In this document: in pieces, positions 1 through 64,000 of the stretch
Layout of the letters: the number at the start of each line of letters is the position of its first letter
Position numbering within the stretch: the stretch's first letter is position 1
Assembly: GCA_965262715.1 (NCBI GenBank)
Contig: OZ253553.1
Coordinates: forward strand, 528,830 to 592,829
Length of the DNA: 64,000 nucleotides
Direction of reading: 5' to 3'
From: Bdellovibrionales bacterium
GTDB taxonomy: Bacteria; Bdellovibrionota; Bdellovibrionia; Bdellovibrionales; JAUICD01
Position numbers and translations under genes: made by a program
Notes under the pieces: generated by a model
Seen by the model: only the letters and a program-made list of their open reading frames with translations
What the model was told of the DNA's origin: nothing
Databases searched by the model: none

Positions 1-347
1 TCCACCATACGTGAGTCTCTTGTTAGTAACCCTTCTTTTTTGAGAACTGGACGCAACTCCTGATTAAAAGCCAGTAAAGCGCGGGCAATACCATGCCTGA
101 TAGCTCCAGCTTGTCCTGATTCGCCTCCACCTTTTACAGTGATTTTTAGGTCAACTGAGGTGTTGACTTGGGATTTAATAAGAACGAGGGGTTGGTTGAT
201 AATGGCTCTAGACGCTATTTTTTTTAAGTATAAAGTAGGCTTTTTCCCATTGATAGTCACTTGTCCAGAGCCCGATTTTAAAAAAACACGTGCTGCACTG
301 GTTTTTCTCCGACCTGTAGCATAATAAACTTTTTGGGCTTGTGCCAT
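1..347 (-). CDS. rpsI: 30S ribosomal protein S9 (C-terminal end cut by window edge)
   Basis: Minus-strand translation from ATG (347-345) reads MAQAQKVYYATGRRKTSAARVFLKSGSGQVTING... and reaches ...GLLTRDSRMVE at the window edge, the conserved S9 core. AAGGAG SD lies upstream. Directly downstream of rplM as in the canonical operon. Confidence 0.9.
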   Translation of the reverse strand, partial: MAQAQKVYYATGRRKTSAARVFLKSGSGQVTINGKKPTLYLKKIASRAIINQPLVLIKSQVNTSVDLKITVKGGGESGQAGAIRHGIARALLAFNQELRPVLKKEGLLTRDSRMV

Positions 348-396
348 AATATCTCCTTTAATACTCGCCTACATGTAGGCATCAATGAAATTGCTG

Positions 397-855
397 TTAC
401 GAAGGAAGAACAAGAACCTCTGGTCTTTGCGCTTGATGAGGATGTGCTGGACCTCCATAAAGTTTAAGCTTTTTTAATATTTTTTGAGCAAGCTTGTTTT
501 TAGGTAACATACCTTGTACAGCTTTATAAAGAACTTTTTCAGGTTTAGAAGAGTTTAAGATTTTTTCAGCTGTTTTTTGCTTTAATGATCCGATAAAGCG
601 AGAGCGAGTGTAATATAACTTTTCACTTGGCTTTTGGCCTGTTAAATGAACCTGTGCAGCATTAATGACAATGACAAAGTCTCCCATATCTGTATGAGGG
701 GTAAATAGGGGCTTGTTTTTACCCCTTAAAATGGTAGCAATTTGAGTGGCCATACGCCCTACTTTTTGGTCTTTACCATCTATCAACCACCACTTTTCTG
801 CTTGATCCACATAGCCTCTATGGCCTTTTTGGTTTGTAAAAGATTGTGTCTGCAT
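397..855 (-). CDS. rplM: 50S ribosomal protein L13
   Basis: 152-aa ORF; WWLIDGKDQKVGRMATQIATILRGKNKPLFTPHTDMGDFVIVINA is the conserved L13 N-terminal core. Confidence 0.95.
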   Translation of the reverse strand: MQTQSFTNQKGHRGYVDQAEKWWLIDGKDQKVGRMATQIATILRGKNKPLFTPHTDMGDFVIVINAAQVHLTGQKPSEKLYYTRSRFIGSLKQKTAEKILNSSKPEKVLYKAVQGMLPKNKLAQKILKKLKLYGGPAHPHQAQRPEVLVLPS

Positions 856-889
856 AGGTCAATTACCCTTATAATTGTTATATTTATAT

Positions 890-918
890 ATTTTAGAGCA
901 TTAAACTATGTTATTCAA
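890..918 (-). promoter_or_regulatory. candidate sigma70-type promoter for rplM-rpsI
   Basis: On the minus strand, TTGAAT (918-913), a 17-nt spacer, then TAAAAT (895-890), about 35 nt upstream of the rplM start. Confidence 0.4.
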
Positions 919-959
919 GCCTCTTTTGTCAAACCTTTTACTCAGGTTTGTTTCATTCA

Positions 960-1500
960 AATAAAATAAGCGTTTAGCTAAGGGCTGTTTCAGTAAAAGT
1001 GCATCTCGCCTCTGGCGACTTTTTGGCAGTAAGCCTGGCGGTTAGAACCGTCGGCAAATAGCTTACTGCCTAGAAAGGCTAATGCATTTTAGTAGGGAGG
1101 ATCTTCTTGTTTCTTAACACAATGTTAGGGAAATTTTATTCTTGCCATCGGATCAGTACCTAGATTTATTTCATGGACAATCCTCAAAGAGGCTCACCTC
1201 GAGAGGCTCACCTCGAGAGGCTTGTCTTCTATTCATTTTGAGTAAAACAGAATGAAGGAAATTTTCTTTAACATGATGTAAAAGAATGAAGATATTCTCC
1301 TTACTTAAAATAAATGGATTTTTGAGGCAGTCAGCATTTTGTTGACGGGGATACATCCCGTAGTGTTAACCGTCAAGTTGGCTGCCCAAAAACAACCAGA
1401 GGTTGATTTATTTTGAGTGAAATAAATTAAATACAAAACTGGTATCTTTTTTAAAACTTTTCTCTCTAGGAGCATTTTTGAGATGGCTTTTATTATATTT
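960..1500 (-). repeat. composite dispersed hairpin-repeat block (inverted, rearranged copy of the 29510-29860 array leader plus a 34260-34380-like module)
   Basis: The reverse complement of 992-1240 aligns by eye with 29600-29860 (gcctctggcgac...ctgcctagaaaggctaatgcattttagtagggaggatc...). 1441-1500 matches the gccatctcaaaaatg segment at 29517. 1290-1430 matches 34260-34380. Confidence 0.8.
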
Positions 1501-1686
1501 TTTGATAATAATAAAAATTACTTAGCTATTAATGACTTAAAAAGCATAGATAAACTTTAAAGGAGCTTTGGAACGACTGATTTAAGTGTGTAAATAATTC
1601 ATAGTTTGTGATATATAACTATTTCTTTTTTACATACAAGTTGTTTGCTATTGATAATTTGGTTGAATTTTGATATAAGACCGGAC

Positions 1687-4323
1687 ATGAAGAAAAATAT
1701 TCTATTATTACTTTATTTGCTGGTCTTAACAGTTGTTCTAATTGTAAAAGAGCCTGCCTTTGCTGTAGAAGAATCTGCTTCTGCTGTGGAGGAGTCCACT
1801 TCCTCTGAGTTGATCTGTCAAAATGCATTGATGACAAAGTTGTCAGATGAAGATAGAGATATAGTATCTGGCGCTATTATGATTGCTCAGCAACTTCGTC
1901 CTTCAGACCCTCAAGTCACTCTTTATCATATCTTCCTTGCTGCTATGACAGAAGTGCGTGTCGATGGTGCGCCTATAACTTACACAAACCCTAAGCTGCT
2001 TGCTTTCTTAAGAGAACGCAATCTGTTGGAGAATTTCCAAAACTTTCTTTTAAATAATATAGGTTTGAGCCGTGATCAGTTAGGTCCTTTATTTGAGAAA
2101 AACTCAGATGGCATGTTGATCCTCAATACAGACATACAATTTGATCGCAACTCTGCATCTGATTTTAACAACTACACACCTGATGCAAATAGGCTTCTAG
2201 CAGAAATGACTCAAGAAAAAGAAATAGATGTTCAAGAAACAGAAAAAACAGGTGCTCTTCTTCCAAATGATTTTTTCATTAATGTTTTGAAGTTTGATAA
2301 TCCTATTCGTGATCGTTTGACAGAACCTCCTAAATTTTCAGAAAGATCTTCTGTTCAATTTCAATCTGCTAAATCTAACAAAATGTATCGTGGAACTACT
2401 CAGGAAACAATTCCAGCAAACCCTATTATTGCTTTTGATGTTATAAATAGAAGGATAATGCGTTCTAATAATTATACGAACCCTTCTCCTTATTTCTCTA
2501 TTGATGACCCATTGCTCTATTCTTTTTTTTCAGATTTGCTTTTAGATCTGGGAAGACATGAAGAATTTATAAGAATTTTAGAACAGCAGCAAACTTTAGA
2601 TGACTCCAATCGCTTTATTACTTTAAAAGAAAATGATGACACCTATAATGACACCCATATTATGTATGGTAAAGTTATAGGTTTTTCAGAAGATCATACC
2701 TCTTTAGTTATAGAAGGTCTTGATGGTCAGAGGTACACTTATATTATTTATAGAGATAAGGATAGGTTATATATATATAGAGAAGAAGAAGAGCTTGGAA
2801 GACTTGGAGATGCTTTTGATTCTGGTTATCGTACTAAAGATGTATCTGTAAGCATAACGTCAAAAAAACTTTTTGATATATATGAAGAGATCAGAGGCTT
2901 GGTCGGATATCCCATACCTTTAAATCAATACACTGGAGAACCATCTATTAATCTTTTTAGAGAATTGTTTAATTCGATTACTCTAAATAATTATTTAAGA
3001 GAGCACTATCCAGATTTAGAAGCTCGTCAAGTTTCCTTAAGTGATTTTGATGAGGACCGTCATCTTGTTTCCTTTTTGAATTCACAAGGTGAACGTGTTC
3101 CTGGCAGACTTATTGAAGTCAATAACTATAATGTCACTATAGAAGATTTAAGTGGTCATAAAAATGTTATAGAAGGAGAAATGTTAAACACTATATCGCA
3201 AGATAAATCTATAAGATTCTTATTTCAATATCCTCATACTGATAGTGTAGATACTTCTGAAATAAATAACCTGCCAATTGTTCAAAGACAAGGAGAGGGA
3301 GGTTTTTCTTATGCAGAATTAGAAATGTCAGGTGATCCAGCGCAAGACGCCTTTAGAAAAGCTGTGATAGCGGGTCGCTTTGAGGGGGATGAACGATTTA
3401 TTTCATTTTTCAATGAATATCATGGTGAGAGAAGGCTAGCTAAGATAATCTCTTGGAAGGAAGATGTGGTAACCCTTTGGGTATATAATGGCAAGGGATA
3501 TATTAATCAGGGAAGAAGATTTATTTTACCTCAATTTGATGAAGAAGATTACTTTATATTTTTAGCTGCAGCAGTTAGTCAAGCGGCAAAAGATTACTTT
3601 GAACGTAATGAGGTTTTTCTCAATAGAGGAAATATCAAATCTGCAGAGGATGAGGATTATCAATTTTTAAGTCGTTCTGTTCCCACAACCATAAGACTTG
3701 ATGATACAGCTTTTCTAGAGGCAATTGATTTGACGGATACTAACTTGAGGAAATGGATAAAAAAGGCCACAGATATTATAAAAGAAAAAACGGGGATCGT
3801 GCCAGGGCCACAAAATTTGACTGCTGCTCAAAGGATTCAAATTTATCGAGTTTTTGATAATGACATCGTTCCTTTACTAGAGAGCCCTGCTCATGGGATA
3901 GAATATGGTTATTTTCGTGATTTAATATACACTAGTAACTTCTGTCGTCTCGAAGGGGATAACGGCAGACATCCACTTCGATTTCTTGGTCATATTCTTG
4001 ATACAAAATCAGCTGTTTGTGGTGAATTAAGCGCATTTGGCGTTGTTTTGCTCTCTGAATATGGTTTACATGCAAAATATATGACAACGTCTTCACAAAT
4101 GATGGAAATGGTTGAAAGTGAAGATGGGCATGCATGGATAGGAGTTCAAAGAGAGGATGGTTCTTTGGAGTTTATAGATACAAATGGTAGCCTAGTTTTC
4201 TGGAGTACAAACCTTCGTTTTCTAGAGGAGCGTTATCTAGAGCTGTCACATTTAAGTGATGATGAGCTACTTTCTCTTTCAGAAGAATATACTCTTGTGA
4301 TTCCTCCTGCTTTGCCTGAATGA
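1687..4323 (+). CDS. secreted ~878-aa protein with C-terminal transglutaminase-like cysteine protease core (paralog 1)
   Basis: Start placed at ATG 1687 (MKKNILLLLYLLVLTVVLIVKEPAFA signal peptide) rather than the upstream TTG. C-terminus has SAVCGELSAFGVVLLSEYGL...DGHAWIGVQREDGSLEFIDTNG, i.e. a Cys...His...Asp pattern. Confidence 0.8.
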   Translation: MKKNILLLLYLLVLTVVLIVKEPAFAVEESASAVEESTSSELICQNALMTKLSDEDRDIVSGAIMIAQQLRPSDPQVTLYHIFLAAMTEVRVDGAPITYTNPKLLAFLRERNLLENFQNFLLNNIGLSRDQLGPLFEKNSDGMLILNTDIQFDRNSASDFNNYTPDANRLLAEMTQEKEIDVQETEKTGALLPNDFFINVLKFDNPIRDRLTEPPKFSERSSVQFQSAKSNKMYRGTTQETIPANPIIAFDVINRRIMRSNNYTNPSPYFSIDDPLLYSFFSDLLLDLGRHEEFIRILEQQQTLDDSNRFITLKENDDTYNDTHIMYGKVIGFSEDHTSLVIEGLDGQRYTYIIYRDKDRLYIYREEEELGRLGDAFDSGYRTKDVSVSITSKKLFDIYEEIRGLVGYPIPLNQYTGEPSINLFRELFNSITLNNYLREHYPDLEARQVSLSDFDEDRHLVSFLNSQGERVPGRLIEVNNYNVTIEDLSGHKNVIEGEMLNTISQDKSIRFLFQYPHTDSVDTSEINNLPIVQRQGEGGFSYAELEMSGDPAQDAFRKAVIAGRFEGDERFISFFNEYHGERRLAKIISWKEDVVTLWVYNGKGYINQGRRFILPQFDEEDYFIFLAAAVSQAAKDYFERNEVFLNRGNIKSAEDEDYQFLSRSVPTTIRLDDTAFLEAIDLTDTNLRKWIKKATDIIKEKTGIVPGPQNLTAAQRIQIYRVFDNDIVPLLESPAHGIEYGYFRDLIYTSNFCRLEGDNGRHPLRFLGHILDTKSAVCGELSAFGVVLLSEYGLHAKYMTTSSQMMEMVESEDGHAWIGVQREDGSLEFIDTNGSLVFWSTNLRFLEERYLELSHLSDDELLSLSEEYTLVIPPALPE

Positions 4324-4444
4324 ATTAAAATTCAAAAAGGCATTAATGGATCTATCTTTTTTTAATATATAAAATAGTTTACAAGAGAGGTTTTTTTATG
4401 GATGCGTAGGCAAATTGTCTACAAACAGGTTTTGTTACCTAAAG

Positions 4445-4560
4445 GCAATTTGCCAGATGACTGATTTACCTGATCACTGGACTTGAAATAAAGACTTAAT
4501 AAGATATAGTTTATCAATTCAATATATTCTCTTGAAATGGAAACATCCTCCAGTTGTGGA
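4445..4560. repeat. short dispersed intergenic repeat (second copy at 21447-21545)
   Basis: Shared string ttgccagat...aaataaagacttaat.a.at.tag.tt.t.aattcaatat seen at both loci. Confidence 0.6.
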
Positions 4561-4762
4561 CTTTATTATTATATTTTTTGATAATAGTAAAAGTTACTTG
4601 GCTATTAATGACTTAAAAAGCATAGATAAACTTTAAAGGAGCTTTGGAACGACTGATTTAAGTGTGTAAATAATTCATAGTTTGTGATATATAACTATTT
4701 CTTTTTTACATACAAGTTGTTTGCTATTGATAATTTGGTTGAATTTTGATATAAGACCGGAC

Positions 4763-7408
4763 ATGAAGAAAAATATTCTATTGTTATTTTATTTACTGGT
4801 CTTAACAGTTGCTCTAATTTTAAAAGAGCCTGCTTCTGCTGTAGAGGAGTCTACTCTTACTGAGGCTATCTGTCGGGATGCCTTGACTACAAAGCTATCA
4901 GATGAAAACAAAGATATCGTATCTGGTGCTATTATGATTGCTCAGCAACTTCGTCCTTCATATCCTCAAGTCAACCTCTATCATATCTTCCTTGCTGCTA
5001 TGACAGAAGTGCGTGTCGATGGTGCGCCTATAACCTACACAAACCCTAACTTATTGATTTTTTTAAGAGAACAAAAGCTATTGGGGGATTTTCAAAACTT
5101 TCTTTTAAATAATTTGGGTTCAAACCGTACTCATTTAGATTCTTTGTTTGAGAAAAAATCAGATGGCACATTCATTCTCAATTGGAATACAAGCGTGCCA
5201 TTTGATGGTAATCATGTATCTAATTTTATCTATACATTTGATGTAGAAAGACTTTTGGAAGCAATGAATCAAAACAAACAGGTAGATACTAAAAATGACT
5301 TTTTTCTTTATACTTTAGAATTTGATAATCCTATTCGAAAATTTTTCTTTGATCGTTTGACAGAACATCCTACTTTTTTAGAAAGAACTCTTGGCAGATT
5401 GTTTAGATGGCTTGACCCAACTCAAGAGAGGGCTAGAAGAATTTATTTTATGTACCCTAAGTTATTAATGCCTGAGCTCATATATGATCTGCCCAAAAAA
5501 GCCATTCCAACAAACCCTATTATTGCTTTTGATCTTATAAATAGAATAAGTAGAAACATAGCCAATGATAGTGATTATACGAATCCTTCTCCTTATTTCT
5601 CTATTGATGACCTCTGGCTCTATCCTGGCTTTTTTGATTCAGACTTTGAAAGAGATGAAACACCACCTATATGGAAAATTTTAAAACGGTGGCAACCCTT
5701 AGATGACTCCAATCGCTTTATTACCTTTAGAAAAAATCACGCCCATGTATATGGTAAAATTATAGGTTTTTCAGAAGATCATACCTCTTTAGTTATAGAG
5801 AGCCTTGATGGTCAGAAGTATGTTTATCATTTTTCAATTACTTCTAGATTTCTTTTTATGAAAAAATTTAAAAAAGTTATTGGAGATGCTTTTCTTCCTT
5901 TTTATGTTTTTAGTGATGTACTACTTGCAAGCAGAAGGTCAAAAAAGCTTTTTGATATATATGAAGAGATCAGGGGTTTAACAGAATCTCCTATACCTCT
6001 AAATCAACACACTGGGCAGCTATCTATTGATCTTTTTAGAGAATTGTTTAACTTGATAACTCTCAATAATTATTTAAGGAAACACTATCCAGAGTTAGAA
6101 GCTCGCCAAGTCTCTTTAAGTGATTTTGATGAAGCTCGTCACTTTGTTTCTTTTCTAAACTCACAGGGTGAACGTGTTCCGGGCAAACTCATTGACGTGA
6201 ATGACTATAGTGTCATTGTAGAAGACTTAGATGGTCATAGAAGCCGTATAGAAGGAGAGGCATTAAACAGAGTTTCACAAGATGAAACTGTGAGACTTTT
6301 ATTCCAATATCCTCATATTGATAGTGTAGATACTCCTGAAATAGATGGCACTCGAATTGTTCAAAGACAGGGAGAGGGAGGCCTTTCTTATGCAGGATTA
6401 GAAATGTCAGGTGATCCAGCTCAAGATGTTTTTAGAAGAGCTTTGATAGCAGGTCGTTTTGAAGGAGATGAACGGTTTATTTCATTTTTCGATGAAGGTG
6501 AGAAAAAACTGGCTAAGGTATTCTCTTGGGAGGGAAAAACAATGAGACTTCAAATATATGAGGGCAATACAGATTATAGACTGACAATAGTGCCTTTACC
6601 TCTAATTAATCCTACTGATCCTAGATTTTTAAAGGATGACTCCATCTTTTCAACTGCAGCAGTTAGTCAGACGGCAAAAGATTACTTTGAACGTATTAAT
6701 TCTTTTTTGAATAGGAGAAATATCAGGCTTGCAGCAGGTGAAGATTATCAATTCTTAAGCCATTCTATTTCTATAACCAAAGAACATAATGGTAGAACTA
6801 TTGAAATGAAAGTTGATTTAACTGATCCTTATTTGAGAAAATGGATGAGAAAGGCTACAGATATTATAAAAGAAAAAACAGAGATCACACCAGGAGCACA
6901 AAAACTTACAGCTGCTCAAAGAATTCAAATTTATCGAGTCTTTTATGAGGATATTGTTCCTTTAGTAGAAATGCCTATTCGAGAAAGATATGCTTATTTT
7001 CATGATTTAATATACAATTGGTATTATTTCGAAGGAAATAGCAAGCAAAATGAATTTCAGTTTCTTGGTCATGTTCTGGATACAAAATCAGCTATTTGTA
7101 CTGATTTAAGCGCATTTGGTGTTGTTTTACTCTCTGAATATGGTTTGCATACAAGATATATGCAGACATCTCCAAAAATGATTGAAATACTTAAAAATGA
7201 AGGCATGTATGGACATGCATGGATAGGTGTTCAACGGGAGGATGGCTCTTTAGAGTTTATAGATACAAATGGTCGAATTTTCTGGAGCACAAACCTTCGT
7301 TTACTAAGAGAAGGTTATGAAGGAGATTTTTCTCATTCAACTGATGATGAGCTACTTTCTCTTTCAGAAGAACATACTCTTATGATTCCTCCTTCTTTGC
7401 CTGAATGA
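4763..7408 (+). CDS. secreted ~881-aa protein with C-terminal transglutaminase-like core (paralog 2)
   Basis: ATG 4763 with MKKNILLLFYLLVLTVALILKEPASA signal. C-terminus has SAICTDLSAFGVVLLSEYGL...YGHAWIGVQREDGSLEFIDTNG. Collinear with 1687-4323. Confidence 0.8.
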   Translation: MKKNILLLFYLLVLTVALILKEPASAVEESTLTEAICRDALTTKLSDENKDIVSGAIMIAQQLRPSYPQVNLYHIFLAAMTEVRVDGAPITYTNPNLLIFLREQKLLGDFQNFLLNNLGSNRTHLDSLFEKKSDGTFILNWNTSVPFDGNHVSNFIYTFDVERLLEAMNQNKQVDTKNDFFLYTLEFDNPIRKFFFDRLTEHPTFLERTLGRLFRWLDPTQERARRIYFMYPKLLMPELIYDLPKKAIPTNPIIAFDLINRISRNIANDSDYTNPSPYFSIDDLWLYPGFFDSDFERDETPPIWKILKRWQPLDDSNRFITFRKNHAHVYGKIIGFSEDHTSLVIESLDGQKYVYHFSITSRFLFMKKFKKVIGDAFLPFYVFSDVLLASRRSKKLFDIYEEIRGLTESPIPLNQHTGQLSIDLFRELFNLITLNNYLRKHYPELEARQVSLSDFDEARHFVSFLNSQGERVPGKLIDVNDYSVIVEDLDGHRSRIEGEALNRVSQDETVRLLFQYPHIDSVDTPEIDGTRIVQRQGEGGLSYAGLEMSGDPAQDVFRRALIAGRFEGDERFISFFDEGEKKLAKVFSWEGKTMRLQIYEGNTDYRLTIVPLPLINPTDPRFLKDDSIFSTAAVSQTAKDYFERINSFLNRRNIRLAAGEDYQFLSHSISITKEHNGRTIEMKVDLTDPYLRKWMRKATDIIKEKTEITPGAQKLTAAQRIQIYRVFYEDIVPLVEMPIRERYAYFHDLIYNWYYFEGNSKQNEFQFLGHVLDTKSAICTDLSAFGVVLLSEYGLHTRYMQTSPKMIEILKNEGMYGHAWIGVQREDGSLEFIDTNGRIFWSTNLRLLREGYEGDFSHSTDDELLSLSEEHTLMIPPSLPE

Positions 7409-7502
7409 ACTAAAACTCAAAAAGGTGTTAATGAATCTACCTTCTTTTAATATATAAAATAGTTTATAAGAGAGGTTTTTTATGGATGTGTATGAAAAAA
7501 AA

Positions 7503-7524
7503 GCCACAAATATGAATTTGTGGC
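7503..7524. terminator. bidirectional rho-independent terminator between convergent genes
   Basis: Perfect 9-bp stem gccacaaat / atttgtggc with a 4-nt loop, flanked by an A10 run (7493-7502) and ttttta (7525-7530). Confidence 0.75.
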
Positions 7525-7558
7525 TTTTTATTTTCTAAGGAGGTTATTTTTGAAAATA

Positions 7559-9400
7559 CTATGTGTTCTTAGATGTACTTAATCTGTGTGCTGCAGAGAA
7601 CTTTGTAATCCATGTTGCTTTTTCTTTAAATTTTATACCTACTTTATTCTCTGACATCCAAACAATTTTTCCAGAGAGTGTAACATCTTCTCCATCTTGT
7701 TTTGATAGAAGGATATCCACTTGAGAGCCTCTCTTTAACTGTTGAGTAGAGTTATCTATTGAGATACCAGCACCACCCTGTGAGATAGAAAATAAATTCG
7801 CAGACATAAAGTGATTGTTGAATGAGAGGTGAAGTGGAATATCTACTTCATATCTCTGCTCTCTTCTCTTAGATTGTGATGTAGCCTTCTGCTTTAAGAA
7901 TAACCAAACCATTAAAGGGAGGGCTAGCATAAAGCTAAAAAGTGCTCTTGGCAGATGAGCGCCTCGGCCGCCTTTTCCATTATTTTTGTATGATTTCATC
8001 TGATGCAAGTTTGAATACATATTATGAACGAGTCCACAACCTCCAGCCATTGATGAGGAAGATGAAAAGACACGGCTACTGTATTCTGGCATAGCAAAAC
8101 TAGGATTGTATCCTTGAGCCTTTGAAACAGCTTTTAAAGCATTTAATCTTCTTTCATTTTGTACGTAGCCATTTAAAGATGCTACAGTATCTGCAGAATT
8201 AAGTATAATTTCCTTAACTTCATATCCATTAAGCTCTGGTTGTGCATAGAGTGTTAGTGCTGTTGCGCCTGATACATAAGGGGTTGCCATACTTGTTCCA
8301 GATAAATTAGTATTTTGGTTATTCGGATATGTACTTTGAACATTCACACCAGGAGCACTCAAATGGACAGAGGTGGTACCATAATTAGAAAAATTACTTG
8401 CAAAAATATCATTGAAGGTGGTTGCAGCAACTGAAATAACATGAGGAACTGGATAGTTGGCTGGGTAAAAAGGTATGATATCATTATTAGATGCATTATT
8501 TCCTGCTGCAGCTACAAAGACAACACCAGCATTATAACTTCTTGTAACAGCTTCATGGAGTGCATTACTGTAAGCATCGTTTCCCCAAGAGTTGTTTAAG
8601 ACTTTAGCTCCATTATTAATGGCATAATCAATAGCGCCGATAGCACTGGATGTTGAGCCAACGCCATCACATCCTAAAAACTTTAATGGCATAATACAAA
8701 AGGCAGAACTCTCTGTTGCATCACCGACAACAGTTTGCTTAACAATTCCAGCAACATGGGTGCCATGTCCATCACAATCGCTCAAATCTTTATTATGATC
8801 TGTAAAGTTCCAACCATGTACATCATCATCAAAGCCATTGCCATCATTATCATAACCATCACCAGCCACTTCCTCTGTATTATTACAGATAATACCTTGA
8901 AGATCACTATGTGTGATGTCAGTTCCTGTATCAATGACTGCAATTTTTACCATTTCATTGTTAAGAGTTTGGATGGCATTTCTCGCGGCTTCTGCAAAAA
9001 TAGGATCTGGGTTGCTATATGTAGATTGGCTGAATGTTTTATCAGTATTCGTTTTACTAATAATATAGTTAGGTTCTATATATTCTATATCTGGATGATT
9101 TCCAACTTGTTCAATAATCTCTTCAGTTGATTGACCATCTTCAATTCCACTGAAGTGGTGCATACTAAAATTATTAAAGGATTGCTGTAGTGTCAGACTA
9201 ACAGAGCCTGAAACGCCTTGAAGTGTCAAATTGCCAGTATCTTCGCTTAAGCTTTGTCTAACTGATGAACTCTCAGGAGAATCCTTAAATTTGATAATAA
9301 CGTCACCTTCAACATAACCTAAAGAGGATTGCCCATATACAGTCTGAAAATTTAAAGTGACTAATAGAATAATAGATAATTTTACTAAATGATAAAACAC
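7559..9400 (-). CDS. S8 subtilisin-family serine protease fused through a TM helix to a C-terminal PilZ-like domain
   Basis: Signal peptide present. Catalytic triad motifs AVIDTGTD, HGTHVAGI and GTSMATPYVSG. TM segment ALFSFMLALPLMVWLFL. The last ~103 aa carry RREQR (RxxxR) and SISQGG (xSxxG) PilZ-type motifs. Confidence 0.85.
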   Translation of the reverse strand: MFYHLVKLSIILLVTLNFQTVYGQSSLGYVEGDVIIKFKDSPESSSVRQSLSEDTGNLTLQGVSGSVSLTLQQSFNNFSMHHFSGIEDGQSTEEIIEQVGNHPDIEYIEPNYIISKTNTDKTFSQSTYSNPDPIFAEAARNAIQTLNNEMVKIAVIDTGTDITHSDLQGIICNNTEEVAGDGYDNDGNGFDDDVHGWNFTDHNKDLSDCDGHGTHVAGIVKQTVVGDATESSAFCIMPLKFLGCDGVGSTSSAIGAIDYAINNGAKVLNNSWGNDAYSNALHEAVTRSYNAGVVFVAAAGNNASNNDIIPFYPANYPVPHVISVAATTFNDIFASNFSNYGTTSVHLSAPGVNVQSTYPNNQNTNLSGTSMATPYVSGATALTLYAQPELNGYEVKEIILNSADTVASLNGYVQNERRLNALKAVSKAQGYNPSFAMPEYSSRVFSSSSSMAGGCGLVHNMYSNLHQMKSYKNNGKGGRGAHLPRALFSFMLALPLMVWLFLKQKATSQSKRREQRYEVDIPLHLSFNNHFMSANLFSISQGGAGISIDNSTQQLKRGSQVDILLSKQDGEDVTLSGKIVWMSENKVGIKFKEKATWITKFSAAHRLSTSKNT

Positions 9401-10047
9401 AAAAATATATCTCCCTAAAAAAGTAATGCAATCCCATTAAGATAAAGTGTTAATAAACTTTTGGTCAGTGTCTAAAAATTAGTCACTAAACTCTCTTTTA
9501 ATAACCTTTAAACTCCCTACTTATATGACATTGCAAGAAGTGCACCTAGAAATGAATCAGTGGTTATTTCAAATTGAGACATGTTAAAAGAAGGGATAGG
9601 TTAATTAAAAATGGAAGTTTTATTAGATATTATAAGAGAAGCCATAGGCTTTAAGATTAAATCCTTAAATTTGATATTTATCTAATATACATGAAATTTA
9701 ACTCTCCTACACATGCTTGTGCAACAAAGCTCATTTACACTAAATAGGTAAAGTTGATGCTTATCTCCATAAGACTTGATGCCGATCTCCACGAGATGCC
9801 TGAACTTCTTGAAAAGTGTTAGTTTTTCAAGAAAGCTGAAAGAGGTATCGAGGGGGGAACAGTGTCTCTTCTCTGATAGCAGTTAAAATGATAGCATAAG
9901 TTTGTGAAGTTGAGCGCAAAAGCTTGAATTGTAAAAGATAAATTAAAAGACCAAAAAGCTATTTATGTTAGAAGCGGCGCAAATATTTTGCGTGGCAATT
10001 ATATAATTTTTGAGATAATAGCTATTTTTGATGGAGTGACTTTTGAA

Positions 10048-13000
10048 TTAGCTGGATAAGGGAAGTTTTAAAGGAGCAGTTTGATATCCTTGGGCAAAGT
10101 CAGGTCGTCCGCCACCTTTACCATATTTTCTTAATATATCAACTGCATTGTATTTATCTGTGAGATTCTTTGTAATAGCAACCATAAGAGGAGGTTTGTC
10201 TGGATCTTCTCCAGATAGGATCACTATACCTGATTTCATTTTGTTTCTGATTTTATCTGCAATTTGCCTTAAGCATTCTCTGTCATTTGTACGGATTGTT
10301 TTTTTGACTTCTTTAACTTCATTATCTATATCTTTTGATTCTTTAATAATCTTATTAATATCTATATCCATTTCAATTCTTGATACGGTTAGTTTTTGTA
10401 TTTGTTTGTGCAAATCTTTAACTTCTTTTTTCTTTTCATTGATCCAAGTGCTAAGGTTGTTATTGATTTGAGCTTCATTTTTTGCTTCAGCCAGCTCTCT
10501 GTGGCTTTGTGAAAGGACCTCAATGGCTTTTCGTCCGGAGAGAGCTGTGATACGACGGACATTAGCACTTATGCTTTCTTCTGATGTGATTAAAAAGGCT
10601 TGAAGTTCACTTGTGTTTTTCACATGTGTTCCTCCACAAAGTTCCATGGAGGTATCTTCTCCTATTTTCACAACATGCACATTTCCTTCTGGATATTTTT
10701 CGTTGAAAAAAGCAAGAGCCCCCTTTTTTTCAGCATCTTTGAAGCTCATTATGTCTGTTGTAACAGGGAGAGTTTTTATAATTTGGTCATTAACTTGTCT
10801 TTGAATTTGCTTTTTTTGTTGATTTGTAAGAGGTTTTGGATGTGTGAAATCAAATCGCAGATAGTGATCTGTGACCAAAGATCCTTTTTGTTTTGGTTTC
10901 ATCTCCCTTTCTTCTTTTTCTCCTGCAGTGTTTATAATTTTTACCTTTTCTTTTAAAGTATCTCTTAAGATAGTGTGCAATAAGTGTGTAGCTGTGTGAT
11001 GTTTTGTTATCTCCTCTCGTCTTTCTTTGTTAATTTGTAGAAAAACTTTGTCATTAACATTTAAATGAGTTTTTACATCGATAGCATGGTAGTGCACTTC
11101 CTTATATTTTTGACAATCTGTAACTTGAGCTATTAATTTATTTGATGGATCTTTAATTTCACCTTGATCTCCAATCTGTCCTCCAGACTCTGCATAGAAA
11201 GGTGTTTGATCAAAAATAACAAAGCCTTTTTGACCAGGCTTTAGTTCTGTAATTTGTTTTTGGCCATCTGATAAACCTATGACTTGCGCGTCAGTAGATA
11301 AAGTTTTGTATCCTACAAATTTTCCAACATGATTAAGTAATTTTCCAATTGACCGATTGGTAGATTGTTCAATGATATCACTTACAAAACCTCTAAGATG
11401 TTTCTCATCTTCTTGTAAATACTTTGGTTTTGCCCTTGAAAGTTCTTGTGCTTTTCTAAGATGAGTTTCAAAAGCTTTTTCAAATACTTGATCGAACTCT
11501 TGATTAAAGCTTATCTTTTTCATCTTTCTTTTTATGAGATCTTTAGTGTTATCTTTAGAAAAACCGTGTGTTTCAAAGAGTTTAAAGGCAAACTCTCCCA
11601 GTGCTTCTGGTGTGAGAGTTTTAGATTTCATTTTTTGGTCAAGATCATCAAATTCTTTATTGAATATTTCCTCACTATCTTCAAGTTTTTTTTGAAAGGC
11701 CACTTCGATTTCTTCTGCAATTTGGTAAATTCGGCTTAGAATTTGAGACTTTTTGTTAGTTCGTTCTTGCTCTCTTCTTATAATGAGATTGATCTCTTCT
11801 CCTTCTTGGTAGAGAATCTCTTGTTGAATCTCTCTAATGAGAAGGCTCATCAACTTAGCCACATTTTTTTGGACGGGAGAGTCTTCTTGATATTGAAGGC
11901 TTTTTTGTCGATAAAACTCTTCTTGTTTTTGAAATTGATAGTGATAGATAAAAGGATCTGGGTTTTGGGTCATGATAATGTCATATAGGTAATAGCAGTC
12001 ATAAACAAAAAGAACATCAACCAATAGCACTCTTTTTAACTGAAGGAAGTTAAATGAACCAATACCAATTTGTTGAAGACAGTGCCTGACCTTTTTAAAC
12101 AACTTTCTTAAAACATAACCTCTACCTTCATTTGATGGTAATATACCGTCAAGCAATAAAAAAGCTATGCCTCTAGCATGATCTGCTATTTGACAGAGAG
12201 CTATCCGATCTTTTATTTTTCTCTCTTCATCTATCTTTATCTTCTTAGGAGAAAGAAGCCCTCTTTCTTTTTGGAACTCCTCACACACAAAATCTAGAAA
12301 AGCAGTTCTAAGAGAACCATTTTCTGCTCTCTTAAGTATATAATATATCATGTTGAAATGAAGGCTTTTCTGAAATAAATATGATGCGCTTGGAGCTCTC
12401 CACTTATGAGCATCTTCCTCATTGTTTATTTTTTCTTCTTCCTCTTTGATAATTTCTTTTATTTCACTTGACCTTTTATATAAGTCTTCTAGAAATTCCT
12501 TAATTATCTTTTTGGCTATTTCTTCTTCTACTTGCTCTTGTTTGTTTAATTGATAATGTTGGCTTTTAAAGGTTTTCCATACATCTGACTCTAGTTTGCA
12601 ATTTAATACTTTATAAAAAGTATCGATAAATAAGTCAGCTTCAAAATTACTATTTACTCTTTGGGTAACAGCTGTGAGTCTTTCTAACCCAGCCCCTGTA
12701 TCTACACAAGGGTGAGGTAGAGGTAGTCTACTACCATCAGCTTGTTGATCAAATTGCATAAAGACTAAGTTCCAAATCTCTACATCTTGCTGTCCATAAT
12801 GATAAAAGACTTCACTGCAAGGCCCGCAAGGTCCTGTATTAGCCATTTTCCAAAAATTATCACTATCTTTTTTGATAAAATCATATAAAGAACGCTTGAT
12901 ATCATTTTTGTCATTTTCCCAGATTTTTTTCCAAATATTAAAGGAATCCTCATCTTCATTAAAGACTGTCACATACAATCTATTTTTATCGATGCCTAAA

Positions 13001-13347
13001 TACTTTTGGTCAGTTAAAAACTCCCATGCAAATTCAATAGCCTCTTTTTTAAAATAATCTCCAAAGGAAAAATTGCCTAGCATTTCAAAAAAGGTATGGT
13101 GTCTGGGAGTATGACCAACTTGTTCTAAGTCATTAGCTCGAAAACATTTTTGTGCAGACACAGCTCTATTGTAAGGGAGCTTTTTAAGGCCTAAAAATAC
13201 GTCTTTAAATTGATTCATACCTGCATTTGTAAAAAATAGATCTTTACCTTCTGGAGTTAAGGGGGAGCTTTTACAGTGTTTATGACCTCTACTTTCGAAG
13301 TACTCTATAAATTTATAACATGTTTCATTACAGTTAAGGGGTTTCAT
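10048..13347 (-). CDS. alaS: alanine--tRNA ligase with large lineage-specific insertions
   Basis: Signatures FTNAGMNQFKDVFLG, RHHTFFEMLGNFSFGDYFK, TGPCGPCSEVFY, IWNLVFMQF, VDTGAGLERL, ADHARGIAFLLLDGILPSNEGRGYVLRK, editing-domain HTATHLLH and CGGTHV. Start placed at ATG 13347 (MKPLNCNETCYKFIEYF); the ORF extends in frame to 13422, so the start is uncertain. Confidence 0.9.
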   Translation of the reverse strand: MKPLNCNETCYKFIEYFESRGHKHCKSSPLTPEGKDLFFTNAGMNQFKDVFLGLKKLPYNRAVSAQKCFRANDLEQVGHTPRHHTFFEMLGNFSFGDYFKKEAIEFAWEFLTDQKYLGIDKNRLYVTVFNEDEDSFNIWKKIWENDKNDIKRSLYDFIKKDSDNFWKMANTGPCGPCSEVFYHYGQQDVEIWNLVFMQFDQQADGSRLPLPHPCVDTGAGLERLTAVTQRVNSNFEADLFIDTFYKVLNCKLESDVWKTFKSQHYQLNKQEQVEEEIAKKIIKEFLEDLYKRSSEIKEIIKEEEEKINNEEDAHKWRAPSASYLFQKSLHFNMIYYILKRAENGSLRTAFLDFVCEEFQKERGLLSPKKIKIDEERKIKDRIALCQIADHARGIAFLLLDGILPSNEGRGYVLRKLFKKVRHCLQQIGIGSFNFLQLKRVLLVDVLFVYDCYYLYDIIMTQNPDPFIYHYQFQKQEEFYRQKSLQYQEDSPVQKNVAKLMSLLIREIQQEILYQEGEEINLIIRREQERTNKKSQILSRIYQIAEEIEVAFQKKLEDSEEIFNKEFDDLDQKMKSKTLTPEALGEFAFKLFETHGFSKDNTKDLIKRKMKKISFNQEFDQVFEKAFETHLRKAQELSRAKPKYLQEDEKHLRGFVSDIIEQSTNRSIGKLLNHVGKFVGYKTLSTDAQVIGLSDGQKQITELKPGQKGFVIFDQTPFYAESGGQIGDQGEIKDPSNKLIAQVTDCQKYKEVHYHAIDVKTHLNVNDKVFLQINKERREEITKHHTATHLLHTILRDTLKEKVKIINTAGEKEEREMKPKQKGSLVTDHYLRFDFTHPKPLTNQQKKQIQRQVNDQIIKTLPVTTDIMSFKDAEKKGALAFFNEKYPEGNVHVVKIGEDTSMELCGGTHVKNTSELQAFLITSEESISANVRRITALSGRKAIEVLSQSHRELAEAKNEAQINNNLSTWINEKKKEVKDLHKQIQKLTVSRIEMDIDINKIIKESKDIDNEVKEVKKTIRTNDRECLRQIADKIRNKMKSGIVILSGEDPDKPPLMVAITKNLTDKYNAVDILRKYGKGGGRPDFAQGYQTAPLKLPLSS

Positions 13348-13424
13348 AAAGGGGTCCTTATTGGGGAGCATTTTTCTATAGTTAATTTTAATGAAATTCT
13401 TTATTCTTGTCAATCCTATCAATG

Positions 13425-13570
13425 ATTGATTATAGATATAGAAAGGACTTTTGGAAGGAGAAATTCATGATAAAATTTTTAGCAACAGGTTGTTATATAG
13501 GCCTAATTCCTAAGGCTCCATGTACTTTTGGCTGTTTAACTCTCTCGCTTTTTTCTATCATTAGGAAAAT
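13425..13570 (+). repeat. left direct repeat of the defence cassette (decayed copy of the pgpA upstream region and 5' end)
   Basis: attgattatagatata...tttttagcaacaggttgttatataggc.t.attcc.aa.gc.cca.g.acttttgg recurs at 18832-18980, roughly three quarters identical by eye with small indels. Confidence 0.8.
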
Positions 13571-13616
13571 GCTTTCAATAACATTCTTTAATTATTGGCC
13601 TCATTATCATTACTGA
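13467..13616 (+). pseudogene. truncated pgpA 5' fragment
   Basis: Encodes MIKFLATGCYIGLIPKAPCTFG..., matching the first ~25 aa of the intact PgpA at 18858 (MYAVIKFLATGCYIGLIPKAPGTFG), then diverges and stops. None of the downstream PgpA motifs are present. Confidence 0.75.
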
Positions 13617-13702
13617 GTCTTATAGCAGGGCTTTTTTTAGCTTTTTTATATACCCAGTTGTCGGGGGTCATCGAAAATATCTCTTTTGGGTTTGTTTTTA
13701 GG

Positions 13703-15541
13703 CTATAAATCGAATGTTTTTAAAAACCTAGATATTTTTCTCTCTTTTTCATCTCCCCAGGGCATTTTTCTTTTTTTAGGCCAAGTGACATATAAAAATC
13801 GCTTTGACCTAGTGAAGGCCACATACAGATTATTTTCTTCTTGCTTAAGATCAATACCCTTTTTTTGTATAGCTCGATAATCAGGGAATGTTTCATCATC
13901 CATACCTATTAGAAAGACGATATCAAACTCCTGCCCTTTCATTGTGTGAACTGTACTTAATGTAATACCTTTGTGTGGAATTGATTGATGAGTTTGGCCT
14001 AATGCCATTGCATTTTTGAACTGTAGTAATGACTTTGTGTCTGTTGTACTGGCGTATTTATTCCAATGTTTTATCAAATCATCAATGTCATTAAAGATCA
14101 TATTTCTTTCATTTTCTTCGCTATAATCAGTAAGTGTATTTTTAAAACTTTTCAAAAGATATTTTAGATTATTCCCATCATCATCTAAATTTATAACTAA
14201 CTGGATAAGAGCCTTATGTTGTTTATTATTTATAGTTGATATAATTTCTTCCAGTGATTTTTCTTTTGAGATATTTGATTTTAGTTTCTCAAGGAGTTTT
14301 CCTTTATGTAATTTATCTTGAGGATTTAATTTAACTTTAAGTGCAAGGTCAAACATATTGATTAGATCAGATTCAAATTGAACTGAACCTATTCGCATTT
14401 TATAATAAAAAGGTATACCCTTAGATTTTAATTGAGTATTGATTTGATTAAAAAGATATTTATTACGGGCAAGGATAACTATTTTTTCGTAAGTGATTTG
14501 ACCTTCAATATCTGGATGTTTTTGTATAGAGACTAGTTCATTGATTTTATCAATAATCCATAAGGCTTCTTTTTCTTCATCTTCTATGCCTTGCAATTCA
14601 AAGATACCTTGTTTCACTGTGTGAGGTATGTCTTTAGCACTAGGAAATATCTTTTTAGTAGCAGATAAAACCTCTTGAGATGAACGATAGTTTTCTTCTA
14701 GTTCTATGACTTCAGGTTTAAAGTCTTTAATAAAAAACTCGGTCATATATTTTGGTGAAGATCCATTGAAATGAAAAATGGATTGGTTAGGATCTCCAAC
14801 CATCATCACATTGTCGAATTGACCTCCTGTTAGAGCCAGCAAGAATTGATATTGGGCATTATTTAAATCTTGGGCCTCATCAATACAAATTGCATAAAAA
14901 CTACGGCGGTACAAGTCCGCCACATTTGGATATTCAATAAATAGTTTGTATGCTAGAATAAGCAGGTCATCAAAGTCTATACCATTTTGACTGCTTAATA
15001 TATCTTGATAATTTTTATAAAGAAGTATTTTTTCATCATCTTTAGATTGAGAGTCTTCTTCAAGTTTACCCATATTCCTTTTAACTTTGGCTATAAATTT
15101 CAATACTTGGTATAAAAATCTTTTTTTCTTTTTCTCATCTTTATTCCTATAAATATTTTCATAAGATGGGGTTAAATTGATAGCTTGTTCTATTAGCTCT
15201 AATCTATCATTTTCGTTTTCAAATATATGAGGCATTTTTTCTAAGCCAATAAGATATCCATGATTTCTCAATGTTTTTTGACAAAATCCATGGAATGTTC
15301 CTACAAAAACTCTTTTATCTAAAGTAGATATACCATTTAATCTTTCTTTGACTTCTTCTCCCGCTTTATGGGTAAAGGTAAGAGCAAGTATCTGCTTCTT
15401 AGTTTTATCTAATAAAATTCTCACTCGTTCTGTAAGAACTCTTGTCTTTCCACTTCCAGCACTGGCTTTGACACAAATGGGCTTATCCTCAAGGTTGACA
15501 ATACTTTTTTGAGTTTCAGATAATTCAATTTTTGCTGACAT
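13703..15541 (-). CDS. UvrD/PcrA/Rep-like SF1 helicase (GajB-like)
   Basis: Walker A ASAGSGKTRVL, CIDEAQDLN, VGTFHGFC, LEENYRSS, TVHTMKGQEFD, LYVAFTRSK. Its start overlaps the upstream OLD-like gene by 17 nt. Confidence 0.85.
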   Translation of the reverse strand: MSAKIELSETQKSIVNLEDKPICVKASAGSGKTRVLTERVRILLDKTKKQILALTFTHKAGEEVKERLNGISTLDKRVFVGTFHGFCQKTLRNHGYLIGLEKMPHIFENENDRLELIEQAINLTPSYENIYRNKDEKKKKRFLYQVLKFIAKVKRNMGKLEEDSQSKDDEKILLYKNYQDILSSQNGIDFDDLLILAYKLFIEYPNVADLYRRSFYAICIDEAQDLNNAQYQFLLALTGGQFDNVMMVGDPNQSIFHFNGSSPKYMTEFFIKDFKPEVIELEENYRSSQEVLSATKKIFPSAKDIPHTVKQGIFELQGIEDEEKEALWIIDKINELVSIQKHPDIEGQITYEKIVILARNKYLFNQINTQLKSKGIPFYYKMRIGSVQFESDLINMFDLALKVKLNPQDKLHKGKLLEKLKSNISKEKSLEEIISTINNKQHKALIQLVINLDDDGNNLKYLLKSFKNTLTDYSEENERNMIFNDIDDLIKHWNKYASTTDTKSLLQFKNAMALGQTHQSIPHKGITLSTVHTMKGQEFDIVFLIGMDDETFPDYRAIQKKGIDLKQEENNLYVAFTRSKRFLYVTWPKKRKMPWGDEKERKISRFLKTFDL

Positions 15542-18500
15542 TGGTTTTATCCTTATTATTATAGTAATCTTTTATTTTATTAAACAAATTTTCTATTTTT
15601 GGAGGAAGTTTGTTACCTTTTATAATTTCTTTTGCCACTGCCTCTCCCATTCTAATCTTATCATCTTTCATAATTTCAAGAAGTCGTTCATCATCGTAAC
15701 TTTCAACTTCTTCTTTTTTTGCAGCTTTATGTTGTTCATTCTTGCAATGAAGTGATAAATAGGCTTTCTTTATTTGCTCTTGGAAGCCATTAGAAATGAG
15801 TTGCTTTTCAAAATCATTACCATCATCCAAAAAAACAACAAACACTTTTGGATCCTTCTTTATTTTAAGTACCTTGGTTTCAACTTCTCCAACAGTATTT
15901 TGATCTGCATCACTAAAGATAAAGCAAGGTATATTTAGAGATTTAGCAAACTTTATAAAAGGAGCATAATTTTTTCCTCCAACTCCTACAAAGTTTAAAC
16001 CTATATCGGAAGGATGTTTCTGAAAGAACTTTTCTGCAAAGATAGGTAGTGCTCGAGATTCAGTTTTTCCTTCTGAAAAAACAATAAAGTTTGAAAAAAT
16101 AATCTCTCCGTGAGTATGAGTCACATGAACTTCAATTTTGCTTTCATCTTCAGATGATAATCCTGTTACTTTTCCGCAGGTTACTTGATTGCTTTTATAC
16201 AATCCTCTAATTTGCCTTATCTTTGCTTTTGCAGCTACATAGGGAGAGTGGGTTGAAATGATCTTTTGGCCTTCAATAGAATTTATTTGATGATAAAGCT
16301 GTTTTTGAGCGTTTGGATGCAAATGAGCTTCAGGCTCTTCTATTGCAAGAATTGGGAAAAACACATTGTCTTGCTCTTGGAATTTTTTTGTAAGCGATGA
16401 AATAAATGCTTTTAAAGTAAGAAGTGATGACCAACTTCTTGTTCCCATACCATGATATTCCATAGAAAAACTATCTGTTTGTTCACCATAATAAATGGAT
16501 AGCCCTTTATTTAAATCTCTTACCTTTTTTGTAAAAGGTGTGATTTCAACATTGGCTTTGTCGTTACCCATAGTTGAGTTAATTTCTCCTAGTACAATCT
16601 TGATATGTGACAAAATGGCACTGCTATCAACGGCTTTTTCATTAAGTGATTTGATTTGATCTTCAATATCTTTGATGTCTTTTTCAGTATATTCTATTTT
16701 TGAAATCATTTTCCCAAGATAAGAACTTTTAAGCTTTATGTCTTTAAGAATATCTCTTTGAGCATCGATGTAAAAGAAAGGTATTTCATCAAAATAAAAG
16801 CGGATTTTATCCCCATCATCTTTATCAAACCAATTTGTATTCTTGTCTTTAAATTTTGGCCAGCCGTTTATAGAAAATTGTTTTTTTTTAAAACTATTTG
16901 TTATTGGATCGAATTTTATTTTTGTTCTAAATGGGAACTGGTTTCTATTGGAATCATCAGGATCAGGTTTAATATTTGCTGCTTGAAATACAGATACCCA
17001 ATCATCTGTGAAGTTCTCACATATATTCCCTTCATCATCAACAGGGACAATAAGAGTATCTATTATAATTTCCTCTGAAGCAGAGTTTTCTTTTATAAAA
17101 AAATCATCCTGAGAGATAAACTGGTGATTGCCAAAAGCCAATTGCAATGCATATAGAATAGAAGACTTACCAGTATTATTTGCTCCTGTTAAAACAGTGG
17201 TTTTTTCTAAATCTATTTCAATATTTTCAAGCCCTCTAAAACCTCTAATACGAATAGTTTTGATTAAAATATCCTTTGGTTCTTGCTGCTGTATTTTTTC
17301 TTCTTTCTTTTGTTGTTCCTTCTTCTTTTCCTCTTTTTGTTCTTTTGCTTTTTCTGCTTTTATTTCATTGAAAAGTTTTGCCATATCTTGTTTTACTATA
17401 TAGTCATATCTTTTTTCAAACTGGGGATAATGATCTTTTGTAATTTTTAAGATATCTGCTATAAAGCCATTTAACTTATAGAGAGGAAAAATTAATGAAG
17501 ATAGGGCTTCTTTTGCTTGAAGGATCAGGTCTCTTAATTTGTGACCATGCTGTGTATTGGAAAGAGTGATTTTATTTGCTAAAAGAAAAGCTATATCCAA
17601 TGCATATATGGGTAACTTTGAGATAGACCTAAAAGCTTCTTGCTCTTTATTTCTACAAATTTGATAAAATCCTTTTTCATCAAATGATATGGTTTTTTCT
17701 TGAGCTATTTTTCTGAGGGGATCCATAAAAAATTTCTGCTCATAAATTTTTAAAATATGTTTGCCTGTATCAGGAGTAGGTTTTTTATCTGTTGAAGGTA
17801 CTTCGAACTCTTTATCTGTTGAAGAAATGAAACCACATTCTTTAAAAAAGCTTACAGTATTTTCAGAATTGTTCCATATATAAGAAGCTATAAAATCTTT
17901 TCTTTCTTTGAGAAGAGCACGCTGTATATTATAGATGAGATATTTTTCATCCCCATCAGAAAGTTGCCAATTGCTTTCTGATATTATTTTTGTTATAATA
18001 TCTATAAAATATTGATCTCCATTAAAGAGTTTATTAAAGAATGCCTTTTTTGTAGGTTCCGATTGGTTGTTCATATAATCATAATAAGATTGGTTAGTTA
18101 TTAGATTATTATTTGTATTTGCTATAATCCCTTCAATATATTGATCAGCTAGGCCTCTTAAAAGAATCAATCTTGTTACTGAAAGATTATTTTCGACTTG
18201 AAGATTGTGAGTAATATATCTTTCGTCTTTATCAGAAAAGGTCTGTGCTAAATGAGTATTGATTTCTTCAGATCTGTTTGGTTCTTTGAGATGAATATAT
18301 TTATTTTGATAGAGTTTGAAAATAAACTCCCCTGAAATAGGCTTTTTATTGGCTATCAGTTTATCAAGTTCTTTTTTAAGTTGTTGATTATTTTGTAAGC
18401 TTCTTGAGTGTGTTATTTGCATTTTTTTACAGATGAGATCTAAAAATTGCTTTTTTCTAACAACATCATCTCCTTTTAAAACACTCATTAGTTTTTCAAA

Positions 18501-18776
18501 AAAAGATTCTTCACTACTTCTATTGTAATAAGGAGGAAAAGGAAGAAACTCCTGACGAACTCTTGGAATATCTGAAAAAGGCAAAACCCAATCTATATCT
18601 TGGTTGTTAGAAATGCTTAGGTTAGCAATAATAGGCAAAAGCTGATCTTCAAATAAAATATCTTTATGTCCTTGTCCTTCTTCAAGTGCCTTGAAATATT
18701 CAATAAACCTTTGACGTATTTCATCACTGGTTAAATGTTTCATAATTGACCTATTTTGATTAATGCATACTTTCAC
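15525..18776 (-). CDS. OLD-family ATPase + Toprim nuclease (GajA-like) with ~500-aa N-terminal AlaRS-like extension
   Basis: C-terminal ~580 aa carry Walker A GANNTGKSS, ILAIEEPEAHLHPNAQ, ISTHSP, and Toprim FSEGKTE ... FIFSDADQ. A K/E-rich linker lies at about aa 471-503. The N-terminal region is described in findings. Start is GTG 18776 or, more likely, ATG 18743 (MKHLTSDEIRQ). Confidence 0.85.
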   Translation of the reverse strand: MKVCINQNRSIMKHLTSDEIRQRFIEYFKALEEGQGHKDILFEDQLLPIIANLSISNNQDIDWVLPFSDIPRVRQEFLPFPPYYNRSSEESFFEKLMSVLKGDDVVRKKQFLDLICKKMQITHSRSLQNNQQLKKELDKLIANKKPISGEFIFKLYQNKYIHLKEPNRSEEINTHLAQTFSDKDERYITHNLQVENNLSVTRLILLRGLADQYIEGIIANTNNNLITNQSYYDYMNNQSEPTKKAFFNKLFNGDQYFIDIITKIISESNWQLSDGDEKYLIYNIQRALLKERKDFIASYIWNNSENTVSFFKECGFISSTDKEFEVPSTDKKPTPDTGKHILKIYEQKFFMDPLRKIAQEKTISFDEKGFYQICRNKEQEAFRSISKLPIYALDIAFLLANKITLSNTQHGHKLRDLILQAKEALSSLIFPLYKLNGFIADILKITKDHYPQFEKRYDYIVKQDMAKLFNEIKAEKAKEQKEEKKKEQQKKEEKIQQQEPKDILIKTIRIRGFRGLENIEIDLEKTTVLTGANNTGKSSILYALQLAFGNHQFISQDDFFIKENSASEEIIIDTLIVPVDDEGNICENFTDDWVSVFQAANIKPDPDDSNRNQFPFRTKIKFDPITNSFKKKQFSINGWPKFKDKNTNWFDKDDGDKIRFYFDEIPFFYIDAQRDILKDIKLKSSYLGKMISKIEYTEKDIKDIEDQIKSLNEKAVDSSAILSHIKIVLGEINSTMGNDKANVEITPFTKKVRDLNKGLSIYYGEQTDSFSMEYHGMGTRSWSSLLTLKAFISSLTKKFQEQDNVFFPILAIEEPEAHLHPNAQKQLYHQINSIEGQKIISTHSPYVAAKAKIRQIRGLYKSNQVTCGKVTGLSSEDESKIEVHVTHTHGEIIFSNFIVFSEGKTESRALPIFAEKFFQKHPSDIGLNFVGVGGKNYAPFIKFAKSLNIPCFIFSDADQNTVGEVETKVLKIKKDPKVFVVFLDDGNDFEKQLISNGFQEQIKKAYLSLHCKNEQHKAAKKEEVESYDDERLLEIMKDDKIRMGEAVAKEIIKGNKLPPKIENLFNKIKDYYNNKDKTNVSKN

Positions 18777-18831
18777 TATAAAGTGCTTAACTACTTATAA
18801 AGTTTATCAAATTTCTTACTGGTTGTCATTT

Positions 18832-18980
18832 ATTGATTATAGATATAAAAAAGAAACATGTATGCTGTGATAAAGTTTTTAGCAACAGGTTGTTATATAG
18901 GCTTGATTCCAAAAGCCCCAGGCACTTTTGGGACTTTACTTGGTATTCCGCTTTCTTATCTTTTTTTATTGTTAGGAGAA
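18832..18980 (+). repeat. right direct repeat of the defence cassette (functional pgpA upstream region and 5' end)
   Basis: See 13425-13570. Confidence 0.8.
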
Positions 18981-19307
18981 TATGGCTATTACATAGCTAC
19001 TTTATTGTTTATATCTTTATCTATTGTTATTGCTGAACTTTATGATAGAACTTTAAAAGAGCATGATCATCAAACAATTGTTATTGATGAAGTAGCAGGT
19101 TATCTAGTTGCCTTTGCAGCACTGCCGTTTCAGGTGTTTTGGGTAGTGCTTGCGTTTTTGCTTTTTAGGTTTTTTGATGTTCTTAAGCCATTTCCTATCA
19201 ATCGTCTTGATCGTATGAAAGGTGGTTTAGGGATTGTTTTAGATGACCTAGGCGCTGGACTTATTACAAATGTTATTTTACAAATTTTATTTTGGCAGAT
19301 AGGTTAA
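18858..19307 (+). CDS. pgpA: phosphatidylglycerophosphatase A
   Basis: KAPGTFGTLLGIPL, VIDEVAG, FRFFDVLKPFPI and GGLGIVLDDLGAG motifs; 149 aa. Confidence 0.85.
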   Translation: MYAVIKFLATGCYIGLIPKAPGTFGTLLGIPLSYLFLLLGEYGYYIATLLFISLSIVIAELYDRTLKEHDHQTIVIDEVAGYLVAFAALPFQVFWVVLAFLLFRFFDVLKPFPINRLDRMKGGLGIVLDDLGAGLITNVILQILFWQIG

Positions 19308-19309
19308 AG

Positions 19310-19783
19310 ATGATAGAAATAGAAGTTTTTAATCTCTTAAAAAAAAATAAATGGACTGTAAGCTTTGCTGAAAGCTGTACAGGTGGGATGCTATCATCTC
19401 ACTTTACATCTGTTCCAGGTGTATCAAGTGTCTTTAAGGGAGCTATTGTCAGTTATTCTAATGAAATAAAAATCAAGCATCTACATGTGGAATCCAGCCT
19501 CTTAAAATCAAAAGGGCCATTCAATCAGGAAACAGCCCTTCAAATGGCCAAAGGCGTACGGCTTCAGATGGATACAGATTGGTCTTTGGCCACAACAGGG
19601 ATAGCAAGTGCTATACCTGGTCATGAAAAAGACACTGGTAAAGTGTATTTTGCTGTTGTAGGACTAGAAAACTTTCAGACAATGGTTTGTGAAACTTTTT
19701 CTGGTGACAGAGATGATATCCGACATCAAGCGGTGTTGAAGGCCTTACTTCTTTTTAAGGAGAGCTTGATAAAGTTGATATAG
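19310..19783 (+). CDS. CinA C-terminal domain / nicotinamide-nucleotide amidohydrolase family protein
   Basis: ESCTGGMLSSHFTSVPGVS, VSYSNEIK and ATTGIAS motifs. ATG 19310 is preferred over the TTG at 19292, which overlaps the pgpA stop. Confidence 0.8.
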   Translation: MIEIEVFNLLKKNKWTVSFAESCTGGMLSSHFTSVPGVSSVFKGAIVSYSNEIKIKHLHVESSLLKSKGPFNQETALQMAKGVRLQMDTDWSLATTGIASAIPGHEKDTGKVYFAVVGLENFQTMVCETFSGDRDDIRHQAVLKALLLFKESLIKLI

Positions 19784-19793
19784 GATATTTATT

Positions 19794-19819
19794 GAACATT
19801 AAATAATGTGTTCTTTTTT
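19794..19819 (+). terminator. weak candidate terminator after cinA
   Basis: gaacat-taaataa-tgtgttc hairpin (5-6 bp, AT-rich) followed by tttttt. Confidence 0.3.
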
Positions 19820-19893
19820 CTGGGAACTGGCAGTCTGGCAAACCGGCAGCAGGTCCCGGGAACTGCCTGCCAGATTGCCGGAATCCCAGATTG
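19820..19893. repeat. GC-rich palindromic intergenic repeat (CCGGGA/CTGGCA family)
   Basis: ctgggaactggcagtctggcaaaccggcagcaggtcccgggaactgcctgccagattgccggaatcccag; GC-rich island in AT-rich intergenic DNA. Confidence 0.75.
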
Positions 19894-19988
19894 CTAAGTT
19901 TTGGAATAAAGAAGGCTTAAGTAGTTATAAGCTATAAAATATGCTTATACATAAGTCATTTTATTTTTTAAAATAAGAGGAATTTTAA

Positions 19989-20016
19989 TTGACATAAGAT
20001 GGAGATTGGCTATAAG
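19989..20016 (+). promoter_or_regulatory. candidate sigma70-type promoter upstream of recA
   Basis: TTGACA (19989-19994), a 16-nt spacer, then TATAAG (20011-20016); about 110-nt leader. Confidence 0.4.
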
Positions 20017-20129
20017 TATTAGCGTGTTTTGAGAGCTTCTTTAAATAAAATGGGTTTATGTCACTTTCTATTGCTTAAGGTCACAGTGTAGGGTTGAGAT
20101 GAGCTCATAACAAGGTAAGGAGATAAGTT

Positions 20130-21230
20130 ATGCAAAAAGTTAATAATACAGCAAGTCAAACAAGTCAGGAGAAGAGAAAGGCATTGGACCTTGCTATTGC
20201 TTCTATTGAAAAGCAATTTGGTAAAGGTTCAATTATGAAATTAGGAGGTGGTAAGAGCCTTTATGAGAATATCCCTGTTATTCCCACAGGCTCATTATCA
20301 CTTGATATTGCTCTTGGAATAGGTGGTATCCCAAGAGGTCGAATTGTAGAAATTTATGGACCTGAAAGCTCAGGTAAGACAACTCTAGCTTTATCGATGA
20401 TTGCAGAGGCTCAACAGCTGGGAGGTACAGCTGCTTTTGTGGATGCGGAGCATGCGCTTGATATAACTTATGCTAAAAAATTGGGTGTTCAAACATCTGA
20501 TATACTCATTTCCCAGCCAGATACAGGAGAACAGGGGTTAGATATTACAGAGACACTTGTGAGGTCTGGAGCGATTGATGTTTTGGTGGTTGATTCTGTA
20601 GCTGCGCTCACTCCAAAGGCAGAGATTGAAGGTGATATGGGTGATCACCACATGGGACTTCAAGCAAGATTAATGTCACAGGCACTTAGAAAGCTGACAG
20701 CTGTGATCAGTAGATCTCATACAACTGTTATTTTCATCAATCAAATACGAATGAAGATTGGTATGGTTTTTGGCAATCCAGAGACCACAACTGGAGGTAA
20801 TGCTCTTAAGTTTTACTCTTCTGTGCGGTTAGATGTGCGTAGAATAGGAGCTATCAAAAATGGTGATGAGGCCACTGGTAATCGAACATCTGTGAAGATT
20901 GTTAAAAATAAACTTGCTCCTCCATTTGCTCGCGTAGAATTTGATCTTATGTATGGTATAGGTATTTCAAAAGAGGGAGAGGTGGTAGACATGGCGGCTA
21001 ACAAGGATATTATTGAAAAATCTGGAGCTTGGTACAGCTACAAAAAAGAGAGGATTGGTCAAGGTCGGGAAAATGCTAAAAAATATTTAAAAGAACATCC
21101 TAATGTAATGAATGAGATATGCCAGAAGCTTTTTGAACTTCAAGGTATTACAAGGTCGTTTAGAACGACGACGGCTGAGAAAAAAGAGATGAATGGAAAA
21201 GCTTCTACAAAACAAGTTCAAGCCCATTAG
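20130..21230 (+). CDS. recA: recombinase RecA
   Basis: [50 protein letters not shown] and [29 protein letters not shown]-type core; AAGGAG SD. Confidence 0.97.
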
Positions 21231-21318
21231 CTTTTACTTAAGATTGATTTTAGTAGAAATATTTTTCCTTAACGCTAATAAAAAATGAAAAGATATTACT
21301 TTCTAACAATACCTCAAG

Positions 21319-21419
21319 CTTTCTAAGCAGCAAGCTACTCTCCGATGGTGTTATAACCATCGGGCTTGCTGCCAGAAGGTGGCCGGAGGCTTGCCTCGAG
21401 AGGCTTGCCTCAAGAGGCC
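21319..21419. repeat. hairpin-repeat family member (third stem variant) plus gaggcttgcctc tandem motif
   Basis: ctttctaagcagcaagc ... gcttgctgccagaagg long stem with nested ccgatggt/accatcgg, followed by ggcttgcctcgagaggcttgcctcaagaggcc. Confidence 0.7.
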
Positions 21420-21446
21420 AGATGTTGGCTGTGCTGGTAGTCTGAC

Positions 21447-21545
21447 TTTGCTCGATTGCCAGATTAAAATAAAGACTTAATCAAATGTAGCTTGTAATTT
21501 CAATATCTTATATCGAAACAGCAACGGCCTGTAGCCATGAACCAA
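21447..21545. repeat. short dispersed intergenic repeat (copy of 4445-4560)
   Basis: ttgccagattaaaataaagacttaatcaaatgtagcttgtaatttcaatatc. Confidence 0.6.
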
Positions 21546-21655
21546 TCTCTTACTTAAATCCATCTCATAACTTCTAGTTTAAGGTAGGCTTGCCACAACT
21601 AGATTAGAGGCTTTCCACATACATACAAATATTTGTGCAATAAGGTCATTTGAAT

Positions 21656-22387
21656 TTAGTGTTTTGTTGGAGGGTCTTCATTAACAATCAATCGGAATTT
21701 TCTTGATTTATTTTCTTGGAGAGGTCTTCTTCTTTTTAATCTTTGATATTTTGTCCACACTACAAGAAAAATCCAACCAGAAGCGATACCTCCTAGGTGC
21801 GCTAGGTAAGAAATCCTAGAGTCTATCCCTTCTTGAAGCATACTTACAAATTGAATAGTGCCTAAAATAATCACTATCCACTTTACTTTCATAGGAAAGA
21901 AGAACATAAACAGAACTATTCTATCGCCAAATAAAATAGCAAAAGCTAACATGAGTCCGTAAATAGCTCCAGAGGCACCTATTAAAACAGCATGATTTAT
22001 AGGACCAATAAATATGCTATATAGAGCATTAAAGGCAAGAAAGATCAGTCCAGCACCAGTTCCACAAGCCAAATAGTAGGTTAGGAAGAAGCGAGATCCC
22101 CAACGAAATTCTAACTCTGCGCCTAACCACCACAAAAGAAGCATATTGAAGAAAATGTGGAAGGCACTTTGAGAATGTAGAAACATATAAGTTATGGGTT
22201 CCCAGATAAAAAAGGAATTAAAAAAATGATTGACAGAAAGACCTAAGACCGAAGTGAAGAAGGGAGTTCGTAGAATAAGGTTATCTATAATCACTTGAAG
22301 AAAAAGCCATATGACCACATTAACAATCACTAACTTTTTAACTACACCAGAAAAAGGGATATGTAGATGATTTGTTCTATAATACAT
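21656..22387 (-). CDS. rhomboid family intramembrane serine protease
   Basis: Polytopic membrane protein with GASGAIYGL (GxSG) and AHLGG motifs. Confidence 0.8.
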   Translation of the reverse strand: MYYRTNHLHIPFSGVVKKLVIVNVVIWLFLQVIIDNLILRTPFFTSVLGLSVNHFFNSFFIWEPITYMFLHSQSAFHIFFNMLLLWWLGAELEFRWGSRFFLTYYLACGTGAGLIFLAFNALYSIFIGPINHAVLIGASGAIYGLMLAFAILFGDRIVLFMFFFPMKVKWIVIILGTIQFVSMLQEGIDSRISYLAHLGGIASGWIFLVVWTKYQRLKRRRPLQENKSRKFRLIVNEDPPTKH

Positions 22388-22388
22388 T

Positions 22389-22862
22389 TTAGTTATCTTC
22401 TTTTAATTTTTCACTAAATTCTATAAGAACGCCATTTGCTGCACTTGGATGTACAAAAGCTATTTTACAATTTTTAGCTCCCAACTGTGGAGTTGTATTT
22501 ATTAGCTTAATACCATCTGCTTGCATTTTCTTTAAGGTTTCTTCTAAGTCTTTCACACGTAAACAAATATGGTGCAGGCCAGGCCCTCGCTTTTCTAAAA
22601 ACTTATGAATTACGCTTGTAGAATCTATAGGTTCTAAAAGTTCAATATCCACCTGGTTGTTTAAAGCAAAACAAGCCACCTTTACTTTTTCTGAGTGGAT
22701 AGTCTCGAAGGAAGGCTTTAATCCTAGAGCCTCATAAAAAGAGAGAGCTTGTTGAATAGATCTAACGGCAATACCAATATGGTCCACTTCTATAGAGTTG
22801 GTGTTAAGAGTTTTTTTTAAATTATTATTTTCTAAATTGGATTGGGTTTCAGATGATCGCAA
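22389..22862 (-). CDS. methylmalonyl-CoA epimerase / VOC (glyoxalase) family protein
   Basis: VDHIGIAVRS, IELLEP, GPGLHHICLRV and GVLIEF motifs; TTG start. Confidence 0.7.
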   Translation of the reverse strand: MRSSETQSNLENNNLKKTLNTNSIEVDHIGIAVRSIQQALSFYEALGLKPSFETIHSEKVKVACFALNNQVDIELLEPIDSTSVIHKFLEKRGPGLHHICLRVKDLEETLKKMQADGIKLINTTPQLGAKNCKIAFVHPSAANGVLIEFSEKLKEDN

Positions 22863-23041
22863 TGGTTATTTTCCTTTATCTTTTTATTTCATTCCTCATA
22901 TCTCTATCAGCGTTGGTTTGGTTTTTATCTATGACAGAGAGGTTTAGAAAAGATTTATTAGAACTCACCTCAAAATTACTTTTAATGTCCACGTTTTCAA
23001 AACAACCTCTTAATTTAAGTACCGTATAAAAGAACTGTTTC

Positions 23042-23200
23042 ACTCAAAATGGACCCTTCCGGCTTTCCGTAGAGCCACTATCATGGCTCTCGTCAAGTCT
23101 GTTCATTTTGAGTAAGAAGCCATCTTTAGTTATATTATGTTTTGTATTTTGCAATTTCGTATTATTTACTGTTATCATGTATTTTTGAGATGGCTTCTAA
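23042..23200. repeat. hairpin-repeat family module with ACTCAAAATG termini plus gccatctcaaaaat segment
   Basis: actcaaaatggac ... gttcattttgagt inverted termini enclosing a gagccactatcatggctc hairpin, then tgtatttttgagatggcttc (also at 1470, 29517 and 49790). Confidence 0.7.
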
Positions 23201-23205
23201 AAAGT

Positions 23206-23385
23206 TTATTTAATTTCTTTATGGAGTGTGTGTTTTTTTAGAAATGGGTTGTATTTTTTCTTTTCCAATCGTTCAGGATGGGTCTGTGTGTTCTTTTTAG
23301 TTGTGTAACGAGATGGAGAGGCACCTAGTTTCCTAGCTTCTGTACATTCTAAAGTAATAATTTTAACTTTTCCTTTTTTGGCCAT
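23206..23385 (-). CDS. rpmG: 50S ribosomal protein L33 (Cys-poor form)
   Basis: Not in the ORF track (59 aa). Manual translation: [59 protein letters not shown]. It has the L33 core YTT.KN....PE.LE.KKY.P....H.L.KE.K. Confidence 0.85.
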
Positions 23386-23557
23386 TATTAAGTCCTTTCA
23401 TTTGATTTTTTTATTATGACTAAACCTGTCTTTCATCCATAAAAGATATCTCATTTTTTACTGCTAAAGTCCACTTTTATAATAAAGGGTCATAAAAAGT
23501 ATCATTCTAATAGCTGATATATAAAGAGTTCAAAGTATTTGGACGATGTAGATCATT

Positions 23558-25129
23558 ATGAGTCACTTTTCAAAATACAGTCTCTTTATGATACCTTTTT
23601 TTATTGTTTTCATTACAGGTTGTCAACAAGGACAAATAGACCCTGAATATCCGTTTAACGATCTAAAGATGACGACTAATTATATTCATATTAATTTAGA
23701 TCGAGAATCATCAGAATCTTGTTTAACAGACTCTAGTATGGATGCTTGTATTTTTTGGAAGAACCCTGTAGAGCAAAACCAAGGTCCTCTCTCTGACCAC
23801 TTAGATATAACAGATGTGTTGCAAAGTTTACAAACTTATGGTGTTGATATCAATGATAGCTTAGTTTCAAGTACAAGCTCATATACAGGCCAATTTCAAC
23901 AGCCTTTCAGAGGAGAAGAGTACAATCAAGAGTCTAATTTTCAAGATGATAACTCTATCATAGAGCTTGAAGAGATTCCAGTCTCAGGTCAAAATTCTAT
24001 TATCATAGGATTGCAAGCTCATGGAATTTCAATATTGACAGGTTCTTCCCAATTTCCAACAAGGCAGAGGAATTTTGTTGATAACAGTTCACGCAGACTT
24101 TATAGAAATGTTCTTCAATCAAATGAAAGTGGGGTTTTTCTTCAAAATCACAGTTACGATGTAAGTATAGATTATAAAGGAGTTGAAAGAGTAACTCGTC
24201 GAGATGATGGTAGTTGGAGATTCGAATATGGAGATTCTGATCATTCTATTGTTCAGGTGATGACATATTATTATTTGATGCATCAGGCAGATTGGATGCA
24301 GGAAAATGCAGGAGGATGGTATGCTCTTAATAAAAATATTAATGTGATAGCACTAGATGAAGATGTTAAAAACAATGCTCATTGGAATCCTCTAGAAAAC
24401 ACAATTAGTTTAGGATTTATTTGCGACTCTAATTTACCATTTCAAATATTAAGGGATGTGACCTGTGACTTTAAAATGGAAATAGGACTGAGTGCTGAAA
24501 TCACACTTCATGAGGCAGGTCATGCTAACTTTTACCACTCCAAAGCAAATAATCAGGTCATTACATCTGAAGAATTTTGCAGGTCACATACAAATTGTGA
24601 AGGAACATCTATATGTCAAGATACAGATGAAAGTAAAAAGTCCGTATGTTGTAATGATGCAAGAGGTTGCTATTTTGCTATTGATGAAGGGCTAGCTGAT
24701 TTTCAATCGTCAGTTATTTTTTCAGAATCTCCTCAAATAGGAGAGGCTATCGTAAATGATATTGATGGATTGAAGTGTCCATCAGACTTGAGTATTCATA
24801 GAAATCCAGAGGTTAATATTGATAAGACGGCTGATCAGATATTTTATCAATGCGATCAAGAAGCGTCTGGTAAAGCTCACAATATGGGAATGTTGTATTC
24901 CAGTATATGGTGGTCTCTTTATACAGACTCATCAGTTAACCAACAAGAAATTATGAATCTCTTTACAAACCATCTTCCACTTATCACTTCAGATGATAAC
25001 TTTGAGACAGTTGGTCATAGACTCTTAAATCTTGATCAGTTGTTTTATACAGGCAAATATTCGAATATAATAACAAGTGAATTTCAAAAAAGAGGATTGA
25101 CTCCTCAAGCTGTTGTAGAGAACCTTTAA
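23558..25129 (+). CDS. lipoprotein, putative zinc metalloprotease (gluzincin-like)
   Basis: Lipobox FITGC. HEXXH motif is LHEAGH. A candidate third ligand sits in AIDEGLADF after a Cys-rich insert (CRSHTNCEGTSICQDTDESKKSVCCNDARGC). Confidence 0.65.
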   Translation: MSHFSKYSLFMIPFFIVFITGCQQGQIDPEYPFNDLKMTTNYIHINLDRESSESCLTDSSMDACIFWKNPVEQNQGPLSDHLDITDVLQSLQTYGVDINDSLVSSTSSYTGQFQQPFRGEEYNQESNFQDDNSIIELEEIPVSGQNSIIIGLQAHGISILTGSSQFPTRQRNFVDNSSRRLYRNVLQSNESGVFLQNHSYDVSIDYKGVERVTRRDDGSWRFEYGDSDHSIVQVMTYYYLMHQADWMQENAGGWYALNKNINVIALDEDVKNNAHWNPLENTISLGFICDSNLPFQILRDVTCDFKMEIGLSAEITLHEAGHANFYHSKANNQVITSEEFCRSHTNCEGTSICQDTDESKKSVCCNDARGCYFAIDEGLADFQSSVIFSESPQIGEAIVNDIDGLKCPSDLSIHRNPEVNIDKTADQIFYQCDQEASGKAHNMGMLYSSIWWSLYTDSSVNQQEIMNLFTNHLPLITSDDNFETVGHRLLNLDQLFYTGKYSNIITSEFQKRGLTPQAVVENL

Positions 25130-25168
25130 ATTAAAGTAGGCCGTATTGCGGTGCTAAACCAGACGCAA

Positions 25169-25211
25169 ATTTTGTTGCATGCCTCCATAAATTAAGCATT
25201 AAAATCAATAT
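25169..25211. repeat. left arm of a perfect 43-bp inverted repeat
   Basis: attttgttgcatgcctccataaattaagcattaaaatcaatat is the exact reverse complement of 25905-25947. Confidence 0.95.
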
Positions 25212-25342
25212 TTTTTGTTCTAACTCTCTTTTTTTATTTATATTTGTAGTCTTAGTTAAAGATTTTGACATAATATTTTGAATATGTTCAAATGGCCAAT
25301 ATTTTCCAGAGAAATTTGACTCAAATGTGAAGGAGAGGATGT

Positions 25343-25924
25343 ATGAAATATTCTTTAAAAAAACAAATAAGCTTATTTTTTATAGTATTTATTGGAGGAA
25401 GCCAGCTTTTTGCGCAAGATGATGTGTCGAATGATATTTCAGAACTTATATCACAGACTATAAGTGCTAGTTATACTATTAGCCCCTCTTTTCCTCATTT
25501 AAGAGTAGTTCTTTCAGACCTATTAAGAAGTATAGATAGAGATGTTGAAGAGAGACCAGTGAAGTTTGATCAGATATTTATGGTACTTACTCCTCTTACA
25601 AGAGCAGTTCTCTTAGATCTTATGGATGAAGATGTTTTTAAAGAGAGACCAATGAATTTCCATCAGATATTTATGCTGCTTGGGAGTTTATGTCCAATAT
25701 ATTCATTTCCAGTAGAGTTATTTGAAATATTTGAGCCAATTCTTCAAGAATCAAGTCAATTTGAAGAAATTGTTATAAACATTGAGTTTGGTGGAAATGG
25801 ATCTGAAAGAGAGTCTTTTGTTTTGTCACAGGAAGAAGTACATTTTCTAAGGGAGATAATAAGATGTTCTGAAGAAGAAGCGGAAATAGAAGAAAGAAAT
25901 GATTATATTGATTTTAATGCTTAA
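25343..25924 (+). CDS. secreted hypothetical protein
   Basis: GGAG SD and signal-like N-terminus. Internal repeat ERPVKFDQIFMVL / ERPMNFHQIFMLL. The last 20 nt lie inside the right inverted-repeat arm. Confidence 0.6.
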   Translation: MKYSLKKQISLFFIVFIGGSQLFAQDDVSNDISELISQTISASYTISPSFPHLRVVLSDLLRSIDRDVEERPVKFDQIFMVLTPLTRAVLLDLMDEDVFKERPMNFHQIFMLLGSLCPIYSFPVELFEIFEPILQESSQFEEIVINIEFGGNGSERESFVLSQEEVHFLREIIRCSEEEAEIEERNDYIDFNA

Positions 25925-25947
25925 TTTATGGAGGCATGCAACAAAAT
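25905..25947. repeat. right arm of a perfect 43-bp inverted repeat
   Basis: atattgattttaatgcttaatttatggaggcatgcaacaaaat. Confidence 0.95.
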
Positions 25948-26137
25948 GGGTAATACCAGAGGAGTAGGATGATAGCCTGCTGATTGATGTTGATAAGAGA
26001 GGAAATCAGAGTTTATAGGACTAAAAAATTTAGAAACAAGAAAGAGAAAAAATCAGCTGTTATAATACACCCTTGCTTTTCAAGTAGTTTATTTCTGTAA
26101 TGGTTGGAATTTATTTCTACAGTTTGATCCTTATCTT

Positions 26138-26245
26138 TATCCTTGAAAAAGGATATTCTATATTATTTCACTACTTAGTAAAAACTCAAAAGAAGCTTAT
26201 TTTGAAGGTGTTCATAAGAGGTATAATATTTTATTAAAGAAATAA
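26138..26245 (+). pseudogene. deletion remnant of a second hipBA locus (one operator plus the last ~25 hipA codons)
   Basis: tatccttgaaaaaggata (26138-26155) matches the hipB operators. 26170-26245 (...aaaagaagcttattttgaaggtgttcataagaggtataatattttattaaagaaataa) matches hipA 29250-29310. Confidence 0.75.
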
Positions 26246-26276
26246 AAAATATCAATTATTATTTATACAAAGTTAT

Positions 26277-26415
26277 TTTCCGGGAATCTGGCAACCCGGC
26301 AGTCCGGAAAACAGTATCCGGAATCTGGCATCGGTGATTTTGTTAATTTTTTTTTGTTAAAATTTAAGTTACCTGATGCTGTCTCCGGCTTGCCTGATTG
26401 CTGGATCCCGGAAAA
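26277..26415. repeat. GC-rich palindromic intergenic repeat with TTTTCCGGGA / TCCCGGAAAA termini
   Basis: ttttccgggaatctggcaacccggcagtccggaaaacagtatccggaatctggca...ctccggcttgcctgattgctggatcccggaaaa. Confidence 0.75.
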
Positions 26416-26593
26416 ATTAATATTCTATCAGTTAGAATATATATAAACTTTATTATTATGTCATATTCTGAGACAGTTTGTTTATCGATGGATAAAAAAT
26501 TTTGAGTTTTGATATAAGATGATTTTAAAAAAAGTAGCAATGTTAGATAAAATAGGTGATATAATTATAAAGTAGGGTTAAAGAGGTGAAGCA

Positions 26594-27136
26594 ATGGTAA
26601 GGCTTATTTTAAATCAAAAAGGAATATCTATGATAGAGATCCTTATTGTGGTGGTGATTGTTGGCCTTTTGGCCACTATGGGTATCCCAGGTTATCAACA
26701 GTTAAAAAGGAATAGTTACCAGCAATCAGGTATGGCCCAGCTAGCCGCTTACCACCGTGCTGCAAAGATCATGATAGGGGAATTTGCCTACAACCCTGGT
26801 AATTTTGTAGCTATAGGTTTTAAACTTGAAGGAGATTATTATTATAGGATAAAGGCTGCAGATGGTGAAGATCCACCTGATTATTACCCTAATCAAGGGA
26901 GTTGTGAATCTACAGAAGTTCCTACGCTACCAGGAGGTTGTTCTCAGTTTTGTGAAGGTTCACCATTAGAGTGTCCTTGGCGTGAACTATTAAGTTCCTA
27001 TAAGGATGCATCACCGCTTCCAAGCCCAACAATTTCTGTAGATGGTATGAGGTTCAAAGCATATGCCTATTCTAATGATGAAGAGAATTATCTTTGTACA
27101 GATGAAGCTGGGGTTTATGCTGGTGATTGTCCATAA
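26594..27136 (+). CDS. type IV pilin-like protein (prepilin N-terminal domain)
   Basis: Leader MVRLILNQKG followed by ISMIEILIVVVIVGLLATMGIPGY. This gives Gly at -1, Glu at +5 and a hydrophobic N-terminal helix. GAGGTG SD. Confidence 0.75.
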   Translation: MVRLILNQKGISMIEILIVVVIVGLLATMGIPGYQQLKRNSYQQSGMAQLAAYHRAAKIMIGEFAYNPGNFVAIGFKLEGDYYYRIKAADGEDPPDYYPNQGSCESTEVPTLPGGCSQFCEGSPLECPWRELLSSYKDASPLPSPTISVDGMRFKAYAYSNDEENYLCTDEAGVYAGDCP

Positions 27137-27154
27137 TTATCTTCTTTAAGTCAT

Positions 27155-27236
27155 TTTTCTCCCGGAATCTGGCAATCCAGCAGTCGGGCAATTAGTTCCC
27201 GGAAACCGGTTTCCCGGAAGCCAGATCCCTGGTAAA
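27155..27236. repeat. GC-rich palindromic intergenic repeat
   Basis: tctcccggaatctggcaatccagcagtcgggcaattagttcccggaaaccggtttcccggaagccagatccctgg; near-identical core to 33933-34018. Confidence 0.8.
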
Positions 27237-27325
27237 TGGGGAATTCTAGGGGCTGGTTACCTTTCGAAGTTTTATTTAAACAGCTTATGTTGAATAAAAT
27301 AGACATGAAGTTTAATGATAGAGGT

Positions 27326-27479
27326 AGAAGCATGGAGCTTCTCTTTTTCACTAACTGGCAGGCGTCCTCCGTGCCATGTATACTGTGACTTTTGATTTTA
27401 TATAGAATAAAAATCTCTCTAAAAGTGTGTCTCATAAGGCATTGGACAAGAGCTAGTTCACAAGAGAAGCTGTATGCTT
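27326..27479. repeat. ~150-bp long-hairpin element with conserved AT-rich apex (family of 3 in the window)
   Basis: Outer arms aagcatggagcttctc / gagaagctgtatgctt, inner arms ccgtgccat / aaggcattgg, apex gattttatatagaataaaaa. Confidence 0.7.
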
Positions 27480-27550
27480 TTAATTTCAAGAACTTATCGC
27501 AAAAGTAAACAGCCCCTTAGTTATAAACTAAATGTTACTTTGCTTGTTTT

Positions 27551-27650
27551 TATCTTTAAAAAAAGATATTTAGATATAATTTGACTATTTATATCCTTAA
27601 ATAAGGTTATTATATATTATTCTATTTGTTTTTATCCTTAAAAAAGGATA
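27551..27650 (+). promoter_or_regulatory. three phased HipB-type operators overlapping a candidate hipBA promoter
   Basis: Operators TATCT-N8-AGATA (27551-27568), TATCC-N8-GGTTA (27592-27609) and TATCC-N8-GGATA (27633-27650), each start 41 bp apart. Candidate promoter is TTGTTT (27626-27631), 17 nt, TATTAT (27649-27654). Confidence 0.65.
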
Positions 27651-27676
27651 TTATTATAAAAAAAAGGGTTATTTAT

Positions 27677-27910
27677 ATGAAAAAAGGTATTGAAGAAACA
27701 GAGGTATCAAGATTTGGTTTGTTCATTAAACAAAAGCGTAAAAATAGAGGTATAACTCAAAAGGAGTTAGCTAGGCATGCAAGGGTCAGTTTTACATTGG
27801 TCAATCGTATAGAAAATGGAGATATAAAATTAAATATATCTTCTGTAAATAAAGTTTTGAAAGTTTTTGGATGCGCACTTGCCCCTGTTCGTTTAGAGAT
27901 TAAAGAATGA
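27677..27910 (+). CDS. hipB: XRE-family HTH antitoxin HipB
   Basis: 77 aa from ATG 27677. HTH segment GITQKELARHARVSFTLVNRIENG. Its stop overlaps the hipA start (ATGA). Confidence 0.8.
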   Translation: MKKGIEETEVSRFGLFIKQKRKNRGITQKELARHARVSFTLVNRIENGDIKLNISSVNKVLKVFGCALAPVRLEIKE

Positions 27911-29310
27911 AAAATATTGCAAATGAAGAGAATTATATGTCAGAGATAAAAAAAATAATAAATACAAAGAAGGCTTGGGTTTATTTAAGAGATATTCTAG
28001 CAGGGGAGCTTGAAAAATCCGATGAGGCTTCTGTAGTTTTTAAATTCACTTATTTTAAAGATTATTTAGAAAGTCAAAACCCAGAAATAGCTCGAGCTTT
28101 TCCTAAAAGAAAAGAATCTTATATCAGTTCAGATTTACACCCTTTTTTTGATAATCTTATTGTTGAAGGATGGTTATTAACATATACAGAAAAACTTTTA
28201 CATATTCATAAATTAGATCGTTTCAAACTGCTTATGGCTACAGGAAGCGCTCCTATTGGGGCTGTAAGTGTGAGACCTGTTTATAATCAACAACCTATCA
28301 ATATGACTGAAGTTCTTTTTAATAAAAACACAGAAGTTCACTTTATTAAAGAACCTAATAAGATGAGAGATACATTTCATTTTTGTCCATCTTGTTTTCG
28401 GGAATTAGGAGGGGATGAAGTGCATAGAAAGTGTACTATAGCTATGTGGGGCACAACAAGAAAGTTGAAATTAAAAATAAATAAAGATAGTCCTGATGAA
28501 ATGTTTGGATCTACTATTTATGGAGGTTCTATATCTGGTCATCAAAAAAAGGGAATGTTTAAAATCAACAGCAGGACAGGTGAATTGGTACCTACACCTG
28601 ATAGAGCAACTCATATCTTAAAGCCATCTGGACATTTACCAGAGTTGCCAGAAAATGAACATGTCACAATGGCTATTGCAAAAGCTTTGAAATTTCCTAC
28701 ACCTTCGTTTGATTTGTTGGAATTTGAAGGCATAGGGAGAGTGTTTGCCACTGCTCGCTTTGATCGCAGTTTGGATGGAATGAGATTGCCATTGATGCAA
28801 GAGGATATGTGTCAGGTTATAGGGGTTTCAAGTGATAGAAAATATGATCTAAGTTATGAGAAGATTGCAAAAGCAATTAGAAAACACAGCTTGGCGCCTT
28901 TGGTTGATCTTTATGATTTTTATCGTAGGTTTGTTTTTTGTTATCTTGTGCTTAATGGGGATATGCACTTAAAAAATTGGTCTTTACTTGAAAGTCAAAA
29001 AGAGTTAGGTAGCTTTGTATTAGCGCCCTGTTACGATCTTTTAAATACAAGAATTTTTTTATCAAGAGAGTTAACGGATATAGCTCTACAGTTGAATGGA
29101 AAAGATAGGAATCTTACTAAAAAGGATATTTCCTATTTTGGTAAAGATATTGGTCTTAGTGCTGAAACTATTGAACTTATTTTTAGCGAGCTTTCAAGCT
29201 GGTTGGAGGTGATTAAAAAATACATAAATTTGTGTTTGCTTAGTAAGAAGTCAAAAGAAGCTTACCTTGAAGGTGTTTATAAAAGGTATAACATTTTATT
29301 AAAGAAATAA
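27907..29310 (+). CDS. hipA: HipA-family serine/threonine kinase toxin
   Basis: MQEDMCQVIGVSSDRKY and NGDMHLKNWSLL match the HipA C-terminal kinase motifs. N-terminal coupling region present. CxxC...HxxC element FCPSCFRELGGDEVHRKC. Confidence 0.8.
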   Translation: MKNIANEENYMSEIKKIINTKKAWVYLRDILAGELEKSDEASVVFKFTYFKDYLESQNPEIARAFPKRKESYISSDLHPFFDNLIVEGWLLTYTEKLLHIHKLDRFKLLMATGSAPIGAVSVRPVYNQQPINMTEVLFNKNTEVHFIKEPNKMRDTFHFCPSCFRELGGDEVHRKCTIAMWGTTRKLKLKINKDSPDEMFGSTIYGGSISGHQKKGMFKINSRTGELVPTPDRATHILKPSGHLPELPENEHVTMAIAKALKFPTPSFDLLEFEGIGRVFATARFDRSLDGMRLPLMQEDMCQVIGVSSDRKYDLSYEKIAKAIRKHSLAPLVDLYDFYRRFVFCYLVLNGDMHLKNWSLLESQKELGSFVLAPCYDLLNTRIFLSRELTDIALQLNGKDRNLTKKDISYFGKDIGLSAETIELIFSELSSWLEVIKKYINLCLLSKKSKEAYLEGVYKRYNILLKK

Positions 29311-29340
29311 AAAATATCAATTATTATTTATACAAAGTTA

Positions 29341-29505
29341 TTTTCCGGGAAACAGGCAACCCGGCAGTCAGTTTCCGGGATCCATTCAGTCCATTCTTGA
29401 GAGCTAGATTATAGTTTATCTAAAAAGATATAGATGAAACTTTCTACTTTCTTAATTCCTAAATCCCGGAGTTCAGTTTCACAGAGACCGGATTCCGGGT
29501 AAAAA
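29341..29505. repeat. GC-rich palindromic repeat, split into two halves by an ~80-bp AT-rich insert
   Basis: ttttccgggaaacaggcaacccggcagtcagtttccgggatcc ... aaatcccggagttcagtttcacagagaccggattccgggtaaaaa. Confidence 0.7.
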
Positions 29506-29739
29506 GAAGTTCTAGAAGCCATCTCAAAAATGCAGCTAGAGATAACAATTTTAGAAAAAATACCAGCTTTATATTATACAAAGAATTCCATGAGATGGCC
29601 TTTACTCAAAATGAATAGAAGACAAGCCTCTCGAGGCAAGCCTTTTTGAGGATTGCCCATGAAATAAATCTAGGTACTGATCCGATGGCAAGAATAAAGT
29701 TTCCCTAACATTGTGTTAAGAAACAAGAAGATCCTCCCT

Positions 29740-32700
29740 ACTAAAATGCATTAGCCTTTCTAGGCAGTAAGCTATTTGCTGACGATGTGAACCGCCTGAG
29801 CTGACTACCAGAAAGTCGCCAGAGGCTAGCCTCGAGAGGCGAGATGCATTTTAGAGAAAAAAAAGCAGGTTCATTTTGAGGAAGACAGCTTTTTTATATA
29901 AGAAATTAGAGGTAATAGGTACAAATGTTCATAGACTTTTACTGAAACAGCACGATTCCCTTAACATGATGTTAAATAATGAGGAGTATCTGGTTTACTA
30001 AAATGCATCAGGCTTTCCAGGTAGTCAGCTATTTGCTGACGATGTGAACCGCCTGAGCTGACTACCAGAAAGTCGCCAGAGGCTCGCCTCGAGAGGCGAG
30101 ATGCATTTTAGTGAAAAAAAAGCAGGTTTATTTTGAGGAAGACAGCTCTTTTATATAAGAAATTAGAGGTAATAGGTACAAACGTTCATAGACTTTTACT
30201 GAAACAGCACGATTCCCTTAACATGATGTTAAATAATGAGGAGTATCTGGTTTACTAAAATGCATCAGGCTTTCTAGGTAGTCAGCTATTTGCTGACGAT
30301 GTGAACCGCCTGAGCTGACTACCAGAAAGTCGCCAGAGGCTCGCCTCGAGAGGCGAGATGCATTTTAGTGAAAAAAAAGCAGGTTTATTTTGAGGAAGAC
30401 AGCTCTTTTATATAAGAAATTAGAGGTAATAGGTACAAACGTTCATAGACTTTTACTGAAACAGCACGATTCCCTTAACATGATGTTAAATAATGAGGAG
30501 TATCTGGTTTACTAAAATGCATCAGGCTTTCTAGGTAGTCAGCTATTTGCTGACGATGTGAACCGCCTGAGCTGACTACCAGAAAGTCGCCAGAGGCTCG
30601 CCTCGAGAGGCGAGATGCATTTTAGTGAAAAAAAAGCAGGTTTATTTTGAGGAAGACAGCTCTTTTATATAAGAAATTAGAGGTAATAGGTACAAACGTT
30701 CATAGACTTTTACTGAAACAGCACGATTCCCTTAACATGATGTTAAATAATGAGGAGTATCTGGTTTACTAAAATGCATCAGGCTTTCTAGGTAGTCAGC
30801 TATTTGCTGACGATGTGAACCGCCTGAGCTGACTACCAGAAAGTCGCCAGAGGCTCGCCTCGAGAGGCGAGATGCATTTTAGTGAAAAAAAAGCAGGTTT
30901 ATTTTGAGGAAGACAGCTCTTTTATATAAGAAATTAGAGGTAATAGGTACAAACGTTCATAGACTTTTACTGAAACAGCACGATTCCCTTAACATGATGT
31001 TAAATAATGAGGAGTATCTGGTTTACTAAAATGCATTAGCCTTTCTAGGCAGTAAGCTATTTGCTGACGATGTGAACCGCCTGAGCTGACTACCAGAAAG
31101 TCGCCAGAGGCTAGCCTCGAGAGGCGAGATGCATTTTAGAGAAAAAAAAGCAGGTTCATTTTGAGGAAGACAGCTTTTTTATATAAGAAATTAGAGGTAA
31201 TAGGTACAAATGTTCATAGACTTTTACTGAAACAGCACGATTCCCTTAACATGATGTTAAATAATGAGGAGTATCTGGTTTACTAAAATGCATCAGGCTT
31301 TCTAGGTAGTCAGCTATTTGCTGACGATGTGAACCGCCTGAGCTGACTACCAGAAAGTCGCCAGAGGCTCGCCTCGAGAGGCGAGATGCATTTTAGTGAA
31401 AAAAAAGCAGGTTCATTTTGAGGAAGACAGCCCTTTTATATAAGAAATTAGAGGTAATAGGTACAAACGTTCATAGACTTTTACTGAAACAGCACGATTC
31501 CCTTAACATGATGTTAAATAATGAGGAGTATCTGGTTTACTAAAATGCATCAGGCTTTCTAGGTAGTCAGCTATTTGCTGACGATGTGAACCGCCTGAGC
31601 TGACTACCAGAAAGTCGCCAGAGGCTAGCCTCGAGAGGCGAGATGCATTTTAGTGAAAAAAAAGCAGGTTCATTTTGAGGAAGACAGCCCTTTTATATAA
31701 GAAATTAGAGGTAATAGGTACAAACGTTCATAGACTTTTACTGAAACAGCACGATTCCCTTAACATGATGTTAAATAATGAGGAGTATCTGGTTTACTAA
31801 AATGCATCAGGCTTTCTAGGTAGTCAGCTATTTGCTGACGATGTGAACCGCCTGAGCTGACTACCAGAAAGTCGCCAGAGGCTAGCCTCGAGAGGCGAGA
31901 TGCATTTTAGTGAAAAAAAAGCAGGTTCATTTTGAGGAAGACAGCTCTTTTATATAAGAAATTAGAGGTAATAGGTACAAACGTTCATAGACTTTTACTG
32001 AAACAGCACGATTCCCTTAACATGATGTTAAATAATGAGGAGTATCTCGTTTACTAAAATGCATCAGGCTTTCTAGGTAGTCAGCTATTTGCTGACGATG
32101 TGAACCGCCTGAGCTGACTACCAGAAAGTCGCCAGAGGCTCGCCTCGAGAGGCGAGATGCATTTTAGTGAAAAAAAAGCAGGTTCATTTTGAGGAAGACA
32201 GCCCTTTTATATAAGAAATTAGAGGTAATAGGTACAAACGTTCATAGACTTTTACTGAAACAGCACGATTCCCTTAACATGATGTTAAATAATGAGGAGT
32301 ATCTGGTTTACTAAAATGCATCAGGCTTTTTAGGTAGTCAGCTATTTGCTGACGATGTGAACCGCCTGAGCTGACTACCAGAAAGTCGCCAGAGGCTCGC
32401 CTCGAGAGGCGAGATGCATTTTAGTGAAAAAAAAGCAGGTTTATTTTGAGGAAGACAGCTCTTTTATATAAGAAATTAGAGGTAATAGGTACAAATGTTC
32501 ATAGACTTTTACTGAAACAGCACGATTCCCTTAACATGATGTTAAATAATGAGGAGTATCTGGTTTACTAAAATGCATCAGGCTTTCTAGGTAGTCAGCT
32601 ATTTGCTGACGATGTGAACCGCCTGAGCTGACTACCAGAAAGTCGCCAGAGGCTCGCCTCGAGAGGCGAGATGCATTTTAGTGAAAAAAAAGCAGGTTCA

Positions 32701-33465
32701 TTTTGAGGAAGACAGCTCTTTTATATAAGAAATTAGAGGTAATAGGTACAAACGTTCATAGACTTTTACTGAAACAGCACGATTCCCTTAACATGATGTT
32801 AAATAATGAGGAGTATCTGGTTTACTAAAATGCATCAGGCTTTCTAGGTAGTCAGCTATTTGCTGACGATGTGAACCGCCTGAGCTGACTACCAGAAAGT
32901 CGCCAGAGGCTAGCCTCGAGAGGCGAGATGCATTTTAGTGAAAAAAAAGCAGGTTCATTTTGAGGAAGACAGCCCTTTTATATAAGAAATTAGAGGTAAT
33001 AGGTACAAACGTTCATAGACTTTTACTGAAACAGCACGATTCCCTTAACATGATGTTAAATAATGAGGAGTATCTGGTTTACTAAAATGCATCAGGCTTT
33101 CTAGGTAGTCAGCTATTTGCTGACGATGTGAACCGCCTGAGCTGACTACCAGAAAGTCGCCAGAGGCTCGCCTCGAGAGGCGAGATGCATTTTAGTGAAA
33201 AAAAAGCAGGTTCATTTTGAGGAAGACAGCTCTTTTATATAAGAAATTAGAGGTAATAGGTACAAACGTTCATAGACTTTTACTGAAACAGCACGATTCC
33301 CTTAACATGATGTTAAATAATGAGGAGTATCTCGTTTACTAAAATGCATCAGGCTTTCTAGGTAGTCAGCTATTTGCTGACGATGTGAATCGTCAGGCTG
33401 ACTACCAGAAAGTCGCCAGTCAGGCTGACTACCAGAAAGTCGCCAGAGGCGAGATGCATTTTAGT
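29740..33465 (+). repeat. tandem array of 14.5 x 257-bp noncoding units (15 palindromic modules, 14 spacers)
   Basis: The motif ctaaaatgcat recurs at 29741 + 257n for n = 0..14. Units differ only at a handful of SNP positions. No ORF of 60 aa or more on either strand, and 257 is not a multiple of 3. The leader 29510-29739 is homologous to 1094-1500 (reverse complement). Confidence 0.95.
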
Positions 33466-33546
33466 GAAAATAGTTAGATAAAGTTATGAACCACTGGAAA
33501 TGTTTATTAAGTTTTTATTTTTGAGACCAGTTCTAATTAAGTTGTA

Positions 33547-33858
33547 TCATGCTACTGTGACAGTTAAGTTAATGTGTGCATCTCTTAACTTGTCTTGGAG
33601 TGCAAGTTGAATCCAATATGCTTCTGGTTCTCCAATAGCACAAGCAATATTTTTTGCTGTTGTAGGAGATGGGATCTTCTTTCCTTTCTCAATATCAGAA
33701 AGACTTTGAACAGATAGTCCCAATAGAGCAGCACATTTACGTAAGGTTAAATTACGACATTGCCTTTCTGAAGCAATAGCAGATGCAAAAGTGAGTCTTC
33801 CAATATCTCGACTAAGTTCTTTTGTTCCATATTTTATCGTATATTTTTTCTTTGCCAT
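33547..33858 (-). CDS. XRE-family HTH protein (HigA-like, orphan)
   Basis: LTLRKCAALLGLSVQSLSDIEKGKKIPS helix-turn-helix; 103 aa; no credible partner ORF adjacent. Confidence 0.7.
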   Translation of the reverse strand: MAKKKYTIKYGTKELSRDIGRLTFASAIASERQCRNLTLRKCAALLGLSVQSLSDIEKGKKIPSPTTAKNIACAIGEPEAYWIQLALQDKLRDAHINLTVTVA

Positions 33859-33932
33859 TGTATTTCCTTTAATATTTGTGTTTGTGCACTCAAATTATAA
33901 TAATAAAATTTATATTTGCATCTATTTTTATG

Positions 33933-34018
33933 TTTTTTCCGGTAGTCCGGTAAACCGGTAGTCGGGCCATCAGTTCCCGGAAACCGGTTTCACGGAGGCC
34001 AGATCCCGGATAAAAAAA
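33933..34018. repeat. GC-rich palindromic intergenic repeat
   Basis: ttttttccggtagtccggtaaaccggtagtcgggccatcagttcccggaaaccggtttcacggaggccagatcccggataaaaaaa. Confidence 0.8.
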
Positions 34019-34072
34019 GAAACCTTTTGTAAAATATATTGTAACCTCTTGACTATTTGAATAAAAAACACA
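34005..34072 (+). repeat. 68-bp direct repeat, copy 1 (copy 2 at 34450-34518, upstream of dnaJ)
   Basis: cccggataaaaaaagaaa(a)c(c)ttttgtaaaatatattgtaacc.cttgactatttgaataaaaaacaca occurs at both positions with 3-4 differences. Confidence 0.85.
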
Positions 34073-34106
34073 TTCATTTTCCTTAAAATAAACTAACTTC
34101 TGTTTC

Positions 34107-34205
34107 ACTAAAATGCATCTGGCCTCTGGCCATTTTCTGGCGATGACCCTGACATGTTTACACTGTCAGTATGGTCATCGCCTGGAAAAATTGATGCATT
34201 TTAGT
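34107..34205 (+). repeat. hairpin-repeat module with canonical termini but a different internal stem
   Basis: actaaaatgcatc ... gatgcattttagt termini are identical to the array modules. The internal stem is ggcgatgaccctgacatg / (ca)tgtcagtatggtcatcgcc instead. Confidence 0.8.
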
Positions 34206-34417
34206 AGGGAGGATATCTTCATTGTCTTACGTCATGTTAGGGAAATCCTTGTTGTTTATCAGTCAGCCTGACGGGTCGTAGCGTCAGTAAAAAGCTGATT
34301 GCCTCAAAAATTCATTTATTTTAAGGAGGGAGATATTCTTTATGTTCTTACATCATGTTAAGGAAAACTTTCTATAATGTATTTTAAAGATTCATAACTA
34401 CTTAAACATTTTTCCAA

Positions 34418-34518
34418 GTTCCCAGAGATCGGATTCCCGGAGGCCATGTCCCGGATAAAAAAAGAAAACTTTTATAAAATATATTGTAACCCCTTGACTA
34501 TTTGAATAAAAAACACAT
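34418..34518 (+). repeat. partial GC-rich repeat plus 68-bp direct repeat copy 2
   Basis: ttcccagagatcggattcccggaggccatgtcccggataaaaaaagaaaacttttataaaatatattgtaaccccttgactatttgaataaaaaacaca. Confidence 0.8.
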
Positions 34519-34590
34519 CTTATAAGAGCGGATGTATCCAAATGGGGTCTATTCTTTCGTCTTATTATAAAGCAATAAATAGGTTTGAGT

Positions 34591-35718
34591 ATGCAAGAAG
34601 ATTATTATGATGTTTTAGGTGTTCCTCGTCAGGCTGGGCAGTCGGATATTAAAAAAGCTTACAGGCAGTTAGCATTAAAGTATCATCCTGATAGAAACCC
34701 TAATGACAAGAATGCTGAAGAAAAATTCAAAAAAGCTGCAGAGGCTTATGACGTGCTTGGTAATCCTGAAAAGCGCAGTCGGTATGATCAATTTGGACAT
34801 GCTGCATTTCAGCAGACTGGTGGTCAGTATTCTGGATCTATGAATTTAAACGATATATTTTCAAATTTTGGCGATGTTTTCGAAGACTTTTTCAGCGGAG
34901 GTATGGGAGGTGGAAGTTCAAGACAAAGATCAAGATCACACCAAGGGGCAGACCTTCGTTATACATTAGAAATTACAATAGAAGATGTCATCAATGGTTT
35001 TGAAGAGAGTATCGAGTTTGATTGTGAAGAAAACTGTTTGACATGTGAAGGTAGTGGAGCAGATCCAAAGCATGGCTTAGAGATATGTCAAAAGTGTAAC
35101 GGAACGGGACAAGTTGTTCGTTCTCAAGGTTTTTTTTCTATGGCCTCTACTTGCGCACATTGCAGAGGTCAAGGCCAGAGAGTTAAATACCCTTGTCATT
35201 CTTGTGGAGGGCAGGGCCGATCTGTAAAGCCTAAAAAGGTTGAGGTGAAGGTACCAAAAGGGGTGGATTCAGGGCTAAAATTAAGATATGAAGGTGAAGG
35301 GGAAGGTGGATATAATAAGGGTACTCATGGAGATCTTTATGTGGAAATCCATGTTCTAGACCATAAAGAGTTTGAAAGAAAAGATGATGATCTCTATGGA
35401 GAGGTTCATATCTCATATCTTCAGGCTATTTTAGGGACTCATATTCAGGTCAATACACTTGATGGCAAAAAGAAGCTTAAAATTCCTTTAGGTACACAAC
35501 CAAATCAACTGCTCCGGCTCTCTGGCTTAGGCATCCCTCACCTAGACTTAAAAAGCAGGTCTTTTATTAAAACCAAAGGACGTGGAGATTTACTTTTTAC
35601 TGTTTTTGTAGATTTGCCTAAAAAGCCTAAAAAGCAGGAAGAAAAACTTTTAAGACAAATTGCAGAAATGAAAAAGGAAGATATCAGTGAGTCTCTAGGT
35701 TTTCTTGGAAAAAGATAA
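34591..35718 (+). CDS. dnaJ: molecular chaperone DnaJ
   Basis: J domain DYYDVLGV...YHPDRNP. G/F-rich linker. Four CxxCxGxG zinc motifs ([32 protein letters not shown]). Confidence 0.95.
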
Positions 35719-35793
35719 GTTATACCTTGACTGATTGAAATTCATAACCACATTATTTGAGTGACCATAAAAAACTAAGAAGGAGGATAGAAA

Positions 35794-37740
35794 GTGGGAA
35801 GGGTTATCGGAATTGACTTAGGAACAACAAATTCTTGTGTAGCTATTGTTGAAGATGGACAACCTGAGGTACTCACAAATCAAGAGGGAGCTCGAACAAC
35901 ACCGTCTGTTGTTGCTTTTACAAAAGAAAATACAAGTTTAGTAGGTCAAATTGCTAAGAGACAATCGGTAACAAATCCTGAAAACACTATTTATTCTGCA
36001 AAACGATTTATAGGTAAAAACTTTAATGAAGTTAAAAATGAAAAACACAGAATGCCTTATAAGATCATTCAAAAAGGTGATGGTTGTGCATTTGATATCA
36101 AAGGTGAAACCTATACTCCTGAACAAATTTCTTCAATTATTTTACAAAAATTAAAAGCTGCAGCAGAAGATTACTTACATGATAAGGTGACAGAAGCGGT
36201 GATCACTGTTCCAGCTTATTTTAATGATTCTCAAAGACAGGCTACAAAAGACGCAGGTAAAATTGCAGGCCTTGAGGTCAAGCGCATTATCAATGAGCCA
36301 ACGGCTGCTGCTCTTGCTTACGGGTATGGTATTGATAAGAAGAATAATGGCAAGGAGATTAAGAAAGTTATTGTATTTGATTTTGGTGGAGGTACTTTTG
36401 ATATTTCTATTATAGAAATTGATAGTAGCCTTGTAGAAGTTAAGGCTACAAATGGAGATACTCGTTTAGGAGGAGATGATTTTGATAAAGTTATTTTAGA
36501 ATGGTTATTTGTCGAGTTTAAAAAAACCAATGGTATTGATCTTTCGACAGATAAAATGGCACTGCAAAGACTTAAAGAGGCTACAGAGAAAGCAAAGATT
36601 GAATTAAGTGCTGTTATGGAGACAGAGATCAACCTGCCATTTATCACTGCCGATGCTTCAGGTCCAAAGCATTTAAATATGAAATTGACTCGATCTAAAT
36701 TTGAAAGTCTTTCAGAAGATCTTATTCAAAGATCTATTAATTGTTGCAAAATGGCTTTGGAAGATTCTGGGTTTAAAGTTTCTGAAATTGATGAGGTTTT
36801 ATTAGTGGGAGGGTCTACTCGTATACCTGCTATTCAAGAAGCCATTAAAGATTTTTTCAAAAAAGAACCTAACAAATCAATCAATCCTGATGAAGTTGTT
36901 GCATTGGGTGCAGCATTGCAAGGTGGTATCTTATCAAGTGATGTTAAAAATATTTTGTTATTAGATGTCACACCTCTATCTTTAGGTATAGAAACATTAG
37001 GAGGTGTTTGTACAAGATTGATTGATAGAAATACAACAATTCCGACTAAAAAATCTCAGGTGTTTTCTACATCAACGGACAATCAACCTAGTGTCATTGT
37101 TCACATTTTGCAGGGTGAACGTAATATGGCCACAGATAATAAGTCATTAGGGCAATTTGAGCTTTCTGGTATTGCTTCTGCGCCTAGAGGTGTACCTCAG
37201 ATTGAAGTCAATTTTGATATTGATGCTAATGGTATTCTTAATGTGAGCGCAAAAGACCTGCAATCGGGTAAGGAGCAATCTATACGTATTACATCTCGTT
37301 CAAATTTATCACAGGAAGATATTAAAAAGATGATTGATGATGCAGAAGCTTATGCAGAGGCAGATAAAAATCATAAAGAAATGGTGGAGTTAAGAAATAA
37401 TTTAGACCATACTATTTATCAGACAGAAAAACTTGTAAGTAAAAACCCAGATAAAATTTCAAAAGATATTCAGTCTCAAGTAGAGGAGGAAATAAAACTT
37501 GCGAAGGATCTGATATCATCTTCATCTAATGATAAGAAAAAGCTCTCTTCTGTTTCTGATAGTCTTACAAAACTTTCTCAAAAAGTAACAGAGGAAATTT
37601 ATAAAAACACTTCAAAAGAAGATACTCAAAAACAAAAGGCATCTTCATCTGAAGAGAAAAAAGATGCTAAAAAGGGTAAAGAGGATGTAATTGATGCAGA
37701 TTTTAAAGATGTCGAAATAGATGCTAAGGATGTCAATTAA
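35794..37740 (+). CDS. dnaK: molecular chaperone DnaK (Hsp70)
   Basis: [23 protein letters not shown] and [14 protein letters not shown] motifs; GTG start 7 nt after AAGGAGG. Confidence 0.97.
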
Positions 37741-37927
37741 AATCCTAATTATTAGTTTTTGTTTGTATGATAGAATAAAATTTCTTTAAAATTTTATTCA
37801 CATCTCAGTTAGTTCATAAAAGAAACCGTAGATTCCTAAATAATATTTGCGCAATAAAACCTATAATTTTCTGGAGCCTTGTTGCAGAAAGGTTTAAAGA
37901 ATATGTATATAAAAGTTAGAAGAATTA

Positions 37928-38063
37928 TAGCAGGCTTCTTCCATAGGCTCTAGGCAACCCCCGTGCCTTGTATTGCTATTATTTTAAGATTTTATTATAG
38001 AATAAAATACTTTAAGAGATATTTATTCCCTAAGGCACTGGCCTAATCCTATTCCAGAAGCCT
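37928..38063. repeat. ~135-bp long-hairpin element with conserved AT-rich apex
   Basis: Outer arms gcaggcttcttccatagg / cctattccagaagcctgc, inner arms cccgtgcctt / aaggcactgg, apex gattttattatagaataaaata. Confidence 0.7.
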
Positions 38064-38410
38064 GCCATAATTCTCTTACATGTTTTGTAATAAAGCCATT
38101 TTCTGGCTTAAGCCTTTTTACATTCTCAAACTTATCTTTTATACAATAAACCAAAGAATATTGTAAATTCAGACATTTTTACAAAATACTCAGACAAGCA
38201 AATTGTCTGTAATAGATGAAGGTGATTTTTAAGAAACTCATCTTTTCCTGACAAAAAAGGACAACAATAATGCCTTTTTTTGGCATTTTTATCATCTTTT
38301 TTACCTATTATAAGCATAATAGGAGCTTTTACGTCATTATCATCTGATATCCGCATGGCATTATTTTTGAAGATATTATTGTAGATCAGAAAATAAAGGA
38401 AATCTAAGTG

Positions 38411-40204
38411 ATGAAATGCTTAAATGTAACATCTTTAATTTTAACAGTCATGTTGATAAATTCTGCATGTAGTAATACAGGAATGAATGGTGACATTAAA
38501 GGTCCTCGAAGCATAGAAGAGCAGGAAGGTCGAGGAGAGTTTGGGACGTTTTCAGTAGAAGATCGAGAAGCTTTAACAACAGCTCGTGATGAAATGATAA
38601 AAATACATGGGGATAACTTAAAAATAGAGAAAGATCGTCAGGAAGGTATTAGAAGAGAGATTGAAGAGATTGACAAACTTCTTGGAAGAGATCCTGAGGC
38701 TCAAACAGGGTCGGAAGAGCCTAAGTCACCTACTGAATCTGAAGTAGATCAGGATGAAATAAATAAAAGAAGAGAGTTAGAGGCTTTAGATGAGCAAGCT
38801 TTAGAAGAGAGATTACAAGTTCTAACCAGTGAATTTAATGAAGTTTCTCAAGAAGATATTCAGGATTGTCAAGAAATTGTGATTTGTCAGGCGCTTCTGC
38901 AAGAAATAAGACTTGTCAATGATGTTTTGGGAGAAAAAAGAAATAAAGATTTTTCTGAAGATGTAGAGCATCTTTCAGAGGAAGAACTTTTACACGTAAG
39001 AGGAACTCTTGAAGATGAGCTTGAGGCGATTGAGTTAGAAAAAAGTCGCGCAAAAAATGCTATTGCAACACTTGAACAGATACGTCCCAATGATTATCAT
39101 TTTATTCGTGTTAAGCTATTTCCTAATCGGAGAGGTTATGGAAAGTTTCCGAATGTAGAAGGAGAAGATAGTAAATATGCCAAACTTCATAATAAAGGTG
39201 GATTTAAGGTTGAAGAAGTGGATATATCATCAAATCAAGTATTAAGACAGTTAGGTCAAGGCCATATAGTAGAGATGTTTTTCAATTGTCCTGAAAGACC
39301 TAGATGTTCAGACAATAAAGTTACTTTAGACGGCAATGAAGTTGTTGCACTATCATCATCTAGTAGTGCCATATCTGTGACTCCTTTAAATTCAATTTCA
39401 TCTGAAGGTAATAGTTATTTTGATTTAGGATTTACAAAAATAGAATACAGAGGTGTAAAACAAGGTCAAAATGTATCTCATACTGGATTTTTTAGAGGAG
39501 GATTCCGTATTCAGTTTGCAAGACAAGGTAAAAATTCTGTAGCAAGTCATTGGTCAGTTATCAATGTTGTAAGTCTTGACGAATATTTATTATCGGTTAC
39601 TCCTGCCGAGTTAAACACAAATAAGATTGAAGCTAGAAAAGCGCAAATTATTATTGCTAGAACATATGCCTTAAGTATGGCTCTTGCGGCTAGAACAAGT
39701 ATTAAAAAACCTCGTTTGTGGGATGTGCTTCCAACGATTCTCAGCCAACTTTATCTGGGAGCAGAAAAAGAAAGAGCTGATTATTATCAAACTATTGTGG
39801 ATACCAGGGGTCAAATCCTGATCAGTGGAGATGAACCTGCTTTAGCAGAGTTTTTCTCTTGTGCTGATCCAAGAACAATCAGTGAAGCTAGTGTTGCTGA
39901 ACAAAGATCTAGAAGTGTTCCTTCTGATTCTTGTAAAAAGGTACGGCGCTTATTAAAACCACTTCGAAAAGACAAGAGTATTTCTGCTTTTGGGCATGGA
40001 CGTGGCTTTTGTCAACTTTGTGGTGAAAGGCTAGCTGAGTATGGATGGTCTCTAACTGATCCTAGACAACCAACTCAAGGAGCGGCTGTTCCTTCCGATC
40101 CGTCTAGGCCATGGACAGCTGAAGAGATAGCTCATTACTTTTATGAAGGCACTAAAGTTGGCGATATGTCAGAACTCTCTAAGTTGTCAGAGGTTTCCAT
40201 TTAA
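38411..40204 (+). CDS. lipoprotein with C-terminal SpoIID/LytB-like domain
   Basis: Lipobox INSAC. Acidic coiled-coil N-terminal half. SLDEYLLSVTPAEL...ARKAQIIIARTYAL matches the SpoIID signature region. Confidence 0.7.
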   Translation: MKCLNVTSLILTVMLINSACSNTGMNGDIKGPRSIEEQEGRGEFGTFSVEDREALTTARDEMIKIHGDNLKIEKDRQEGIRREIEEIDKLLGRDPEAQTGSEEPKSPTESEVDQDEINKRRELEALDEQALEERLQVLTSEFNEVSQEDIQDCQEIVICQALLQEIRLVNDVLGEKRNKDFSEDVEHLSEEELLHVRGTLEDELEAIELEKSRAKNAIATLEQIRPNDYHFIRVKLFPNRRGYGKFPNVEGEDSKYAKLHNKGGFKVEEVDISSNQVLRQLGQGHIVEMFFNCPERPRCSDNKVTLDGNEVVALSSSSSAISVTPLNSISSEGNSYFDLGFTKIEYRGVKQGQNVSHTGFFRGGFRIQFARQGKNSVASHWSVINVVSLDEYLLSVTPAELNTNKIEARKAQIIIARTYALSMALAARTSIKKPRLWDVLPTILSQLYLGAEKERADYYQTIVDTRGQILISGDEPALAEFFSCADPRTISEASVAEQRSRSVPSDSCKKVRRLLKPLRKDKSISAFGHGRGFCQLCGERLAEYGWSLTDPRQPTQGAAVPSDPSRPWTAEEIAHYFYEGTKVGDMSELSKLSEVSI

Positions 40205-40437
40205 TAGTTTTATTGAACATTGTTGTATAAATATTAGATATAATGATTCAAAATGAGAGCTTACCGAAGTCCCTTGTAGTACAATCCATGAATAAAGAAA
40301 ACTTGCTATTTTAATTTTAACTCAAATTGTAAAAGATAAAGCTTTATTTTTGATGTAGCTTCTATTATTGTAAATCATATTCCTATGTTAAAATAAATTA
40401 AGGTTACTTTCTAACTATCCATAAAAGGGTTTTAATT

Positions 40438-40815
40438 ATGTCTAAAAAATATTTAAATGTACCTTCACCTTTAGGTCCTTATAGTTCTTTTAGAGAAGTA
40501 AATGGGTTTGTATTTTGTTCTGGACAAATTGCTGTCAATCCTCAAACAAATCAAATTGTTTCAGAAGATATTAAAGAGCAAACAAAGCAGGTGATGGAAA
40601 ATATAAAAGCTGTTTTGGCATCTACTGATCTGAGCTTAAAACATATTGTTAAGACAACTATTTTTTTAACTTCTATAAAAGATGTACCTGAAGTCAATGA
40701 AACTTATGCTTCTTACTTTTCAGATACTGCTTTGCCAGCTAGATCATGTGTAGAAGTTTCTAACTTACCTAAAGATGTTAAAATAGAAATCGAAGTTTTA
40801 GCATCTCGATGCTAA
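40438..40815 (+). CDS. ridA: RidA/YjgF/L-PSP family enamine/imine deaminase
   Basis: GPYSSFREVNGFVFCSGQIAVNP...TTIFL...PARSCVEVSNLPKDVKIEIEVLA; 125 aa. Confidence 0.85.
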   Translation: MSKKYLNVPSPLGPYSSFREVNGFVFCSGQIAVNPQTNQIVSEDIKEQTKQVMENIKAVLASTDLSLKHIVKTTIFLTSIKDVPEVNETYASYFSDTALPARSCVEVSNLPKDVKIEIEVLASRC

Positions 40816-40894
40816 ACCTCTGGAGGCTAGCATCCAGATGTTATAAGGTACATTGCTTATTAAAAAACAGATGAGGCTAATGTATTTAGAGAGG

Positions 40895-41560
40895 TCAGGT
40901 ACACCGCCATTGTCCTCGTCTTTCAACATACCAATTTCTAAATAAGGCTCTGTACATAGCATTTGTATGACTTCCTTCTGTGGATATAAAAGATTTGGCA
41001 CTATTTAAGACTTCTATAGCACTAGAGATATCTGAAGAAGCGATTTGATTTACTGTTAACATCCTAATAGTCTGTCTTATAAAACTGTGTGTTGGGCTTA
41101 ACAATAAAGCTTCTTGTAATTTTTCTGCAAGCTCAATCTCGCTATTGTTTGATCTAGTTGTATCTTGCCTAATTGTATTTTGCCTAATGTATCGTTCTAA
41201 AGATATTATAGACAGTCTGAAGTGCCCCCAGTCTTCACTATTGAGTGAGCGATGTATATCTCTAATGGTGCGCTCATTTGCTCCCCACCTTTCATATATC
41301 CTGCTTTGTACAATTTCTGGCAGGGAAGATGGGCGTGGATTATTATTTGCTCTATTTGAAGAATCTAAAGGTTGTCTTGTGCCTGGTCGTATTGGTTCTG
41401 CTGCTCCCTCTGTTGATCTTGGATCTATTGTTCTGCTTCTTACTTCCGTTCGTGATATTCCTCTGCCTCTTTTGGCTTGTGATGTTTCAGAAATAAAAAT
41501 AGCACAAGCAATCATTATGGCGGTCAAGTACTTATATTTAATCATAATATATATCCTCAT
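40895..41560 (-). CDS. secreted hypothetical protein
   Basis: Signal-like LTAIMIACAIFISETSQA. Arg/Ser/Pro-rich N-terminal region. Start uncertain (41560 or 41545). Confidence 0.5.
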   Translation of the reverse strand: MRIYIMIKYKYLTAIMIACAIFISETSQAKRGRGISRTEVRSRTIDPRSTEGAAEPIRPGTRQPLDSSNRANNNPRPSSLPEIVQSRIYERWGANERTIRDIHRSLNSEDWGHFRLSIISLERYIRQNTIRQDTTRSNNSEIELAEKLQEALLLSPTHSFIRQTIRMLTVNQIASSDISSAIEVLNSAKSFISTEGSHTNAMYRALFRNWYVERRGQWRCT

Positions 41561-41717
41561 ATAATATGTATTTTTTAAGGATACTAAGATAAAAAGATAT
41601 TTTTGTCAAGTAAAGCTTAAAAAATCTTAAATAATAAAATGAATACATTAAAGGTATGTAAATATTTCATGATTCATTGAAAATTTTATATATTTTAACA
41701 GTTACTAATTAATATCG

Positions 41718-44700
41718 TTAAGTGGAAGATAAAACATTTATTTGTTTGTCTTTTTCACTTGAATGTAAAATAGATTGTCTTATATTCTCTAAGATAATAT
41801 TCACAACTTCTAATAGGGCCACACTGTTTTGATCATTTGGTAGTTGTTGTTGAATATAGTTATATGTAGATCTCATAGCTTGTACAAGTGTGGCTTCATG
41901 TATCATAGGAACTTGTTGTGGGGCATTAGATGTTATTGCGAGTATCTCACCCATAGAAGACCCAAGGCTCTGTTCTAATTGATCAGCGCATGTGCTATCT
42001 GTTATTATTTGTTCAAACTTATGACCTGGATATTCGCTTAATAGTCTAATACAATCTGTATAAGAGTAAAGGTTATCTAAAAAAGGAGGTTGTTTTGGCA
42101 GTAAGGTCATAAGTAGGTTTAGATAATAATCTGTAATATCTCTTTCAAATTGATAGATCCCTAAGGCATAACGTCTCATGTCTTCTATATCTCCAAAGTA
42201 ATACTCGAAAAAAAGCTCATTATCATATACTTCGTTCCTGTAACTGTAATCATTATTATTGTAAGCACCTAAAAGCTCTTCTCTAAGGACAGTTGTTTGT
42301 CTTTCCATATATTCAGATAAAACAGGCACTATTCCTGGTGTAACTTGCTTTTCCCAGAATTCTTCAAAACCTTCAAGTGTTATTTGGTCACCTACATTTT
42401 TAGATACATAATCAAGTAAATTGTAATAATAAACGTCTTGGTTGTTTTCCTGAACTAAAAAAGCATGATGTACAGTTTCTATTTGATCACAGAGTGTTGG
42501 TCTATCTTTCCATATTCTAGGGGCATTAAACTCTAAACTTCCTAAACCAAATCCACTTCTTTGGATTAAATCGATTTCTTCGACAGAGTCCCCACAAACC
42601 ATACTGATTAATAACTTTTCTAAAGTAGAGTAATAGATGATTCCATAATGTCTTAAGCCTTCGTTGTTGCTTGAGGGATTAAAGTATTCTGCTCCACTTT
42701 GCACAATAGATGTGGGCATATTTGTATTTTGAGTTAAAACGTTTGATGGTTCTTTTTTGATAATCGAAAACGCATTAGCAATAGAATCTCTGTCTTCTTC
42801 TGGTTGTGATTCTAAAAACTCAACTGCTTGTTGGATGTTTTGTATGCTGGTTGTTTTTAAGAATTCTTGATCTAACTTTAAATTAAGAGCTATTTTGAGT
42901 ACATCAAGATTGTCTGATGTGAGAGCGCGCAGCCGACTCCAATCCCATCCATGATTAGCAAAATGAATATAATAATCTCTCATACCTTCTGGTTGATTTT
43001 TCACAAATCTTGTAAACTCATAGATTTCTTGTGTATTTTTTAACTTCAAAATATCTGGATTTAATCCTAAGTCAGTAGCTTCTGTGAGTACTGTCATATC
43101 ATTATCAGTTAATTGAAGAAGCTGATTCCAACTCCATCCATCATTAGCAAAACGAATATAATAGTATCTCAGGCTTATTGGTTGATCTTTTAAAAAATTC
43201 ATAAAATCATAAATTTCTTGTGTGCTTTTTGTATATAGAATGTTTGGGCTTATTGGAGTTGACTTGAAGTCATCATTTTCAAAAAACTCAATACGTACTT
43301 GAAAGTCAAAATCTTCAAAATTATACATTTGAGAAATATCAAACCCTTTATTTAATAAAGACACTAAATATCCGTGATTTTCCGTAGGATTTCCAAAAAA
43401 GCTATGTTCACTTGAAAGACGTTGATATAAACGCTGAAGATCAGAGTTAGATAGTTGATGAACTATATGAGGTTCAACTCCAAGCCTTAAGACATTGGAT
43501 TCATCGAGCAATCTGTTGGTAAACATACCGTTAGAACTATCTAATGACCTGGAAGCAAAGTAAAGAGCATCTAGCATTCCTCTGCTTTTATTATTTTGAT
43601 TAGAAAATAAACTTGTATTGTGGTGATGTCGAGCTCTTGGATTAGTATTTGACTGAGGAGATAAACGCACTTGAGCTGGAAGTTTAGGTTCTGTTTCAAA
43701 GTTAATTTGTTTTTGTGTTCTAATGATGTGTTCATAAAAATTGCGTGTTGTATATTGCCATGAAATTGCAGGTTTAAAAAACTCTGCCCATCGGTATTGT
43801 GTATCATAGAACTCTTTTAACAGAGTTTCTCTATAATGTTGGATATGGAGATTCAATTGAAAAATGCTTTCTAGAAGAACATCACCTCTAGCCTTTGTGA
43901 TTTCTCCAGAAGGAAGGTTGGTTTCTATTTGATCTGTTAAATTAGGAATATCTAGTAAGATTTCTGGAAAGTGTTGATTATTTTTGTCAGAATATTGTAA
44001 TGGGTTTTGGTCTGGAGATGCGTTTAAAAGACCTATTAAGTTTCTTCGAATACTTAAGTTATCTCGAGTAGCTTCTCTTTGGCTTGGTGATAAAGGATTG
44101 TTAGAAAAAATACTTGTAAGGAAGCCAGCTAAGCCAGCGCGATTTATGTTTGTAGTTGGTTGTTGAACTATAGGTATAGGTTGTTGATTATATCCAGCTG
44201 TTAAATGTTCAAGAATAGATATTTTATCATGATCCATTTCATCAGAATATTTTCTTAAATCCCATGCTCTTTCTATTGGGGGTCCAAGGATGTCTTCCCA
44301 AGTAAAGAAGAGAATCATATGTCCAACTTGAAGCGTAAAACCTACAATAGGATTTGCAAGTGTAAGTGATGTACCTGCTTTAAACATGAGGTTTAATGTT
44401 GGCAGAAAAATACGCCTCCCAATAACTGGATAGATTGCTTTTTTAAAAACCATCATAGGAATAGAAAATAAAAGCTTTTGAGTTAGAGAAGAAGCAAAGG
44501 CTGATAAAAGTAGTGAAGTTATATGAGGAACGTGTTTTGAATCTGTTACAAATGTTTTAAAAGCATCTTGCCATGCTCGACTTAAACGTTCTTCCTCAAT
44601 AGATGTTTTTCCACTTTTAAAGAAATGACTGACTATATATCTTATATTTGGATCAACTAAGAACTCATGGGATAGACTTGAGACAAAACTTCCTGCAGCC

Positions 44701-45188
44701 ATACCAAGATAACCAATAAGAGCTCTAGGAATAAGAGATTGTCCTCCTGTATTTAAAAAATGAGAAACAGAATGGTTTGTTGTCATAAATAAAAAAAATG
44801 AAAAATATGAAATAGGATTTTTAAGTTCTTGACCAAATTCGGAGCAAGCCATTGGATTGTTTTTTACTTCAATAGCACAGTTATAAACAGCTATTGCCCC
44901 AAGTGCTGTGTAAAAACCTGCAGCTTCCATAGGAAAACGGTGTATTGTATGATTGAATCCATGACTTACACTATTAAGAGTCTGTTTAGCAAGATTTCTA
45001 AAATTGTTTGGGCTAGCACCTTCAATATCTTCTGGATTTGCTTTTGGTATAATGATTTCTAATGATTCACCGTTAGGTCCTGCAACATTGATATTCCAAT
45101 GATTGTCATTAGGTATATTTGCTTGACCATTTGTTATAAGGATAAATGGCGTAAGCAAAAAAATAAATAGGAAGATATTTTTTTGCAT
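41718..45188 (-). CDS. large (1156 aa) signal-peptide/membrane-associated hypothetical protein with internal ~57-aa repeats
   Basis: Signal MQKNIFLFIFLLTPFILITNGQA. Several hydrophobic helices in aa 80-290. Repeats are TQEIYDFMNFLKDQPISLRYYYIRFANDGWSWNQLLQLTDNDMTVL, TQEIYEFTRFVKNQPEGMRDYYIHFANHGWDWSRLRALTSDNLDVL, and a partial third. Confidence 0.7.
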   Translation of the reverse strand: MQKNIFLFIFLLTPFILITNGQANIPNDNHWNINVAGPNGESLEIIIPKANPEDIEGASPNNFRNLAKQTLNSVSHGFNHTIHRFPMEAAGFYTALGAIAVYNCAIEVKNNPMACSEFGQELKNPISYFSFFLFMTTNHSVSHFLNTGGQSLIPRALIGYLGMAAGSFVSSLSHEFLVDPNIRYIVSHFFKSGKTSIEEERLSRAWQDAFKTFVTDSKHVPHITSLLLSAFASSLTQKLLFSIPMMVFKKAIYPVIGRRIFLPTLNLMFKAGTSLTLANPIVGFTLQVGHMILFFTWEDILGPPIERAWDLRKYSDEMDHDKISILEHLTAGYNQQPIPIVQQPTTNINRAGLAGFLTSIFSNNPLSPSQREATRDNLSIRRNLIGLLNASPDQNPLQYSDKNNQHFPEILLDIPNLTDQIETNLPSGEITKARGDVLLESIFQLNLHIQHYRETLLKEFYDTQYRWAEFFKPAISWQYTTRNFYEHIIRTQKQINFETEPKLPAQVRLSPQSNTNPRARHHHNTSLFSNQNNKSRGMLDALYFASRSLDSSNGMFTNRLLDESNVLRLGVEPHIVHQLSNSDLQRLYQRLSSEHSFFGNPTENHGYLVSLLNKGFDISQMYNFEDFDFQVRIEFFENDDFKSTPISPNILYTKSTQEIYDFMNFLKDQPISLRYYYIRFANDGWSWNQLLQLTDNDMTVLTEATDLGLNPDILKLKNTQEIYEFTRFVKNQPEGMRDYYIHFANHGWDWSRLRALTSDNLDVLKIALNLKLDQEFLKTTSIQNIQQAVEFLESQPEEDRDSIANAFSIIKKEPSNVLTQNTNMPTSIVQSGAEYFNPSSNNEGLRHYGIIYYSTLEKLLISMVCGDSVEEIDLIQRSGFGLGSLEFNAPRIWKDRPTLCDQIETVHHAFLVQENNQDVYYYNLLDYVSKNVGDQITLEGFEEFWEKQVTPGIVPVLSEYMERQTTVLREELLGAYNNNDYSYRNEVYDNELFFEYYFGDIEDMRRYALGIYQFERDITDYYLNLLMTLLPKQPPFLDNLYSYTDCIRLLSEYPGHKFEQIITDSTCADQLEQSLGSSMGEILAITSNAPQQVPMIHEATLVQAMRSTYNYIQQQLPNDQNSVALLEVVNIILENIRQSILHSSEKDKQINVLSST

Positions 45189-45480
45189 TATTTTTTACTC
45201 TCTTGTTTTTATAAATAGAATTTTTGAAATCAAATAATTAATATAACCTGAAGGAAAGCATAGGAAGTGACACAAAAGCTGCTTACAATTAAGAAAAAAT
45301 TAGAGTGCATCGGCTATATTAATGATGAATGTTATATTAAGTGATAAAAGCAGTTTTGTCAATCTGAATACAAAAAATACTTAAAATGATCATGTTATAT
45401 TTAATAATACACTTTAAGTGTGTAAATATTTCATGGTTTGTTGAATATTTTACATGTTGTTTTTAAAATAAATCTTATCT

Positions 45481-45527
45481 AGGGACTGGCAATCTGGCAG
45501 ACAGTTCATGAAAACTGATTGCCGGTC
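45481..45527. repeat. GC-rich repeat family, short copy
   Basis: agggactggcaatctggcagacagttcatgaaaactgattgccggtc. Confidence 0.55.
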
Positions 45528-45678
45528 TAATAGCTTTGCTGGTTTTCTAAAATCCTAAAGAAAAAATAAATGTAAATTATATTTATTTAGAGCTTTTCAG
45601 CATGAAGAGTATATCAACTTGCAGTTTATAGAATAGAGATTTTTTCATTTAAAAAAAAAGGGGAGGGGGATGGAGCTG

Positions 45679-46335
45679 TTATAGTTGCCTATAAGCTCCC
45701 TGGATAAAATTATCAATTTCTAATGGATATTGTATTCCTTGGGCATGCTGTGCTTCTGAATGGCCACAAAGAAGAATTGGCTGCTGATTAAGCAGTCTTA
45801 GGTTATTGTTAGCGGCAGCGCAAGGTGATGTATCGACTTGCTCATGAGAATAAGTACCTGGTATATCTAGAATGCCCGGATTATAATAGTAATCATCTCC
45901 CACTACATTAGTACATCGGGTACCATTTATTAAAGGAGCCTGCTGTTGACAAGGACTTAAAAGATCAGGAGAGTAGTCTGAATATGCTATTTGTTCACCT
46001 CTAATTATTTGGTAAATTAAAAAATTCACCATTTCCAATATTTGCCATTTCTTTTAGAATATCTGTTACACCAAGAAGATCTGAATTTGTATTAAGATAA
46101 GCTTCATCAGCTTGGTGTGCCCATCCATAATAAGCTGTAGAGAAAAAGATTCTTCCAGGTTTTAGATCTACAATCTCTTCTACCTTGTTATAAACATAAT
46201 CATTAAATGGATACCTATTTTGAAGGTATCTCTCACTAGGAGCCTCTCCTGAAATAAAGTAAATTAGATAAATCGCATTATCGTCTTCTTCGTTTGTTTC
46301 TAACTCTTCTTTCAGAAGTCTCTCTGTTAATAGTG
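45679..46335 (-). pseudogene. frame-disrupted tandem duplicate of the 3' ~630 bp of the 46278-47777 gene
   Basis: 45712-46335 aligns with 46338-46970 (offset 637). Only the last 119 codons remain open (…GEQIAYSDYSPDLLSPCQQQ…AAANNNLRLL…EAQHAQGIQYPL…). Confidence 0.75.
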
Positions 46336-47777
46336 CTATCTCTTAATGGACATTGTATTCCTTGGGCATGCTGTGCTTCTGTATGGTTACAAGGAAGAAG
46401 AGTTGGCTGCTGATTAGGCAGTAGCCTTAGGTTATTGTTAGCGGCAGCGCAAGGTGGTGGTGTATTGACTGGCTCATGAGAATAAGTGCCTGGTAGATCT
46501 AGAAGGGTAGGAATGTTCTGATTATAGTAATCCTCTTCCACTATATTACTACATATAGCCCCATTTGTTACAGGAACCTGCTGTTGACAAGAACTTAGAA
46601 CATTAGGAGAGTAGTCTGAATGTGCTATTTGTTCACCTCTAACATTTGGTAAATTAAAAAATTCACCATTTCCAATATTTGCCATTTCTTCTAGAATATC
46701 TATTACACTAGGAAACCTTGTGTTACGAGCCTGATGATCAAGATATGCCCATCCATAATAAGCTGTGGAGAAAAAGATTCTTTCAGGTTTTATATCTACA
46801 ATATCCTTTACTTTTTCATAAACATAATCATCAAGTTGAAACCTACCCGTAAATCTATTACTAGGAGCCTCTCCTGAGATAAAGTAAACTAGATAAATCG
46901 CATTATCATCTTCGTTTGTTTTTAAATCTTCTTTTATAAGTTCTTTTGTTAATTCTAATGCTGCTCCATACTGTATTTTTCCACTCTCTCTATCTTGCCC
47001 TGGGCCATCTGGTAAAGTGAAATCATTCATTGCTTGCAAAACAATATTATGATCGTTTGTAAAAACAGGTTTCTTTCTAGGGTTATTCTCATGAGTAATA
47101 GAAGCTCTAGCAAAACCCCTCCACCCGCGATGTGCTCCTTTAAAAGTGATCATACTCCAAGAAAACTGTCTGTTTCTATGGCTCTCAAAAAATTGACTGA
47201 TATGGTGTATACGTGTTGCCTTATAGAAATCATTCGCTCCAGGAGAATAGGCCGTAGGTATGTAATTGTGACTTCCTTTATCAACAACAAAAACTATTTT
47301 TATCTGTGGAGGAACAAAAGGATTCACCATATTGATTGTATTACTATTACAAGGAGGTGTTGCAGCAAATTGAGGGCAACCAGATTGACAAGGGGGATTT
47401 GGCACTTGAGGACAAGATGGACAAGTGGCTTCTGCTGGAAGCCTTTCTGGAACATGAGATGGATTATTAAAAGAAAGTTCTAGAGGTGTAGCAGGAATAG
47501 GAGGACGAGGTATTGGTCTGTGTTGAGGTGTTGGTCTATGTTGAGATGTTGTTGGAGGCATATTATTAGGTAAACTCAGACCTCCTGAAACTTCTGAACC
47601 TGTGTTTTCATTTAAAGTTAAACCAGTATCAGAATTTTCTAAAGATAGTTCTCCTTCATTATTATTTTCATTATTATTTAATACAGAATCTTCGTTAATT
47701 GGCTCCATCTTTGACCCAGAACATGCTGAAATTAAACAAATAAGTAAAGCTAATAAAATAGGTTTTAATAATTTCAC
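46278..47777 (-). CDS. lipoprotein, Pro-rich linker plus possible VWA-like domain; C-terminal 20 aa read out of frame from the duplicate
   Basis: Lipobox LISAC. QHRPTPQHRPIPRPPIP repeat. KIVFVVDKGSH beta-strand/acidic motif. The Arg-rich tail RDSTINRETSERRVRNKRRRR is encoded across the duplication junction (~46335). Confidence 0.7.
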   Translation of the reverse strand: MKLLKPILLALLICLISACSGSKMEPINEDSVLNNNENNNEGELSLENSDTGLTLNENTGSEVSGGLSLPNNMPPTTSQHRPTPQHRPIPRPPIPATPLELSFNNPSHVPERLPAEATCPSCPQVPNPPCQSGCPQFAATPPCNSNTINMVNPFVPPQIKIVFVVDKGSHNYIPTAYSPGANDFYKATRIHHISQFFESHRNRQFSWSMITFKGAHRGWRGFARASITHENNPRKKPVFTNDHNIVLQAMNDFTLPDGPGQDRESGKIQYGAALELTKELIKEDLKTNEDDNAIYLVYFISGEAPSNRFTGRFQLDDYVYEKVKDIVDIKPERIFFSTAYYGWAYLDHQARNTRFPSVIDILEEMANIGNGEFFNLPNVRGEQIAHSDYSPNVLSSCQQQVPVTNGAICSNIVEEDYYNQNIPTLLDLPGTYSHEPVNTPPPCAAANNNLRLLPNQQPTLLPCNHTEAQHAQGIQCPLRDSTINRETSERRVRNKRRRR

Positions 47778-48192
47778 AGTTGCACCTCATGCTTTTTGTT
47801 TGTTGTTAATAAAATTAAATTGGTTAGCTTTTAAAAAACACAATTCTAATCATATAGAGGCAAAATGGGGGCCATAATCATGTCTCTAATTGAAACAAAT
47901 GATAGAAACTCATACTCAATATGACTTTTGATACTACTTAAATATGACCTTTGACACTATAAAAATTGATAATCTCTAGCCTATATATTAGAAAAGATGA
48001 AATTATTATTTTTTAAAAAATCAATATTTAGAAAAAACAAGACATAGGCTTTGAGCTTTTCATAACAGAGTCTAGCTTCTGCATAAAACAAAAGATGAGG
48101 TAAACACTGGTTTTTCTGTCAAAAATATAACTCTGTTAAATATATAAACAAAAAAATGCTTTTTAGTATTTTACAGGTTTTGTAGATCACAA

Positions 48193-48230
48193 GTTGCCGA
48201 AAACAGATTGCCGGCTTGCCAGACCCCAGA
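48193..48230. repeat. GC-rich repeat family, short copy
   Basis: ttgccgaaaacagattgccggcttgccagaccccagac. Confidence 0.5.
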
Positions 48231-48400
48231 CAAAACTCTTACTAAAGGAATAAACATCTTTTTTGTCACTTTAATGTCCCTTTCGGGGAAGGCTCCCAAT
48301 CCCTCACCTTTAGACGACGCTCAATTTTCAGTTATGTGAATTTACAAGCTTATAATATCAGATATAGTATAGTACTTATTGCTAATAATTTAGATTAAAG

Positions 48401-48550
48401 AGCCTACAGCAGGTATCTTCACTTGCAGCAGGCACCCCCGCACATCACAAAAGATTGTGACTATAATTTTTTTGATAGGATAAACATTTTTTTAGAATTT
48501 TTGGTTTAAATGTGGTGGCCTGAGCCAGGTCAGAAACCTGCCGTAGGCTT
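48401..48550. repeat. ~150-bp long-hairpin element
   Basis: Outer arms agcctacagcaggt / acctgccgtaggct, inner arms caggcacccccgcacat / atgtggtggcctg, AT-rich apex ...ctataatttttttgataggataaaca. Confidence 0.65.
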
Positions 48551-48592
48551 AAATAAATTTTAGTCAACTTCTAATTGACTTTTCATTTAAAC

Positions 48593-48613
48593 CCCTCGAC
48601 TTCAAGTCGAGGG
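48593..48613. terminator. hairpin terminator downstream of the 48625-49602 gene
   Basis: ccctcgac-ttcaa-gtcgaggg 8-bp GC-rich stem, 12 nt after the stop. T/A-rich flanks on both strands, but the T tracts are short. Confidence 0.5.
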
Positions 48614-48624
48614 TTGTTTAGTTA

Positions 48625-49602
48625 TTAGATTGTAGTCGTGGTAGTAGTAGTAGTAGTAGTAGTAGTGGGGATATTAGTGGTTGTTGTAGAGGTGCTAGTA
48701 GTAATTGTAGATGTGTAAGTGGTAGTTGTGGAAGTGCTAGTAGTAGGTGAGGTTTCATCTAAAAGCAGTATACCACTAGTCATTTTATAACTTTCTTCAC
48801 TATAAGTGATACAATTCTCACCTTCTAGCTGAGTGAAAAATTCTAATGTGATGATATCCCCCTCTACGATGTTTAATCCAATTAAACTCAACAGGGTGTG
48901 TTGACCAACATTGAATGGGCTACCTTCAACTCTTTGACCATTATGTCTTACTTCCCATAGGCCATTGCTTATATTCATTACCTCTCCGTCGGATCTATCC
49001 ACAAAAAATGAAAATTCATTGAGCGGCAACGAAGTTGATGTAGAGTTTAAGATATCTTCAAGAGGTGGATCGTCTGATACAGTTTCATTATTATAAATCT
49101 CTAAAGGGGAGTCTGCGCATTGTCCAATCACTATATTTCTACCTATAGTTAATGGAGATACATTCTCTAAAGCTGTTATATCTACTGAAATATCATATAC
49201 ACCTATTTTATTAAAAGACCATTCGTAATTGGGTTGATCTGTTATCCTTTCGCTATCATCTTGGTTGAGAACAGCTAGATTACCCAAATCTTCATGTAGA
49301 GAAATAAACCATTCAAAATTTGTGTACGCTTCAAGTTCAGCCTGGTCGCTAAAAGCCTCTACAACAAATGTCACTGAAGTATTAACAGCAAAATCATCAG
49401 CGAGAATCTTTACAACATTCGAGCCTCCATCTGGTAGTAGTAAAAGGTTAACAGTATTTGTTGTTGATTGGCGATGTGATGCTAGATCGATTATATGTCT
49501 TTGATTTTGACAATTTTGAAATCCAATTATTAAAATCAGAAAAAAAGAAAATGATATGAAGATAGATAGATATTTCTGACTTTTTTTTCCAAATCTTTGC
49601 AT
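48625..49602 (-). CDS. secreted protein with C-terminal Thr/Ser-rich tail
   Basis: Signal/TM LSIFISFSFFLILIIGFQNC. Tail is TSTSTTTTYTSTITTSTSTTTTNIPTTTTTTTTTTTTI. Confidence 0.7.
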   Translation of the reverse strand: MQRFGKKSQKYLSIFISFSFFLILIIGFQNCQNQRHIIDLASHRQSTTNTVNLLLLPDGGSNVVKILADDFAVNTSVTFVVEAFSDQAELEAYTNFEWFISLHEDLGNLAVLNQDDSERITDQPNYEWSFNKIGVYDISVDITALENVSPLTIGRNIVIGQCADSPLEIYNNETVSDDPPLEDILNSTSTSLPLNEFSFFVDRSDGEVMNISNGLWEVRHNGQRVEGSPFNVGQHTLLSLIGLNIVEGDIITLEFFTQLEGENCITYSEESYKMTSGILLLDETSPTTSTSTTTTYTSTITTSTSTTTTNIPTTTTTTTTTTTTI

Positions 49603-49875
49603 TATTGAAATACCTTTAAAAAGATATAATTGACGGCTTTTTATATAAGTATTTCGGTAGAAGCCTTAAAATACTTAAATAAAATATCTCTTTGTCTATG
49701 GATTTATATTAAGTATCAAATAAATCTGATAGCCTTATTGTAATTTCTTGCCTAAAACTGCATTTCTGAAATCTAATTTACTGCTATCATGTATTTTTGA
49801 GATGGCTTTTAAAAGAAAGCTTTTTAGACTAAAAATCTTTTGAATTTTTTTCATTTTAGTGTTTTAATATTACTT

Positions 49876-50379
49876 ATGAGAGAAGGTAAGATTTTACATA
49901 CGAGGCAAATTGATAAAAGGGTTTTTGATCAAGATCTAAAATTTCTACATAGAACCAATTTAACCCCTACATTAAAAAATGACACAAATGTAGAGCCAAT
50001 AAAGGAAACATCAATTAAGAATTCTTTATTCTCTTCAGGTATCAATGAAGCTCAAGATAAAAAAGAGTATTTTCAACTCTTAAAAAAGATTCAATTTTTA
50101 GAGAATAATTTTCAATGGATGTTGGAATGCCTAAAACAAACCATAAAGGATCATAAAAAGCAATATGATAAGTTATTTGAAAAAATCCAAACCATTAAAA
50201 AGAAAGATGAGCAAATAGAAATACTTGTGGAAAGGCAAGACCAGATGGTTTTAATGTTCCAGCAGAAAGTTCATCAATTGCAAAATCTCATTAAACAGCA
50301 AGAAGTCAAACTTATCAACACTCAGTCAGCATTGAGTGAAGCTCGTCAGCACTTAGAGCGTATGAAAAATAGTAAATAA
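49876..50379 (+). CDS. coiled-coil hypothetical protein
   Basis: K/E/Q-rich heptad-like sequence. ATG 49876 is preferred to TTG 49840, which lies in repeat DNA; start uncertain. Confidence 0.45.
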   Translation: MREGKILHTRQIDKRVFDQDLKFLHRTNLTPTLKNDTNVEPIKETSIKNSLFSSGINEAQDKKEYFQLLKKIQFLENNFQWMLECLKQTIKDHKKQYDKLFEKIQTIKKKDEQIEILVERQDQMVLMFQQKVHQLQNLIKQQEVKLINTQSALSEARQHLERMKNSK

Positions 50380-50496
50380 TTTTCCTAAAAGTCATTCGTT
50401 TATATCATATATTATAAAAAATGCTTGTTAAGCTCTAAGAAGTTGTTATACATAGGTTATTAAAAAATTGTAAGAACAATTAAAGGTAATAATAAA

Positions 50497-51726
50497 GTGG
50501 ACTTTTCCTACATTCAAGATCAATTTCCAATTTTAAAGCAAAAGATAAATGGATATCCTTTAGTTTATTTAGATAGTGCAGCCACTAGTCTTAAACCAAA
50601 GTTTGTTATAGATAGAATAACCCAGCATTATTTGATGCAGGCTTCAAATGTTCACAGGGGATCTCATACGTTAAGTGATCAAGCTACCACAGACTATGAA
50701 AATGCAAGGTCTACTCTACATCAGTTTTTAAATACATCCTCAAATGAAGAAGTGGTTTTTACTCGCAGTACAACAGAATCTATTAATCTTATAGCAAGTT
50801 GTTTTGGGGAAGTCTACTTACAGAAAGGTGATGAGATATTGATCACAGAGATGGAACACCACTCTAATATTGTTCCTTGGCAAGTTTTAGCTCAAAAAAA
50901 AGAATGTACTCTTAAATTTGTTAAAGTAAATGAATATGGAATTCTTAATCTTGATCAGGTGCAGGAGTTATTAAGTCACAAAACGAAGATCTTTGCATTC
51001 ACTTTTATTTCAAACACTCTTGGAACAGTAAATCCGATCAGAGATTTGATAACATTGGGTCATAAAGTAGGGGCAAAAGTGATTATAGATGCTGCTCAAG
51101 CTTTAGCGCATACTCAGATAGATATTCAAAAACTTGATTGTGATTTTTTAGTTGGTTCTGCCCATAAGATCTTTGGACCTACAGGTATTGGTTTTCTATG
51201 TGGTAAAAAGGATTTATTAGAAATGATGTTACCTTATCAATATGGTGGTGGAATGATATCAAAGGTCAGCCAATATGAAAGCACCTATGCAGATATTCCC
51301 CAAAAGTTTGAAGCAGGAACCCCTCATATTGCAGGTGCCATTGGTTTTGCTGAAGCTCTTAAATTTTTTCAAGGCTTTGCCTATACATCTATTGAGCAAC
51401 ATGAGCAAGAATTAATAAAACAGGCAATAGATGGTTTAGCAGATATAAAACGTGTACGTCTTATTGGTAGAGTAGATCAGGTGGGAGCTTGTAGAAAATC
51501 TGTGATCTCATTTGTTGTAAAAGGATGTCATCATCAAGATATAGGGCAGCTTCTCAATAACTATGGAGTGGCTGTAAGGACAGGCCATCACTGCACTCAG
51601 CTTTTAATGGATAGATTTCAAATAGAAGGTACAGTGAGGATCTCTTTTGGTCTTTACAATACCCGCCAAGATATTCAGCACTTTTTAACATCTCTAGAGA
51701 AATCCATTCAGCTTTTAAAGGCTTAA
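50497..51726 (+). CDS. sufS: cysteine desulfurase, SufS/CsdA class
   Basis: YLDSAATSLKP, HRGSHTLS, MEHHSNIVPWQ, SAHKIFGPTGIG (PLP lysine), RTGHHCTQ (active-site Cys loop); GTG start. Confidence 0.85.
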   Translation: MDFSYIQDQFPILKQKINGYPLVYLDSAATSLKPKFVIDRITQHYLMQASNVHRGSHTLSDQATTDYENARSTLHQFLNTSSNEEVVFTRSTTESINLIASCFGEVYLQKGDEILITEMEHHSNIVPWQVLAQKKECTLKFVKVNEYGILNLDQVQELLSHKTKIFAFTFISNTLGTVNPIRDLITLGHKVGAKVIIDAAQALAHTQIDIQKLDCDFLVGSAHKIFGPTGIGFLCGKKDLLEMMLPYQYGGGMISKVSQYESTYADIPQKFEAGTPHIAGAIGFAEALKFFQGFAYTSIEQHEQELIKQAIDGLADIKRVRLIGRVDQVGACRKSVISFVVKGCHHQDIGQLLNNYGVAVRTGHHCTQLLMDRFQIEGTVRISFGLYNTRQDIQHFLTSLEKSIQLLKA

Positions 51727-51836
51727 TTATAGGCTTTTTAAGAAAGTCTATCTGTTTTTAATGTTTGACTTATTCTCATTAATTATATAAAAAAACCTTA
51801 TGTTTATATAAAGTATGAACACAAATAAGGTCAATT

Positions 51837-52844
51837 ATGTTAAAATATTTTTTAAGCCGTCTTTATGCTTTGATATTCACATTTATTGGTGTTTCCATCG
51901 TAGCCTTTGGATTTATACGTGCTTTACCTGGAGACCCAGTTCAAGTCATGCTTGGAGAGAGAGGTGCTGACCCTAAAGTTTATGCTGAAATGAGGGCTAC
52001 TCTAGGCTTGGATCAACCTCTTCATATACAATATTTTAAATTCCTTTATAGGGCTCTGCAAGGAGATCTTGGTGCTTCTATTATAACAAATACTCCTGTT
52101 ACTGAGGAGTTTTTTGCGCGTTTTCCTGCCACACTTGAATTAGGCTTTGCCGGACTCCTATGGGCTATCCTATTAGGTGTTCCACTTGGTATCCTTATTG
52201 CTCTTAAAAGAAATTCTTCTTTTGATTACACTGTGATGACAGGCGCTCTCTTTGGTTATTCCATGCCTATTTTTTGGTGGGGACTTATGCTAATTTTATT
52301 TTTTTCTGTCTACTTAGGAATAACTCCTGTATCTGGGCGTATAAATGTTTTATACGATATTCCAACGATCACAGGATTTTTATTCATTGATTCCTTATTT
52401 AGTGGGCAACAAGGGGCTTTTTTCAGTGCTTTCAGCCATTTGATCCTGCCAGCTATTGCCCTTGGAACCATCCCTTTAGCAGTGATCACACGTATGACCA
52501 GATCCAGTATGCTAGAGGTTTTAAGTGAGGATTATATCCGAACAGCCAAAGCAAAAGGATTAAGCAAATTTGATGTAGTGGCCATTCATGGTTTAAGAAA
52601 TGCCCTGATCCCTATTGTTACGGTGATTGGCCTTATGTTGGGCACTATCATTACAGGGGCTATTTTAACAGAAACCATTTTTGCTTGGCCGGGTATTGGC
52701 AGATGGTTGGTTTTTAGTGTAAATTCTAGAGATTACCCTGTTATTCAAGGGGGTATTTTACTGATTGCTATTATGATTATGTTGATCAACATGGCAGTAG
52801 ATATGACCTACGTGATTATAAATCCTAAAATTAGAGGTCTATGA
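51837..52844 (+). CDS. ABC peptide/nickel-type transporter permease (DppB/OppB-like)
   Basis: Six-TM permease with SMLEVLSEDYIRTAKAKGLS EAA-loop motif. Confidence 0.85.
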   Translation: MLKYFLSRLYALIFTFIGVSIVAFGFIRALPGDPVQVMLGERGADPKVYAEMRATLGLDQPLHIQYFKFLYRALQGDLGASIITNTPVTEEFFARFPATLELGFAGLLWAILLGVPLGILIALKRNSSFDYTVMTGALFGYSMPIFWWGLMLILFFSVYLGITPVSGRINVLYDIPTITGFLFIDSLFSGQQGAFFSAFSHLILPAIALGTIPLAVITRMTRSSMLEVLSEDYIRTAKAKGLSKFDVVAIHGLRNALIPIVTVIGLMLGTIITGAILTETIFAWPGIGRWLVFSVNSRDYPVIQGGILLIAIMIMLINMAVDMTYVIINPKIRGL

Positions 52845-53741
52845 ATGAGTGAAACATGTTCTGCGCCACAGAAAAAGCAGTTACCTATGCACCCTTTAAT
52901 AGAGTTTTGGTATTTCTTCTCTCAAAATAGGGGAGCTGTTATTGGGTTATTTCTTATCATCATATTTATATTTATTGCTCTACTAGCTGATTTAATTGCG
53001 CCTCATAATCCTAGTGAGCAATTCACAGACCATATAAGGGTATTTCCTGTATGGACAGGAGGTAACTGGAGATTCATTTTAGGTACTGATGACTTAGGAC
53101 GAGATGTTTTAAGCCGTCTTATTTATGGAACAAGAGTATCTCTGACTGTTGGGTTTTTAGTGGTTTGTTTTTCAGCTACAACAGGGGCAACTCTCGGGTT
53201 GATTGCAGGTTATAGCAGAGGGTTTTTAGATCAAGCTATTATGAGACTTACTGACATATTAATGGCTTGGCCCAGTGTTTTGCTGGCTATTATTGTAGCA
53301 TCGCTTTTAGGTCCTAATCTATTCAATGCCATAGTCGCTGTAAGTGTTGTAGCTATACCTAGCTTTATCAGAGTTGCAAGAGCCTCTGTGTTAGCTGAAA
53401 GAAATAAGCAATATGTGATAGCAGTGAAAAGCTTTGGCAGCAGTCATTTTCGAATACTGATTTTGAATATCCTTCCTAACTGCATTGCGCCACTCATTGT
53501 ACAAGCGGCATTGAGTTTCAGCGATGGTATTTTAAATGTGGCTGCCTTGGGCTTTTTAGGGTTTGGTGCTCAACCTCCTACAGCAGAGTGGGGAACCATG
53601 TTATCAGATGCTCGTGATTATATTCAGACAGCATCCTATTTAGTCACACTTCCTGGCCTTTGTATTTTAATTGTTGTTCTTGCTTTTAACCTTTTAGGAG
53701 ATGGGCTTCGGGATAGTTTTGATCCGAAGTTAAAGAGATAA
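52845..53741 (+). CDS. ABC peptide/nickel-type transporter permease (DppC/OppC-like)
   Basis: ILGTDDLGRDVLSRLIYG signature; adjacent to and coupled with the preceding permease. Confidence 0.85.
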   Translation: MSETCSAPQKKQLPMHPLIEFWYFFSQNRGAVIGLFLIIIFIFIALLADLIAPHNPSEQFTDHIRVFPVWTGGNWRFILGTDDLGRDVLSRLIYGTRVSLTVGFLVVCFSATTGATLGLIAGYSRGFLDQAIMRLTDILMAWPSVLLAIIVASLLGPNLFNAIVAVSVVAIPSFIRVARASVLAERNKQYVIAVKSFGSSHFRILILNILPNCIAPLIVQAALSFSDGILNVAALGFLGFGAQPPTAEWGTMLSDARDYIQTASYLVTLPGLCILIVVLAFNLLGDGLRDSFDPKLKR

Positions 53742-54745
53742 TGAATCTGTTAACTGTAAAAAATCTTACTATAGAATTTGAAACACTGAGAGGAAGGCTT
53801 AGGGCAGTTGATAATGTCAGTTTCGAGCTTAAAAAGTCAGAAACATTGGGCATTGTCGGAGAATCAGGATGTGGAAAAAGCCTTACAAGCCTTGCAATTA
53901 TAAGACTGCTCTCTCCAAATGCTATTATAAAAGCAGACACTTTGATGTTTAAAGATATTGATCTTTTAACTGCAAGTCCAAAAACGTTGCGTTCTTTGCG
54001 CGGATGTTCTATTTCGATGATTTTTCAAGACCCTATGACAAGCCTTAACCCTAGCTTTACTGTAGCTTTTCAAATGAATGAGATTTTACGTGTTCACAAT
54101 ATGGGGACAAGGCTTGAACGTAAAGATCGAGTTTTAGAGCTATTGCATTTAGTGGGTATACCCGATCCAAAATCTTGTATCAAAAGATACCCTCATGAGC
54201 TTTCAGGTGGAATGACTCAAAGAGTGATGATTGCTATGGCCATGTCTTGCAATCCAGATCTGCTTATTGCTGATGAGCCTACAACAGCATTGGATGTCAC
54301 AATGCAGGCACAAATTCTTGCCCTACTTCAAGAGCTTCAAAAAAACTATGAAATGGCACTTATGCTCATTACACATGATATTGGGGTGGTTGCTCAGATG
54401 GCTGATAGGATACAAGTGATGTACACAGGACGAATTATAGAATCAGCATCAGCTGATAGCATTATTCGAGAGCCTCAACACCCTTATACTCATGGATTAC
54501 TGCAAGCTCTTCCTGAATTTCAAGGATCGTTGGATGATAATAAAAGAAAACGCCTTAATAGCATCAAAGGCGTTGTACCTGACCTTATCCATAGACCTAC
54601 AGGTTGCCAGTTTCATCCAAGATGTGGTTTTTGCCAAAGTAAATGTGAACAAGAGACTCCCACTTATACACAGACCAAAACAAATCACTACACCAAATGT
54701 TTTTTTCCTCTTTTATCTAAAGAAGCAAAGGAAGATATCTTATAA
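53741..54745 (+). CDS. ABC transporter ATP-binding protein (DppD/OppD-like)
   Basis: Walker A GESGCGKS, signature LSGGMTQR, Walker [14 protein letters not shown]-terminal oligopeptide-type Cys motif. Confidence 0.9.
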
Positions 54746-54777
54746 TGAAGAATGTTCAAGAGAAGGAATATCACTAA

Positions 54778-55743
54778 ATGATCAACAAACCTATTCTATC
54801 TGTTAACAATGTTAAGAAATATTATAAGATCAAAGGGTTTTTCTCTAATAAGGGTATAGTTAAGGCTGTAGATGATGTGAGTTTTGAGTTGGTAAAAGGA
54901 GAAACCCTATCTATTGTGGGCGAATCAGGCTGTGGTAAAAGCACTCTTGCAAGGTTATTGATGAGGGTAGAGCCAAGAACAGCTGGAAAATATATGCTTT
55001 GTGACAAAGATATAGATATAAAGGGTCATTGGCCCAAAAATGAATTTCATAGAACTATACAAATGATTTTTCAAGATCCTTATAGCAGCATAAACCCAAG
55101 AAAAAAGGCATGGCAAATTGTTGCAGAACCACTTTTTGTCAATACCAATTTTTCAGTTAAAGAGTGCCGCCTAAAGGCGATGGAGGCCTTTGAGCAAGTT
55201 GGAATTAGAAGAGAGTGTATCAATCGCTATCCTCATATGTTTAGTGGTGGACAGAGGCAGCGCATTGGTATTGCAAGAGCTTTAGTATTAAAACCTAAAA
55301 TTTTAGTATGTGATGAACCTGTCTCTGCGCTTGATGTCTCTGTTCAAGCACAAGTTTTGAACTTATTAATGGATATTCAAGAGCAGATGGACTTAAGTCT
55401 TATTTTTATTTCACATGATCTTTCTGTTGTAAGACATATTTCTGATCGTGTTTTGGTCATGTATTTAGGCAGAATTGCAGAGATTGGAGCGCGTAATGAT
55501 GTGTTTCAAAAACCCATGCACCCTTATACAAAAGCTCTTTTAGAAAGTAGACCTCAAATACTCAAAGGTAAAATAACACAACATCGCTCTTTAAAAGGAG
55601 AGTTGCCTTCACCGATGAATCCCCCTCCAGGTTGTATCTTTCATTTGAGATGTCCAAAGGCTACTGATATTTGTAAAAAGAAGATTCCTCCTTTAAGGCA
55701 AATAAGTAATCAAAAAGTGGCTTGCCACCACCCTGAGGTTTAG
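54778..55743 (+). CDS. ABC transporter ATP-binding protein (DppF/OppF-like)
   Basis: Walker [10 protein letters not shown], signature FSGGQRQR, Walker B ILVCDEPVSALD. Confidence 0.9.
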   Translation: MINKPILSVNNVKKYYKIKGFFSNKGIVKAVDDVSFELVKGETLSIVGESGCGKSTLARLLMRVEPRTAGKYMLCDKDIDIKGHWPKNEFHRTIQMIFQDPYSSINPRKKAWQIVAEPLFVNTNFSVKECRLKAMEAFEQVGIRRECINRYPHMFSGGQRQRIGIARALVLKPKILVCDEPVSALDVSVQAQVLNLLMDIQEQMDLSLIFISHDLSVVRHISDRVLVMYLGRIAEIGARNDVFQKPMHPYTKALLESRPQILKGKITQHRSLKGELPSPMNPPPGCIFHLRCPKATDICKKKIPPLRQISNQKVACHHPEV

Positions 55744-55805
55744 AAGTTTTTCCTAGTGGTTATTTACCTTTCAGAGAGAAAGTATAACCTATGTGTCCAG
55801 GATGG

Positions 55806-55870
55806 GCCTCTGGCAATCGGGCAAGCCGGCAATCAGTTCCCAGCAGCTGCTTGCCGGACTACTCCCGGGT
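55806..55870. repeat. GC-rich palindromic intergenic repeat
   Basis: gcctctggcaatcgggcaagccggcaatcagttcccagcagctgcttgccggactactcccgggt. Confidence 0.65.
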
Positions 55871-56024
55871 AGATAAAGATACTTTGAAATTGAACTATCG
55901 TGTTATTTGTGCAATATATATGAATCTGTCCGTCAAGCAAGTAAAAAAATATTGACTTTGCAATCTCTTTAATCAAAATATGCCTTAGGTAACTTCAACT
56001 TTATTTAAAATCAAAGGAGTCATT

Positions 56025-56621
56025 ATGGCTATAGAATTGCCACCACTGAATTATAAACAGGACGCTCTAAGTCCTTACATTTCAGATGAAACAGTGAATT
56101 TTCATTACACAAAACACCATAAAGGTTATGTCAATAAGCTCAATGCAGCTATTTTGGACACACAGTGGGATACAAAATCTTTAGAAGAGATTATTCAGCA
56201 AGTCCCTCAGGAAGGGAAAGGGATAGGTATTTTTAATAATGCCGCACAGATATGGAATCATACACTTTATTGGAATAGCCTTTCACCTCAAGGAGGAGGC
56301 ATTCCCACAGGGTCTCTTCAAGATGCTATTTGTGAGAGTTTTGGTTCTTTTGAATCTTTCAAAAATGATTTTACCAAAGTAGCTACAACGACTTTTGGCT
56401 CTGGTTGGGCATGGGTTGTTCTATCATCATCTTCAAAAAAGCTAGAAATTATGTCTACAAGTAATGCTCAAACACCTTTAACAAATAGTGGGCTTAAACC
56501 TATTCTTACTTGTGATGTTTGGGAACATGCCTATTATATTGACTATCGCAACGCAAGGGATAAATACATTGATGCTTTTTGGAATGTTGTCAATTGGAAG
56601 TTTGCTGCTCAAAATCTTTAA
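56025..56621 (+). CDS. sodB: Fe-type superoxide dismutase
   Basis: LPPLNYKQDALSPYIS..FHYTKHH, FNNAAQIWNHTLYW, DVWEHAYYIDYRN. Confidence 0.9.
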   Translation: MAIELPPLNYKQDALSPYISDETVNFHYTKHHKGYVNKLNAAILDTQWDTKSLEEIIQQVPQEGKGIGIFNNAAQIWNHTLYWNSLSPQGGGIPTGSLQDAICESFGSFESFKNDFTKVATTTFGSGWAWVVLSSSSKKLEIMSTSNAQTPLTNSGLKPILTCDVWEHAYYIDYRNARDKYIDAFWNVVNWKFAAQNL

Positions 56622-56712
56622 TTTTTAGCGACAACATTGTAATTTCTGTGCAGATAAGATTCCAATAAGTAAGTATAATAGTAGCTTAAATATTTATCAA
56701 ACCAATAATTAA

Positions 56713-57144
56713 TTAAGCTACTTTTAATACCTTTCTTTGACTGCGTGGTCTGGATAGATCAATGTTGTATAATTTTACCTTTCTATAAAGTGTTGCTCTA
56801 CCAATACCAAGAGATGCAGCTGTTTTTGTAAGATTACCTTTAAATACATAAATAGCTTCTTGAATGGCTACTTTTTCTACATCCTTGATTGTTGAGGTTG
56901 ATGGACCTGTTGCTTCTGAGTGTTTTGAAGTATTATCAGGAAAAGGTACAACTTGCCCCATGTTTGAATGGTTAGGAGTTGTGAAAAATCTTGACCTGAA
57001 AGCAGGGTTAGAAAGCCCATTTTGCCATTGAAGCGAAGTAAAAGTCTTGATGTTATAATTATATTCGTTTGACCATTGCCTGGCTTTGTGAATATCGTCC
57101 TGGTTATCACTGATAAAAATTAAAGTAGAGTTGGGATTGATCAT
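56713..57144 (-). CDS. small Fis-type HTH DNA-binding protein
   Basis: C-terminal NLTKTAASLGIGRATLYRKVKLYNI resembles the Fis/NtrC-type HTH; N-terminal half uncharacterised. Confidence 0.6.
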   Translation of the reverse strand: MINPNSTLIFISDNQDDIHKARQWSNEYNYNIKTFTSLQWQNGLSNPAFRSRFFTTPNHSNMGQVVPFPDNTSKHSEATGPSTSTIKDVEKVAIQEAIYVFKGNLTKTAASLGIGRATLYRKVKLYNIDLSRPRSQRKVLKVA

Positions 57145-57621
57145 AACAACCTTCCTTTTTGGTTTTTTTTATTAAAATTTATTCTTTGTATTAAATACAT
57201 CGGTTCATTGTATTAATTTATTAAATACTTTCTGATACATTTTATATCATAAAAGTCCTGTCACATTTAAACTATATAACCGACTAATATTACAAAGAAA
57301 AAATACTGATATAGCTTTTAATATACAGGCTATTTCCATTCATTTAGACACAATATTTACAATCATCTCTTATTTTAAATGTGCTTTTTTAAAACATTTT
57401 GTTTCACTGAAATGCATTTGATTTTACTTAATGTCATGAAAATAAAAACTGTTAAAGAAAATATCAGAACAGAACAAAATTTGTCATCTAAGAGAATTGC
57501 CTTAGTAAAGGATATAAAGAAAGACTTCTTCTTGAAATAAAAGGACTTTAAGAGAGTATTTTTTGGCACTAACTTTGCACTTACTAAATATAAGCAATTA
57601 AGAAAGCAAGGAGATAATCTT

Positions 57622-58134
57622 ATGATGACAAAACAAAATAATAAGCAAATACAGTCTATTTTATACGTAACACTGTTATTCTCAACTTTAATACTTACCA
57701 CAGGGTGCTTTGGTAAGCCTGACGGAGCTGTTGTTAATACTGGCGGCCACAGAATGGGTAACAATGGATATCCTAATCCAAATCAACTAAATCAACCTCA
57801 AAATGGCTCATATATATCAAATTCTGTTTTTGAAAGCTTTGTAGGTGAGCCTTTAGTAGGAGCTGTTATAGATATGACAGTTGAATTTTATGATAATGGT
57901 GATATTGTTACCATAGTTATATTGGACGAACATCCCTTACAAGATCCTTTTGAAGCTACCTTAAATTACAGCGGCCATGATCAAGGATTTGTCTCTTTTA
58001 GTGATGATACAGGTACAGTCTATTTTGAAATAACAGAGGATCCATCAGTTTCTCAGATTTACTTTGAAAATATAGATGGCACATCTGGTATCTTAGGAGA
58101 TATTGATACTTGTAGAGTAGAAGGCACCTGCTGA
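57622..58134 (+). CDS. lipoprotein, hypothetical
   Basis: AAGGAG SD; lipobox LTTGC. Confidence 0.6.
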   Translation: MMTKQNNKQIQSILYVTLLFSTLILTTGCFGKPDGAVVNTGGHRMGNNGYPNPNQLNQPQNGSYISNSVFESFVGEPLVGAVIDMTVEFYDNGDIVTIVILDEHPLQDPFEATLNYSGHDQGFVSFSDDTGTVYFEITEDPSVSQIYFENIDGTSGILGDIDTCRVEGTC

Positions 58135-58232
58135 AACATCTTATAATCTTCAGCTGAGCTTTTTAAACCTCAAAAGTGACCTTTAGATTTTATACTTGCA
58201 AAGCTATGGTTATTTGAGTAAATGAGTGTATT

Positions 58233-58961
58233 ATGCTTCACACTCAAAACAGTAATACTCTACAAAGCCAGCATTCATCAATCAATAAAGCAACTATTGG
58301 CCTTATAGATTCCTGGAAGAATCTACTTTTAGAAGAGTTTGACAAAGACTATATGAAAGAGCTGAAGGCCTTTTTAGCTTCAAGATACTTAGCACAAAAG
58401 ACTATATATCCTCAAAAAAATCAAATTTTTAATGCTTTCAATATAACTGCCTTTGAATCAGTTAAAGTTGTTCTTTTAGGCCAAGATCCCTACCATAACC
58501 CTTTTCAAGCTCATGGACTTAGTTTTTCTGTGAATAAGGGCATTAATCTACCTCCATCGCTTAAAAATATCTTTCAAGAATTAAAAGACGACTTAAACAT
58601 CAATAACAATCAACATGGAGATCTTTCTCATTGGGCAAAACAAGGCGTACTTTTACTTAACTCTATTTTAACAGTTGAAAGAGGGAAGCCAGGATCACAC
58701 CAAAACAGAGGATGGGAGAGGTTTACAGATGCTATTATCCAAAAATTAAATGATAAAAGAGATCATTTAGTTTTTCTCTTATGGGGAAGCTATGCAAAAA
58801 ATAAAGGACAACTTATAGATACCACTAAACATTTAGTGCTCACTGCGCCTCACCCATCTCCTTTTTCAGTACATAAGGGGTTTTTTGGTTCCAGGCCTTT
58901 TTCAAAAATAAACTCTTACCTCACAAGGCGAGATCAAAAACCTATTGATTGGACTAATTAA
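58233..58961 (+). CDS. ung: uracil-DNA glycosylase (family 1)
   Basis: VVLLGQDPYH, HGLSFSV, GVLLLNSILTV, LWGSYA, HPSPFS. Confidence 0.92.
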   Translation: MLHTQNSNTLQSQHSSINKATIGLIDSWKNLLLEEFDKDYMKELKAFLASRYLAQKTIYPQKNQIFNAFNITAFESVKVVLLGQDPYHNPFQAHGLSFSVNKGINLPPSLKNIFQELKDDLNINNNQHGDLSHWAKQGVLLLNSILTVERGKPGSHQNRGWERFTDAIIQKLNDKRDHLVFLLWGSYAKNKGQLIDTTKHLVLTAPHPSPFSVHKGFFGSRPFSKINSYLTRRDQKPIDWTN

Positions 58962-59108
58962 TGATTTCTATAAATGATCTAAAAAAAATAATGATTTTTA
59001 GCTTGCCTTATATTATTTTTAACATAAGTATATAAAAGTACATCTCATATTGTTTGATATTGTTGAGATATAAATCATTTAATAAAATATAATTGTTAGG
59101 AGGTAAAC

Positions 59109-59363
59109 ATGAATTTTTTTAATCTTTTAAAAACTGTATCTTTCTTATCTTTGTTGTTGGCTTTTATTTCAACCACTTCTTGTACTAGAAATCAGGAAGA
59201 AGCTGCTGAAGAAACAATGGAAGAGCCAACAGTAGAAGAGGCAGTAGTAGAAGAACCAGTAGCGGAGGAAGAGCCACCAGCAGAAGAACCTACTACTGAG
59301 GAAACAACTGACACAACAGAAGGTGCAGAGAATAAAGAAGAAGTGGAAGAAAAAACAGAATAA
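59109..59363 (+). CDS. small acidic (Glu/Thr-rich) putative lipoprotein
   Basis: AGGAGG SD; signal peptide followed by a Cys (STTSC); low-complexity E/T/A tail. Confidence 0.5.
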   Translation: MNFFNLLKTVSFLSLLLAFISTTSCTRNQEEAAEETMEEPTVEEAVVEEPVAEEEPPAEEPTTEETTDTTEGAENKEEVEEKTE

Positions 59364-59417
59364 TTACAAGTTAAGAAATCAATGCATTAAATAGGGCGCG
59401 TATTTCAATTAAAGTGC

Positions 59418-60194
59418 TTATTTTTGAATTTTTTCAAAAAATTTGTAGAAATGATGATTTCGAGCTTGAAAGTAAATATGTCCAAAGTCTTCTGTTGAAA
59501 GTAGATTAATTCCGTTTATTTTTAAAAGCTTAGAAATAAATGGATGTGGATGTCCGTATCTTTTTTTTCTGGCACTGCTGATTGCGGTACCTCCTTTTTT
59601 CAAGGACTTTACCAACTCTTTTGAGGTACTATTTTTAGATCCATGATGTCCTAAAATCAGATATTGACTTTTTTTATTAAAAAGTGAGTTTAAAATAGGA
59701 AGCCACTTTTGATCTGTTTTTTTAGAGCCATCTCCAGGAATAATAATAAGAGAATTAAAAAAGACACGCGACCAGTTGTTACTTGTTTTAATAGAGCCTT
59801 CTGGTGAATAAGCATAGAAGGGTATGTTAGAAGTGTTTTTGCAAGAAGGTAGAGTAGAGAGAAATTGTCTTTTATAAGATGAAGATGGGCCATTTGGAAG
59901 ATAAAGGATACAAGAGTTTAAGACAGTTCTTGCCAATTTACGAGTAAGTCCTATATGATCCCAATCCCAGTGAGAGAAAGAGAAAATATTATCTTTATTT
60001 TTGCAATATTTTTTAAACTTTTTATAGTCAAAAAATTCTCCTCCTGCATCAAAATGATAACATATATGATTATCTATATAAGATACACATTGGCCTTGGC
60101 CTACGTGCCATACAACCCAAAAAGGCAGGACCCCTTCATTGATTTGTTGACAAAAGCAAAAGATATAAAAAGTAGTAGATAAAAAGTATTTCAT
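59418..60194 (-). CDS. ComEC-type metallo-beta-lactamase domain protein
   Basis: HVGQGQCVSY, HFDAGG, SHWDWDHIG and LGHHGSKNSTS match the ComEC C-terminal MBL motifs. Overlaps the upstream gene by ATGA. Confidence 0.75.
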   Translation of the reverse strand: MKYFLSTTFYIFCFCQQINEGVLPFWVVWHVGQGQCVSYIDNHICYHFDAGGEFFDYKKFKKYCKNKDNIFSFSHWDWDHIGLTRKLARTVLNSCILYLPNGPSSSYKRQFLSTLPSCKNTSNIPFYAYSPEGSIKTSNNWSRVFFNSLIIIPGDGSKKTDQKWLPILNSLFNKKSQYLILGHHGSKNSTSKELVKSLKKGGTAISSARKKRYGHPHPFISKLLKINGINLLSTEDFGHIYFQARNHHFYKFFEKIQK

Positions 60195-61081
60195 AATAAC
60201 CTTGATTTTTTTACAGGTGGTCTAACAAAGGAGAAATACAGACAGATAAAGAGATGCAAGCTTAATAAGTAAAAAAAACCTTGTTGTAAGCTGAGATGAG
60301 CTTCTGGTTTGAAAAGTGGTAGCTCTTTGGCAATGATATTTAAAAAATACAACAAAAAGGACCAACTACCATCTACAACTATTACAAATGGGGAAATAAA
60401 CACACTCAATAATGTTAAAGGGAAGAAAAAAAGACCAAATAGAGGTAGAAATAGAGTATTTATCAAAATACTTACCGGATGAGGATGGCTCATGCTTCCA
60501 AGTAAAGGAGCCATCATCAAATAGACAATAAGGTTTCTTGCAAGTAGGCTTTTATCTTTACCTAGTGCCAAAGCCAAAGAAGCAGCCCAACTCAATAAAA
60601 AAGAAAAAGAATTGTACCAGTGAGAAAAAAATAACAGGGCTATAAACGAAACATACCAAACAGAAAGTGTATGATTCCAATTGAGAGCAAAGCGTTTTCT
60701 AATAAAAGTTATAATAAGAGAAAACCATGCTCTAACAACTGGAGGATTAAGGCTTGTGCTAAGAGCGTAGATGGCTAAAAGCACAGCCTGAAAAATAAAA
60801 GGCATTTTTATTTTAGACAGCGCATTACGTAAACCACTTAAATGCATTCCAGAGACAACAAAAATATGCAAGAGTCCTGTTGTTACAAACATTTCACGCA
60901 AGCCTAAATCTTCAATCCTTTTCCCACAAACTAAAGCCTCATACACTTGAGGAAATTTTGTCTGAGGGAGCAGTGACAAACATTTATGATGCAAGAAGTT
61001 AATAGGCAGATCCAATAAATCTTTAGGATCTATTTGAAGGATATGAAAAGAAATTAAGAAAAATAAGAGACTCAACCACAT
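60191..61081 (-). CDS. ComEC/Rec2 competence channel (membrane) domain protein
   Basis: Polytopic membrane protein with TGLLHIFVVSGMHLS signature. Confidence 0.75.
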   Translation of the reverse strand: MWLSLLFFLISFHILQIDPKDLLDLPINFLHHKCLSLLPQTKFPQVYEALVCGKRIEDLGLREMFVTTGLLHIFVVSGMHLSGLRNALSKIKMPFIFQAVLLAIYALSTSLNPPVVRAWFSLIITFIRKRFALNWNHTLSVWYVSFIALLFFSHWYNSFSFLLSWAASLALALGKDKSLLARNLIVYLMMAPLLGSMSHPHPVSILINTLFLPLFGLFFFPLTLLSVFISPFVIVVDGSWSFLLYFLNIIAKELPLFKPEAHLSLQQGFFYLLSLHLFICLYFSFVRPPVKKSRLL

Positions 61082-61275
61082 ATCTCAAGAAAAATAAGCA
61101 ATTTTGGTGCCAATTAAAAACCTGTTTTTTGGCAGTTTCAGGTCCGTAATTCATACAATGTGCTGTTTCCCTAAAAATAGGTCCATTCTTGAGACATAGG
61201 TTACAGTTTATTTAAGAAGACATAGATAATACTTTTTATTTTATACGCTAGATGCACTTTCTTAAAATATTTTTA

Positions 61276-61346
61276 TTTATCCGGGAAACTGGCAGTTTGT
61301 TTCCGAGAACTGTCTTCCGGATTTCCGGGAGCTAGATCCCGGACAA
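61276..61346. repeat. GC-rich palindromic intergenic repeat
   Basis: tttatccgggaaactggcagtttgtttccgagaactgtcttccggatttccgggagctagatcccggacaaa. Confidence 0.75.
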
Positions 61347-61486
61347 ATGAAAGGGCCCATTCTGGAGACATAGGTAACAGATTCTTCAAGACAATATGTC
61401 TAGCTACTCATTTGAATATTCAGATAAGTTCTTTTTTTCACACTTGATTTCTCGACATCATTTCTATTTATTTGTATGGTAAATTT

Positions 61487-62281
61487 ATGTTGATGATTTT
61501 TGTATCCACTTTATTTCTTATGATTCATTTAAACGGCACTACAGTCATAGCTGTATCTGATGTAGATATAATATTAGGGAAAGGTTTAAAGAACTATCAA
61601 CAAGGTCAGTATGTAGAGGCTCAAAATGCATTTCAATCTCTCTTAGAATCATATCCTAATAACCCTACCTTGCTCTTTAATTTAGGTTTAGCCCATTACC
61701 GACTAGGACATTATGGTTTTGCAACAGGCTTGTGGCATAAAGTGCTTGATCAAAACCCTTATTTTGTAAAAGCGACTGAGGCCATCAATTTTACCCAAAA
61801 ACAAATATCTATTCAAGGACCATCAAGCCAAACTTCGTGGGGAGAAAGAATTAGAAAATGGGTGTTAGTTTATATTCCCTGGGATGTCTGTTTATTTTTA
61901 ACAGCTATTTTTGGTTTCTTTTTTTTATGGCTAAAAATCAAGTATCTTGCTATTTGCAGATTTGTTGTAAAAAAAGGTGATGAACGCCCTGCTATACCGA
62001 CAAGTTTAATTGTTCTAGGTCTTACTTTTGTATTTGTTCTTTTTGTAACCCTGATGAAGGTAAAAGATCATACAACCCTAAGAGCTATTACTATATCCCC
62101 TAAATCTCTTGTTTATGTCAGTCCTAGTCAAGAGACAGCTTCTTTATTTGAGCTATCTGAAGGTTCACATGTTATTATAGAGCAAGTCAACAACAATTGG
62201 GTCCAAGTTATTGATCTAAAAGGACAAATAGGCTGGGTTCAACAGAAAGATATCTTTCATTATGCAGGTGAAAAACTATGA
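61487..62281 (+). CDS. TPR plus C-terminal SH3b-like domain membrane protein (BatE-like architecture)
   Basis: Signal peptide. TPR-like YQQGQYVEAQNAFQSLLESYPNNPTLLFNLGLAHYRLGHYGFA. Two TM helices. NNWVQVIDLKGQIGWVQQKDI is SH3b-like. Confidence 0.6.
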   Translation: MLMIFVSTLFLMIHLNGTTVIAVSDVDIILGKGLKNYQQGQYVEAQNAFQSLLESYPNNPTLLFNLGLAHYRLGHYGFATGLWHKVLDQNPYFVKATEAINFTQKQISIQGPSSQTSWGERIRKWVLVYIPWDVCLFLTAIFGFFFLWLKIKYLAICRFVVKKGDERPAIPTSLIVLGLTFVFVLFVTLMKVKDHTTLRAITISPKSLVYVSPSQETASLFELSEGSHVIIEQVNNNWVQVIDLKGQIGWVQQKDIFHYAGEKL

Positions 62282-62826
62282 TAAATGATCTTTGGGTGAA
62301 TCTCTTTAAAAAAACGAATAAAGAAGATCATCATTTAGCTATTTTAAGAAAAAATATACTTTTTGAGACTCTCAACAAATCAGAGCTTTATTTCGTTAGC
62401 AAAACCATCCATGAACGTAGCTATCATACTGAGGAAGTTATTTTTCAGCAAGATAGCTTAGGAACAGGAATGTATGTGATCGTTAAAGGAAGTGTTGATA
62501 TTTTTATTAAAGAAATGGATCCAAAACAAGGAACTATTCACAGCGTACACGTAGCTCACCTTATAGAAGAAGATTTTTTTGGAGAGATGTCTTTGGTAGA
62601 AGAAGATAATAGACGAACTGCAACAGCTGTAGCCGTTGAAAACACAACTCTGATAGGGTTTTTCAGACCAGACTTACTAGAGATTGTAAACAGAAACCCT
62701 ATAATAGGAGGGAAGATCACTTTCCAGTTAGCAAAAATCCTGTTGCGTCGATTGCAAGCCACAACAAGTAAGATCACGCACCTTAAAAAAGAGTTAAAAG
62801 TTTTGGCAAGTTTTCAAAAAAAATAA
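62278..62826 (+). CDS. cyclic nucleotide-binding domain protein
   Basis: FFGEMSLVEEDNRRTATAVAVENTTLIGF matches the cNMP-binding FGE...R(T/S)A core. Overlaps the upstream gene by ATGA. Confidence 0.75.
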   Translation: MINDLWVNLFKKTNKEDHHLAILRKNILFETLNKSELYFVSKTIHERSYHTEEVIFQQDSLGTGMYVIVKGSVDIFIKEMDPKQGTIHSVHVAHLIEEDFFGEMSLVEEDNRRTATAVAVENTTLIGFFRPDLLEIVNRNPIIGGKITFQLAKILLRRLQATTSKITHLKKELKVLASFQKK

Positions 62827-62861
62827 GATACACAAAGAAGTATGATCAAAAAGGCTTTTGA

Positions 62862-63977
62862 ATGGCTTTAAACACATCAACCAATGATAAAATGTATCCC
62901 AATATATATCAAAGAGACTTTCTCGTTCATACAGGTATGCGGCGTGAGACATGGTGGAAGTTAACAGTTATTACAGGAATTGTTCTCTTATTCATCACGG
63001 TACTTGTGACAGTAGACAACATGCTCTCATCCTTTATATTTGCTTTTGCAATCAGCTATGTATCTGAACCTCTTATCAGTTATTTTGAACGTAGAGGAGT
63101 CAGGCGCACTTTTAGCATCTCTTTATATTTTATCTTTACTGGCCTTATTCTAACTATTTTAATCGTCAAGTTAGCTCCTCTTATCACTCAACAAGCGACT
63201 CTTTTACAGTCAGAAATACCCAAATATGTTGAAGGCATCACACAATTTTTATTCATTTTAGAAAGTAACCTTTCAGGTCCGTTCTCTTCTGTTTATGATC
63301 TTCAATTTAGTTCTAGTATAGGAGGTCTTTTTCAAAAGTGGATTGAGCTTTTTATTGGAAGCGTCCCTGTTATTGCTCAAAATACAGTAACTATTCTTAT
63401 TTTATCTCCTTTTTTGGCCTTTTTTCTTTTAAAAGATGGACAGGTCATGCGTAAAAAATTCTTAACACTAGTACCTAATCTGTTTTTTGAAATGGCTCTT
63501 AATCTCACTCATAACCTCAATCTCCATATAGGAGGCTTTATCCGTGCTCGTCTCCTTGAAGCCATGATTGTTGGCCTTGTGGTTTTTTTAGGACTAACCA
63601 TCGTTCAATTTCCCTACACAGCTTTTTTAGCATTATTTGCAGGTATTACAAATCTGATTCCTTATATAGGGCCTATTATTGGAATGATTCCAGCCTATAT
63701 GATTGCGCTGGCTGGTGAGAATTTAGAAATCACTATTTTACTGATAACTTTTGTGTATTTAATTGCACAGCTTATTGATGTTTTCTTTATTATTCCTCTT
63801 GTGGTCGCAAGAATTGTAGACTTGCACCCCATAACTGTTGTTGTCGTTATCATTATTGGGTCTCAGGTTATGGGAGTTCTTGGAATGATTATTTCAATTC
63901 CTGTGATAAAGTGCATTAAATTAACTGTTTCAACGATTTACACACATCTTGTCGAGTTTAAGTCAGAGCATGTATAA
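62862..63977 (+). CDS. AI-2E family (PerM/YhhT-like) transporter
   Basis: 8-TM profile with NLIPYIGPIIGMIPA motif. Confidence 0.75.
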   Translation: MALNTSTNDKMYPNIYQRDFLVHTGMRRETWWKLTVITGIVLLFITVLVTVDNMLSSFIFAFAISYVSEPLISYFERRGVRRTFSISLYFIFTGLILTILIVKLAPLITQQATLLQSEIPKYVEGITQFLFILESNLSGPFSSVYDLQFSSSIGGLFQKWIELFIGSVPVIAQNTVTILILSPFLAFFLLKDGQVMRKKFLTLVPNLFFEMALNLTHNLNLHIGGFIRARLLEAMIVGLVVFLGLTIVQFPYTAFLALFAGITNLIPYIGPIIGMIPAYMIALAGENLEITILLITFVYLIAQLIDVFFIIPLVVARIVDLHPITVVVVIIIGSQVMGVLGMIISIPVIKCIKLTVSTIYTHLVEFKSEHV

Positions 63978-64000
63978 AAACATAAGTCACAGTAGGAACG

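Follow-up and report, generated by a model that had tools for sequence, protein, structure and literature searches.

The window, by which we mean the whole 64-kb stretch of Bdellovibrionales DNA analysed here, carries a defence cassette between two housekeeping genes. On one side lies alaS, which encodes alanine--tRNA ligase (10048-13347, minus strand; PF01411, 1.5e-126, together with tRNA_SAD and DHHA1); its probable start is the ATG at 13347 (MKPLNCNETCYKFIEYFESRGHK...), and the product of about 1099 aa is unusually long owing to clade-specific insertions. On the other side lies an intact pgpA for a phosphatidylglycerophosphatase A of 149 aa (18858-19307, plus strand; PF04608, E = 5.6e-42), followed by cinA (19292-19783; CinA, 1.2e-45) and recA (20130-21230; RecA, 1.2e-135). 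Next to alaS there is a pgpA pseudogene fragment, the pgpA' stub, with a 49-codon ORF (13467-13616, plus strand). It is followed on the minus strand by gajB (13703-15541), which encodes a UvrD-like SF1 helicase of 612 aa, and by the gajA core (15525-17276), which encodes an ABC-type ATPase plus TOPRIM nuclease of OLD family class 2 and corresponds to residues ~490-1072 of a fusion protein. The OLD-like gene departs from an ordinary gajA in that an N-terminal extension of about 484 aa, here called Next (17292-18743, minus strand, start ATG at 18743), is fused to it in frame.

Gabija is among the commonest bacterial anti-phage systems, and its self/non-self discrimination is still debated. Judged from its sequence, the cassette is clearly recognizable as a predicted two-gene Gabija system, which gives a name to what the sequence-only reading had called a defence cassette between alaS and pgpA holding only an OLD-like and a UvrD-like gene. 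The PADLOC model for GajA (PDLC00067, E = 3.9e-201) matches residues 502-1072 of the ORF over profile positions 2-600 of 604, and the GajB model (PDLC00132, E = 1e-229) matches the neighbouring product; both models are thus covered end to end. GajA has the ATPase plus TOPRIM architecture (AAA_15, DUF2813 and OLD-like_TOPRIM in Pfam), and its motifs are intact by comparison with 6p74 and 6nk8, including the Walker A GANNTGKSS, EEPEAHLHP, the TOPRIM glutamate (FSEGKTE) and DxD (FSDAD). The UvrD-like SF1 gene stands directly beside gajA in the same orientation, its start (15541) overlapping the gajA stop (15525-15527) by 17 nt; GajB contains UvrD-helicase and UvrD_C domains and is matched by PcrA/UvrD structures at 1e-48 to 1e-50. 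The two-gene operon, with an ATPase plus TOPRIM GajA and an SF1 UvrD/PcrA-like GajB, resembles known Gabija loci such as that of Bacillus cereus VD045, whereas the full-length GajA of 1072 aa exceeds the reference GajA subfamily model of 604 positions, its extra ~484 aa lying outside the PADLOC, Pfam and NCBIfam defence models. In B. cereus, GajA is a nucleotide-inhibited DNA-nicking enzyme that acts in a GajA4:GajB4 complex (PMC8136825, PMC10781630), and by analogy the defence encoded here should work like this characterised Gabija.

The cassette had been described as flanked by a direct repeat of ~145 bp (13425-13570 and 18832-18980) that duplicates the pgpA 5' end. The repeat is real, and its right copy is the genuine start of the intact pgpA, so that the gene is retained whole on one side; its length was underestimated, as the similarity extends further to the left. 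The two copies of the core (13419-13531 and 18826-18931) align with 81% identity across 106 ungapped columns and one 7-nt indel, comprising a 29-nt upstream block (86%) and a 71-nt coding block (85%), and reach a local score of 95 compared with 23.6 ± 2.4 (maximum 31) in 200 shuffles. An exact 27-nt stretch, TTTTTAGCAACAGGTTGTTATATAGGC, occurs twice in the 64 kb with a chance expectation of 0; it falls within the most conserved PgpA codons and is embedded in ~300 nt of similarity with a diverged background. Leftward, the repeat also takes in the beginning of two coding regions, ~23-27 codons each, namely those of alaS (13278-13347) and the OLD-like gene (18663-18743), where the DNA local score is 40 versus 18.3 ± 3.2 and none of 500 shuffles scored as high. 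The duplicated module of ~300 nt is therefore, on these alignments, a composite of the alaS 5' head, a putative bidirectional promoter and the pgpA 5' end: the left copy (13278-13570, named in plus orientation) contains the alaS head on the minus strand, the intergenic region and the pgpA' stub, and the right copy (18663-18980, plus) the gajA/alaS-like head on the minus strand, the intergenic region and the true pgpA 5' end. The alaS promoter and alaS 5' coding region, both part of this duplication, were absent from the earlier account.

The intergenic parts of the two modules are of different types. Type S (13348-13466) represents the native alaS/pgpA bidirectional promoter region and has an alaS promoter-like site on the minus strand, TTGACA-17-TAAAAT (13413 to 13385), that matches the consensus at 11 of 12 positions in a promoter scan, as well as a strong SD (GGAAGGAG) upstream of the pgpA stub. 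Type G (18744-18857) is a paralogue of this promoter region; its gajA promoter-like site, ATGACA-17-TG-TAAACT (18829 to 18801, minus strand), occupies the position homologous to the alaS promoter. These promoter calls are consensus matches alone, and their count is not above shuffle expectation. A promoter paralogous to that of alaS is predicted to drive gajA-gajB, with translation beginning at an alaS-derived start.

Relatives were found through a GajA homologue search, which yielded six metagenome contigs (L120 to L125) and hence, with the window, seven genomes. Their PgpA proteins are 85-94% and their alaS products 81-91% identical at the amino acid level. A PgpA search for close relatives gave best identities of 53% among species-representative genomes and 52% in JGI metagenomes, and an exact PgpA sequence look-up returned no match. 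The contigs stem from low-coverage (2-4x) long-read metagenomes with frameshifts, and certain array details, namely the genes that are split in L122 and L123, may reflect misassembly. The alaS-pgpA site is occupied in all seven clade members, by a single cassette in four of them (the window, L120, L121 and L124), by two in L122 and L123 and by three in L125, and the cassettes are of two types, A and B, that follow one another in differing orders among the arrays. Every cassette is bounded by a pgpA stub, an intergenic module and an AlaRS-like head, so that the unit reads promoter copy, Next::gajA, gajB and pgpA stub. The two paralogous intergenic types keep their places: a type S module adjoins alaS in 7/7 genomes, and type G always precedes Next::gajA, all interior boundaries included. 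In addition, the tree of gajB agrees with that of the host, unlike the tree of the gajA core. Searches of 5.8e9 protein clusters and 1.84e9 representative proteins found no Next::GajA outside this locus and clade.

The left copy of the repeat had been taken for a decayed fragment of ~50 codons. Its truncation is confirmed by the 49-codon ORF, while a simple decay in place is contradicted by the orthology of the stubs. The translation of the left copy, MIKFLATGCYIGLIPKAPCTFG, equals PgpA residues 4-25 at 21 of 22 positions (stub codons 1-22); the frame is then broken by an 11-nt deletion after codon 22, and weak similarity continues to ~13570. Stubs of 22-72 codons lie 3' of every cassette in the relatives, and that of the window is closest to its orthologue L125_frag3 (91%), compared with 85% to its own pgpA. 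Seven of the nine differences between the window's pgpA copies fall at third codon positions, which none of 20,000 random simulations equalled. From this synonymous-only divergence an origin of the left copy from a foreign functional pgpA had been considered; a comparison across 18 pgpA copies led us to drop this simple xenologous reading, because the stubs are orthologous, carry nonsynonymous changes and frame breaks, and have undergone sporadic gene conversion within genomes (in L121 and L123_frag1 the stubs are 100% and 98% identical, respectively, to the host's own pgpA).

Next comprises an AlaRS-like head (MKHLTSDEIRQRFIEYFK..GHK), an all-alpha body, an AlaRS helical motif (IAFLLANKITLSNTQHGHKLRDL) and a K/E-rich linker. 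AlaRS was the only match of a Next profile against PDB sequences (E = 8e-6 to 1e-3), and PF01411 matched six of ten Next copies, best at 1.9e-12; the copy in the window had no PF01411 match at E<=1. An hhalign comparison with the clade's own AlaRS gave a probability of 94.5%, and among 1.84e9 representative proteins the matches of Next beyond the clade were all weak, 10 of the 10 tested being AlaRS. A PDB fold search likewise returned AlaRS alone above a probability of 0.4, with matches that are local and statistically weak, and Foldseek found no match among viral structures. Head and helical region follow in the same order as in AlaRS (PF01411/TIGR00344) and, in comparison with the clade's own enzyme, are collinear with nearly equal spacing (Next ~353-438 versus AlaRS ~356-432), from which we infer a contiguous alaS origin of the entire extension. 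Unlike AlaRS, Next is predicted to be all-alpha (AlphaFold with 8 sequences: pLDDT 76.5, pTM 0.77, blocks of pLDDT >90), and its predicted structure lacks the class II catalytic core with its antiparallel beta-sheet and motifs 1-3; against TIGR00344 it scores 17 bits where the cut-off is 457. For the middle ~340 aa, no resemblance could be detected either to the class II core or to another frame of alaS. Overprinting, i.e. a middle part of Next made of alaS read in another frame, was rejected, since AlaRS similarity occurs in the real frame alone. As far as sequence and predicted fold can tell, Next thus derives from the 5' part of alaS and is a pseudo-domain, not a synthetase. A GajA-AlaRS fusion was not reported in the literature that we searched, an absence that is no proof of novelty.

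All ten copies of Next remain open over ~470 codons in DNA of ~30% GC, share 50-71% amino acid identity and have ~90 invariant columns. The extension has roughly twice the evolutionary rate of the GajA core and five times that of the housekeeping genes, with dN/dS of 0.52-0.59 compared with 0.25-0.30 for the core. A dN/dS of ~0.55 points to moderate purifying selection on Next.

Several explanations of this arrangement have to be weighed. That the repeat is a chance or low-complexity similarity in AT-rich intergenic DNA might be thought of, as the region has ~31% GC and contains numerous short spurious repeats, yet this is next to impossible: the shuffle scores, the exact core, a left copy that spells PgpA at 21 of 22 residues and the presence of stubs in all relatives rule it out. 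A mobile origin deserves a closer look, as the sequence-only reading had favoured an insertion that regenerates its target gene. According to such a scenario, an integrase element would have hit the pgpA 5' end with an attP carrying a replacement 5' end, leaving the repeats as attL and attR of a CIME-like remnant whose integrase was later lost. The identical 27-nt core of the direct repeats, the regeneration of pgpA on one side with a truncated copy on the other, and the mostly synonymous differences, as expected of two functional pgpA alleles of separate origin, would all agree with it, and in L123 genes for a resolvase/recombinase, TrbI and FtsK lie just beyond pgpA. However, those genes are on the far side of pgpA and are accompanied by a DDE transposase that disrupts it, and hence they belong to a separate event. 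As the earlier reading had stated, integrase, transposase and tRNA are absent: no integrase or transposase Pfam family was found among the 36 ORFs of at least 150 aa in the window, and no tRNA or Rfam RNA in scans of it; the cassette regions of all seven loci are likewise devoid of integrases and transposases. The repeat itself, at ~300 nt or more and with an alaS head and promoter, occurs as two diverged paralogous types and apparently not as short identical att cores. The comparison with empty sites that had been suggested also speaks against insertion, as every clade member is occupied and no clean empty alaS-pgpA site was found among the six close contigs or the distant L005 and L003, the latter two being discarded as empty sites because recX (plus pilT in L003) lies between alaS and pgpA. 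Together with the confinement of Next::GajA to this locus, these observations make a CIME-like remnant very unlikely. As every site is occupied and no sign of an integrase, a transposase, a tRNA or an unoccupied site came to light, we regard the locus as a defence array that is old and fixed in the clade, not as a recent integrase-driven insertion. The alternative already named, a local duplication holding the cassette, fits the data better.

A further explanation accepts the same architecture and regards Next as functionless, a translated relic that merely lends the alaS promoter, RBS and start codon to gajA. Its fast evolution relative to the GajA core and the loss of the AlaRS catalytic core would be in line with this, as would the 700-aa GajA without Next at the first position of the L125 array and the occurrence of Next as a separate ORF in L123 and L125. 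We nevertheless regard it as unlikely, as a random frame would run into a stop within tens of codons, dN/dS lies clearly under 1, the columns that do not vary are many, the AlphaFold prediction is confident and compact, and the length has been conserved, though a pure leader could shrink at no cost. As to what Next does, it may modulate or target GajA, for instance by binding nucleic acid, tRNA or protein, which is speculative. A more far-reaching proposal, which we hold to be distinctly improbable, is that Next is a sensor or 'integrated decoy', a dead AlaRS front end that would bind tRNA(Ala)-like RNA or an AlaRS-targeting phage factor and so make Gabija activation, or the discrimination of self from non-self, responsive to an attack on translation, while the alaS/pgpA modules would serve as a recombinase-free, array-diversifying device for cassette shuffling.

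We consider it probable that segmental duplication has installed a Gabija system in the divergent alaS/pgpA promoter region, where it is now a resident locus, conserved across the clade and endowed with a folded, all-alpha Next. For the origin of the array, segmental duplication and Campbell-type recombination are the likeliest routes. The founding event could have been a tandem duplication whose junction held gajAB, or a single Campbell-type crossover of a circle carrying alaS'-IG-pgpA'; both routes would give an identical product, and either would predate the sampled clade. One unit would suffice for the layout of the window, in which alaS and pgpA' diverge from the type S module, and Next::gajA (with gajB behind it) and pgpA diverge from the type G module. 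Intact alaS at one end and intact pgpA at the other would have been preserved throughout, and the alaS-derived part would have lost its aminoacylation core and survived as a folded all-alpha domain. Between the direct repeats of 300-450 bp, unequal crossing-over of the RecA type and gene conversion could take place. Homologous recombination between the repeats appears to have remodelled the array, which would account for arrays of one to three cassettes, for the differing orders of cassette types and for mosaic cassettes.

Some genomic islands, such as those of dusA-specific integrases, insert at a gene's 5' end and reconstitute that gene, and CIMEs are integrase-less, cis-mobilisable elements flanked by att repeats. 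The locus shares with them direct repeats of a target 5' end, an intact and a truncated copy, and defence cargo in between; it differs in that it has no integrase and apparently no short identical att core with unrelated arms, in that its repeat consists of two gene starts and a bidirectional promoter, and in being fixed throughout the clade at a single site, with no occurrence elsewhere. The pan-genomes of E. coli and Vibrio are known to contain hotspots of defence islands that lie between core genes and are exchanged via homologous recombination in these flanking genes. The variable number and type of cassettes at one conserved position, the lack of mobility genes and the mosaic evolution are reminiscent of these hotspots, whereas here the recombination substrates are internal repeats from the 5' ends and promoter of the flanking genes, and every cassette is Gabija instead of a mixture of systems. 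Relative to other Gabija loci, a further difference is the tandem iteration of this one, together with the duplicated housekeeping promoter module that it carries.

A GajA with a large domain from an essential translation enzyme offers a handle on how the sensing or regulation of Gabija can be extended, and the locus clearly illustrates how a defence gene can exapt its housekeeping neighbour's 5' half together with the promoter. The architecture shows how a defence array can be assembled and reshuffled with no dedicated recombinase: each cassette brings a copied housekeeping bidirectional promoter with it and terminates in a stub of the gene next door. For annotation, the lesson is that stubs of gene starts and repeats flanking a defence cassette do not necessarily imply a mobile element. 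As for which module came first, the start of the type S stub, with its SD, ATG and IKFLAT, resembles the pgpA start of the distant relative L005, which suggests that the alaS-side copy is the ancestral pgpA start.

Between the two copies of a direct repeat that separates alaS from pgpA lie only two genes, both on the minus strand, as the sequence-only reading had held; the OLD-like gene is gajA (15525-18743; PADLOC GajA model, 3.9e-201), and the one encoding a UvrD-like helicase is gajB (13703-15541; PADLOC GajB model, 1e-229). The genes overlap by 17 nt, and the ATPase and TOPRIM motifs of GajA are intact when compared with solved OLD nucleases. Given these matches, motifs and overlap, the cassette is a Gabija system, a membership that holds on every criterion testable by sequence. 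It is bordered on the left by alaS (PF01411, 1.5e-126), the gene for alanyl-tRNA synthetase (AlaRS), and on the right by pgpA (PF04608, 5.6e-42), cinA and recA. The window contains no tRNA and no Rfam RNA, and no integrase or transposase family was matched by any of the 36 ORFs of 150 aa or more.

The GajA model spans only the last ~570 of the 1072 residues of the window GajA, and the preceding extension (Next, the first ~484 residues) has no Pfam match in the window copy. Next starts with MKHLTSDEIRQRFIEYFK..GHK, an AlaRS-type N-terminus identical at 13 of 27 positions to the head of the window's own AlaRS, and its helical motif IAFLLANKITLSNTQHGHKLRDL aligned with the AlaRS motif. A profile built from ten Next copies retrieved AlaRS and essentially nothing else from all PDB sequences (E = 8e-6 to 1e-3), the matches being located at the head and the helical tRNA-recognition region. 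Hhalign of this profile against the clade's own AlaRS gave 94.5% probability, and six of the ten copies matched PF01411 (best 1.9e-12). When 1.84 billion representative proteins were searched exhaustively, five strong matches emerged, all within this clade, while every weak match tested (10/10) was a true AlaRS. In the AlphaFold prediction, Next folds into a compact all-alpha domain (pLDDT 76.5, pTM 0.77) lacking the class II beta-sheet core, and the sole fold-search matches of appreciable probability were local ones to AlaRS. The TIGR00344 score was 17 bits versus a cut-off of 457. The AlaRS-only similarity, the missing class II core and this score thus mark Next as alaS-derived but not a synthetase. 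AlaRS similarity was also sought in the remaining reading frames of the Next DNA, and none was found. Besides its AlaRS ancestry, Next is under constraint: ~470 codons are open in all ten copies, in DNA of ~30% GC, and dN/dS is 0.52-0.59, compared with 0.25-0.30 for the GajA core, 0.16 for GajB and about 0.1 for housekeeping genes. Next may serve some function.

The sequence-only reading had also proposed that the flanking repeat duplicates the pgpA 5' end, and this repeat is genuine. A repeat search of the window returned a 71-nt block (13468-13538 and 18868-18938, 85%) and a 29-nt block (13419-13447 and 18826-18854, 86%), both spaced by ~5.4 kb in agreement with that proposal. Local alignment joined them (13419-13531 versus 18826-18931; 106 ungapped columns, 81% identity, one 7-nt indel) with a score of 95 against 23.6 ± 2.4 for shuffles, and the window contains exactly two occurrences of a perfect 27-nt core, against a chance expectation of none. 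The right copy is indeed the true pgpA start. The left copy is the broken fragment that had been described, translating to MIKFLATGCYIGLIPKAPCTFG with 21 of 22 PgpA residues identical before an 11-nt deletion destroys the frame, and stopping after 49 codons. The pgpA-side repeat stands as claimed, but the duplicated module is longer. The alaS and gajA heads also align at the DNA level (score 40 versus 18.3 ± 3.2 shuffled; 0/500 shuffles reached 40), and the promoter-like site of alaS, TTGACA-17-TAAAAT (13413 to 13385, 11/12 positions matched), is paralogous to ATGACA-17-TG-TAAACT (18829 to 18801), which occupies the homologous position in front of gajA. The module therefore comprises the alaS head, a bidirectional promoter and the pgpA 5' end (left copy, ~13278-13570; right copy, ~18663-18980).

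PgpA-based scans of species-representative genomes and JGI metagenomes gave identities no higher than 52-53%; a search for GajA homologues led to six long-read metagenome contigs of the same clade (L120-L125), with identities to the window of 85-94% for PgpA, 81-91% for AlaRS and 86-94% for RecA. No clean empty alaS-pgpA site, as anticipated by an insertion, was found: the site is occupied in all six, and the more distant relatives L003 and L005 have recX there (plus pilT in L003). The common architecture is pgpA <- IG -> (Next::gajA -> gajB -> pgpA' stub <- IG ->) x n -> alaS, where IG is an intergenic module with a bidirectional promoter and the stub a truncated pgpA 5' copy. One unit is present in the window, L120, L121 and L124, two in L122 and L123, and three in L125, one of them degenerate. 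Cassettes are of type A (66-79% core identity to the window) or type B (48-54%), in an order that differs between arrays. Alignment of 18 modules defined two paralogous intergenic types, S, which always adjoins alaS, and G, which always precedes Next::gajA, interior boundaries included. Since the type S start (SD + ATG + IKFLAT) resembles that of pgpA in L005, the ancestral start of pgpA is probably preserved in the stub on the alaS side, and the functional pgpA has come to use a type G copy (head MYAV).

The two pgpA copies of the window differ over codons 2-22 at nine sites, seven of them third positions, with one amino-acid change, a bias matched in 0/20,000 random simulations. The window stub is 91% identical to the orthologous stub of L125 versus 85% to its own pgpA, and in some interior stubs identity to the pgpA of the same genome is 98-100%. 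Frame breaks and nonsynonymous changes occur in the stubs too, and this mixed pattern across genomes points to pseudogene fragments of old date that gene conversion or recent unequal crossing-over has partly homogenised. The gajB gene tracks the host tree (lowest dS, 0.25, for the window-L125 pair), whereas the gajA core departs from it (window-L125 dS 0.68), and the cassettes are thus mosaic. The alaS-proximal stubs (window 13440-13470, homologous in L120-L125) all carry a strong Shine-Dalgarno sequence and start codon (7/7), although the reading frame beyond the start is broken in each, at a position that varies among them. A transcript begun at this preserved pgpA promoter would extend antisense into the 3' end of gajB and might have a regulatory role.

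The evidence best supports a resident Gabija locus whose founding event was a segmental duplication of the divergent promoter region between alaS and pgpA. Alternatively, a Campbell-type crossover with a circle carrying that segment would have left an identical product. Integrase-mediated insertion is unlikely to have created the locus, as neither a recombinase nor an empty site was found, the long repeats have diverged from each other, and no other location of the cassette was seen. The duplicated locus would have been kept through the whole history of the sampled clade, its array growing, shrinking and being shuffled via homologous recombination between the ~300-450-bp repeats, and the promoter copy would drive transcription. 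Compared with described Gabija systems, GajA carries an AlaRS-derived N-terminal domain, and the units are arranged in tandem, each with its own copy of a duplicated housekeeping promoter. Literature search found no report of a GajA-AlaRS fusion. Both this fusion and an array without a recombinase are unexpected features of a small, uncultured clade, and the function of this Gabija variant is predicted from its sequence.

Several units are non-standard. The departing units of L125 (5693-7795 and 15943-17379) comprise a first unit with a 700-aa GajA without Next, and a 478-aa ORF that encodes Next alone, with a remnant of the gajB 3' end after it; in L123 (15464-19060), Next and the GajA core are on separate ORFs. 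These could reflect real decay or low-coverage assembly error. Three long GajA proteins, P0003, P0005 and P0007 (L123, L124, L125), have a further ~70 aa (…LHLDFLQATEEKRKSIVESYKKTF…NQWLLLNKG) inserted where Next joins the GajA core, a segment that the window GajA lacks. The alaS/pgpA gap also holds a 503-aa N6_N4 methyltransferase-like protein with three unknown ORFs, adjoining pgpA, in L122 (700-4400), and, in L121 (12193-12879), a 228-aa DUF8196 protein whose gene separates gajB from the stub. In L123 (2400-9470) a shortened pgpA is fused to the ORF of a DDE transposase, and next to it comes a block of TrbI, FtsK/SpoIIIE and resolvase/recombinase genes; a separate mobile element thus abuts this array.

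The clade AlaRS (window alaS, 10048-13347) has ~1099 aa, ~220 above the usual length, and its PF01411 match is broken into three stretches by large K/E-rich, apparently helical insertions (about aa 270-380 and 450-700) conserved in L121, L124 and L125. Directly downstream of alaS, a subtilase (Peptidase_S8) with a C-terminal PilZ domain is encoded (7559-9400), a fusion kept in all relatives. Between a hipA-like gene (27907-29310) and dnaJ/dnaK, a 257-bp tandem repeat of 14.3 copies (29739-33419, 98% identity) has inverted repeats inside each unit; the 4.2-kb stretch bearing it (29310-33547) lacks ORFs of 50 aa or more in every frame and has no Rfam match. Three very large ORFs without a Pfam match at E<=1e-5 lie at 1645-4323 (892 aa), 4721-7408 (895 aa) and 41718-45188 (1156 aa), the first two adjoining and similar in size.

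Follow-up and report, generated by a model that had tools for sequence, protein, structure and literature searches.

Gabija is among the closest described systems to the locus considered here. In canonical forms, which pair a class 2 OLD nuclease with a UvrD-like helicase and are exemplified by Bacillus cereus VD045, GajA carries a Walker A motif and TOPRIM acidic motifs, its gene overlaps that of GajB, and the protein has been documented as a DNA nickase. Duplicated pieces of aminoacyl-tRNA synthetases (aaRS) have been kept for noncharging roles in HisZ (the HisRS-like regulatory subunit of ATP-PRT), EpmA/GenX (LysRS-like), and AlaX (the AlaRS editing domain), all of which are free-standing proteins with a recognizable fold. 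P2 Old and PARIS AriB, OLD/Toprim defense nucleases that share the ATPase–Toprim superfamily with GajA, cleave tRNA (PMC12445682). At the level of genome organization, the comparison is with chromosomal defense hotspots and with Campbell-type integration, an insertion-duplication that leaves a duplicated segment on either side of the insert.

Here, we describe a chromosomal type-2 OLD (Gabija, GajA–GajB) system located in the pgpA–alaS gap of an uncultured bacterium of low GC content (~33%), within a stretch of 64,000 nucleotides, the whole of which we call the window. As in canonical Gabija, the GajA core aligns end-to-end with its profile, has the Walker A and TOPRIM acidic motifs, and is overlapped by GajB; unlike the canonical system, GajA bears a ~490-aa N-terminal extension, the operon appears to be under a copy of a housekeeping promoter, and relatives hold tandem arrays of units bordered by repeated junction modules. 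The locus is a new Gabija variant whose GajA extension is AlaRS-derived at its two ends, and full-text literature searches turned up no GajA described as bearing an aaRS-derived domain. The extension resembles HisZ, EpmA/GenX, and AlaX in being a duplicated synthetase piece kept for a noncharging role, but only helical fragments of it remain recognizable, and it is fused to a defense nuclease. P2 Old and PARIS AriB differ in having no synthetase-derived domain, and RNA targeting is not indicated for the GajA studied here. The order of full-length pgpA, control region, cassette, pgpA 5' fragment, control region, and full-length alaS is the signature expected when a duplication flanks an insert, as in Campbell-type integration, except that here the duplicate takes in the 5' portion of an essential gene, which has been exapted into the coding region of a defense gene, and the junction repeat is held at ~90% identity across units.

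The Gabija operon and its duplicated junction

The GajA gene is an uninterrupted open reading frame of 1072 codons in which a complete GajA (582 aa) follows the ~490-aa extension; we refer to residues 1 to ~470 as the N-ext (Table 1). Residues 491–1061 match positions 2–600 of the 604 in PADLOC profile PDLC00067 (E = 3.8e-201), with Pfam matches to AAA_15 (E = 7e-29), OLD-like_TOPRIM (E = 1.8e-13), and DUF2813, and the Walker A motif GANNTGKSS as well as SEGKTE and SDAD can be read in the translation. The adjoining gajB, on the same strand, shares 17 nt with the 3' end of gajA, and its product matches PADLOC PDLC00132 (E = 1e-229) and the Pfam families UvrD-helicase and UvrD_C. Of 3,088 GajA homologs with E <= 1e-30, nearly all of the best 120 measure 580–600 aa and lack an extension. 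On reading the sequence, we found no ATG, GTG, or TTG start beside the first GajA residue; translation of GajA would therefore begin at the captured alaS start and yield a single polypeptide. The product of the neighboring alaS matches PF01411 (E = 1.4e-126), tRNA_SAD, and DHHA1 and scores 675 bits against TIGR00344.

Table 1. Features of the pgpA–Gabija–alaS locus, in window positions
Feature	Position	Strand	Basis
N-ext aa 1–27, relic of AlaRS N-terminal helix (MKHLTSDEIRQRFIEYFKALEEGQGHK)	18663..18743	-	sub-block hhalign; HMMER domain 1 vs human AlaRS
N-ext aa 28–364, conserved orphan region, predicted helical	17652..18662	-	hhalign; permutation; AF2
N-ext aa 365–455, degenerate first half of AlaRS tRNA-recognition helical domain (…IYALDIAFLLANKITLSNTQHGHKLRDL…YPQFEKRY)	17379..17651	-	hhalign; PDB; TIGR00344; Foldseek
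Lys/Glu-rich low-complexity linker, aa 456–490	17274..17378	-	sequence reading
Canonical GajA core (ABC ATPase + TOPRIM), aa 491–1072 and stop codon	15525..17273	-	PADLOC; Pfam
Whole fusion ORF, 1072 aa	15525..18743	-	
GajB (UvrD-type SF1 helicase)	13703..15541	-	PADLOC; Pfam
pgpA 5' end remnant, first ~24 codons pgpA-homologous, remainder unrelated	13467..13616	+	repeat; tblastn
alaS promoter-like site, TTGACA-17-TAAAAT	13385..13413	-	consensus scan, 11/12 positions
Functional alaS, 1098 aa, two lineage-specific insertions, presumed N-ext source	10048..13344	-	Pfam; TIGR00344
Gabija operon promoter-like site, ATGACA-17-TAAACT, TG before -10	18801..18829	-	consensus scan; paralog of alaS promoter
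Gabija-type copy of the pgpA–alaS divergent intergenic region (promoter + 5' UTR)	18744..18857	.	direct repeat
Full-length pgpA, divergent from the Gabija operon	18858..19307	+	PF04608, E = 5.6e-42

A reading made from the sequence alone (hereafter, the sequence-only reading) had noted that the region running from the 5' end of alaS through the intergenic region to the 5' end of pgpA is present twice, and this was borne out: positions 13468–13538 of the window repeat positions 18868–18938 with 85% identity over 71 nt, and a second block, 13419–13447, repeats 18826–18854 with 86% identity. Positions 4–27 of a pgpA query match the remnant at 87.5% (tblastn). In an alignment of 15 junction sequences, the alaS and Gabija promoter-like sites match column for column, and the alaS site is kept before alaS in all related loci. 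In five related loci, the pgpA remnant likewise lies 5' of alaS and of each downstream Gabija unit, and all six related genomes repeat the pgpA 5' fragment, promoter, 5' UTR, and first codons before every Gabija unit and alaS. Six Gabija units, drawn from four assemblies, share 88–90% nucleotide identity over the stretch from -93 to +116 relative to the ATG. The presence of the duplicated junction before all units and alaS supports capture of a promoter and 5' coding sequence, much as the sequence-only reading had it: the alaS promoter-like site, 5' UTR, start codon, and pgpA 5' fragment are duplicated before the nuclease gene, and we infer that the Gabija operon is driven by this alaS-type promoter copy.

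Relationship of the N-ext to AlaRS

The first ~470 aa had been described as collinear with AlaRS, and the nuclease gene as having captured the 5' half of alaS. Both claims are supported for the two ends of the N-ext and not for the ~300 aa between them: AlaRS ancestry is statistically supported only for aa 1–27 and aa ~330/365–450. The first of these blocks aligns with AlaRS 1–40 (E = 5.4e-8, sub-block hhalign) and is also HMMER domain 1 against human AlaRS, and aa ~330–450 align with a set of 45 AlaRS at E = 1.1e-9 (hhalign, probability 96%); against the local alaS, the tRNA-recognition part reaches E = 3.2e-7 (hhalign). When the N-ext family profile was searched against the PDB, the top matches were exclusively AlaRS (E = 1.2e-6), and the sole relative outside the family among 1.84e9 representative proteins is likewise an AlaRS (P0127, E = 2e-5). 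Taken alone, the window copy matches no Pfam family at E <= 10 and no PDB sequence. The same copy obtains 16.9 bits (E = 0.0014) against TIGR00344, for which the family cut-off is 457 bits, and only E = 0.17 and 0.22 against its own alaS by BLASTP. One paralog, L001u2, is above the PF01411 gathering score (47 vs. 30.3 bits), at profile positions 275–374 of 552 only. Structural comparison gave a weak echo: Foldseek placed six AlaRS chains among its top 50 hits (best 2zze_A, prob 0.97, TM 0.45), yet no hit was at E <= 0.001.

In common with the AlaRS N-terminal fragment (PF01411 and TIGR00344; residues 1–441 of E. coli AlaRS, e.g., 3HXU), the N-ext has an N-terminal helix and, in the same order, a DHxR-x3-FLLxDGxxPSN helix followed by helices to YP[EQ][LF]. 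About the first half of the tRNA-recognition domain is present, and its motif (DHxR...FLIxDGxxPSNxGRGYVLRR) is degenerate in the window copy (YALDIAFLLANKITLSNTQHGHKLRD). Unlike the AlaRS fragment, the N-ext ends near AlaRS position 360–375, and its translation has no detectable class II motif 1, 2, or 3, no HTFFEMLGNFSFGDY or FFEMLGNFSFGDY, and no TGPCGPC or DTGxGLER (GLER), so that the catalytic signatures are indeed gone, as had been claimed. The editing (tRNA_SAD) and C-Ala (DHHA1) domains, present in the neighboring alaS, are absent from the fusion by Pfam.

Alignments of the middle region to the corresponding part of AlaRS were nonsignificant, both for N-ext 28–329 against AlaRS 22–249 (E = 0.63) and for N-ext 260–335 against AlaRS 170–255 (E = 0.24; both sub-block hhalign). 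In a banded global profile alignment of N-ext 28–369 with local alaS 25–377, the score was reached by 51 of 200 column permutations (z = 0.6). The collinear motif pairs listed from the sequence (ESFFEKL/HTFFEML, ASYIWNN/VEIWNL, and KPTPDTGKH/LPHPCVDTG) are at chance level. An AF2 model, of low confidence overall, has no beta-sheet and is all-helix, with pLDDT 60–87 at aa 120–310 and below 50 elsewhere. Since these ~300 aa are predicted to be all-helical and give no AlaRS signal, a degenerate aminoacylation core is not demonstrated, and some of the domain may have arisen from a different source; a search of 1.84e9 representative proteins found no other family related to the middle region. The motif G-x-x-[IF]-[FL]-K-[LI]-Y appears in it twice, in weak form (internal repeat, E = 0.0028), and it shows weak non-collinear matches to AlaRS 385–430 (E = 0.0015–0.0095). 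One of these is off register, with aa 317–363 matching AlaRS 387–430 (E = 0.0015) better than the collinear 251–276 (E = 0.44); the history may have been more involved than plain collinear copying.

Maintenance, source, and possible role of the N-ext

Six full-length DNA copies and two fragments of the N-ext family were recovered. None of the six full-length copies (~470 codons each) contains a stop codon, although, at ~30% GC, stops would make up ~8% of random codons. The family has been seen only in this lineage and always at the alaS–pgpA locus. Orthologs or paralogs of the fusion are present in three other assemblies and measure 1068, 1035, 1250, and 751 aa. Some related Gabija units have no N-ext, and related units carry an ~85-aa module (the only module in L083 and L085) or both modules, in some relatives within tandem Gabija arrays. 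Unit 1 of L084 keeps MKHLTS alone and continues directly into dom85, resembling an in-frame deletion. The pgpA–alaS gap of L001 also contains RM-like genes.

We consider it fairly probable that an alaS-derived N-ext has been exapted as a conserved accessory domain of GajA. An insertion-duplication would have copied the divergent pgpA–alaS control region (pgpA 5' end, promoter, 5' UTR, and alaS start), and in many units ~1.4 kb of alaS coding sequence would have been copied too and placed before gajA, giving a product that runs from the captured alaS start through the AlaRS-derived N-ext and K/E-rich linker to GajA, with the alaS-type promoter copy driving the operon. The captured segment would have shed all recognizable class II catalytic motifs and then, with purifying selection acting moderately on it, become an accessory domain that is mostly alpha-helical and in which two pieces of AlaRS, its N-terminal helix and the first half of its helical tRNA-recognition domain, can still be discerned. 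Its role is probably noncatalytic, as a regulatory, sensing, or shielding module at the ATPase end of GajA in the GajAB complex. Homologous recombination between the repeated ~200-bp junction modules could let units amplify, vanish, and swap N-terminal modules, and this would account for both the tandem arrays and the mosaic layout of the relatives.

The segment could instead be a translated relic, a mere leader supplying promoter, ribosome-binding site, and start codon whose frame is kept open while the peptide has no function. This we judge unlikely, although gajA lacks a start codon of its own, the catalytic motifs are lost, losses of the domain recur among sister units (L084 unit 1, L083, L085), and the dN/dS of the N-ext (0.32–0.58) exceeds that of the GajA core (0.22–0.37) and GajB (0.12–0.33), with alaS at 0.08. 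The N-ext ratio is nevertheless well below 1 in 15 of 15 pairs, which indicates purifying selection on the region, and at deep divergence its amino acid identity (47–58%) is on par with the 48–55% of the GajA core and GajB from the matching units. Invariant residues are scattered over the entire N-ext, including QYFIDII, RKKQFLD, and YEQKFFIDPL in the non-AlaRS middle. A pure leader would also be expected to shrink, yet ~470 aa are kept in four divergent lineages.

If the N-ext is an accessory domain, it might bind tRNA(Ala)-like RNA or mimic AlaRS as a decoy, as proposed in the sequence-only reading, so that Gabija would sense phage tRNAs or AlaRS-targeting factors, or be redirected to RNA. 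The retained AlaRS part belongs to the domain that recognizes the acceptor stem (G3:U70), and OLD/Toprim relatives of GajA (P2 Old, PARIS AriB) cleave tRNAs (PMC12445682). In E. coli AlaRS, G3:U70 is read by Asn303 and by Tyr399-Asp400-Gly403, and N303D inactivates the enzyme (PMC6055181). The Asn303 equivalent is present (as 'SN') in the window copy and three others, but it is His or Asp in the remaining two of the six. Moreover, the detectable portion is the first half of the recognition domain only, the RGYVLRR basic patch is degenerate (HGHKLRD), and Tyr399-Asp400-Gly403 are absent or at best displaced and altered to Y-E..F; at the collinear position of the N-ext no YDTYG motif was found, only Y-E-Q-K-F look-alikes. 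Such RNA or phage-factor sensing is quite improbable.

As to the source of the captured segment, the local alaS is favored. 'IAFLL' and 'FIEYF' are common to the N-ext and the local alaS and occur in none of 71 other AlaRS (75 AlaRS compared), and the FIEYF match had been pointed out in the sequence-only reading; the best BLASTP match of L001u2 is the local alaS; and the DHxR-like helix lies at a similar distance from the N-terminus (aa ~380 in the N-ext vs. ~388 in the insertion-bearing local alaS). It is very unlikely that a mobile Gabija cassette brought the AlaRS-like parts from the alaS of another organism. In favor of a foreign donor, aa 1–27 and 330–450 have a more canonical appearance than the local gene (SDEIRQRF vs. 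CNETCYKF; YPQF vs. no YPEL), the N-ext aligns over 110 columns with canonical AlaRS and 56 with the local protein, and, in the alignment to canonical AlaRS, it has no obvious counterpart of the local ~110-aa insertion. However, retention of ancestral residues by the copy while the functional gene diverged accounts equally well for the canonical look, and the junction DNA, with its pgpA fragment, promoter, and 5' UTR, is a clear paralog of the local sequence; the family, moreover, has been seen only at this locus. A chance resemblance, or a spurious joining of two genes by faulty assembly or a frameshift, is effectively refuted despite the absence of Pfam and PDB matches to the window copy, its BLASTP E of ~0.2, and several related contigs being 2–4x long-read assemblies with frameshifts evident in other genes, because profile searches yield only AlaRS as top matches (E = 1e-6 to 1e-9), L001u2 clears its Pfam gathering score, and the fusion is genuine, with an identical ORF on an independent contig, orthologous fusions in L087, L001, and L084, and the same uninterrupted ORF in five independent assemblies.

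The N-ext might also be a working specificity or sensor module. Still able to dock onto the acceptor stems of tRNA, or posing as AlaRS to a phage factor, it would in this way gate or retarget the GajA nuclease; we regard this as improbable. If true, the locus would represent a Gabija variant that monitors the condition of the translation machinery, and the repeated junction modules would constitute a cassette-shuffling system that diversifies its sensor heads.

A Gabija nuclease fused to an AlaRS-derived N-terminal domain

The locus between pgpA and alaS is a Gabija operon (gajA plus gajB) whose nuclease is fused to a domain derived from alanyl-tRNA synthetase (AlaRS). By every sequence-level test of membership the system is Gabija: with PADLOC, residues 491-1061 of the 1072-aa protein match the GajA profile PDLC00067 end to end (E 3.8e-201), and the gajB product matches PDLC00132 (E 1e-229). 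Because residues 491-1061 span the whole GajA profile, residues 1-490 form an N-terminal extension (N-ext) to a GajA that is otherwise complete. Among the best 120 of 3,088 homologues (E<=1e-30) in a search covering 5.8 billion proteins, almost all are 580-600 aa long and lack an extension.

The fusion noticed in the sequence-only reading proved genuine. The 1072-aa protein is encoded identically on an independent 9.7-kb contig from another sample, an orthologous 1068-aa fusion in L087 (L numbers denote loci compared with the window) has the same gene order, pgpA / fusion / gajB / alaS, and paralogous fusions of 751, 1035, and 1250 aa occur in L001 and L084/L002. The 751-aa fusion is apparently truncated; it comes from a 2x-coverage assembly in which the remaining GajA was called as an adjacent separate ORF. 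At ~30% GC, stops are expected at ~8% of random codons (arithmetic from composition), so a 490-codon open frame is not due to chance. Further, there is no ATG, GTG, or TTG near residue 491 that could serve as an internal start, so, as far as can be read from the DNA, the GajA core is translatable only from the upstream ATG. N-terminal add-ons in this GajA subfamily are not unique to the alaS locus, since a 58%-identical GajA carries a different ~240-aa N-terminal extension in L086, within a type I restriction-modification (RM) / defence island on an unrelated 2.1-Mb contig.

Coordinates of features in the window and in compared loci
Locus	Feature	Coordinates	Strand	Remarks
Window	three ORFs, 890-1160 aa	1645-7408; 41718-45188	+; -	no Pfam family at E<=1e-5
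Window	alaS, 1098 aa	13344..10048	-	functional copy
Window	second control region	between pgpA remnant and alaS
Window	pgpA remnant ORF, 50 codons	13467-13616	+	ATG intact, frame open; only first ~24 codons pgpA-like, from pgpA 5' end
Window	gajB ORF, 612 aa	15541..13703	-	17-nt overlap with gajA; GajB by PADLOC and Pfam
Window	gajA fusion ORF, 1072 aa	18743..15525	-	GajA by PADLOC and Pfam
Window	control region, 114 bp	between pgpA and 1072-aa ORF
Window	pgpA	18858-19307	+	full gene, divergent from fusion operon
Window	HipA-family toxin kinase homologue	27907-29310	+	HipA_C, Couple_hipA
L001	RM-like genes	6183-9833		between pgpA and first Gabija unit
L001	two tandem Gabija units	10001-20574		between pgpA and alaS
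L083	dom85	10025-10270		~85 aa, NIFHLDF...NQWLLLNKG
L084	three tandem Gabija units	10001-21687		between pgpA and alaS
L084	dom85	10028-10273; 15749-15994		as in L083
L085	dom85	9623-9865		as in L083
L086	GajA with different extension	10001-12469

Extent of the AlaRS ancestry

The extension had been read as collinear with AlaRS over ~470 aa, and parts of that claim hold. The defensible statement is narrower because the motif pairs in the catalytic core fail testing: N-ext appears to keep, from AlaRS, the N-terminal helix and the opening ~90-120 residues of the tRNA-recognition helical domain, and profile comparison leaves the ancestry of the ~300 conserved residues between these ends undetectable. 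Used alone, the window N-ext has no match in Pfam at E<=10 and none among PDB sequences, reaches only E ~0.2 against its own alaS product (BLASTP), and matches TIGR00344 marginally (E 0.0014); with nothing or a marginal match in Pfam, NCBIfam, and PDB, family profiles were needed. The eleven best PDB matches of a five-member N-ext profile are all AlaRS chains (human, E 1.2e-6; E. coli and Aquifex, ~1.5e-4), collinear in two stretches, the N-terminus and profile positions 377-454 against AlaRS ~318-396. Aligned by hhalign to 45 diverse bacterial AlaRS, N-ext 330-450 matches AlaRS 250-359 (E 1.1e-9, probability 96%), and the N-terminal 40 N-ext residues alone match at E 5.4e-8. Membership in Pfam PF01411, not seen for the window copy, is seen for L001u2, the N-ext paralogue from L001, which exceeds the gathering score (47 vs 30.3 bits), matches TIGR00344 at E 1.2e-11, and still reads ...ANHAIAIAFLLADGVTPSNEGQGYIL... 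An exhaustive HMMER scan of 1.84 billion representative proteins returned five N-ext family members and an AlaRS (P0127, E 2e-5). Another match in that scan, P0126 (E 1e-23), was rejected as spurious: it is a eukaryotic FN3-repeat receptor phosphatase, and 12 weak matches to its repeats add up to that score.

Structural comparison adds only a weak echo. Six AlaRS chains fall within the Foldseek top 50 for a 170-aa AF2 sub-domain model (pLDDT 70), the best being 2zze_A (prob 0.97, TM 0.45), but no E-value reaches 0.001. The full N-ext model (3 sequences, pLDDT 55; 60-87 at aa 120-310, <50 elsewhere) is all-helical, and Foldseek found no match for it in the PDB.

The pairs FFE, IWN, and DTG, which had been taken as remnants of the catalytic core, did not survive either sub-block hhalign (N-ext 28-329 vs AlaRS 22-249, E 0.63; 260-335 vs 170-255, E 0.24) or a permutation test, in which a banded global profile-profile alignment of N-ext 28-369 to local alaS 25-377 gave z = 0.6, a score reached by 51 of 200 column permutations. 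Neither approach traced the middle region to the AlaRS core or to the insertions in local alaS. The history of N-ext may include internal duplication or rearrangement, because the better fit of block 317-363 is to AlaRS 387-430 ("G..AFKLYDTYGFP.DL...A.E.G..VD..GF"; E 0.0015), the collinear region giving E 0.44, and a weaker copy of its motif lies at aa 126-147, the two copies being alike at E 0.0028; for the repeat or rearranged origin (aa 123-158 and 310-363), E-values are weak, 0.0015-0.0095. The catalytic motifs are absent, as had been noted; the label pseudo-AlaRS enzyme, however, does not fit. N-ext scores below the AlaRS family cut-offs and is without the catalytic core, editing, and C-Ala domains, so we call it AlaRS-derived.

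Probable capture from the alaS locus and selection on the domain

On the minus strand, from high to low coordinate, the order is pgpA, control region, gajA, gajB, pgpA remnant, control region, alaS. Two stretches recur at a spacing of ~5.4 kb: 71 nt of pgpA 5' coding sequence (85% identity) and a portion of the intergenic region (86%). In an alignment of 15 sequences comprising all junctions from six genomes, alaS-type and Gabija-type junctions align through the pgpA fragment, the -35/-10 pair (TTGACA-17-TAAAAT before alaS; ATGACA-17-TAAACT before Gabija), the 5' UTR, and the ATG-AAA-C start. The repeats and this alignment bear out the suggestion that the stretch from the alaS 5' end to the pgpA 5' end occurs twice; the Gabija operon lies behind a paralogue of the alaS promoter. 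To judge by the DNA, the 5' end of N-ext came from the neighbouring alaS locus, and the layout pgpA, control, cassette, pgpA fragment, control, alaS is what an insertion-duplication would leave behind.

Most likely, N-ext stems from an old duplication of the 5' region of the lineage's ancestral alaS. A foreign origin of its AlaRS-like parts is a minor rival: in the two conserved blocks N-ext looks more canonical than local alaS, and its alignment to canonical AlaRS lacks the local ~110-aa insertion. Against this rival stand the junction DNA duplicated from the local pgpA-alaS region, the motifs 'IAFLL' and 'FIEYF', common to N-ext and local alaS and found in 0/71 other AlaRS, and the local alaS as best BLASTP match of L001u2. 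Further, the distance of the DHxR-like helix from the N-terminus is ~380 residues in N-ext, resembling the insertion-bearing local alaS (~388) rather than canonical AlaRS (~285). The functional alaS product itself has 1098 aa vs ~875 aa in canonical AlaRS, with two insertions specific to this lineage, one separating motif 3 from the DHxR helix (~aa 247-375) and one at ~aa 436-570; four related genomes keep both. A scan for close relatives of this alaS returned only ~50%-identical AlaRS from unrelated phyla.

N-ext, which lacks catalytic motifs, is under purifying selection. Six DNA copies, representing four divergent N-ext lineages in four assemblies, are all open over ~470 codons. Pairwise dN/dS (NG86) is 0.32-0.58 for N-ext (15 pairs), 0.22-0.37 for the GajA core, 0.12-0.33 for GajB, 0.07 for pgpA, and 0.08 for alaS; the closest N-ext pair, window and L087 (dN 0.19, dS 0.31 over 452 codons), is about 3 SE below neutrality by a rough standard-error estimate. 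Between deeply diverged copies, N-ext is as well conserved (47-58% identity) as the GajA core and GajB (48-55%), and invariant residues occur throughout, in the orphan middle as well as in the AlaRS-like ends. Although N-ext is dispensable in some related units (L083, L085, and L084 unit 1), as would suit a relic, the spread of constraint, equal identity, and dN/dS favour a protein domain under constraint over a leader that drifts neutrally.

The operon would be transcribed from the alaS promoter copy and translated from the captured alaS start codon, with N-ext serving as a non-catalytic accessory module (regulatory, sensing, or shielding) at the ATPase end of GajA. That N-ext might bind tRNA or act as a decoy is an appealing idea, given that tRNA is a substrate of other OLD/Toprim nucleases (PMC12445682), yet the G3:U70 readers, Asn303 and Tyr399-Asp400-Gly403 (PMC6055181), are not conserved across the N-ext family, and we consider this role improbable.

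Junction repeats, module exchange and distribution

The same junction module precedes alaS and every Gabija unit, including each of the tandem units in L001 and L084, ahead of which lie a pgpA 5' fragment and the promoter module. From -93 to +116 around the start codon, units share 88-90% nucleotide identity vs 55-80% further in, and these conserved repeats are obvious substrates for unequal crossing-over. What follows the junction varies. L083 and L085 have an N-terminal module of only ~85 aa (dom85), whose sole hint of identity is a weak Phage_int_SAM_1 match (E 0.08) and which is present either by itself or with the AlaRS-derived domain ahead of it and GajA behind. In L084, unit 1 runs from MKHLTS straight into dom85, apparently through an in-frame deletion; unit 2 (1250 aa) combines N-ext, dom85, and GajA; and unit 3 is decayed, its 478-aa N-ext ORF being intact but GajA and most of GajB having been deleted, so that a 67-aa remnant of the GajB C-terminus comes next. 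The type of N-terminal module does not track the GajA-core similarity groups, a mismatch that implies repeated loss or recombinational shuffling of modules.

In L001, the RM-like genes inserted ahead of the first Gabija unit comprise a 503-aa protein with a faint N6_N4_Mtase match and its neighbours, and this insertion suggests that the gap between pgpA and alaS serves this lineage as a hotspot for defence genes in general. Pairs of hipA and HTH genes lie near the corresponding locus in L001 and L083, as hipA does in the window, where a whole-window Rfam scan at gathering thresholds gave no matches.

Homology searches with N-ext, by single sequence and by profile, returned only two relatives, and pattern scans, within their reach, detected it neither in 185,579 GTDB species representatives nor in JGI metagenomes. 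All members seen belong to a single uncultured lineage, represented by the window's 2.94-Mb contig and by contigs from five other ENA samples; source samples for the lineage are ERZ25766727, ERZ25067264, ERZ28763718, ERZ26693581, ERZ25069191, and ERZ25068833. Full-text literature searches turned up no GajA or other OLD protein described as carrying a synthetase-derived domain, in agreement with the earlier impression that the architecture is undescribed.

The evolutionary mechanism of this GajA variant is well documented. In this clear case from nature, a defence gene has taken over both the promoter and the 5' coding sequence of the essential housekeeping gene next to it, the captured coding sequence having been turned into a new, selectively maintained protein domain. 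A route for domain birth, from enzyme fragment to orphan helical domain, is thereby documented with intermediates still visible, L001u2 lying above the Pfam AlaRS cut-off and the window copy below it. The locus is also a chromosomal hotspot, in which Gabija units multiply and exchange their N-terminal modules through a repeated ~200-bp junction. How Gabija is activated and discriminates self from non-self is still debated; if N-ext is a sensor or shield, it would constitute a new regulatory layer for Gabija.

Follow-up and report, generated by a model that had tools for sequence, protein, structure and literature searches.

A 3.7-kb array of near-identical, hairpin-forming units lies between hipBA and a convergently oriented XRE gene of a Bdellovibrionales bacterium. 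[quoted passage not shown] We addressed it in a 64-kb window, by which we mean the whole stretch of DNA that was analyzed (64,000 nucleotides), and all positions refer to that window. Our preferred reading, to which we give a probability of roughly 60%, is that the array is a young satellite formed when the interior of a single nonautonomous IS5-family-type MITE (29515-33533), which carries an RNA-like module, expanded. Tandem Repeats Finder reported a repeat at 29739-33419 with a period of 257, 14.3 copies, 98% matches, and 0% indels. In a pattern scan, ACTAAAATGCATC and its reverse complement recurred at an exact spacing of 257 bp, with 15 plus-strand copies from 29740 to 33338; when up to 2 mismatches were allowed, there were 40 matches in total versus 3.9 expected. 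Both methods agree with the exact 257-bp period of a first-pass annotation, the pattern scan also with its 15 occurrences, and a Pfam scan bore out the flanking genes that it had named, placing hipB at 27626-27910, hipA at 27907-29310, and the convergent gene, with an HTH_3 domain, at 33547-33858. The parts of the array are as follows.

29740-33337, plus strand: 14 complete 257-bp units, each made up of a palindrome (117 nt, three-way junction) and a spacer (140 nt)
33338-33465, plus strand: a 15th, rearranged palindrome (covariance model match at 33302-33472, 141.8 bits)
30254-30370, plus strand: example palindrome, from unit 3, with P1 formed by ACUAAAAUGCAUC/GAUGCAUUUUAGU and a fold of -58.5 kcal/mol
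30475-30489, no strand: perfect 7-1-7 inverted repeat TTAACATGATGTTAA, an example of the box in the unit "leader"

The 140-nt spacer is the same in every array unit and ends in the TTAACATGATGTTAA box. Comparing the array unit by unit, we found 13 variable positions, which include all five biallelic sites reported earlier (unit positions 89, 133, 151/152, 187, and 253), and the variants form a nonperiodic mosaic. Units 1 and 6 are not adjacent but are identical over all 257 bp, and both have a variant left arm that matches a dispersed copy of the palindrome (copy C, 985-1128), the arm being identical. Unit 15 has an internal duplication of 27 bp and has lost the second GC hairpin. The mosaic, the distinct arm of units 1 and 6, and the rearranged last unit had all been seen in the first-pass annotation. 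Its statement that there is no open reading frame was nearly right: each unit has one TTG-initiated frame of 41 aa on the plus strand and none longer. This frame has no Pfam match and no SD, and it is not conserved in the unit of the relative L007, because only a 17-nt block aligns within the spacer region in which most of it lies. That block is all that the array spacer shares with the homologous, promoter-bearing L007 spacer (p about 0.01). We therefore rejected a small protein gene in the unit. We also rejected frames of 5 to 14 aa that start from AUG in P1, whose frame and length shift between copies, and a decayed copy of the sigma-32 promoter in the unit spacer, for which there was no statistical support.

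For the 117-nt part the folding energy is -58.5 kcal/mol (z = -7.7 versus shuffles), compared with -56.6 kcal/mol for its opposite strand. The structure is a three-way junction in which P2 is a long bulged hairpin and P3 and P3b are short GC hairpins; the conserved bulge, asymmetric loop, and side hairpins are non-palindromic. Double changes were found at 25 of 46 pairs, and 94% of cells were paired versus 30 to 44% in slid controls. None of 500 shuffles reached the observed values on four of five measures, and 7 of 500 did so for further pair types. Across species, the identity of the element was 0.85 to 0.88, versus 0.65 to 0.72 at third codon positions of recA, dnaJ, and dnaK. The covariation indicates that the palindrome structure is real and under selection. 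The counts of G-U versus A-C, 19 to 16 in one orientation and 18 to 12 in the other, do not tell which strand is transcribed, and they fit a DNA-level hairpin equally well. The intact fold is kept in all 14 complete units. In units 1 and 6, the left arm of P1/P2 has undergone four changes without compensation, two of which fall inside the P2 stem. A hairpin kept perfect in 14 units, together with a perfect 15-bp inverted repeat in each, could reflect selection on the array.

The palindrome is a member of a lineage-specific family and is not unique to the array. Searches of the window with nhmmer and a covariance model returned the 15 array copies and copies B through G. Copy G lies within a sibling element described below, and the others are listed here.

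34100-34240, plus strand: copy B, upstream of dnaJ and in the direction of dnaJ (covariance model, 138.2 bits; fold of -53.7 kcal/mol)
34243-34361, plus strand: copy F, truncated, beside copy B (covariance model, 39.9 bits; nhmmer)
985-1128, plus strand: copy C (covariance model)
1268-1425, minus strand: copy D, with variant termini ACUUAAAAUAAAUG.../...UUUAUUUUGAGU (covariance model and fold)
21269-21420, minus strand: copy E, with a degenerate P1 (covariance model), in the 425-bp recA-rhomboid spacer

Copy D is adjoined by a terminal inverted repeat half-site plus TA at 1474-1492. The recA-rhomboid spacer that holds copy E is at most 30 bp or absent in L006 to L008 and L013 and is 177 bp in L009. 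We ran the same searches on related genomes. Close relatives, whose RecA is 82 to 88% identical to that of the window, have two or three copies in tandem, all upstream of dnaJ: two in L007, two in L009, three in L016, and two in L006. None was found in L010, L013, or L015. The half-site ATGTTAA(G/A) of the TTAACATGATGTTAA box is kept in all family copies. L007 carries the module in tandem (2.2 x 257 bp). The array itself was not present in any of the five related loci that span the hipA-dnaJ region, and related genomes have an array of another element (5.9 x 215 bp) adjoining hipA.

The copies upstream of dnaJ are associated with a promoter, and in the window this involves two sites.

34493-34520, plus strand: sigma-32-type promoter of dnaJ-dnaK (CTTGACT, N13, ACACATCT)
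34048-34075, plus strand: duplicate of the dnaJ promoter (CTTGACT...CACATTC), with copy B 32 nt downstream

We take these to be sigma-32 promoters from their likeness to the Escherichia coli consensus and from the position upstream of dnaJ-dnaK. The segment 33972-34073 is 90% identical to 34417-34518. A CTTGACT-type motif is also found upstream of dnaJ in L006, L007, L009, L015, and L016, and CTTGACT-N13-(C/T)CCCATCT directly precedes the palindrome in L007 (twice), L009 (twice), and L016 (two of three copies). In L016 and in copy b of L009, a hairpin and U6 then follow; the small terminator hairpins after the relatives' copies are weak (-3 to -8 kcal/mol). Because most copies in these relatives have a promoter duplicate directly before them and a small hairpin and U-rich tract after them, the module there is most probably a gene for a structured small RNA induced by heat shock. 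In the array unit, the equivalent of the relatives' hairpin and U-tract is destroyed (0 kcal/mol). The array units have no sigma-70-like site scoring at least 9/12 on either strand and no sigma-32-like motif. Each has a weak TTAACA-N17-GAGTAT motif upstream of the palindrome and, on the plus strand, a terminator-like CTCGCCTCGAGAGGCGAG followed by ATGCATTTTA, with none on the opposite strand. Between the stop codon of the XRE gene and the array we saw no terminator. If the array is transcribed, the RNA would stem from weak promoters or from transcripts that run on out of hipBA or the XRE gene.

The array lies inside a larger element, two siblings of which are present in the window.

29513-29514, no strand: left TA flank, a putative target site duplication (...AAGTTC TA [GAAGCC...)
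29515-29531, plus strand: left terminal inverted repeat, GAAGCCATCTCAAAAAT, matching the terminal inverted repeat of the L016 insertion sequence, GAAGCGGTCTCAAAAAT, at 15 of 17 positions
29532-29739, plus strand: left interior, nonrepeated
33466-33516, plus strand: right interior, nonrepeated
33517-33533, minus strand: right terminal inverted repeat, GAACTGGTCTCAAAAAT on the minus strand, 15 of 17 versus the L016 insertion sequence
33534-33535, no strand: right TA flank (...CAGTTC] TA ATTAAG)
22961-23197, plus strand: sibling MITE of 237 bp, TA flanked, terminal inverted repeats agreeing at 16 of 22 positions, carrying copy G (23035-23148)
49660-49809, plus strand: sibling MITE of 150 bp with the same termini and TA flanks and no palindrome module

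As found, the array element (29515-33533) is 4,019 bp; reduced to a single palindrome, it would be about 410 bp. Its left interior ends in a "leader" bearing the CTAACATTGTGTTAAG box, and the segment 29601-29760 aligns at 89% identity with the reverse complement of the copy C locus, 1073-1246. The autonomous relative is an insertion sequence of 1,057 bp in L016 (6996-8052), with a perfect 17-bp terminal inverted repeat, a TA duplication, and an empty site visible in neighboring repeat units. It carries DUF4096 and DDE_Tnp_1 domains and matches NF033580, of the IS5 family. There was no transposase among the scanned open reading frames of the 64-kb window, and a protein search for a transposase nearly identical to that of the L016 insertion sequence gave no match, so that this insertion sequence is known from the relative only. 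The array element, its 237-bp and 150-bp siblings, and the L016 insertion sequence are each bordered by TA at both ends. The frequency of TA in the window is 0.086, so six chance TA flanks would have a p of about 4e-7, a 2-bp duplication alone being weak. The sibling with copy G has an empty site in L006 (TTTAT-TA-AAAAA). For the array element there is no empty site to compare, because gene order differs in the relatives, and only 14 of 22 positions agree between its two terminal inverted repeats. Therefore, its ends could stem from two elements.

From these observations we propose the following origin. An element would have inserted between hipA and the higA-like XRE gene, carrying as cargo the lineage-specific module, namely, the three-way-junction hairpin of about 117 nt and a short conserved "leader" box. 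MITEs would have spread the module in the lineage of the window; a MITE did carry copy G to its site, and the array and copies C and D probably spread in the same way. In one MITE, unequal crossing-over between tandem copies, or replication slippage between them, would have brought the unit of palindrome and spacer to 14.5 copies. We infer amplification because of the 98% identity, the variant mosaic, the two identical nonadjacent units, and the rearranged end unit. The expansion itself needs no function, and the array is probably a neutral or weakly selected, young, transposon-derived satellite built from a functional RNA-like module.

Could the array instead be a working multicopy small-RNA locus? 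Each unit, or processed read-through, would then give a structured RNA of about 117 to 135 nt that belongs to the family of the copies upstream of dnaJ, with copy number selected for dosage, much as in NsiR1 or CcsR1 to CcsR4. The strong covariation, with its conserved bulge, asymmetric loop, and side hairpins, speaks for such a locus, as do the fold kept in every complete unit, the terminator-like hairpin with T-run and TTAACA-N17-GAGTAT motif of each unit, the sigma-32-type promoters before the relatives' copies, and the terminator-free path from the XRE stop codon; tandem arrays of small-RNA genes also have precedents (PMC4030482; PMC8034643). However, the units lack both a promoter of at least 9/12 on either strand and a sigma-32 motif, the hairpin and U-tract of the relatives are destroyed, and the changes in units 1 and 6 are uncompensated. 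Moreover, the array is missing from all five related loci that span the region, and 98% identity points to a very recent origin and not to long maintenance. We consider such a locus unlikely. We are more doubtful still of a scenario in which a MITE captured a heat-shock small-RNA gene, scattered it around the genome, and expanded it into a transcribed 15-copy array that supplies, in high dose, structured RNA of a new class. This would resemble Pack-type gene capture, with transcripts that either run on out of the higA-like gene or start at weak promoters in the units, and the array RNA might act, for example, as a sponge or as a regulator tied to the neighboring toxin-antitoxin and chaperone genes.

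The TTAACATGATGTTAA box could also be an operator for a dimeric HTH protein (XRE/HigA-like or HipB), making the array a centromere- or decoy-style binding site whose 14 copies of the box would titrate or nucleate the protein. In all family copies the sequence of the "leader" is best conserved at this box, which forms a perfect 7-1-7 or 7-3-7 palindrome in the array, in L007 and L006, and in copy b of L009, and the array sits between two HTH-containing toxin-antitoxin loci. Its dyad symmetry is nevertheless not conserved, because the three L016 copies keep one half-site only (ATGTTAAGG); the box always travels with the hairpin, even far from HTH genes, and a spacing of 257 bp is atypical of iterons. 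Such a role is very unlikely. An assembly artifact, in which one or a few true units were inflated by the assembler, seems to us extremely improbable. Tandem repeats so alike are hard to assemble, and in L014, which was assembled independently from the same strain (99.99% identical), the sequence breaks off at 33842, 377 bp away from the array, without spanning it. Against this, the source contig is apparently 2.94 Mb, which suggests long reads, and the 13 variable sites in a nonperiodic mosaic and the distinct end unit are unlike a collapsed or expanded repeat. Related genomes, independently, contain the module in tandem (2.2 x 257 bp in L007) as well as the 5.9 x 215-bp array of another element.

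Returning to the expanded MITE interior, the candidates offered in the first-pass annotation can be set against it. "Satellite-type array" best describes the expansion, with its 98% identity, its mosaic, and its absence from the relatives examined. "Amplified MITE-like units" was right about the MITE link, which the terminal inverted repeats and TA flanks support, and wrong about the 257-bp units, which are not themselves MITEs. "Structured RNA locus" is supported by the structure and by the promoters of the relatives but not by the array units, which have no recognizable promoter. The dispersed copies in the window, the terminal inverted repeats, and the link to the dnaJ heat shock promoter had been missed in that annotation.

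Database searches gave no identity for the module. Rfam, a check named earlier, yielded no family for the array: Rfam 15 had 0 matches to the whole window at gathering thresholds, and a permissive search of the array gave chance-level matches only (E > 0.7). The exact palindrome pattern had no match in GTDB genomes or viral contigs and no true match in JGI metagenomes, where two chance matches were rejected after inspection. A blastn search of the unit against phages and plasmids had no match, a DnaJ-based scan of GTDB genomes returned distant phyla only, and an exact-protein look-up of HipA, XRE, and RecA found none on record. Several known classes were rejected. An IS200/IS605 or TnpB guide RNA had been suspected from the hairpins, and the neighboring 377-aa open reading frame is DnaJ. 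The sequence and spacing of the box do not fit a dif/Xer site, CIRCE or HAIR operators, or a LexA box, as judged by eye against the consensus sequences. A CRISPR array has short repeats with unique spacers, whereas the 140-nt "spacers" do not differ from unit to unit. An integron cassette array would have attC palindromes with RYYYAAC/GTTRRRY cores between different cassettes and an intI gene nearby, whereas the units here are identical, have no core sites at the palindrome ends, and lie in a window with no integrase among the scanned open reading frames.

If the preferred reading holds, the locus adds a covariation-supported candidate RNA family, absent from Rfam and tied to sigma-32-type promoters beside dnaJ-dnaK in an uncultured Bdellovibrionota clade, a bacterial MITE family with that module as cargo, and a rare bacterial case of a transposon interior becoming a satellite-like array. 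It raises the question of whether MITEs spread regulatory RNA genes in bacteria and whether arrays of this kind serve as dosage devices or are neutral by-products. Well known already are the mechanism of expansion, TA-flanked MITEs, and intergenic repeats that form hairpins.

Among known systems, bacterial MITEs moved in trans by insertion sequences with matching ends include Correia/NEMIS in Neisseria and RUP in Streptococcus pneumoniae, the latter with IS630-Spn1 (PMC2229807; PMC5896051). Like these, the elements described here are noncoding, lie between genes, and have terminal inverted repeats that resemble the ends of an autonomous insertion sequence, TA on either side, and several copies in a genome; the sibling with copy G also shows filled and empty sites among relatives, and transcripts would form very stable stem-loops. 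They differ in that the partner is of the IS5 family (NF033580) and not IS630, in having a separate structured module inside that is also found outside MITEs, and in the growth of the array element to 4,019 bp through 14.5-fold internal tandem expansion. We know of no described bacterial MITE with such an expansion, although our survey was not exhaustive. The NsiR1 array of heterocystous cyanobacteria consists of direct tandem repeats, 12 in Anabaena (PMC4030482). It shares with our array about a dozen direct repeats with a small structured RNA-like unit in each. However, each NsiR1 copy has its own HetR-dependent promoter, whereas no repeat here has a recognizable one; NsiR1 is a 60-nt RNA with an array conserved across species, compared with a 257-bp unit with a 117-nt hairpin in an array confined to one genome. 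The "cuckoo" RNAs CcsR1 to CcsR4 of Rhodobacter sphaeroides are homologous, tandem, structured RNAs with an RpoH-type heat/stress promoter (PMC8034643), and they resemble the relatives' copies upstream of dnaJ. The CcsR RNAs share one operon promoter, while most of the relatives' copies have their own promoter duplicate. A CcsR-like identity does not fit the array, as neither the CCUCCUCCC loops nor an adjacent DUF1127 gene was seen, there is no Rfam match, and the array units have no sigma-32-type promoter although the relatives' copies upstream of dnaJ do. Enterobacterial BIMEs, or REP clusters, are mosaics, variable in copy number, that combine palindromic units with linkers in the space between convergent genes. 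The array is likewise an intergenic mosaic of tandem palindromic units and linkers; REP units measure about 35 bp, come in alternating orientation, and are linked to RAYT transposases, whereas the units here are 257 bp, all direct, and within IS5-type terminal inverted repeats. Transposon-derived satellite arrays of eukaryotes grow out of tandem repeats inside MITEs or Helitrons. The locus resembles these in that an internal segment of a nonautonomous element became a long homogeneous array, and it differs in lying on a bacterial chromosome, at a single locus, and in measuring only 3.7 kb.

The tandem 257-bp array described in the first-pass annotation was confirmed by Tandem Repeats Finder, by the spacing of a 13-mer and by unit-by-unit comparison. 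Tandem Repeats Finder returned one array at 29739-33419 (period 257, 14.3 copies, 98% matches, no indels). The 13-mer ACTAAAATGCATC, searched in both orientations, recurred every 257 bp exactly, with 15 copies on the + strand. With up to 2 mismatches, the two orientations together gave 40 matches, against 3.9 expected. The unit comparison yielded 13 variable positions, among which every variable site listed earlier was recovered. The last unit had been called rearranged, and we found that the 15th copy is an altered palindrome without a spacer, with a 27-bp duplication at 33392-33446. The statement that the array holds no ORF was almost correct: each unit has one 41-aa TTG ORF, which has no match in Pfam and most of which falls in a part of the spacer that a relative's homologous unit does not conserve. 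The reported neighbors, hipBA and a convergent XRE gene, were found as hipB, hipA and a convergent HTH_3 gene.

RecA and DnaJ searches placed the window in Bdellovibrionota, and the nearest sequences were ENA metagenome-assembled contigs with RecA identities of 82-88%. We took syntenic loci from four relatives: L006, L007, L008/L016 (two stretches of a single contig) and L009. The syntenic gene order is recA - rhomboid - glyoxalase - rpmG - 523-aa ORF - hipBA - pilin-like - dnaJ - dnaK. We also used a more distant relative, L015 (DnaJ 67% identical), a nonsyntenic locus, L010, and a short locus that stops before dnaJ, L013. Six further, diverged copies of the palindrome came to light when the window was searched for repeats, with nhmmer and with our own covariance model (R1).

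Diverged palindrome copies in the window
985-1128, copy C
1268-1425, copy D
21269-21420, copy E
23035-23148, copy G
34100-34240, copy B
34243-34361, copy F

The copies in the relatives all lie just upstream of dnaJ, two each in L006, L007 and L009 and three in L016; no palindrome copy was found in L015. Those in L007 form 2.2 tandem units, again with a period of 257 bp. Over the palindrome and the leader, about 175 nt in all, the array unit and the L007 unit have 82% identity; in the rest of the spacer they have in common only a block of 17 nt, which is similarly placed in both (p about 0.01). The array spacer is also partly homologous to the sequence upstream of copies B and G. Units 1 and 6 of the array have the same sequence over the full 257 bp and join the left arm of copy C to an array-type right arm, a swap that introduces two mismatches in the long hairpin P2. 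This combination of arms points to recombination among family members.

In the fold of the 117-nt part of the unit, helix P1 closes a long hairpin with bulges (P2) and one or two short GC hairpins (P3). The fold energy was -58.5 kcal/mol (z = -7.7), and the opposite strand folded almost equally well. The consensus fold from 12 diverged copies has 46 pairs, with 94% of cells paired and changes on both sides in 25 of the 46. None of 500 shuffles reached the observed values on four of five measures, and 7 of 500 did so for further pair types; when partner columns were slid as a control, pairing fell to 30-44%. The fold is more than a plain palindrome: a single-base bulge in P2 is retained, as are an asymmetric, A-rich loop beneath the apical hairpin and small side hairpins of the GCC-N-GGC type, whose number varies from 1 to 4 per copy. 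Identity of the element between species is 85-88%, compared with 65-72% at third codon positions of recA, dnaJ and dnaK. This excess identity and the covariation demonstrate that the secondary structure of the family is under selection. The counts of G-U versus A-C (19:16 and 18:12 in the two orientations) discriminate neither the strand nor RNA from single-stranded DNA as the selected form. The P3 side-hairpin region grows by ~14-nt tandem repeats, such as GAGGCTCACCTCGA or CCACTTGTGG units (window 1175-1235 and 21386-21418; L006 17520-17580), and different copies therefore have different numbers of these mini-hairpins.

Relative to its relatives, the window has a 237-bp insertion in the glyoxalase-rpmG spacer (22961-23197), which carries copy G. 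Its termini, GAACTCACCTCAAAATTAC and GAAGCCATCTCAAAAATAC, form an imperfect inverted repeat in which 16 of 22 positions agree. TA stands on either side, and the empty site in L006 has a single TA.

Other termini of this kind in the window
29513-29531, left end of the array element, TA + GAAGCCATCTCAAAAAT
33517-33535, right end of the array element, ATTTTTGAGACCAGTTC + TA
49660-49809, 150-bp element, termini and TA flanks as in the array element
1474-1492, half-site with TA, adjoining copy D
40346-40364, possible TIR half-site, TA + GAAGCTACATCAAAAAT, 3 mismatches

The half-site at 40346-40364, in the spacer that separates a SpoIID-domain gene from the next ORF, may mark one end of a MITE of roughly 120 bp. 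At the window TA frequency of 0.086, the chance of six TA flanks is about 4e-7. A complete insertion sequence of 1057 bp is present in L016 (6996-8052), with perfect 17-bp TIRs (GAAGCGGTCTCAAAAAT) and a TA duplication; adjacent repeat units show the corresponding empty site. Its two ORFs overlap, with an A6G slippery (frameshift) site, and the insertion sequence carries DUF4096 and DDE_Tnp_1 domains and matches NCBIfam NF033580, of the IS5 family. No IS of this type was found in the 64-kb window or by protein search. Each end of the array element agrees with the L016 TIR at 15 of 17 positions, and the two ends agree with each other at only 14 of 22; further IS copies would be expected to end in GAAGC(G/C)(G/A)TCTCAAAAAT. 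The relatives offer no empty site for the array element. Bacterial MITEs are defined by such ends and flanks, and their partner IS is inferred likewise (PMC2229807, PMC5896051). The array is bracketed by such IS5-type ends, TA-flanked, and on this ground it is probably the expanded interior of a single MITE-like element. This element measures 4019 bp, or about 410 bp if reduced to one palindrome. It shows most of the features expected of a MITE; its size and its expanded internal module are atypical.

The motif CTTGACT-N13-(C/T/A)C(C/A)CATCT is present upstream of dnaJ in every clade genome, L015 included. The E. coli sigma-32 consensus is CTTGAAA-N13-15-CCCCATNT, and by this likeness we take the motif to be sigma-32-type. 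In the relatives, the palindrome family sits upstream of dnaJ beside duplicates of this promoter. A duplicate directly precedes the palindrome, in the dnaJ direction, twice in L007, twice in L009 and at two of the three copies in L016, in the order -10 box, GTTTC, ACTAAAATGCATC. In the window, 32 nt separate such a duplicate from copy B downstream. The relatives' palindrome is followed by a small hairpin with a U-rich tract (e.g., AAGGAGGAUAUCUUCGUUUUUUG in L016), the hairpins being weak (-3 to -8 kcal/mol). A promoter, a structured body from the predicted start and a hairpin with a U-run together make the layout of a small RNA gene, and we infer that the family is a candidate for encoding heat-shock small RNAs. 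Alternatively, the promoter copies beside the palindromes could have been passively co-duplicated. Among known systems, the RpoH-dependent tandem sRNAs CcsR1-4 (PMC8034643) are closest to the dnaJ-upstream copies; the array, which has neither a CcsR motif nor a DUF1127 gene, does not match them.

Several genomes have 2-3 tandem copies of the sigma-32-type dnaJ promoter upstream of dnaJ.

Stretches with sigma-32-type promoter copies
34048-34075, window
34493-34520, window
16977-17518, L007
9282-9930, L016

The dnaJ-dnaK genes may be served by several predicted heat-shock promoters with structured elements between them. The TIR GAAGCCATCTCAAAAATGC resembles a condensed junction of -10 box and P1, CCTCATCT-GTTTCAC-TAAAATGC (e.g., L007 17234-17275), through either common origin or chance.

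Within the array we found no sigma-32-like motif, and no sigma-70-like site of at least 9/12 on either strand of the units. The small hairpin and U-tract of the relatives' copies are lost (0 kcal/mol), and the + strand of each unit carries a terminator-like GC hairpin and a T-run. The array appears to lack a promoter of its own. An origin of its spacer as a decayed promoter had no statistical support.

We favor, with a probability of about 0.6, the reading that the array is a young satellite that derives from a transposon and is composed of a functional RNA-like module. MITEs would have spread the palindrome module, and unequal exchange or slippage would have produced the 14.5 copies. At the DNA level, bacterial MITEs (Correia/NEMIS, RUP) are closest to the array element; in form, the array is closest to NsiR1 and BIME clusters. 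A working multicopy sRNA locus is a candidate that we hold to be doubtful. NsiR1 is such a case, with 12 tandem copies that each have their own promoter (PMC4030482), but the array units, without a promoter per unit, do not match a gene array of this kind. A putative protein-binding array centered on the TTAACATGATGTTAA box is improbable, and an assembly artefact is more improbable still. On copy number, L014 (this strain again, assembled from a different sample and 99.99% identical) is uninformative because its contig begins at window 33842. CRISPR was ruled out since the spacers are the same in every unit, and integron cassettes were ruled out by identical units without core sites or an integrase. 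The Rfam search proposed in the first-pass annotation returned no match for the array. The candidate RNA family and its putative MITE-borne spread most merit follow-up.

Further observations bear on mobility and instability. The spacer between recA and the rhomboid gene contains copy E in the window and is 425 bp long there; in L009 it has 177 bp, and L006-L008 and L013 have at most 30 bp or no spacer at all. In reverse orientation, the copy C locus is 89% identical to the left interior of the array. A 59-bp direct duplicate (26246-26304 and 29311-29369, 97% identical) flanks the pilin-like gene and hipBA, and the order is pilin-hipBA in the window versus hipBA-pilin in relatives. This duplicate and the permuted order fit a tandem duplication followed by deletions. 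Directly downstream of hipA, L016 has 5.9 copies of a 215-bp unit, 98% identical, of a different "CCGG" element. This array (5731-6996 and 8053-8443) is split by the IS, with 1.8 more copies beyond it. The CCGG unit consists of two roughly 50-bp inverted halves, TCCGGGA-rich, around an AT-rich center.

Single CCGG elements in the window
about 27155-27236
about 29460-29500
about 33931-34010
about 34420-34470

One such element lies just upstream of each sigma-32-type promoter copy in the window. Since L016 also has a tandem array in the hipA-dnaJ interval, tandem growth of noncoding units of about 200-260 bp in this interval is recurrent in the clade.

The "orphan" XRE gene probably encodes a higA-like antitoxin. 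Its L009 homologue is preceded by a frameshifted ORF (L009 18046-18353) with a weak match to HigB-like_toxin (E = 0.014, below the Pfam cutoff). Sequence homologous to the 3' end of this ORF persists in the window over only about 75 nt (33859-33945), the toxin thus having been lost there by deletion. Tandem paralogous genes at 1645-4323 and 4721-7408 encode 892 and 895 aa with no Pfam domain; they are 77-98% identical in DNA blocks, and 94-98% in the intergenic and 5' regions. One relative only, L013, has a Transposase_31 (PF04754) gene between cinA and recA (8167-9132). A Gabija-like defense gene pair (13703-18776, - strand), also present in L006, L007 and L013, encodes a 1083-aa OLD-family ATPase/TOPRIM protein (AAA_15, DUF2813, OLD-like_TOPRIM) and a 612-aa UvrD-type helicase.

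Follow-up and report, generated by a model that had tools for sequence, protein, structure and literature searches.

A previously undescribed family of branched, covarying interspersed repeats in an uncultured low-GC bacterial lineage

The hairpin at positions 34107–34205 of the window, by which we mean the whole 64-kb stretch of DNA that was analyzed, belongs to a repeat family that is previously undescribed but of a ‘junk-like’ kind already familiar in bacteria. Because sites filled in one genome are empty in others, and because some copies are nested, truncated or hybrids of two variants, the family points to a mobile or recombining repeat resembling REPINs, BOX elements or MITEs. We consider it probable that its members are non-autonomous, fold-dependent interspersed repeats, of the broad kind to which REPINs and the BOX, ERIC and Correia elements belong. 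Our counts cover ~190 kb of the lineage, namely the 64-kb window, from a genome of 34% GC, and ~130 kb in seven related loci (L008–L014). The closest named relatives of the DnaJ protein are ~52–55% identical and those of L13 at most ~60%; the RecA and HTH proteins of the window have no exact match on record, and a DnaJ pattern searched across GTDB genomes retrieved distant phyla only.

A three-way junction with covarying helices

The initial annotation treated the element as a hairpin module. Its folded pairing holds, but the simple hairpin gives way to a three-way junction with a conserved 3' tail. The complete unit, ~150–170 nt long, consists of a 7-nt prefix, CTGTTTC, the junction of three stems (P1, P2 and P3) and a ~45-nt S tail. 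In the copy studied here, which lies on the forward strand, the prefix (34100–34106), near-invariant in the family alignment, is followed by the exact 13-nt inverted termini originally reported around ggcgatgacc...ggtcatcgcc; these termini, ACTAAAATGCATC (34107–34119) and GATGCATTTTAGT (34193–34205), are the 5' and 3' arms of the outer stem P1. P2 is a short GC hairpin (TGGCCTCTGGCCA, 34120–34132), the loop of which holds a 14-nt VNTR in other copies. P3 (34133–34189) is a long two-tier hairpin with a base helix (TTTTCTGG/CCTGGAAAA), a variable 8-bp helix (CGATGACC/GGTCATCG) and an inner hairpin (CTGACAG.../CTGTCAG) plus a bulge on the 3' side. The S tail, AGGGAGGAT...CTTACGTCATGTTAGGGAAATCC (34206–34248), contains the conserved box TTAACA-N3-TGTTAAGGAAA; it trails P1 in nearly all copies and, within the window, is found only beside the folded H module. 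A further helix, pairing the prefix with the beginning of S, had support in two class-B copies only and was not adopted.

The arms of these stems covary far beyond chance, as first proposed. In a model-fitted alignment of 24 distinct copies, for which 43 pairs were assessed by five measures against 500 shuffles, 94.1% of cells pair, compared with 84.1% after shuffling and 30–49% when partners are slid. Double-sided changes occur at 30 of the 43 pairs (23 of 43 in a plain MAFFT alignment), and no shuffle reaches any of the five measures. The 8-bp helix exists in at least nine fully complementary variants, and P1 and the P3 base helix covary too. Matched changes clearly keep the fold intact, and the initial claim of a functional structure stands insofar as some process keeps the arms complementary. 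The accompanying idea that the 13-nt termini are kept while internal stems change describes the window genome only, as in relatives the termini themselves covary (for example, ACTAAAATACATC/GATGTATTTTAGT, CCTAAAAAAGGCT/AGCCATTTTTAGG and ACTCAAAATAAAC/GTTTATTTTGAGT). Nor is the stem at 34107–34205 unrelated to the others, as had been supposed. It is a homologous variant of the same helix, set between the same conserved flanks (TTTCTGG and CCTGGAAA), in which four of eight pairs differ and all four are compensated; intermediates toward it exist (CAATGATC in L012), and the variant itself is seen again in a relative (L010, 9459–9627).

Copies in the window and in related genomes

A covariance model of the unit identifies seven sites plus a tandem array in the window, all within its first 35 kb. 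The array occupies 29693–33472 on the reverse strand and contains 14 full 257-bp units and a final variant unit (TRF: period 257, 14.3 copies, 98% matches, 29739–33419). Its units are bounded, over 29740–33465, by the 13-nt termini of the 34107–34205 copy, carry ggtagtcagc/gctgactacc as the majority stem, as first read, and each consist of H, S and ~100 nt with remnants of the 5' arms of two other units. Units 1 and 6, whose sequences match exactly, do set a ggcagtaagc arm against a gctgactacc arm; they share the same eight differences from the consensus and fold ~9 kcal/mol worse. These two units and a copy in L012 (8621–8787) are hybrids of the kind that recombination predicts. The only independent contig (L007) ends ~370 bp before the array.

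The remaining sites range from complete to fragmentary. A full class-A unit with a degenerate P1 (985–1140, forward strand, 152 bits) has the stem CAGTAAGC/GCTTACTG; as annotated, ggcagtaagc/gcttactgcc lies between degenerate termini at 992–1093, in the orientation opposite to that of the array. It is followed by a truncated unit whose P2 holds 2.5 copies of the 14-nt VNTR AGAGGCTCACCTCG (1188–1222, forward) and by a full but partly decayed class-B unit, ACTCAAAATAAAT/ATTTATTTTAAGT (1256–1425, reverse, 124 bits). Between recA and a rhomboid gene, a decayed unit with the stem CAGCAAGC/GCTTGCTG (21255–21436, reverse, 116 bits) has a P2 VNTR at 21386–21418; the agcagcaagc/gcttgctgc stem at 21319–21380 was read correctly, whereas its termini are degenerate rather than lost, with GAGGTATTGTTAG remaining and the tail decayed. 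The sister termini ACTCAAAATG.../...CATTTTGAGT lie at 23042–23113, within a divergent class-B-like hairpin, ACTCAAAATGGAC...GTTCATTTTGAGT (23035–23160, forward), that has a different interior, scores 27.5 bits (E = 0.009) and sits inside a ~240-bp insertion absent in two relatives. The other two sites first assigned to the sister class, 29596 and 1233–1245 (given as 1237), hold one-armed fragments. The former (ACTCAAAATGAAT plus a P2 VNTR, 29596–29692, forward) is class B and part of a ~230–240-bp block with an inverted second copy at ~1005–1246.

Upstream of dnaJ, the 34100–34248 unit appears, from its flanks, to be nested within a class-B unit that it has apparently split. The 5' arm of this second, forward-strand unit (CCTTAAAATAAAC) lies at 34081–34093 and the remainder at 34258–34367, comprising P3 (34258–34310), the P1 3' arm (TTTATTTTAAGG, 34315–34326) and a second S tail extending to 34367; positions 34081–34092 are an exact 12-nt complement of 34315–34326, and the model gives a partial match at 34260–34301 and an S match at 34347–34366. 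A promoter of probable sigma32 type, judging by its consensus, precedes dnaJ in six genomes. In the window it is present on the forward strand as a dnaJ-proximal version (CTTGACT-N14-CACATCT, 34493–34520), ahead of the dnaJ ATG at 34591 (375-aa product, P0001), and as an upstream duplicate (CTTGACT-N14-CACATTC, 34048–34075, duplicated with 34480–34506) that faces the element.

In the related loci, the model finds 18 copies in ~110 kb (six loci) representing four or five uncultured genomes, and no copy in one further locus. Units occupy the recA–rhomboid and glyoxalase–rpmG intergenic regions in the window, whereas both sites are empty in L008 and L009. Upstream of dnaJ, L011 and L012 have no unit, but the window, L008, L009 and L010 do, and there the units differ in number and orientation; relatives have 2–3 tandem copies together with the dnaJ promoter. 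The DnaJ proteins of the compared genomes are 81–85% identical, a divergence at which no single insertion event has been caught in the act, and deletion could, in principle, account for the ‘empty’ sites.

Known repeat systems and a model for the family

REPINs, which are REP doublets that form hairpins and are mobilized by RAYT Y1 transposases, show compensatory changes, form tandem clusters together with their flanks and insert into or beside one another (Bertels & Rainey 2011, PMC3116915). The unit resembles them as a long extragenic hairpin with stem compensation, several classes per genome, flank-including tandem clusters, mutual insertion and persistence in related genomes, and for both, folding has been proposed to occur in single-stranded DNA or mRNA. 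By contrast, REPINs comprise two inverted 20–40-nt REPs that form one hairpin with their spacer, whereas the unit has a branched three-way junction of ~100–120 nt with no recognizable REP pair and a 45-nt non-palindromic tail, and REPINs of SBW25 cluster in groups of at most four over ~700 bp, compared with 14 units over 3.7 kb in the array. Another study describes REPs as short (20–40 nt) imperfect palindromes with a conserved GTAG or CGTC at one end (PMC3733652). Neither tag is conserved in our family: only the array variant GGTAGTCAGC has GTAG, replaced elsewhere by GCAG or GCGA, and the CGTC of the inner hairpin reads CTTC in copies from L009 and L010, within a branched palindrome of ~100 nt. 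REP/REPIN–RAYT systems also have a single-copy Y1 gene (RAYT, PF01797), usually flanked by repeat clusters. The initial annotation had suggested looking for a Y1/HUH transposase or other hairpin-recognizing enzyme, but neither RAYT nor any other transposase was found in the 64-kb window of the 2.9-Mb genome. Among the called genes of the ~130 kb of related loci, there is no RAYT or other Y1/HUH gene, and the only transposases are of IS110-type and DDE-type insertion sequences.

Pneumococcal BOX elements combine stable folds with an internal module present in variable number (Croucher et al. 2011, PMC3049150). Like the boxA–boxB(n)–boxC arrangement, the unit is modular, with outer modules that pair, and is intergenic, often co-transcribed, clustered and nested; its counterpart of the variable module, which barely disturbs the fold, is the 14-nt repeat of the P2 loop. 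The variable module of BOX is 45 nt, however, its hosts belong to a different phylum and the unit has an additional long hairpin and a conserved 3' tail. The unit sequence looks unrelated to the boxA consensus, and the likeness is architectural only. ERIC/IRU and Neisseria Correia elements are MITE-like imperfect palindromes of ~100–150 bp (PMC3049150, PMC2229807). Similar in size to the unit, they too occur in both orientations in intergenic DNA and, as may also be true of the unit, can lie in the 5' or 3' untranslated part of a transcript, influence how mRNA is processed or supply promoters. Features of Correia elements include protein-type terminal repeats of 26 bp, an IHF site and a TA duplication; in the unit, by contrast, the terminal arms covary rather than being conserved, and no duplication is seen.

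Several specific assignments fit poorly. A classical DDE-derived MITE would have conserved terminal inverted repeats matching those of a resident IS, whereas the P1 arms of the unit vary and covary. At the two sites compared in filled and empty form, no direct repeat could be delimited as a target-site duplication and no terminal inverted repeat of protein type could be recognized; the apparent repeat TTTATT is already native to the empty site. Relatives carry IS110-family and DDE_Tnp_1 genes, and the IS110-family copy of L012 has inserted into a unit rather than being bounded by unit arms. An integron attC identity fails because the termini do not fit the R''/L''...L'/R' boxes (RYYYAAC...GTTRRRY) and the 140-nt array spacers lack cassette ORFs; intI is absent among scanned window ORFs of at least 80 aa. 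Pattern searches returned little: CTAAAATGCATC-N62–92-GATGCATTTTAG, representing the exact termini, had no match in 185,579 GTDB species genomes and one, an unrelated perfect palindrome (L001), in JGI metagenomes; the 22-mer GATGCATTTTAGTAGGGAGGAT, which runs from the P1 3' arm into the S tail, had none in IMG/VR, and the 257-bp array unit had none in plasmid or phage collections.

We propose that units arise in intergenic DNA, within or adjoining one another, that every helix diversifies through paired substitutions, that variants recombine to give mismatched hybrids and that the 14-nt repeat of P2 grows and shrinks by slippage. Tandem amplification including flanks may have produced the array of 14 units here and the 2–3 promoter-linked copies of the relatives. 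The arms could stay complementary because a single-stranded, folded form is acted upon, this strand being DNA during mobilization or repair, or RNA if the unit is co-transcribed. Some copies may also affect neighboring genes. Those directly behind sigma32-like promoters would be heat-shock transcribed. Those that closely follow a stop codon could serve as stabilizers or terminators, given that on either strand P2 and the T-rich run after it (TTTTCTGG on one, ATGCATTTTAGT on the other) resemble a terminator. Unlike in intrinsic terminators, however, the hairpin lies inside a larger fold, its T-runs are short and broken up, and many copies are away from gene ends.

Alternative readings and implications

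It is possible, but in our judgment doubtful, that the unit is instead a host-functional RNA, either a structured small RNA or a cis-acting leader or trailer, with its fold selected in RNA. Potential roles include a 5' stabilizer of dnaJ–dnaK, a 3' stabilizer or terminator and a small RNA induced by heat shock; on this reading, the dispersed copies would be by-products or paralogous genes. In its favor, units in sense orientation directly follow the –10 box of duplicated sigma32-like dnaJ promoters in the window, L008 and L010, and several sense copies begin 0–130 nt past a stop codon (L012 6596, L009 15308, L014 9790 and the array after the HTH gene). The inner hairpins of the array units and the 992 copy close only via G·U pairs on the sense strand, and G·U outnumbers A·C by 13 to 3 in our count of the best-scoring copies, a bias that is partly circular because the covariance model rewards G·U. 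A simple palindrome, moreover, gives no role to the asymmetric features that are conserved: the S tail, the CAAATA bulge and an order of P2 and P3 that does not change.

Against a host RNA, the two strands fold with similar stability, as a palindrome at the DNA level should: H modules fold in sense orientation with z-scores of –5.5 to –10, DNA parameters give equal strength and, in 14 of 19 copies, the antisense strand equals or exceeds the sense strand in stability. The stems are almost purely Watson–Crick (816 cells, versus 41 G·U and 22 A·C), and the excess of G·U is modest (roughly 20 versus 13 when scored by independent copy). By our count from gene maps, ~6 loci in tandem-gene contexts are sense and 4 antisense. 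In addition, no terminator follows the unit, copies away from dnaJ share no common promoter and the dnaJ promoter of L011 and L012 has no unit. Rfam 15 gave no match at gathering threshold in the whole window and, at E ≤ 5 in 33300–34600, only chance-level matches located elsewhere than on the element. Specific RNA candidates were also discarded. A self-cleaving ribozyme, considered for the tandem units, lacks both an Rfam ribozyme match and a hammerhead core (CUGAUGC is without the required A9). The small ORFs of a possible type I toxin–antitoxin system span only 9–15 codons from the conserved ATGTTAAGG and are non-hydrophobic, and GGAGG, 21–23 nt upstream, is too far away. A CsrA sponge is contradicted by loss of the first GGA motif in array units.

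A bolder proposal, which we think unlikely, is that the combined H–S unit is either a host structured RNA under heat-shock (sigma32) control or the substrate of a hairpin-recognizing mobilization enzyme of undescribed type, the latter because a RAYT, a GTAG tag, a terminal repeat and a target duplication all fail to fit. In the former case, duplicated dnaJ promoters would fire into the unit in at least three genomes, yielding either a multicopy small RNA induced by stress or a 5' leader that adjusts dnaJ–dnaK expression, and the 3.7-kb array would serve as a reservoir or sponge.

Complementarity might also be maintained without selection, through hairpin-templated correction or gene conversion between arms in neutral, functionless lineages. 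The near-perfect Watson–Crick stems on both strands fit such correction, as does visible concerted evolution within genomes (the inner hairpin of L010 9459 is like its L010 neighbors and unlike its window orthologue). We nevertheless find it improbable, as the mismatched hybrids of two array units are uncorrected and conservation of the unpaired bulge, junctions and S tail across genomes is beyond its reach. Arm correction also requires that the hairpin form in vivo and so overlaps with the repeat model.

Still less probable is a DNA-level regulatory array in which a dimeric protein binds the S palindrome TTAACA-N3-TGTTAA and/or an extruded cruciform. The candidate binder would be the XRE-type HTH protein encoded beside the array (HTH_3, 33547–33858), with the 14 units forming a cluster of binding sites. 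The 15-bp palindrome (helix 7) is indeed conserved as sequence rather than through covariation, and a gene of equal length (103 aa) with the same HTH_3 match adjoins units in L012. The palindrome is lost in L010 copies, however, where the ATGTTAAGGAAA half is retained; no HTH gene lies beside units in L008, L009 or L010; the 257-bp spacing and the dispersed copies by unrelated genes do not suit an operator array; and the covariation of P1–P3 is left unexplained. S contains no IHF site, HipB operator or attC boxes. Finally, the chance that the copies are unrelated and merely share an AT-rich word, raised at the outset, is negligible: the termini are rich in AT, as is the genome (34% GC), but the 13-mer occurs 40 times at up to two mismatches versus 3.9 ± 2.0 in shuffles, full-length model matches reach 116–188 bits, the stems covary and four or five further genomes have the identical architecture.

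More broadly, although the family opens no long-standing question, it adds a new repeat family from a poorly sampled, uncultured low-GC lineage and shows with unusual clarity how a branched fold can evolve by compensatory change, across five helices and five or six genomes. The resulting data set can help to reveal how populations of repeats are maintained and diverge. A covariance model of the unit would let annotators mask copies and avoid spurious ORF calls such as the one overlapping units in L012 (6697–6975). The promoter-coupled copies upstream of dnaJ constitute a natural experiment in which a repeat can rewire the leader of a heat-shock operon.

Architecture and distribution of the repeat unit

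The hairpin at 34107–34205, which starts with ACTAAAATGCATC, ends in its exact reverse complement and encloses ggcgatgacc...ggtcatcgcc, belongs to a unit of ~150–170 nt that folds as a three-way junction (H) rather than a plain hairpin. A conserved prefix, (C)TGTTTC, precedes the junction. Its 13-bp outer stem (P1) corresponds to the ‘termini’ of the initial annotation. P2, a short GC hairpin with the sequence TCGCCTCTGGCGA or one close to it, has a loop in which the 14-nt repeat GAGGCGAGCCTCTC is absent, single or multiple; TRF reports the same repeat at 1188–1222 and 21386–21418. P3, a long hairpin, rises from a conserved base helix (TTTCTGG/CCTAGAAA) through a variable helix of 8 bp to an inner hairpin of 7–8 bp, and bears a conserved bulge, CAAATA, on the 3′ side. 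After the junction, nearly all copies carry a conserved ~45-nt tail, S (AGGGAGGAT...TTAACA-N3-TGTTAAGGAAA), which in the window is found only adjoining a junction. Two P1 classes, A (ACTAAAATGCATC) and B (ACTCAAAATAAAC), share this architecture, and the P3 base helix co-varies with P1 class (CTTTCTGG/CCTAGAAAG versus TTTTTGGG/CCTCAAAAA). In the sense orientation, H modules fold with z-scores of −5.5 to −10 under RNA parameters; DNA parameters give similar z-scores on both strands.

A covariance model built from 13 copies matched the window at 985–1140 (+), 1256–1425 (−), 21255–21436 (−) and 34100–34252 (+), weakly at 23035–23160 (+), partially at 34260–34301 (+), and along a minus-strand tandem array (29693–29862, then 13 further full units and a final variant unit), with nothing convincing in 35–64 kb. 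Among the dnaJ and rplM neighbourhoods of relatives (loci L008–L014), the model found three copies each in L008, L009, L010 and L014 (L009 and L014 come from one sample, ERZ25766727, and may be one genome), four in L012, two decayed copies in the more distant L013 (L13 80% identical) and none in L011. One of the three L010 copies (9308–9464), seen in the sequence, is masked in the match list by overlap with 9459–9627.

The sequence features first reported for this family were confirmed, including the copy at 992–1093 (stem ggcagtaagc/gcttactgcc, degenerate termini), that at 21319–21380 (agcagcaagc/gcttgctgc), and the sister termini ACTCAAAATG.../...CATTTTGAGT, present at 23042–23113 and, as fragments with a single arm, at 29596 and 1233–1245. 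Allowing ≤2 mismatches, ACTAAAATGCATC occurs 40 times in the window (3.9 ± 2.0 in shuffles), and most of these occurrences bound units of the array (TRF: period 257 bp, 14.3 copies, 98% identity), each of which comprises one full unit and two solo P1 5′-arm remnants. Array units 1 and 6 are the mismatched hybrids they had been described as: they are mutually identical, share eight differences from the consensus, two of which place the ggcagtaagc arm opposite gctgactacc, and fold ~9 kcal/mol worse than normal units. A ~230–240-bp block continuing from the first array unit has an inverted duplicate at ~1005–1246, ~88% identical overall (87.7% over 243 nt; segments up to 95%). An independent contig (16 kb, from a different sample) is identical to the window from ~33842 onward and ends before the array, so the array copy number rests on one assembly.

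The window is chromosomal (34% GC), with genes including rplM, alaS, gajAB, pgpA, cinA, recA, hipBA, dnaJ–dnaK, an opp-type transporter and sodA. Its DnaJ is 100% identical to a protein on a 2.94-Mb contig, 81–85% identical to relatives in ENA and only ~52–55% to the best named relatives (Bdellovibrionales MAGs), and its L13 has no named relative above ~60% identity, pointing to a poorly sampled uncultured lineage that may lie near Bdellovibrionota. A Gabija defence pair occupies 13703–18776 (−), with GajB (612 aa) matched at E = 1e-229 and GajA at E = 4e-201; of the GajA ORF (1,083 aa), only residues 502–1072 are matched, which makes an internal true start likely, the alternative being a large N-terminal extension. 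The alanyl-tRNA synthetase ORF at 10048–13422 (−; 1,124 aa) has its catalytic-domain match split into three stretches, which suggests an insertion or an over-long call. Two tandem paralogous ORFs of ~890 aa (1645–4323 and 4721–7408; 77–94% nucleotide identity in blocks) have no Pfam domain. TATCC-N8-GGATA-type palindromes (TTTTTATCCTTAAAAAAGGATATT) lie at 27544–27659 and at 26131–26157; three copies at 41-bp spacing directly precede hipB (27626–27910; hipA, 27907–29310), the classic HipB operator pattern. Perfect 43-nt inverted repeats (25169–25211 and 25905–25947), each with an outward-pointing GGAGG-ATG start signal, surround a 193-aa ORF (25343–25924) with no Pfam or PADLOC match, and the segment could be invertible or duplicated.

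Covariation, strand and chemistry of the fold

The initial annotation proposed that internal stems change in a compensatory way between fixed termini. With RNAalifold, the three-way junction emerges from a plain MAFFT alignment of 13 copies, in which 23 of 43 pairs have changed on both sides. In a model-fitted alignment of 24 distinct copies, standard pairs fill 94.1% of cells (84.1 ± 0.6 in shuffles), pairing falls to 30–49% when partners are slid by 1–3 columns, and double-sided changes affect 30 of 43 pairs (14.3 ± 2.1 in shuffles); such an alignment is biased towards its own structure, and the unfitted MAFFT alignment agrees with it. None of 500 shuffles reaches any of five measures, and the arm changes are thus compensatory beyond chance. 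Across copies, the 8-bp helix of P3 exists in at least nine fully complementary versions; complementary forms include CAGTAAGC, CAGTCAGC, TAGTCAGC, CAGTTAGC, CAGCAAGC, CATTGCCT and CGATGACC, and near-perfect ones CAATGATC and CAATCAAC. The 34107 stem, previously considered unrelated, is instead a homologous variant: CGATGACC/GGTCATCG occupies this same helix within the same conserved flanks, with four of eight pairs changed and all compensated, and recurs upstream of dnaJ in L010. The termini are constant inside this genome, as claimed, but P1 varies in relatives (ACTAAAATACATC/GATGTATTTTAGT, CCTAAAAAAGGCT/AGCCATTTTTAGG, ACTAAAAATGCCTC/GAGGCATTTTTACT and others). The proposal is therefore partly supported: compensatory change maintains the structure, but the termini are not fixed and the 34107 stem is not unrelated.

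Stem cells are almost purely Watson–Crick (816, with 41 G·U and 22 A·C); counted by independent copy, G·U and A·C number roughly 20 versus 13. In 14 of 19 copies the antisense strand is no less stable when folded, and DNA parameters give equal folds for the two strands. Two observations favour one strand: the inner hairpin, in array units and in the 992 copy, closes only via G·U on the prefix–P1–P2–P3–S strand, and the S tail, bulge and P2/P3 order are all asymmetric and conserved. Orientation relative to flanking genes, counted in tandem-gene contexts, is sense at ~6 loci and antisense at four, which is not significant.

Apparent insertion and nesting, and the dnaJ promoter

In the window, repeat-bearing DNA takes up ~400 bp of the recA–rhomboid intergenic region and ~240 bp of the glyoxalase–rpmG one; in L008 and L009 the two regions are practically empty, and no target-site duplication was definable at either filled site. 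At 34107, the segment 34081–34092 (CCTTAAAATAAA) is the exact complement of 34315–34326, and both arms match class-B P1. Between them lie a class-A unit (34100–34248) and then a class-B P3, with a second S tail afterwards. Because class-B arms enclose a class-A unit, the 34107 hairpin appears to have entered a class-B unit by insertion or to have recombined with one. A similar composite exists in L012, and solo P1 5′ arms precede or follow several full units.

An IS110-family insertion sequence (L012 6914–8664; DEDD_Tnp_IS110 and Transposase_20 ORF at 7254–8177; AA at both junctions) sits inside an S tail, between ATGTTAA and GGAAATCG, recalling IS1111/IS621-type elements that target REP palindromes. 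A third palindromic module (…AGCCATCTCAAAAATGC…; 1430–1503, 23178–23212, 29500–29575) has an arm resembling P1 arms, and two such arms bound an entire 240-bp insertion (22968–23207) containing the 23042–23113 hairpin. A called 92-aa gene (L012 6697–6975, −) lies wholly over two units and is probably a false call arising from the repeats.

Upstream of dnaJ, all six genomes carry a promoter (CCCTTGACT, ~14 nt, CCCATCT) resembling the E. coli sigma32 consensus, CTTGAAA-N13–14-CCCCATNT, and by this likeness it is putatively of sigma32 type. It is present two or three times in the window (34035–34075, 34480–34520), L008 (9380, 9637, 9894) and L010 (~9283, ~9675, 9903), with H–S units between the duplicated promoters (two unit copies in L008, three in L010). 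In L008 and L010 the −10 box is followed directly by the unit; in the window the unit follows a 13-nt class-B arm. In L009, units, one of them inverted, lie upstream of a single promoter; L011 and L012 have the promoter only, with no units before dnaJ. As a result, close relatives differ in the length of the dnaJ–dnaK leader region by hundreds of bases. A second, CCGG-rich repeat family (for example TTCCCGGAAACCGGTTTCACGGAGGCCAGATCCCGGATAAAAAAAG; 26254–26328, 27135–27209, 29319–29393, 29455–29500, 33938–34012, 34425–34466) occurs at many gene ends; upstream of dnaJ, where it is present in L008, L010, L011 and L012, at least five of six genomes share it immediately ahead of the sigma32-like promoter.

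Affiliation and possible roles of the family

Taken together, these features most likely place the family among small structured interspersed repeats. REPINs combine the same traits, namely compensatory changes along a long hairpin, several sequence classes in a genome, tandem clusters taking in flanking DNA, and copies inserted within or alongside others (PMC3116915); REPIN folding has been proposed in single-stranded DNA or mRNA (PMC3116915). The units differ from REPINs in having no conserved GTAG or CGTC tag and no recognisable REP doublet, and no RAYT gene was seen in the window or among the called genes of the related loci. BOX elements share the modular build and variable-number internal module, and form stable folds when co-transcribed (PMC3049150); no similarity to box modules was seen, a distinction drawn without formal BOX sequence comparison. 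A classical MITE was rejected, as the terminal arms are not conserved and no target duplication was discernible. For these reasons, we call this a new family within a known class. Searches with the exact termini (GTDB species genomes, JGI metagenomes), with a 22-mer across the P1 3′-arm/S-tail junction (IMG/VR), and of plasmid and phage collections and Rfam found nothing related.

That the unit is a heat-shock-driven structured RNA, or the substrate of an undescribed hairpin-recognising enzyme, seems unlikely to us. Secondary effects of the units on the host are plausible: on either strand, P2 together with a T-rich run resembles a terminator, several copies start 0–130 nt after stop codons, and the copies at dnaJ would be transcribed from heat-shock promoters.
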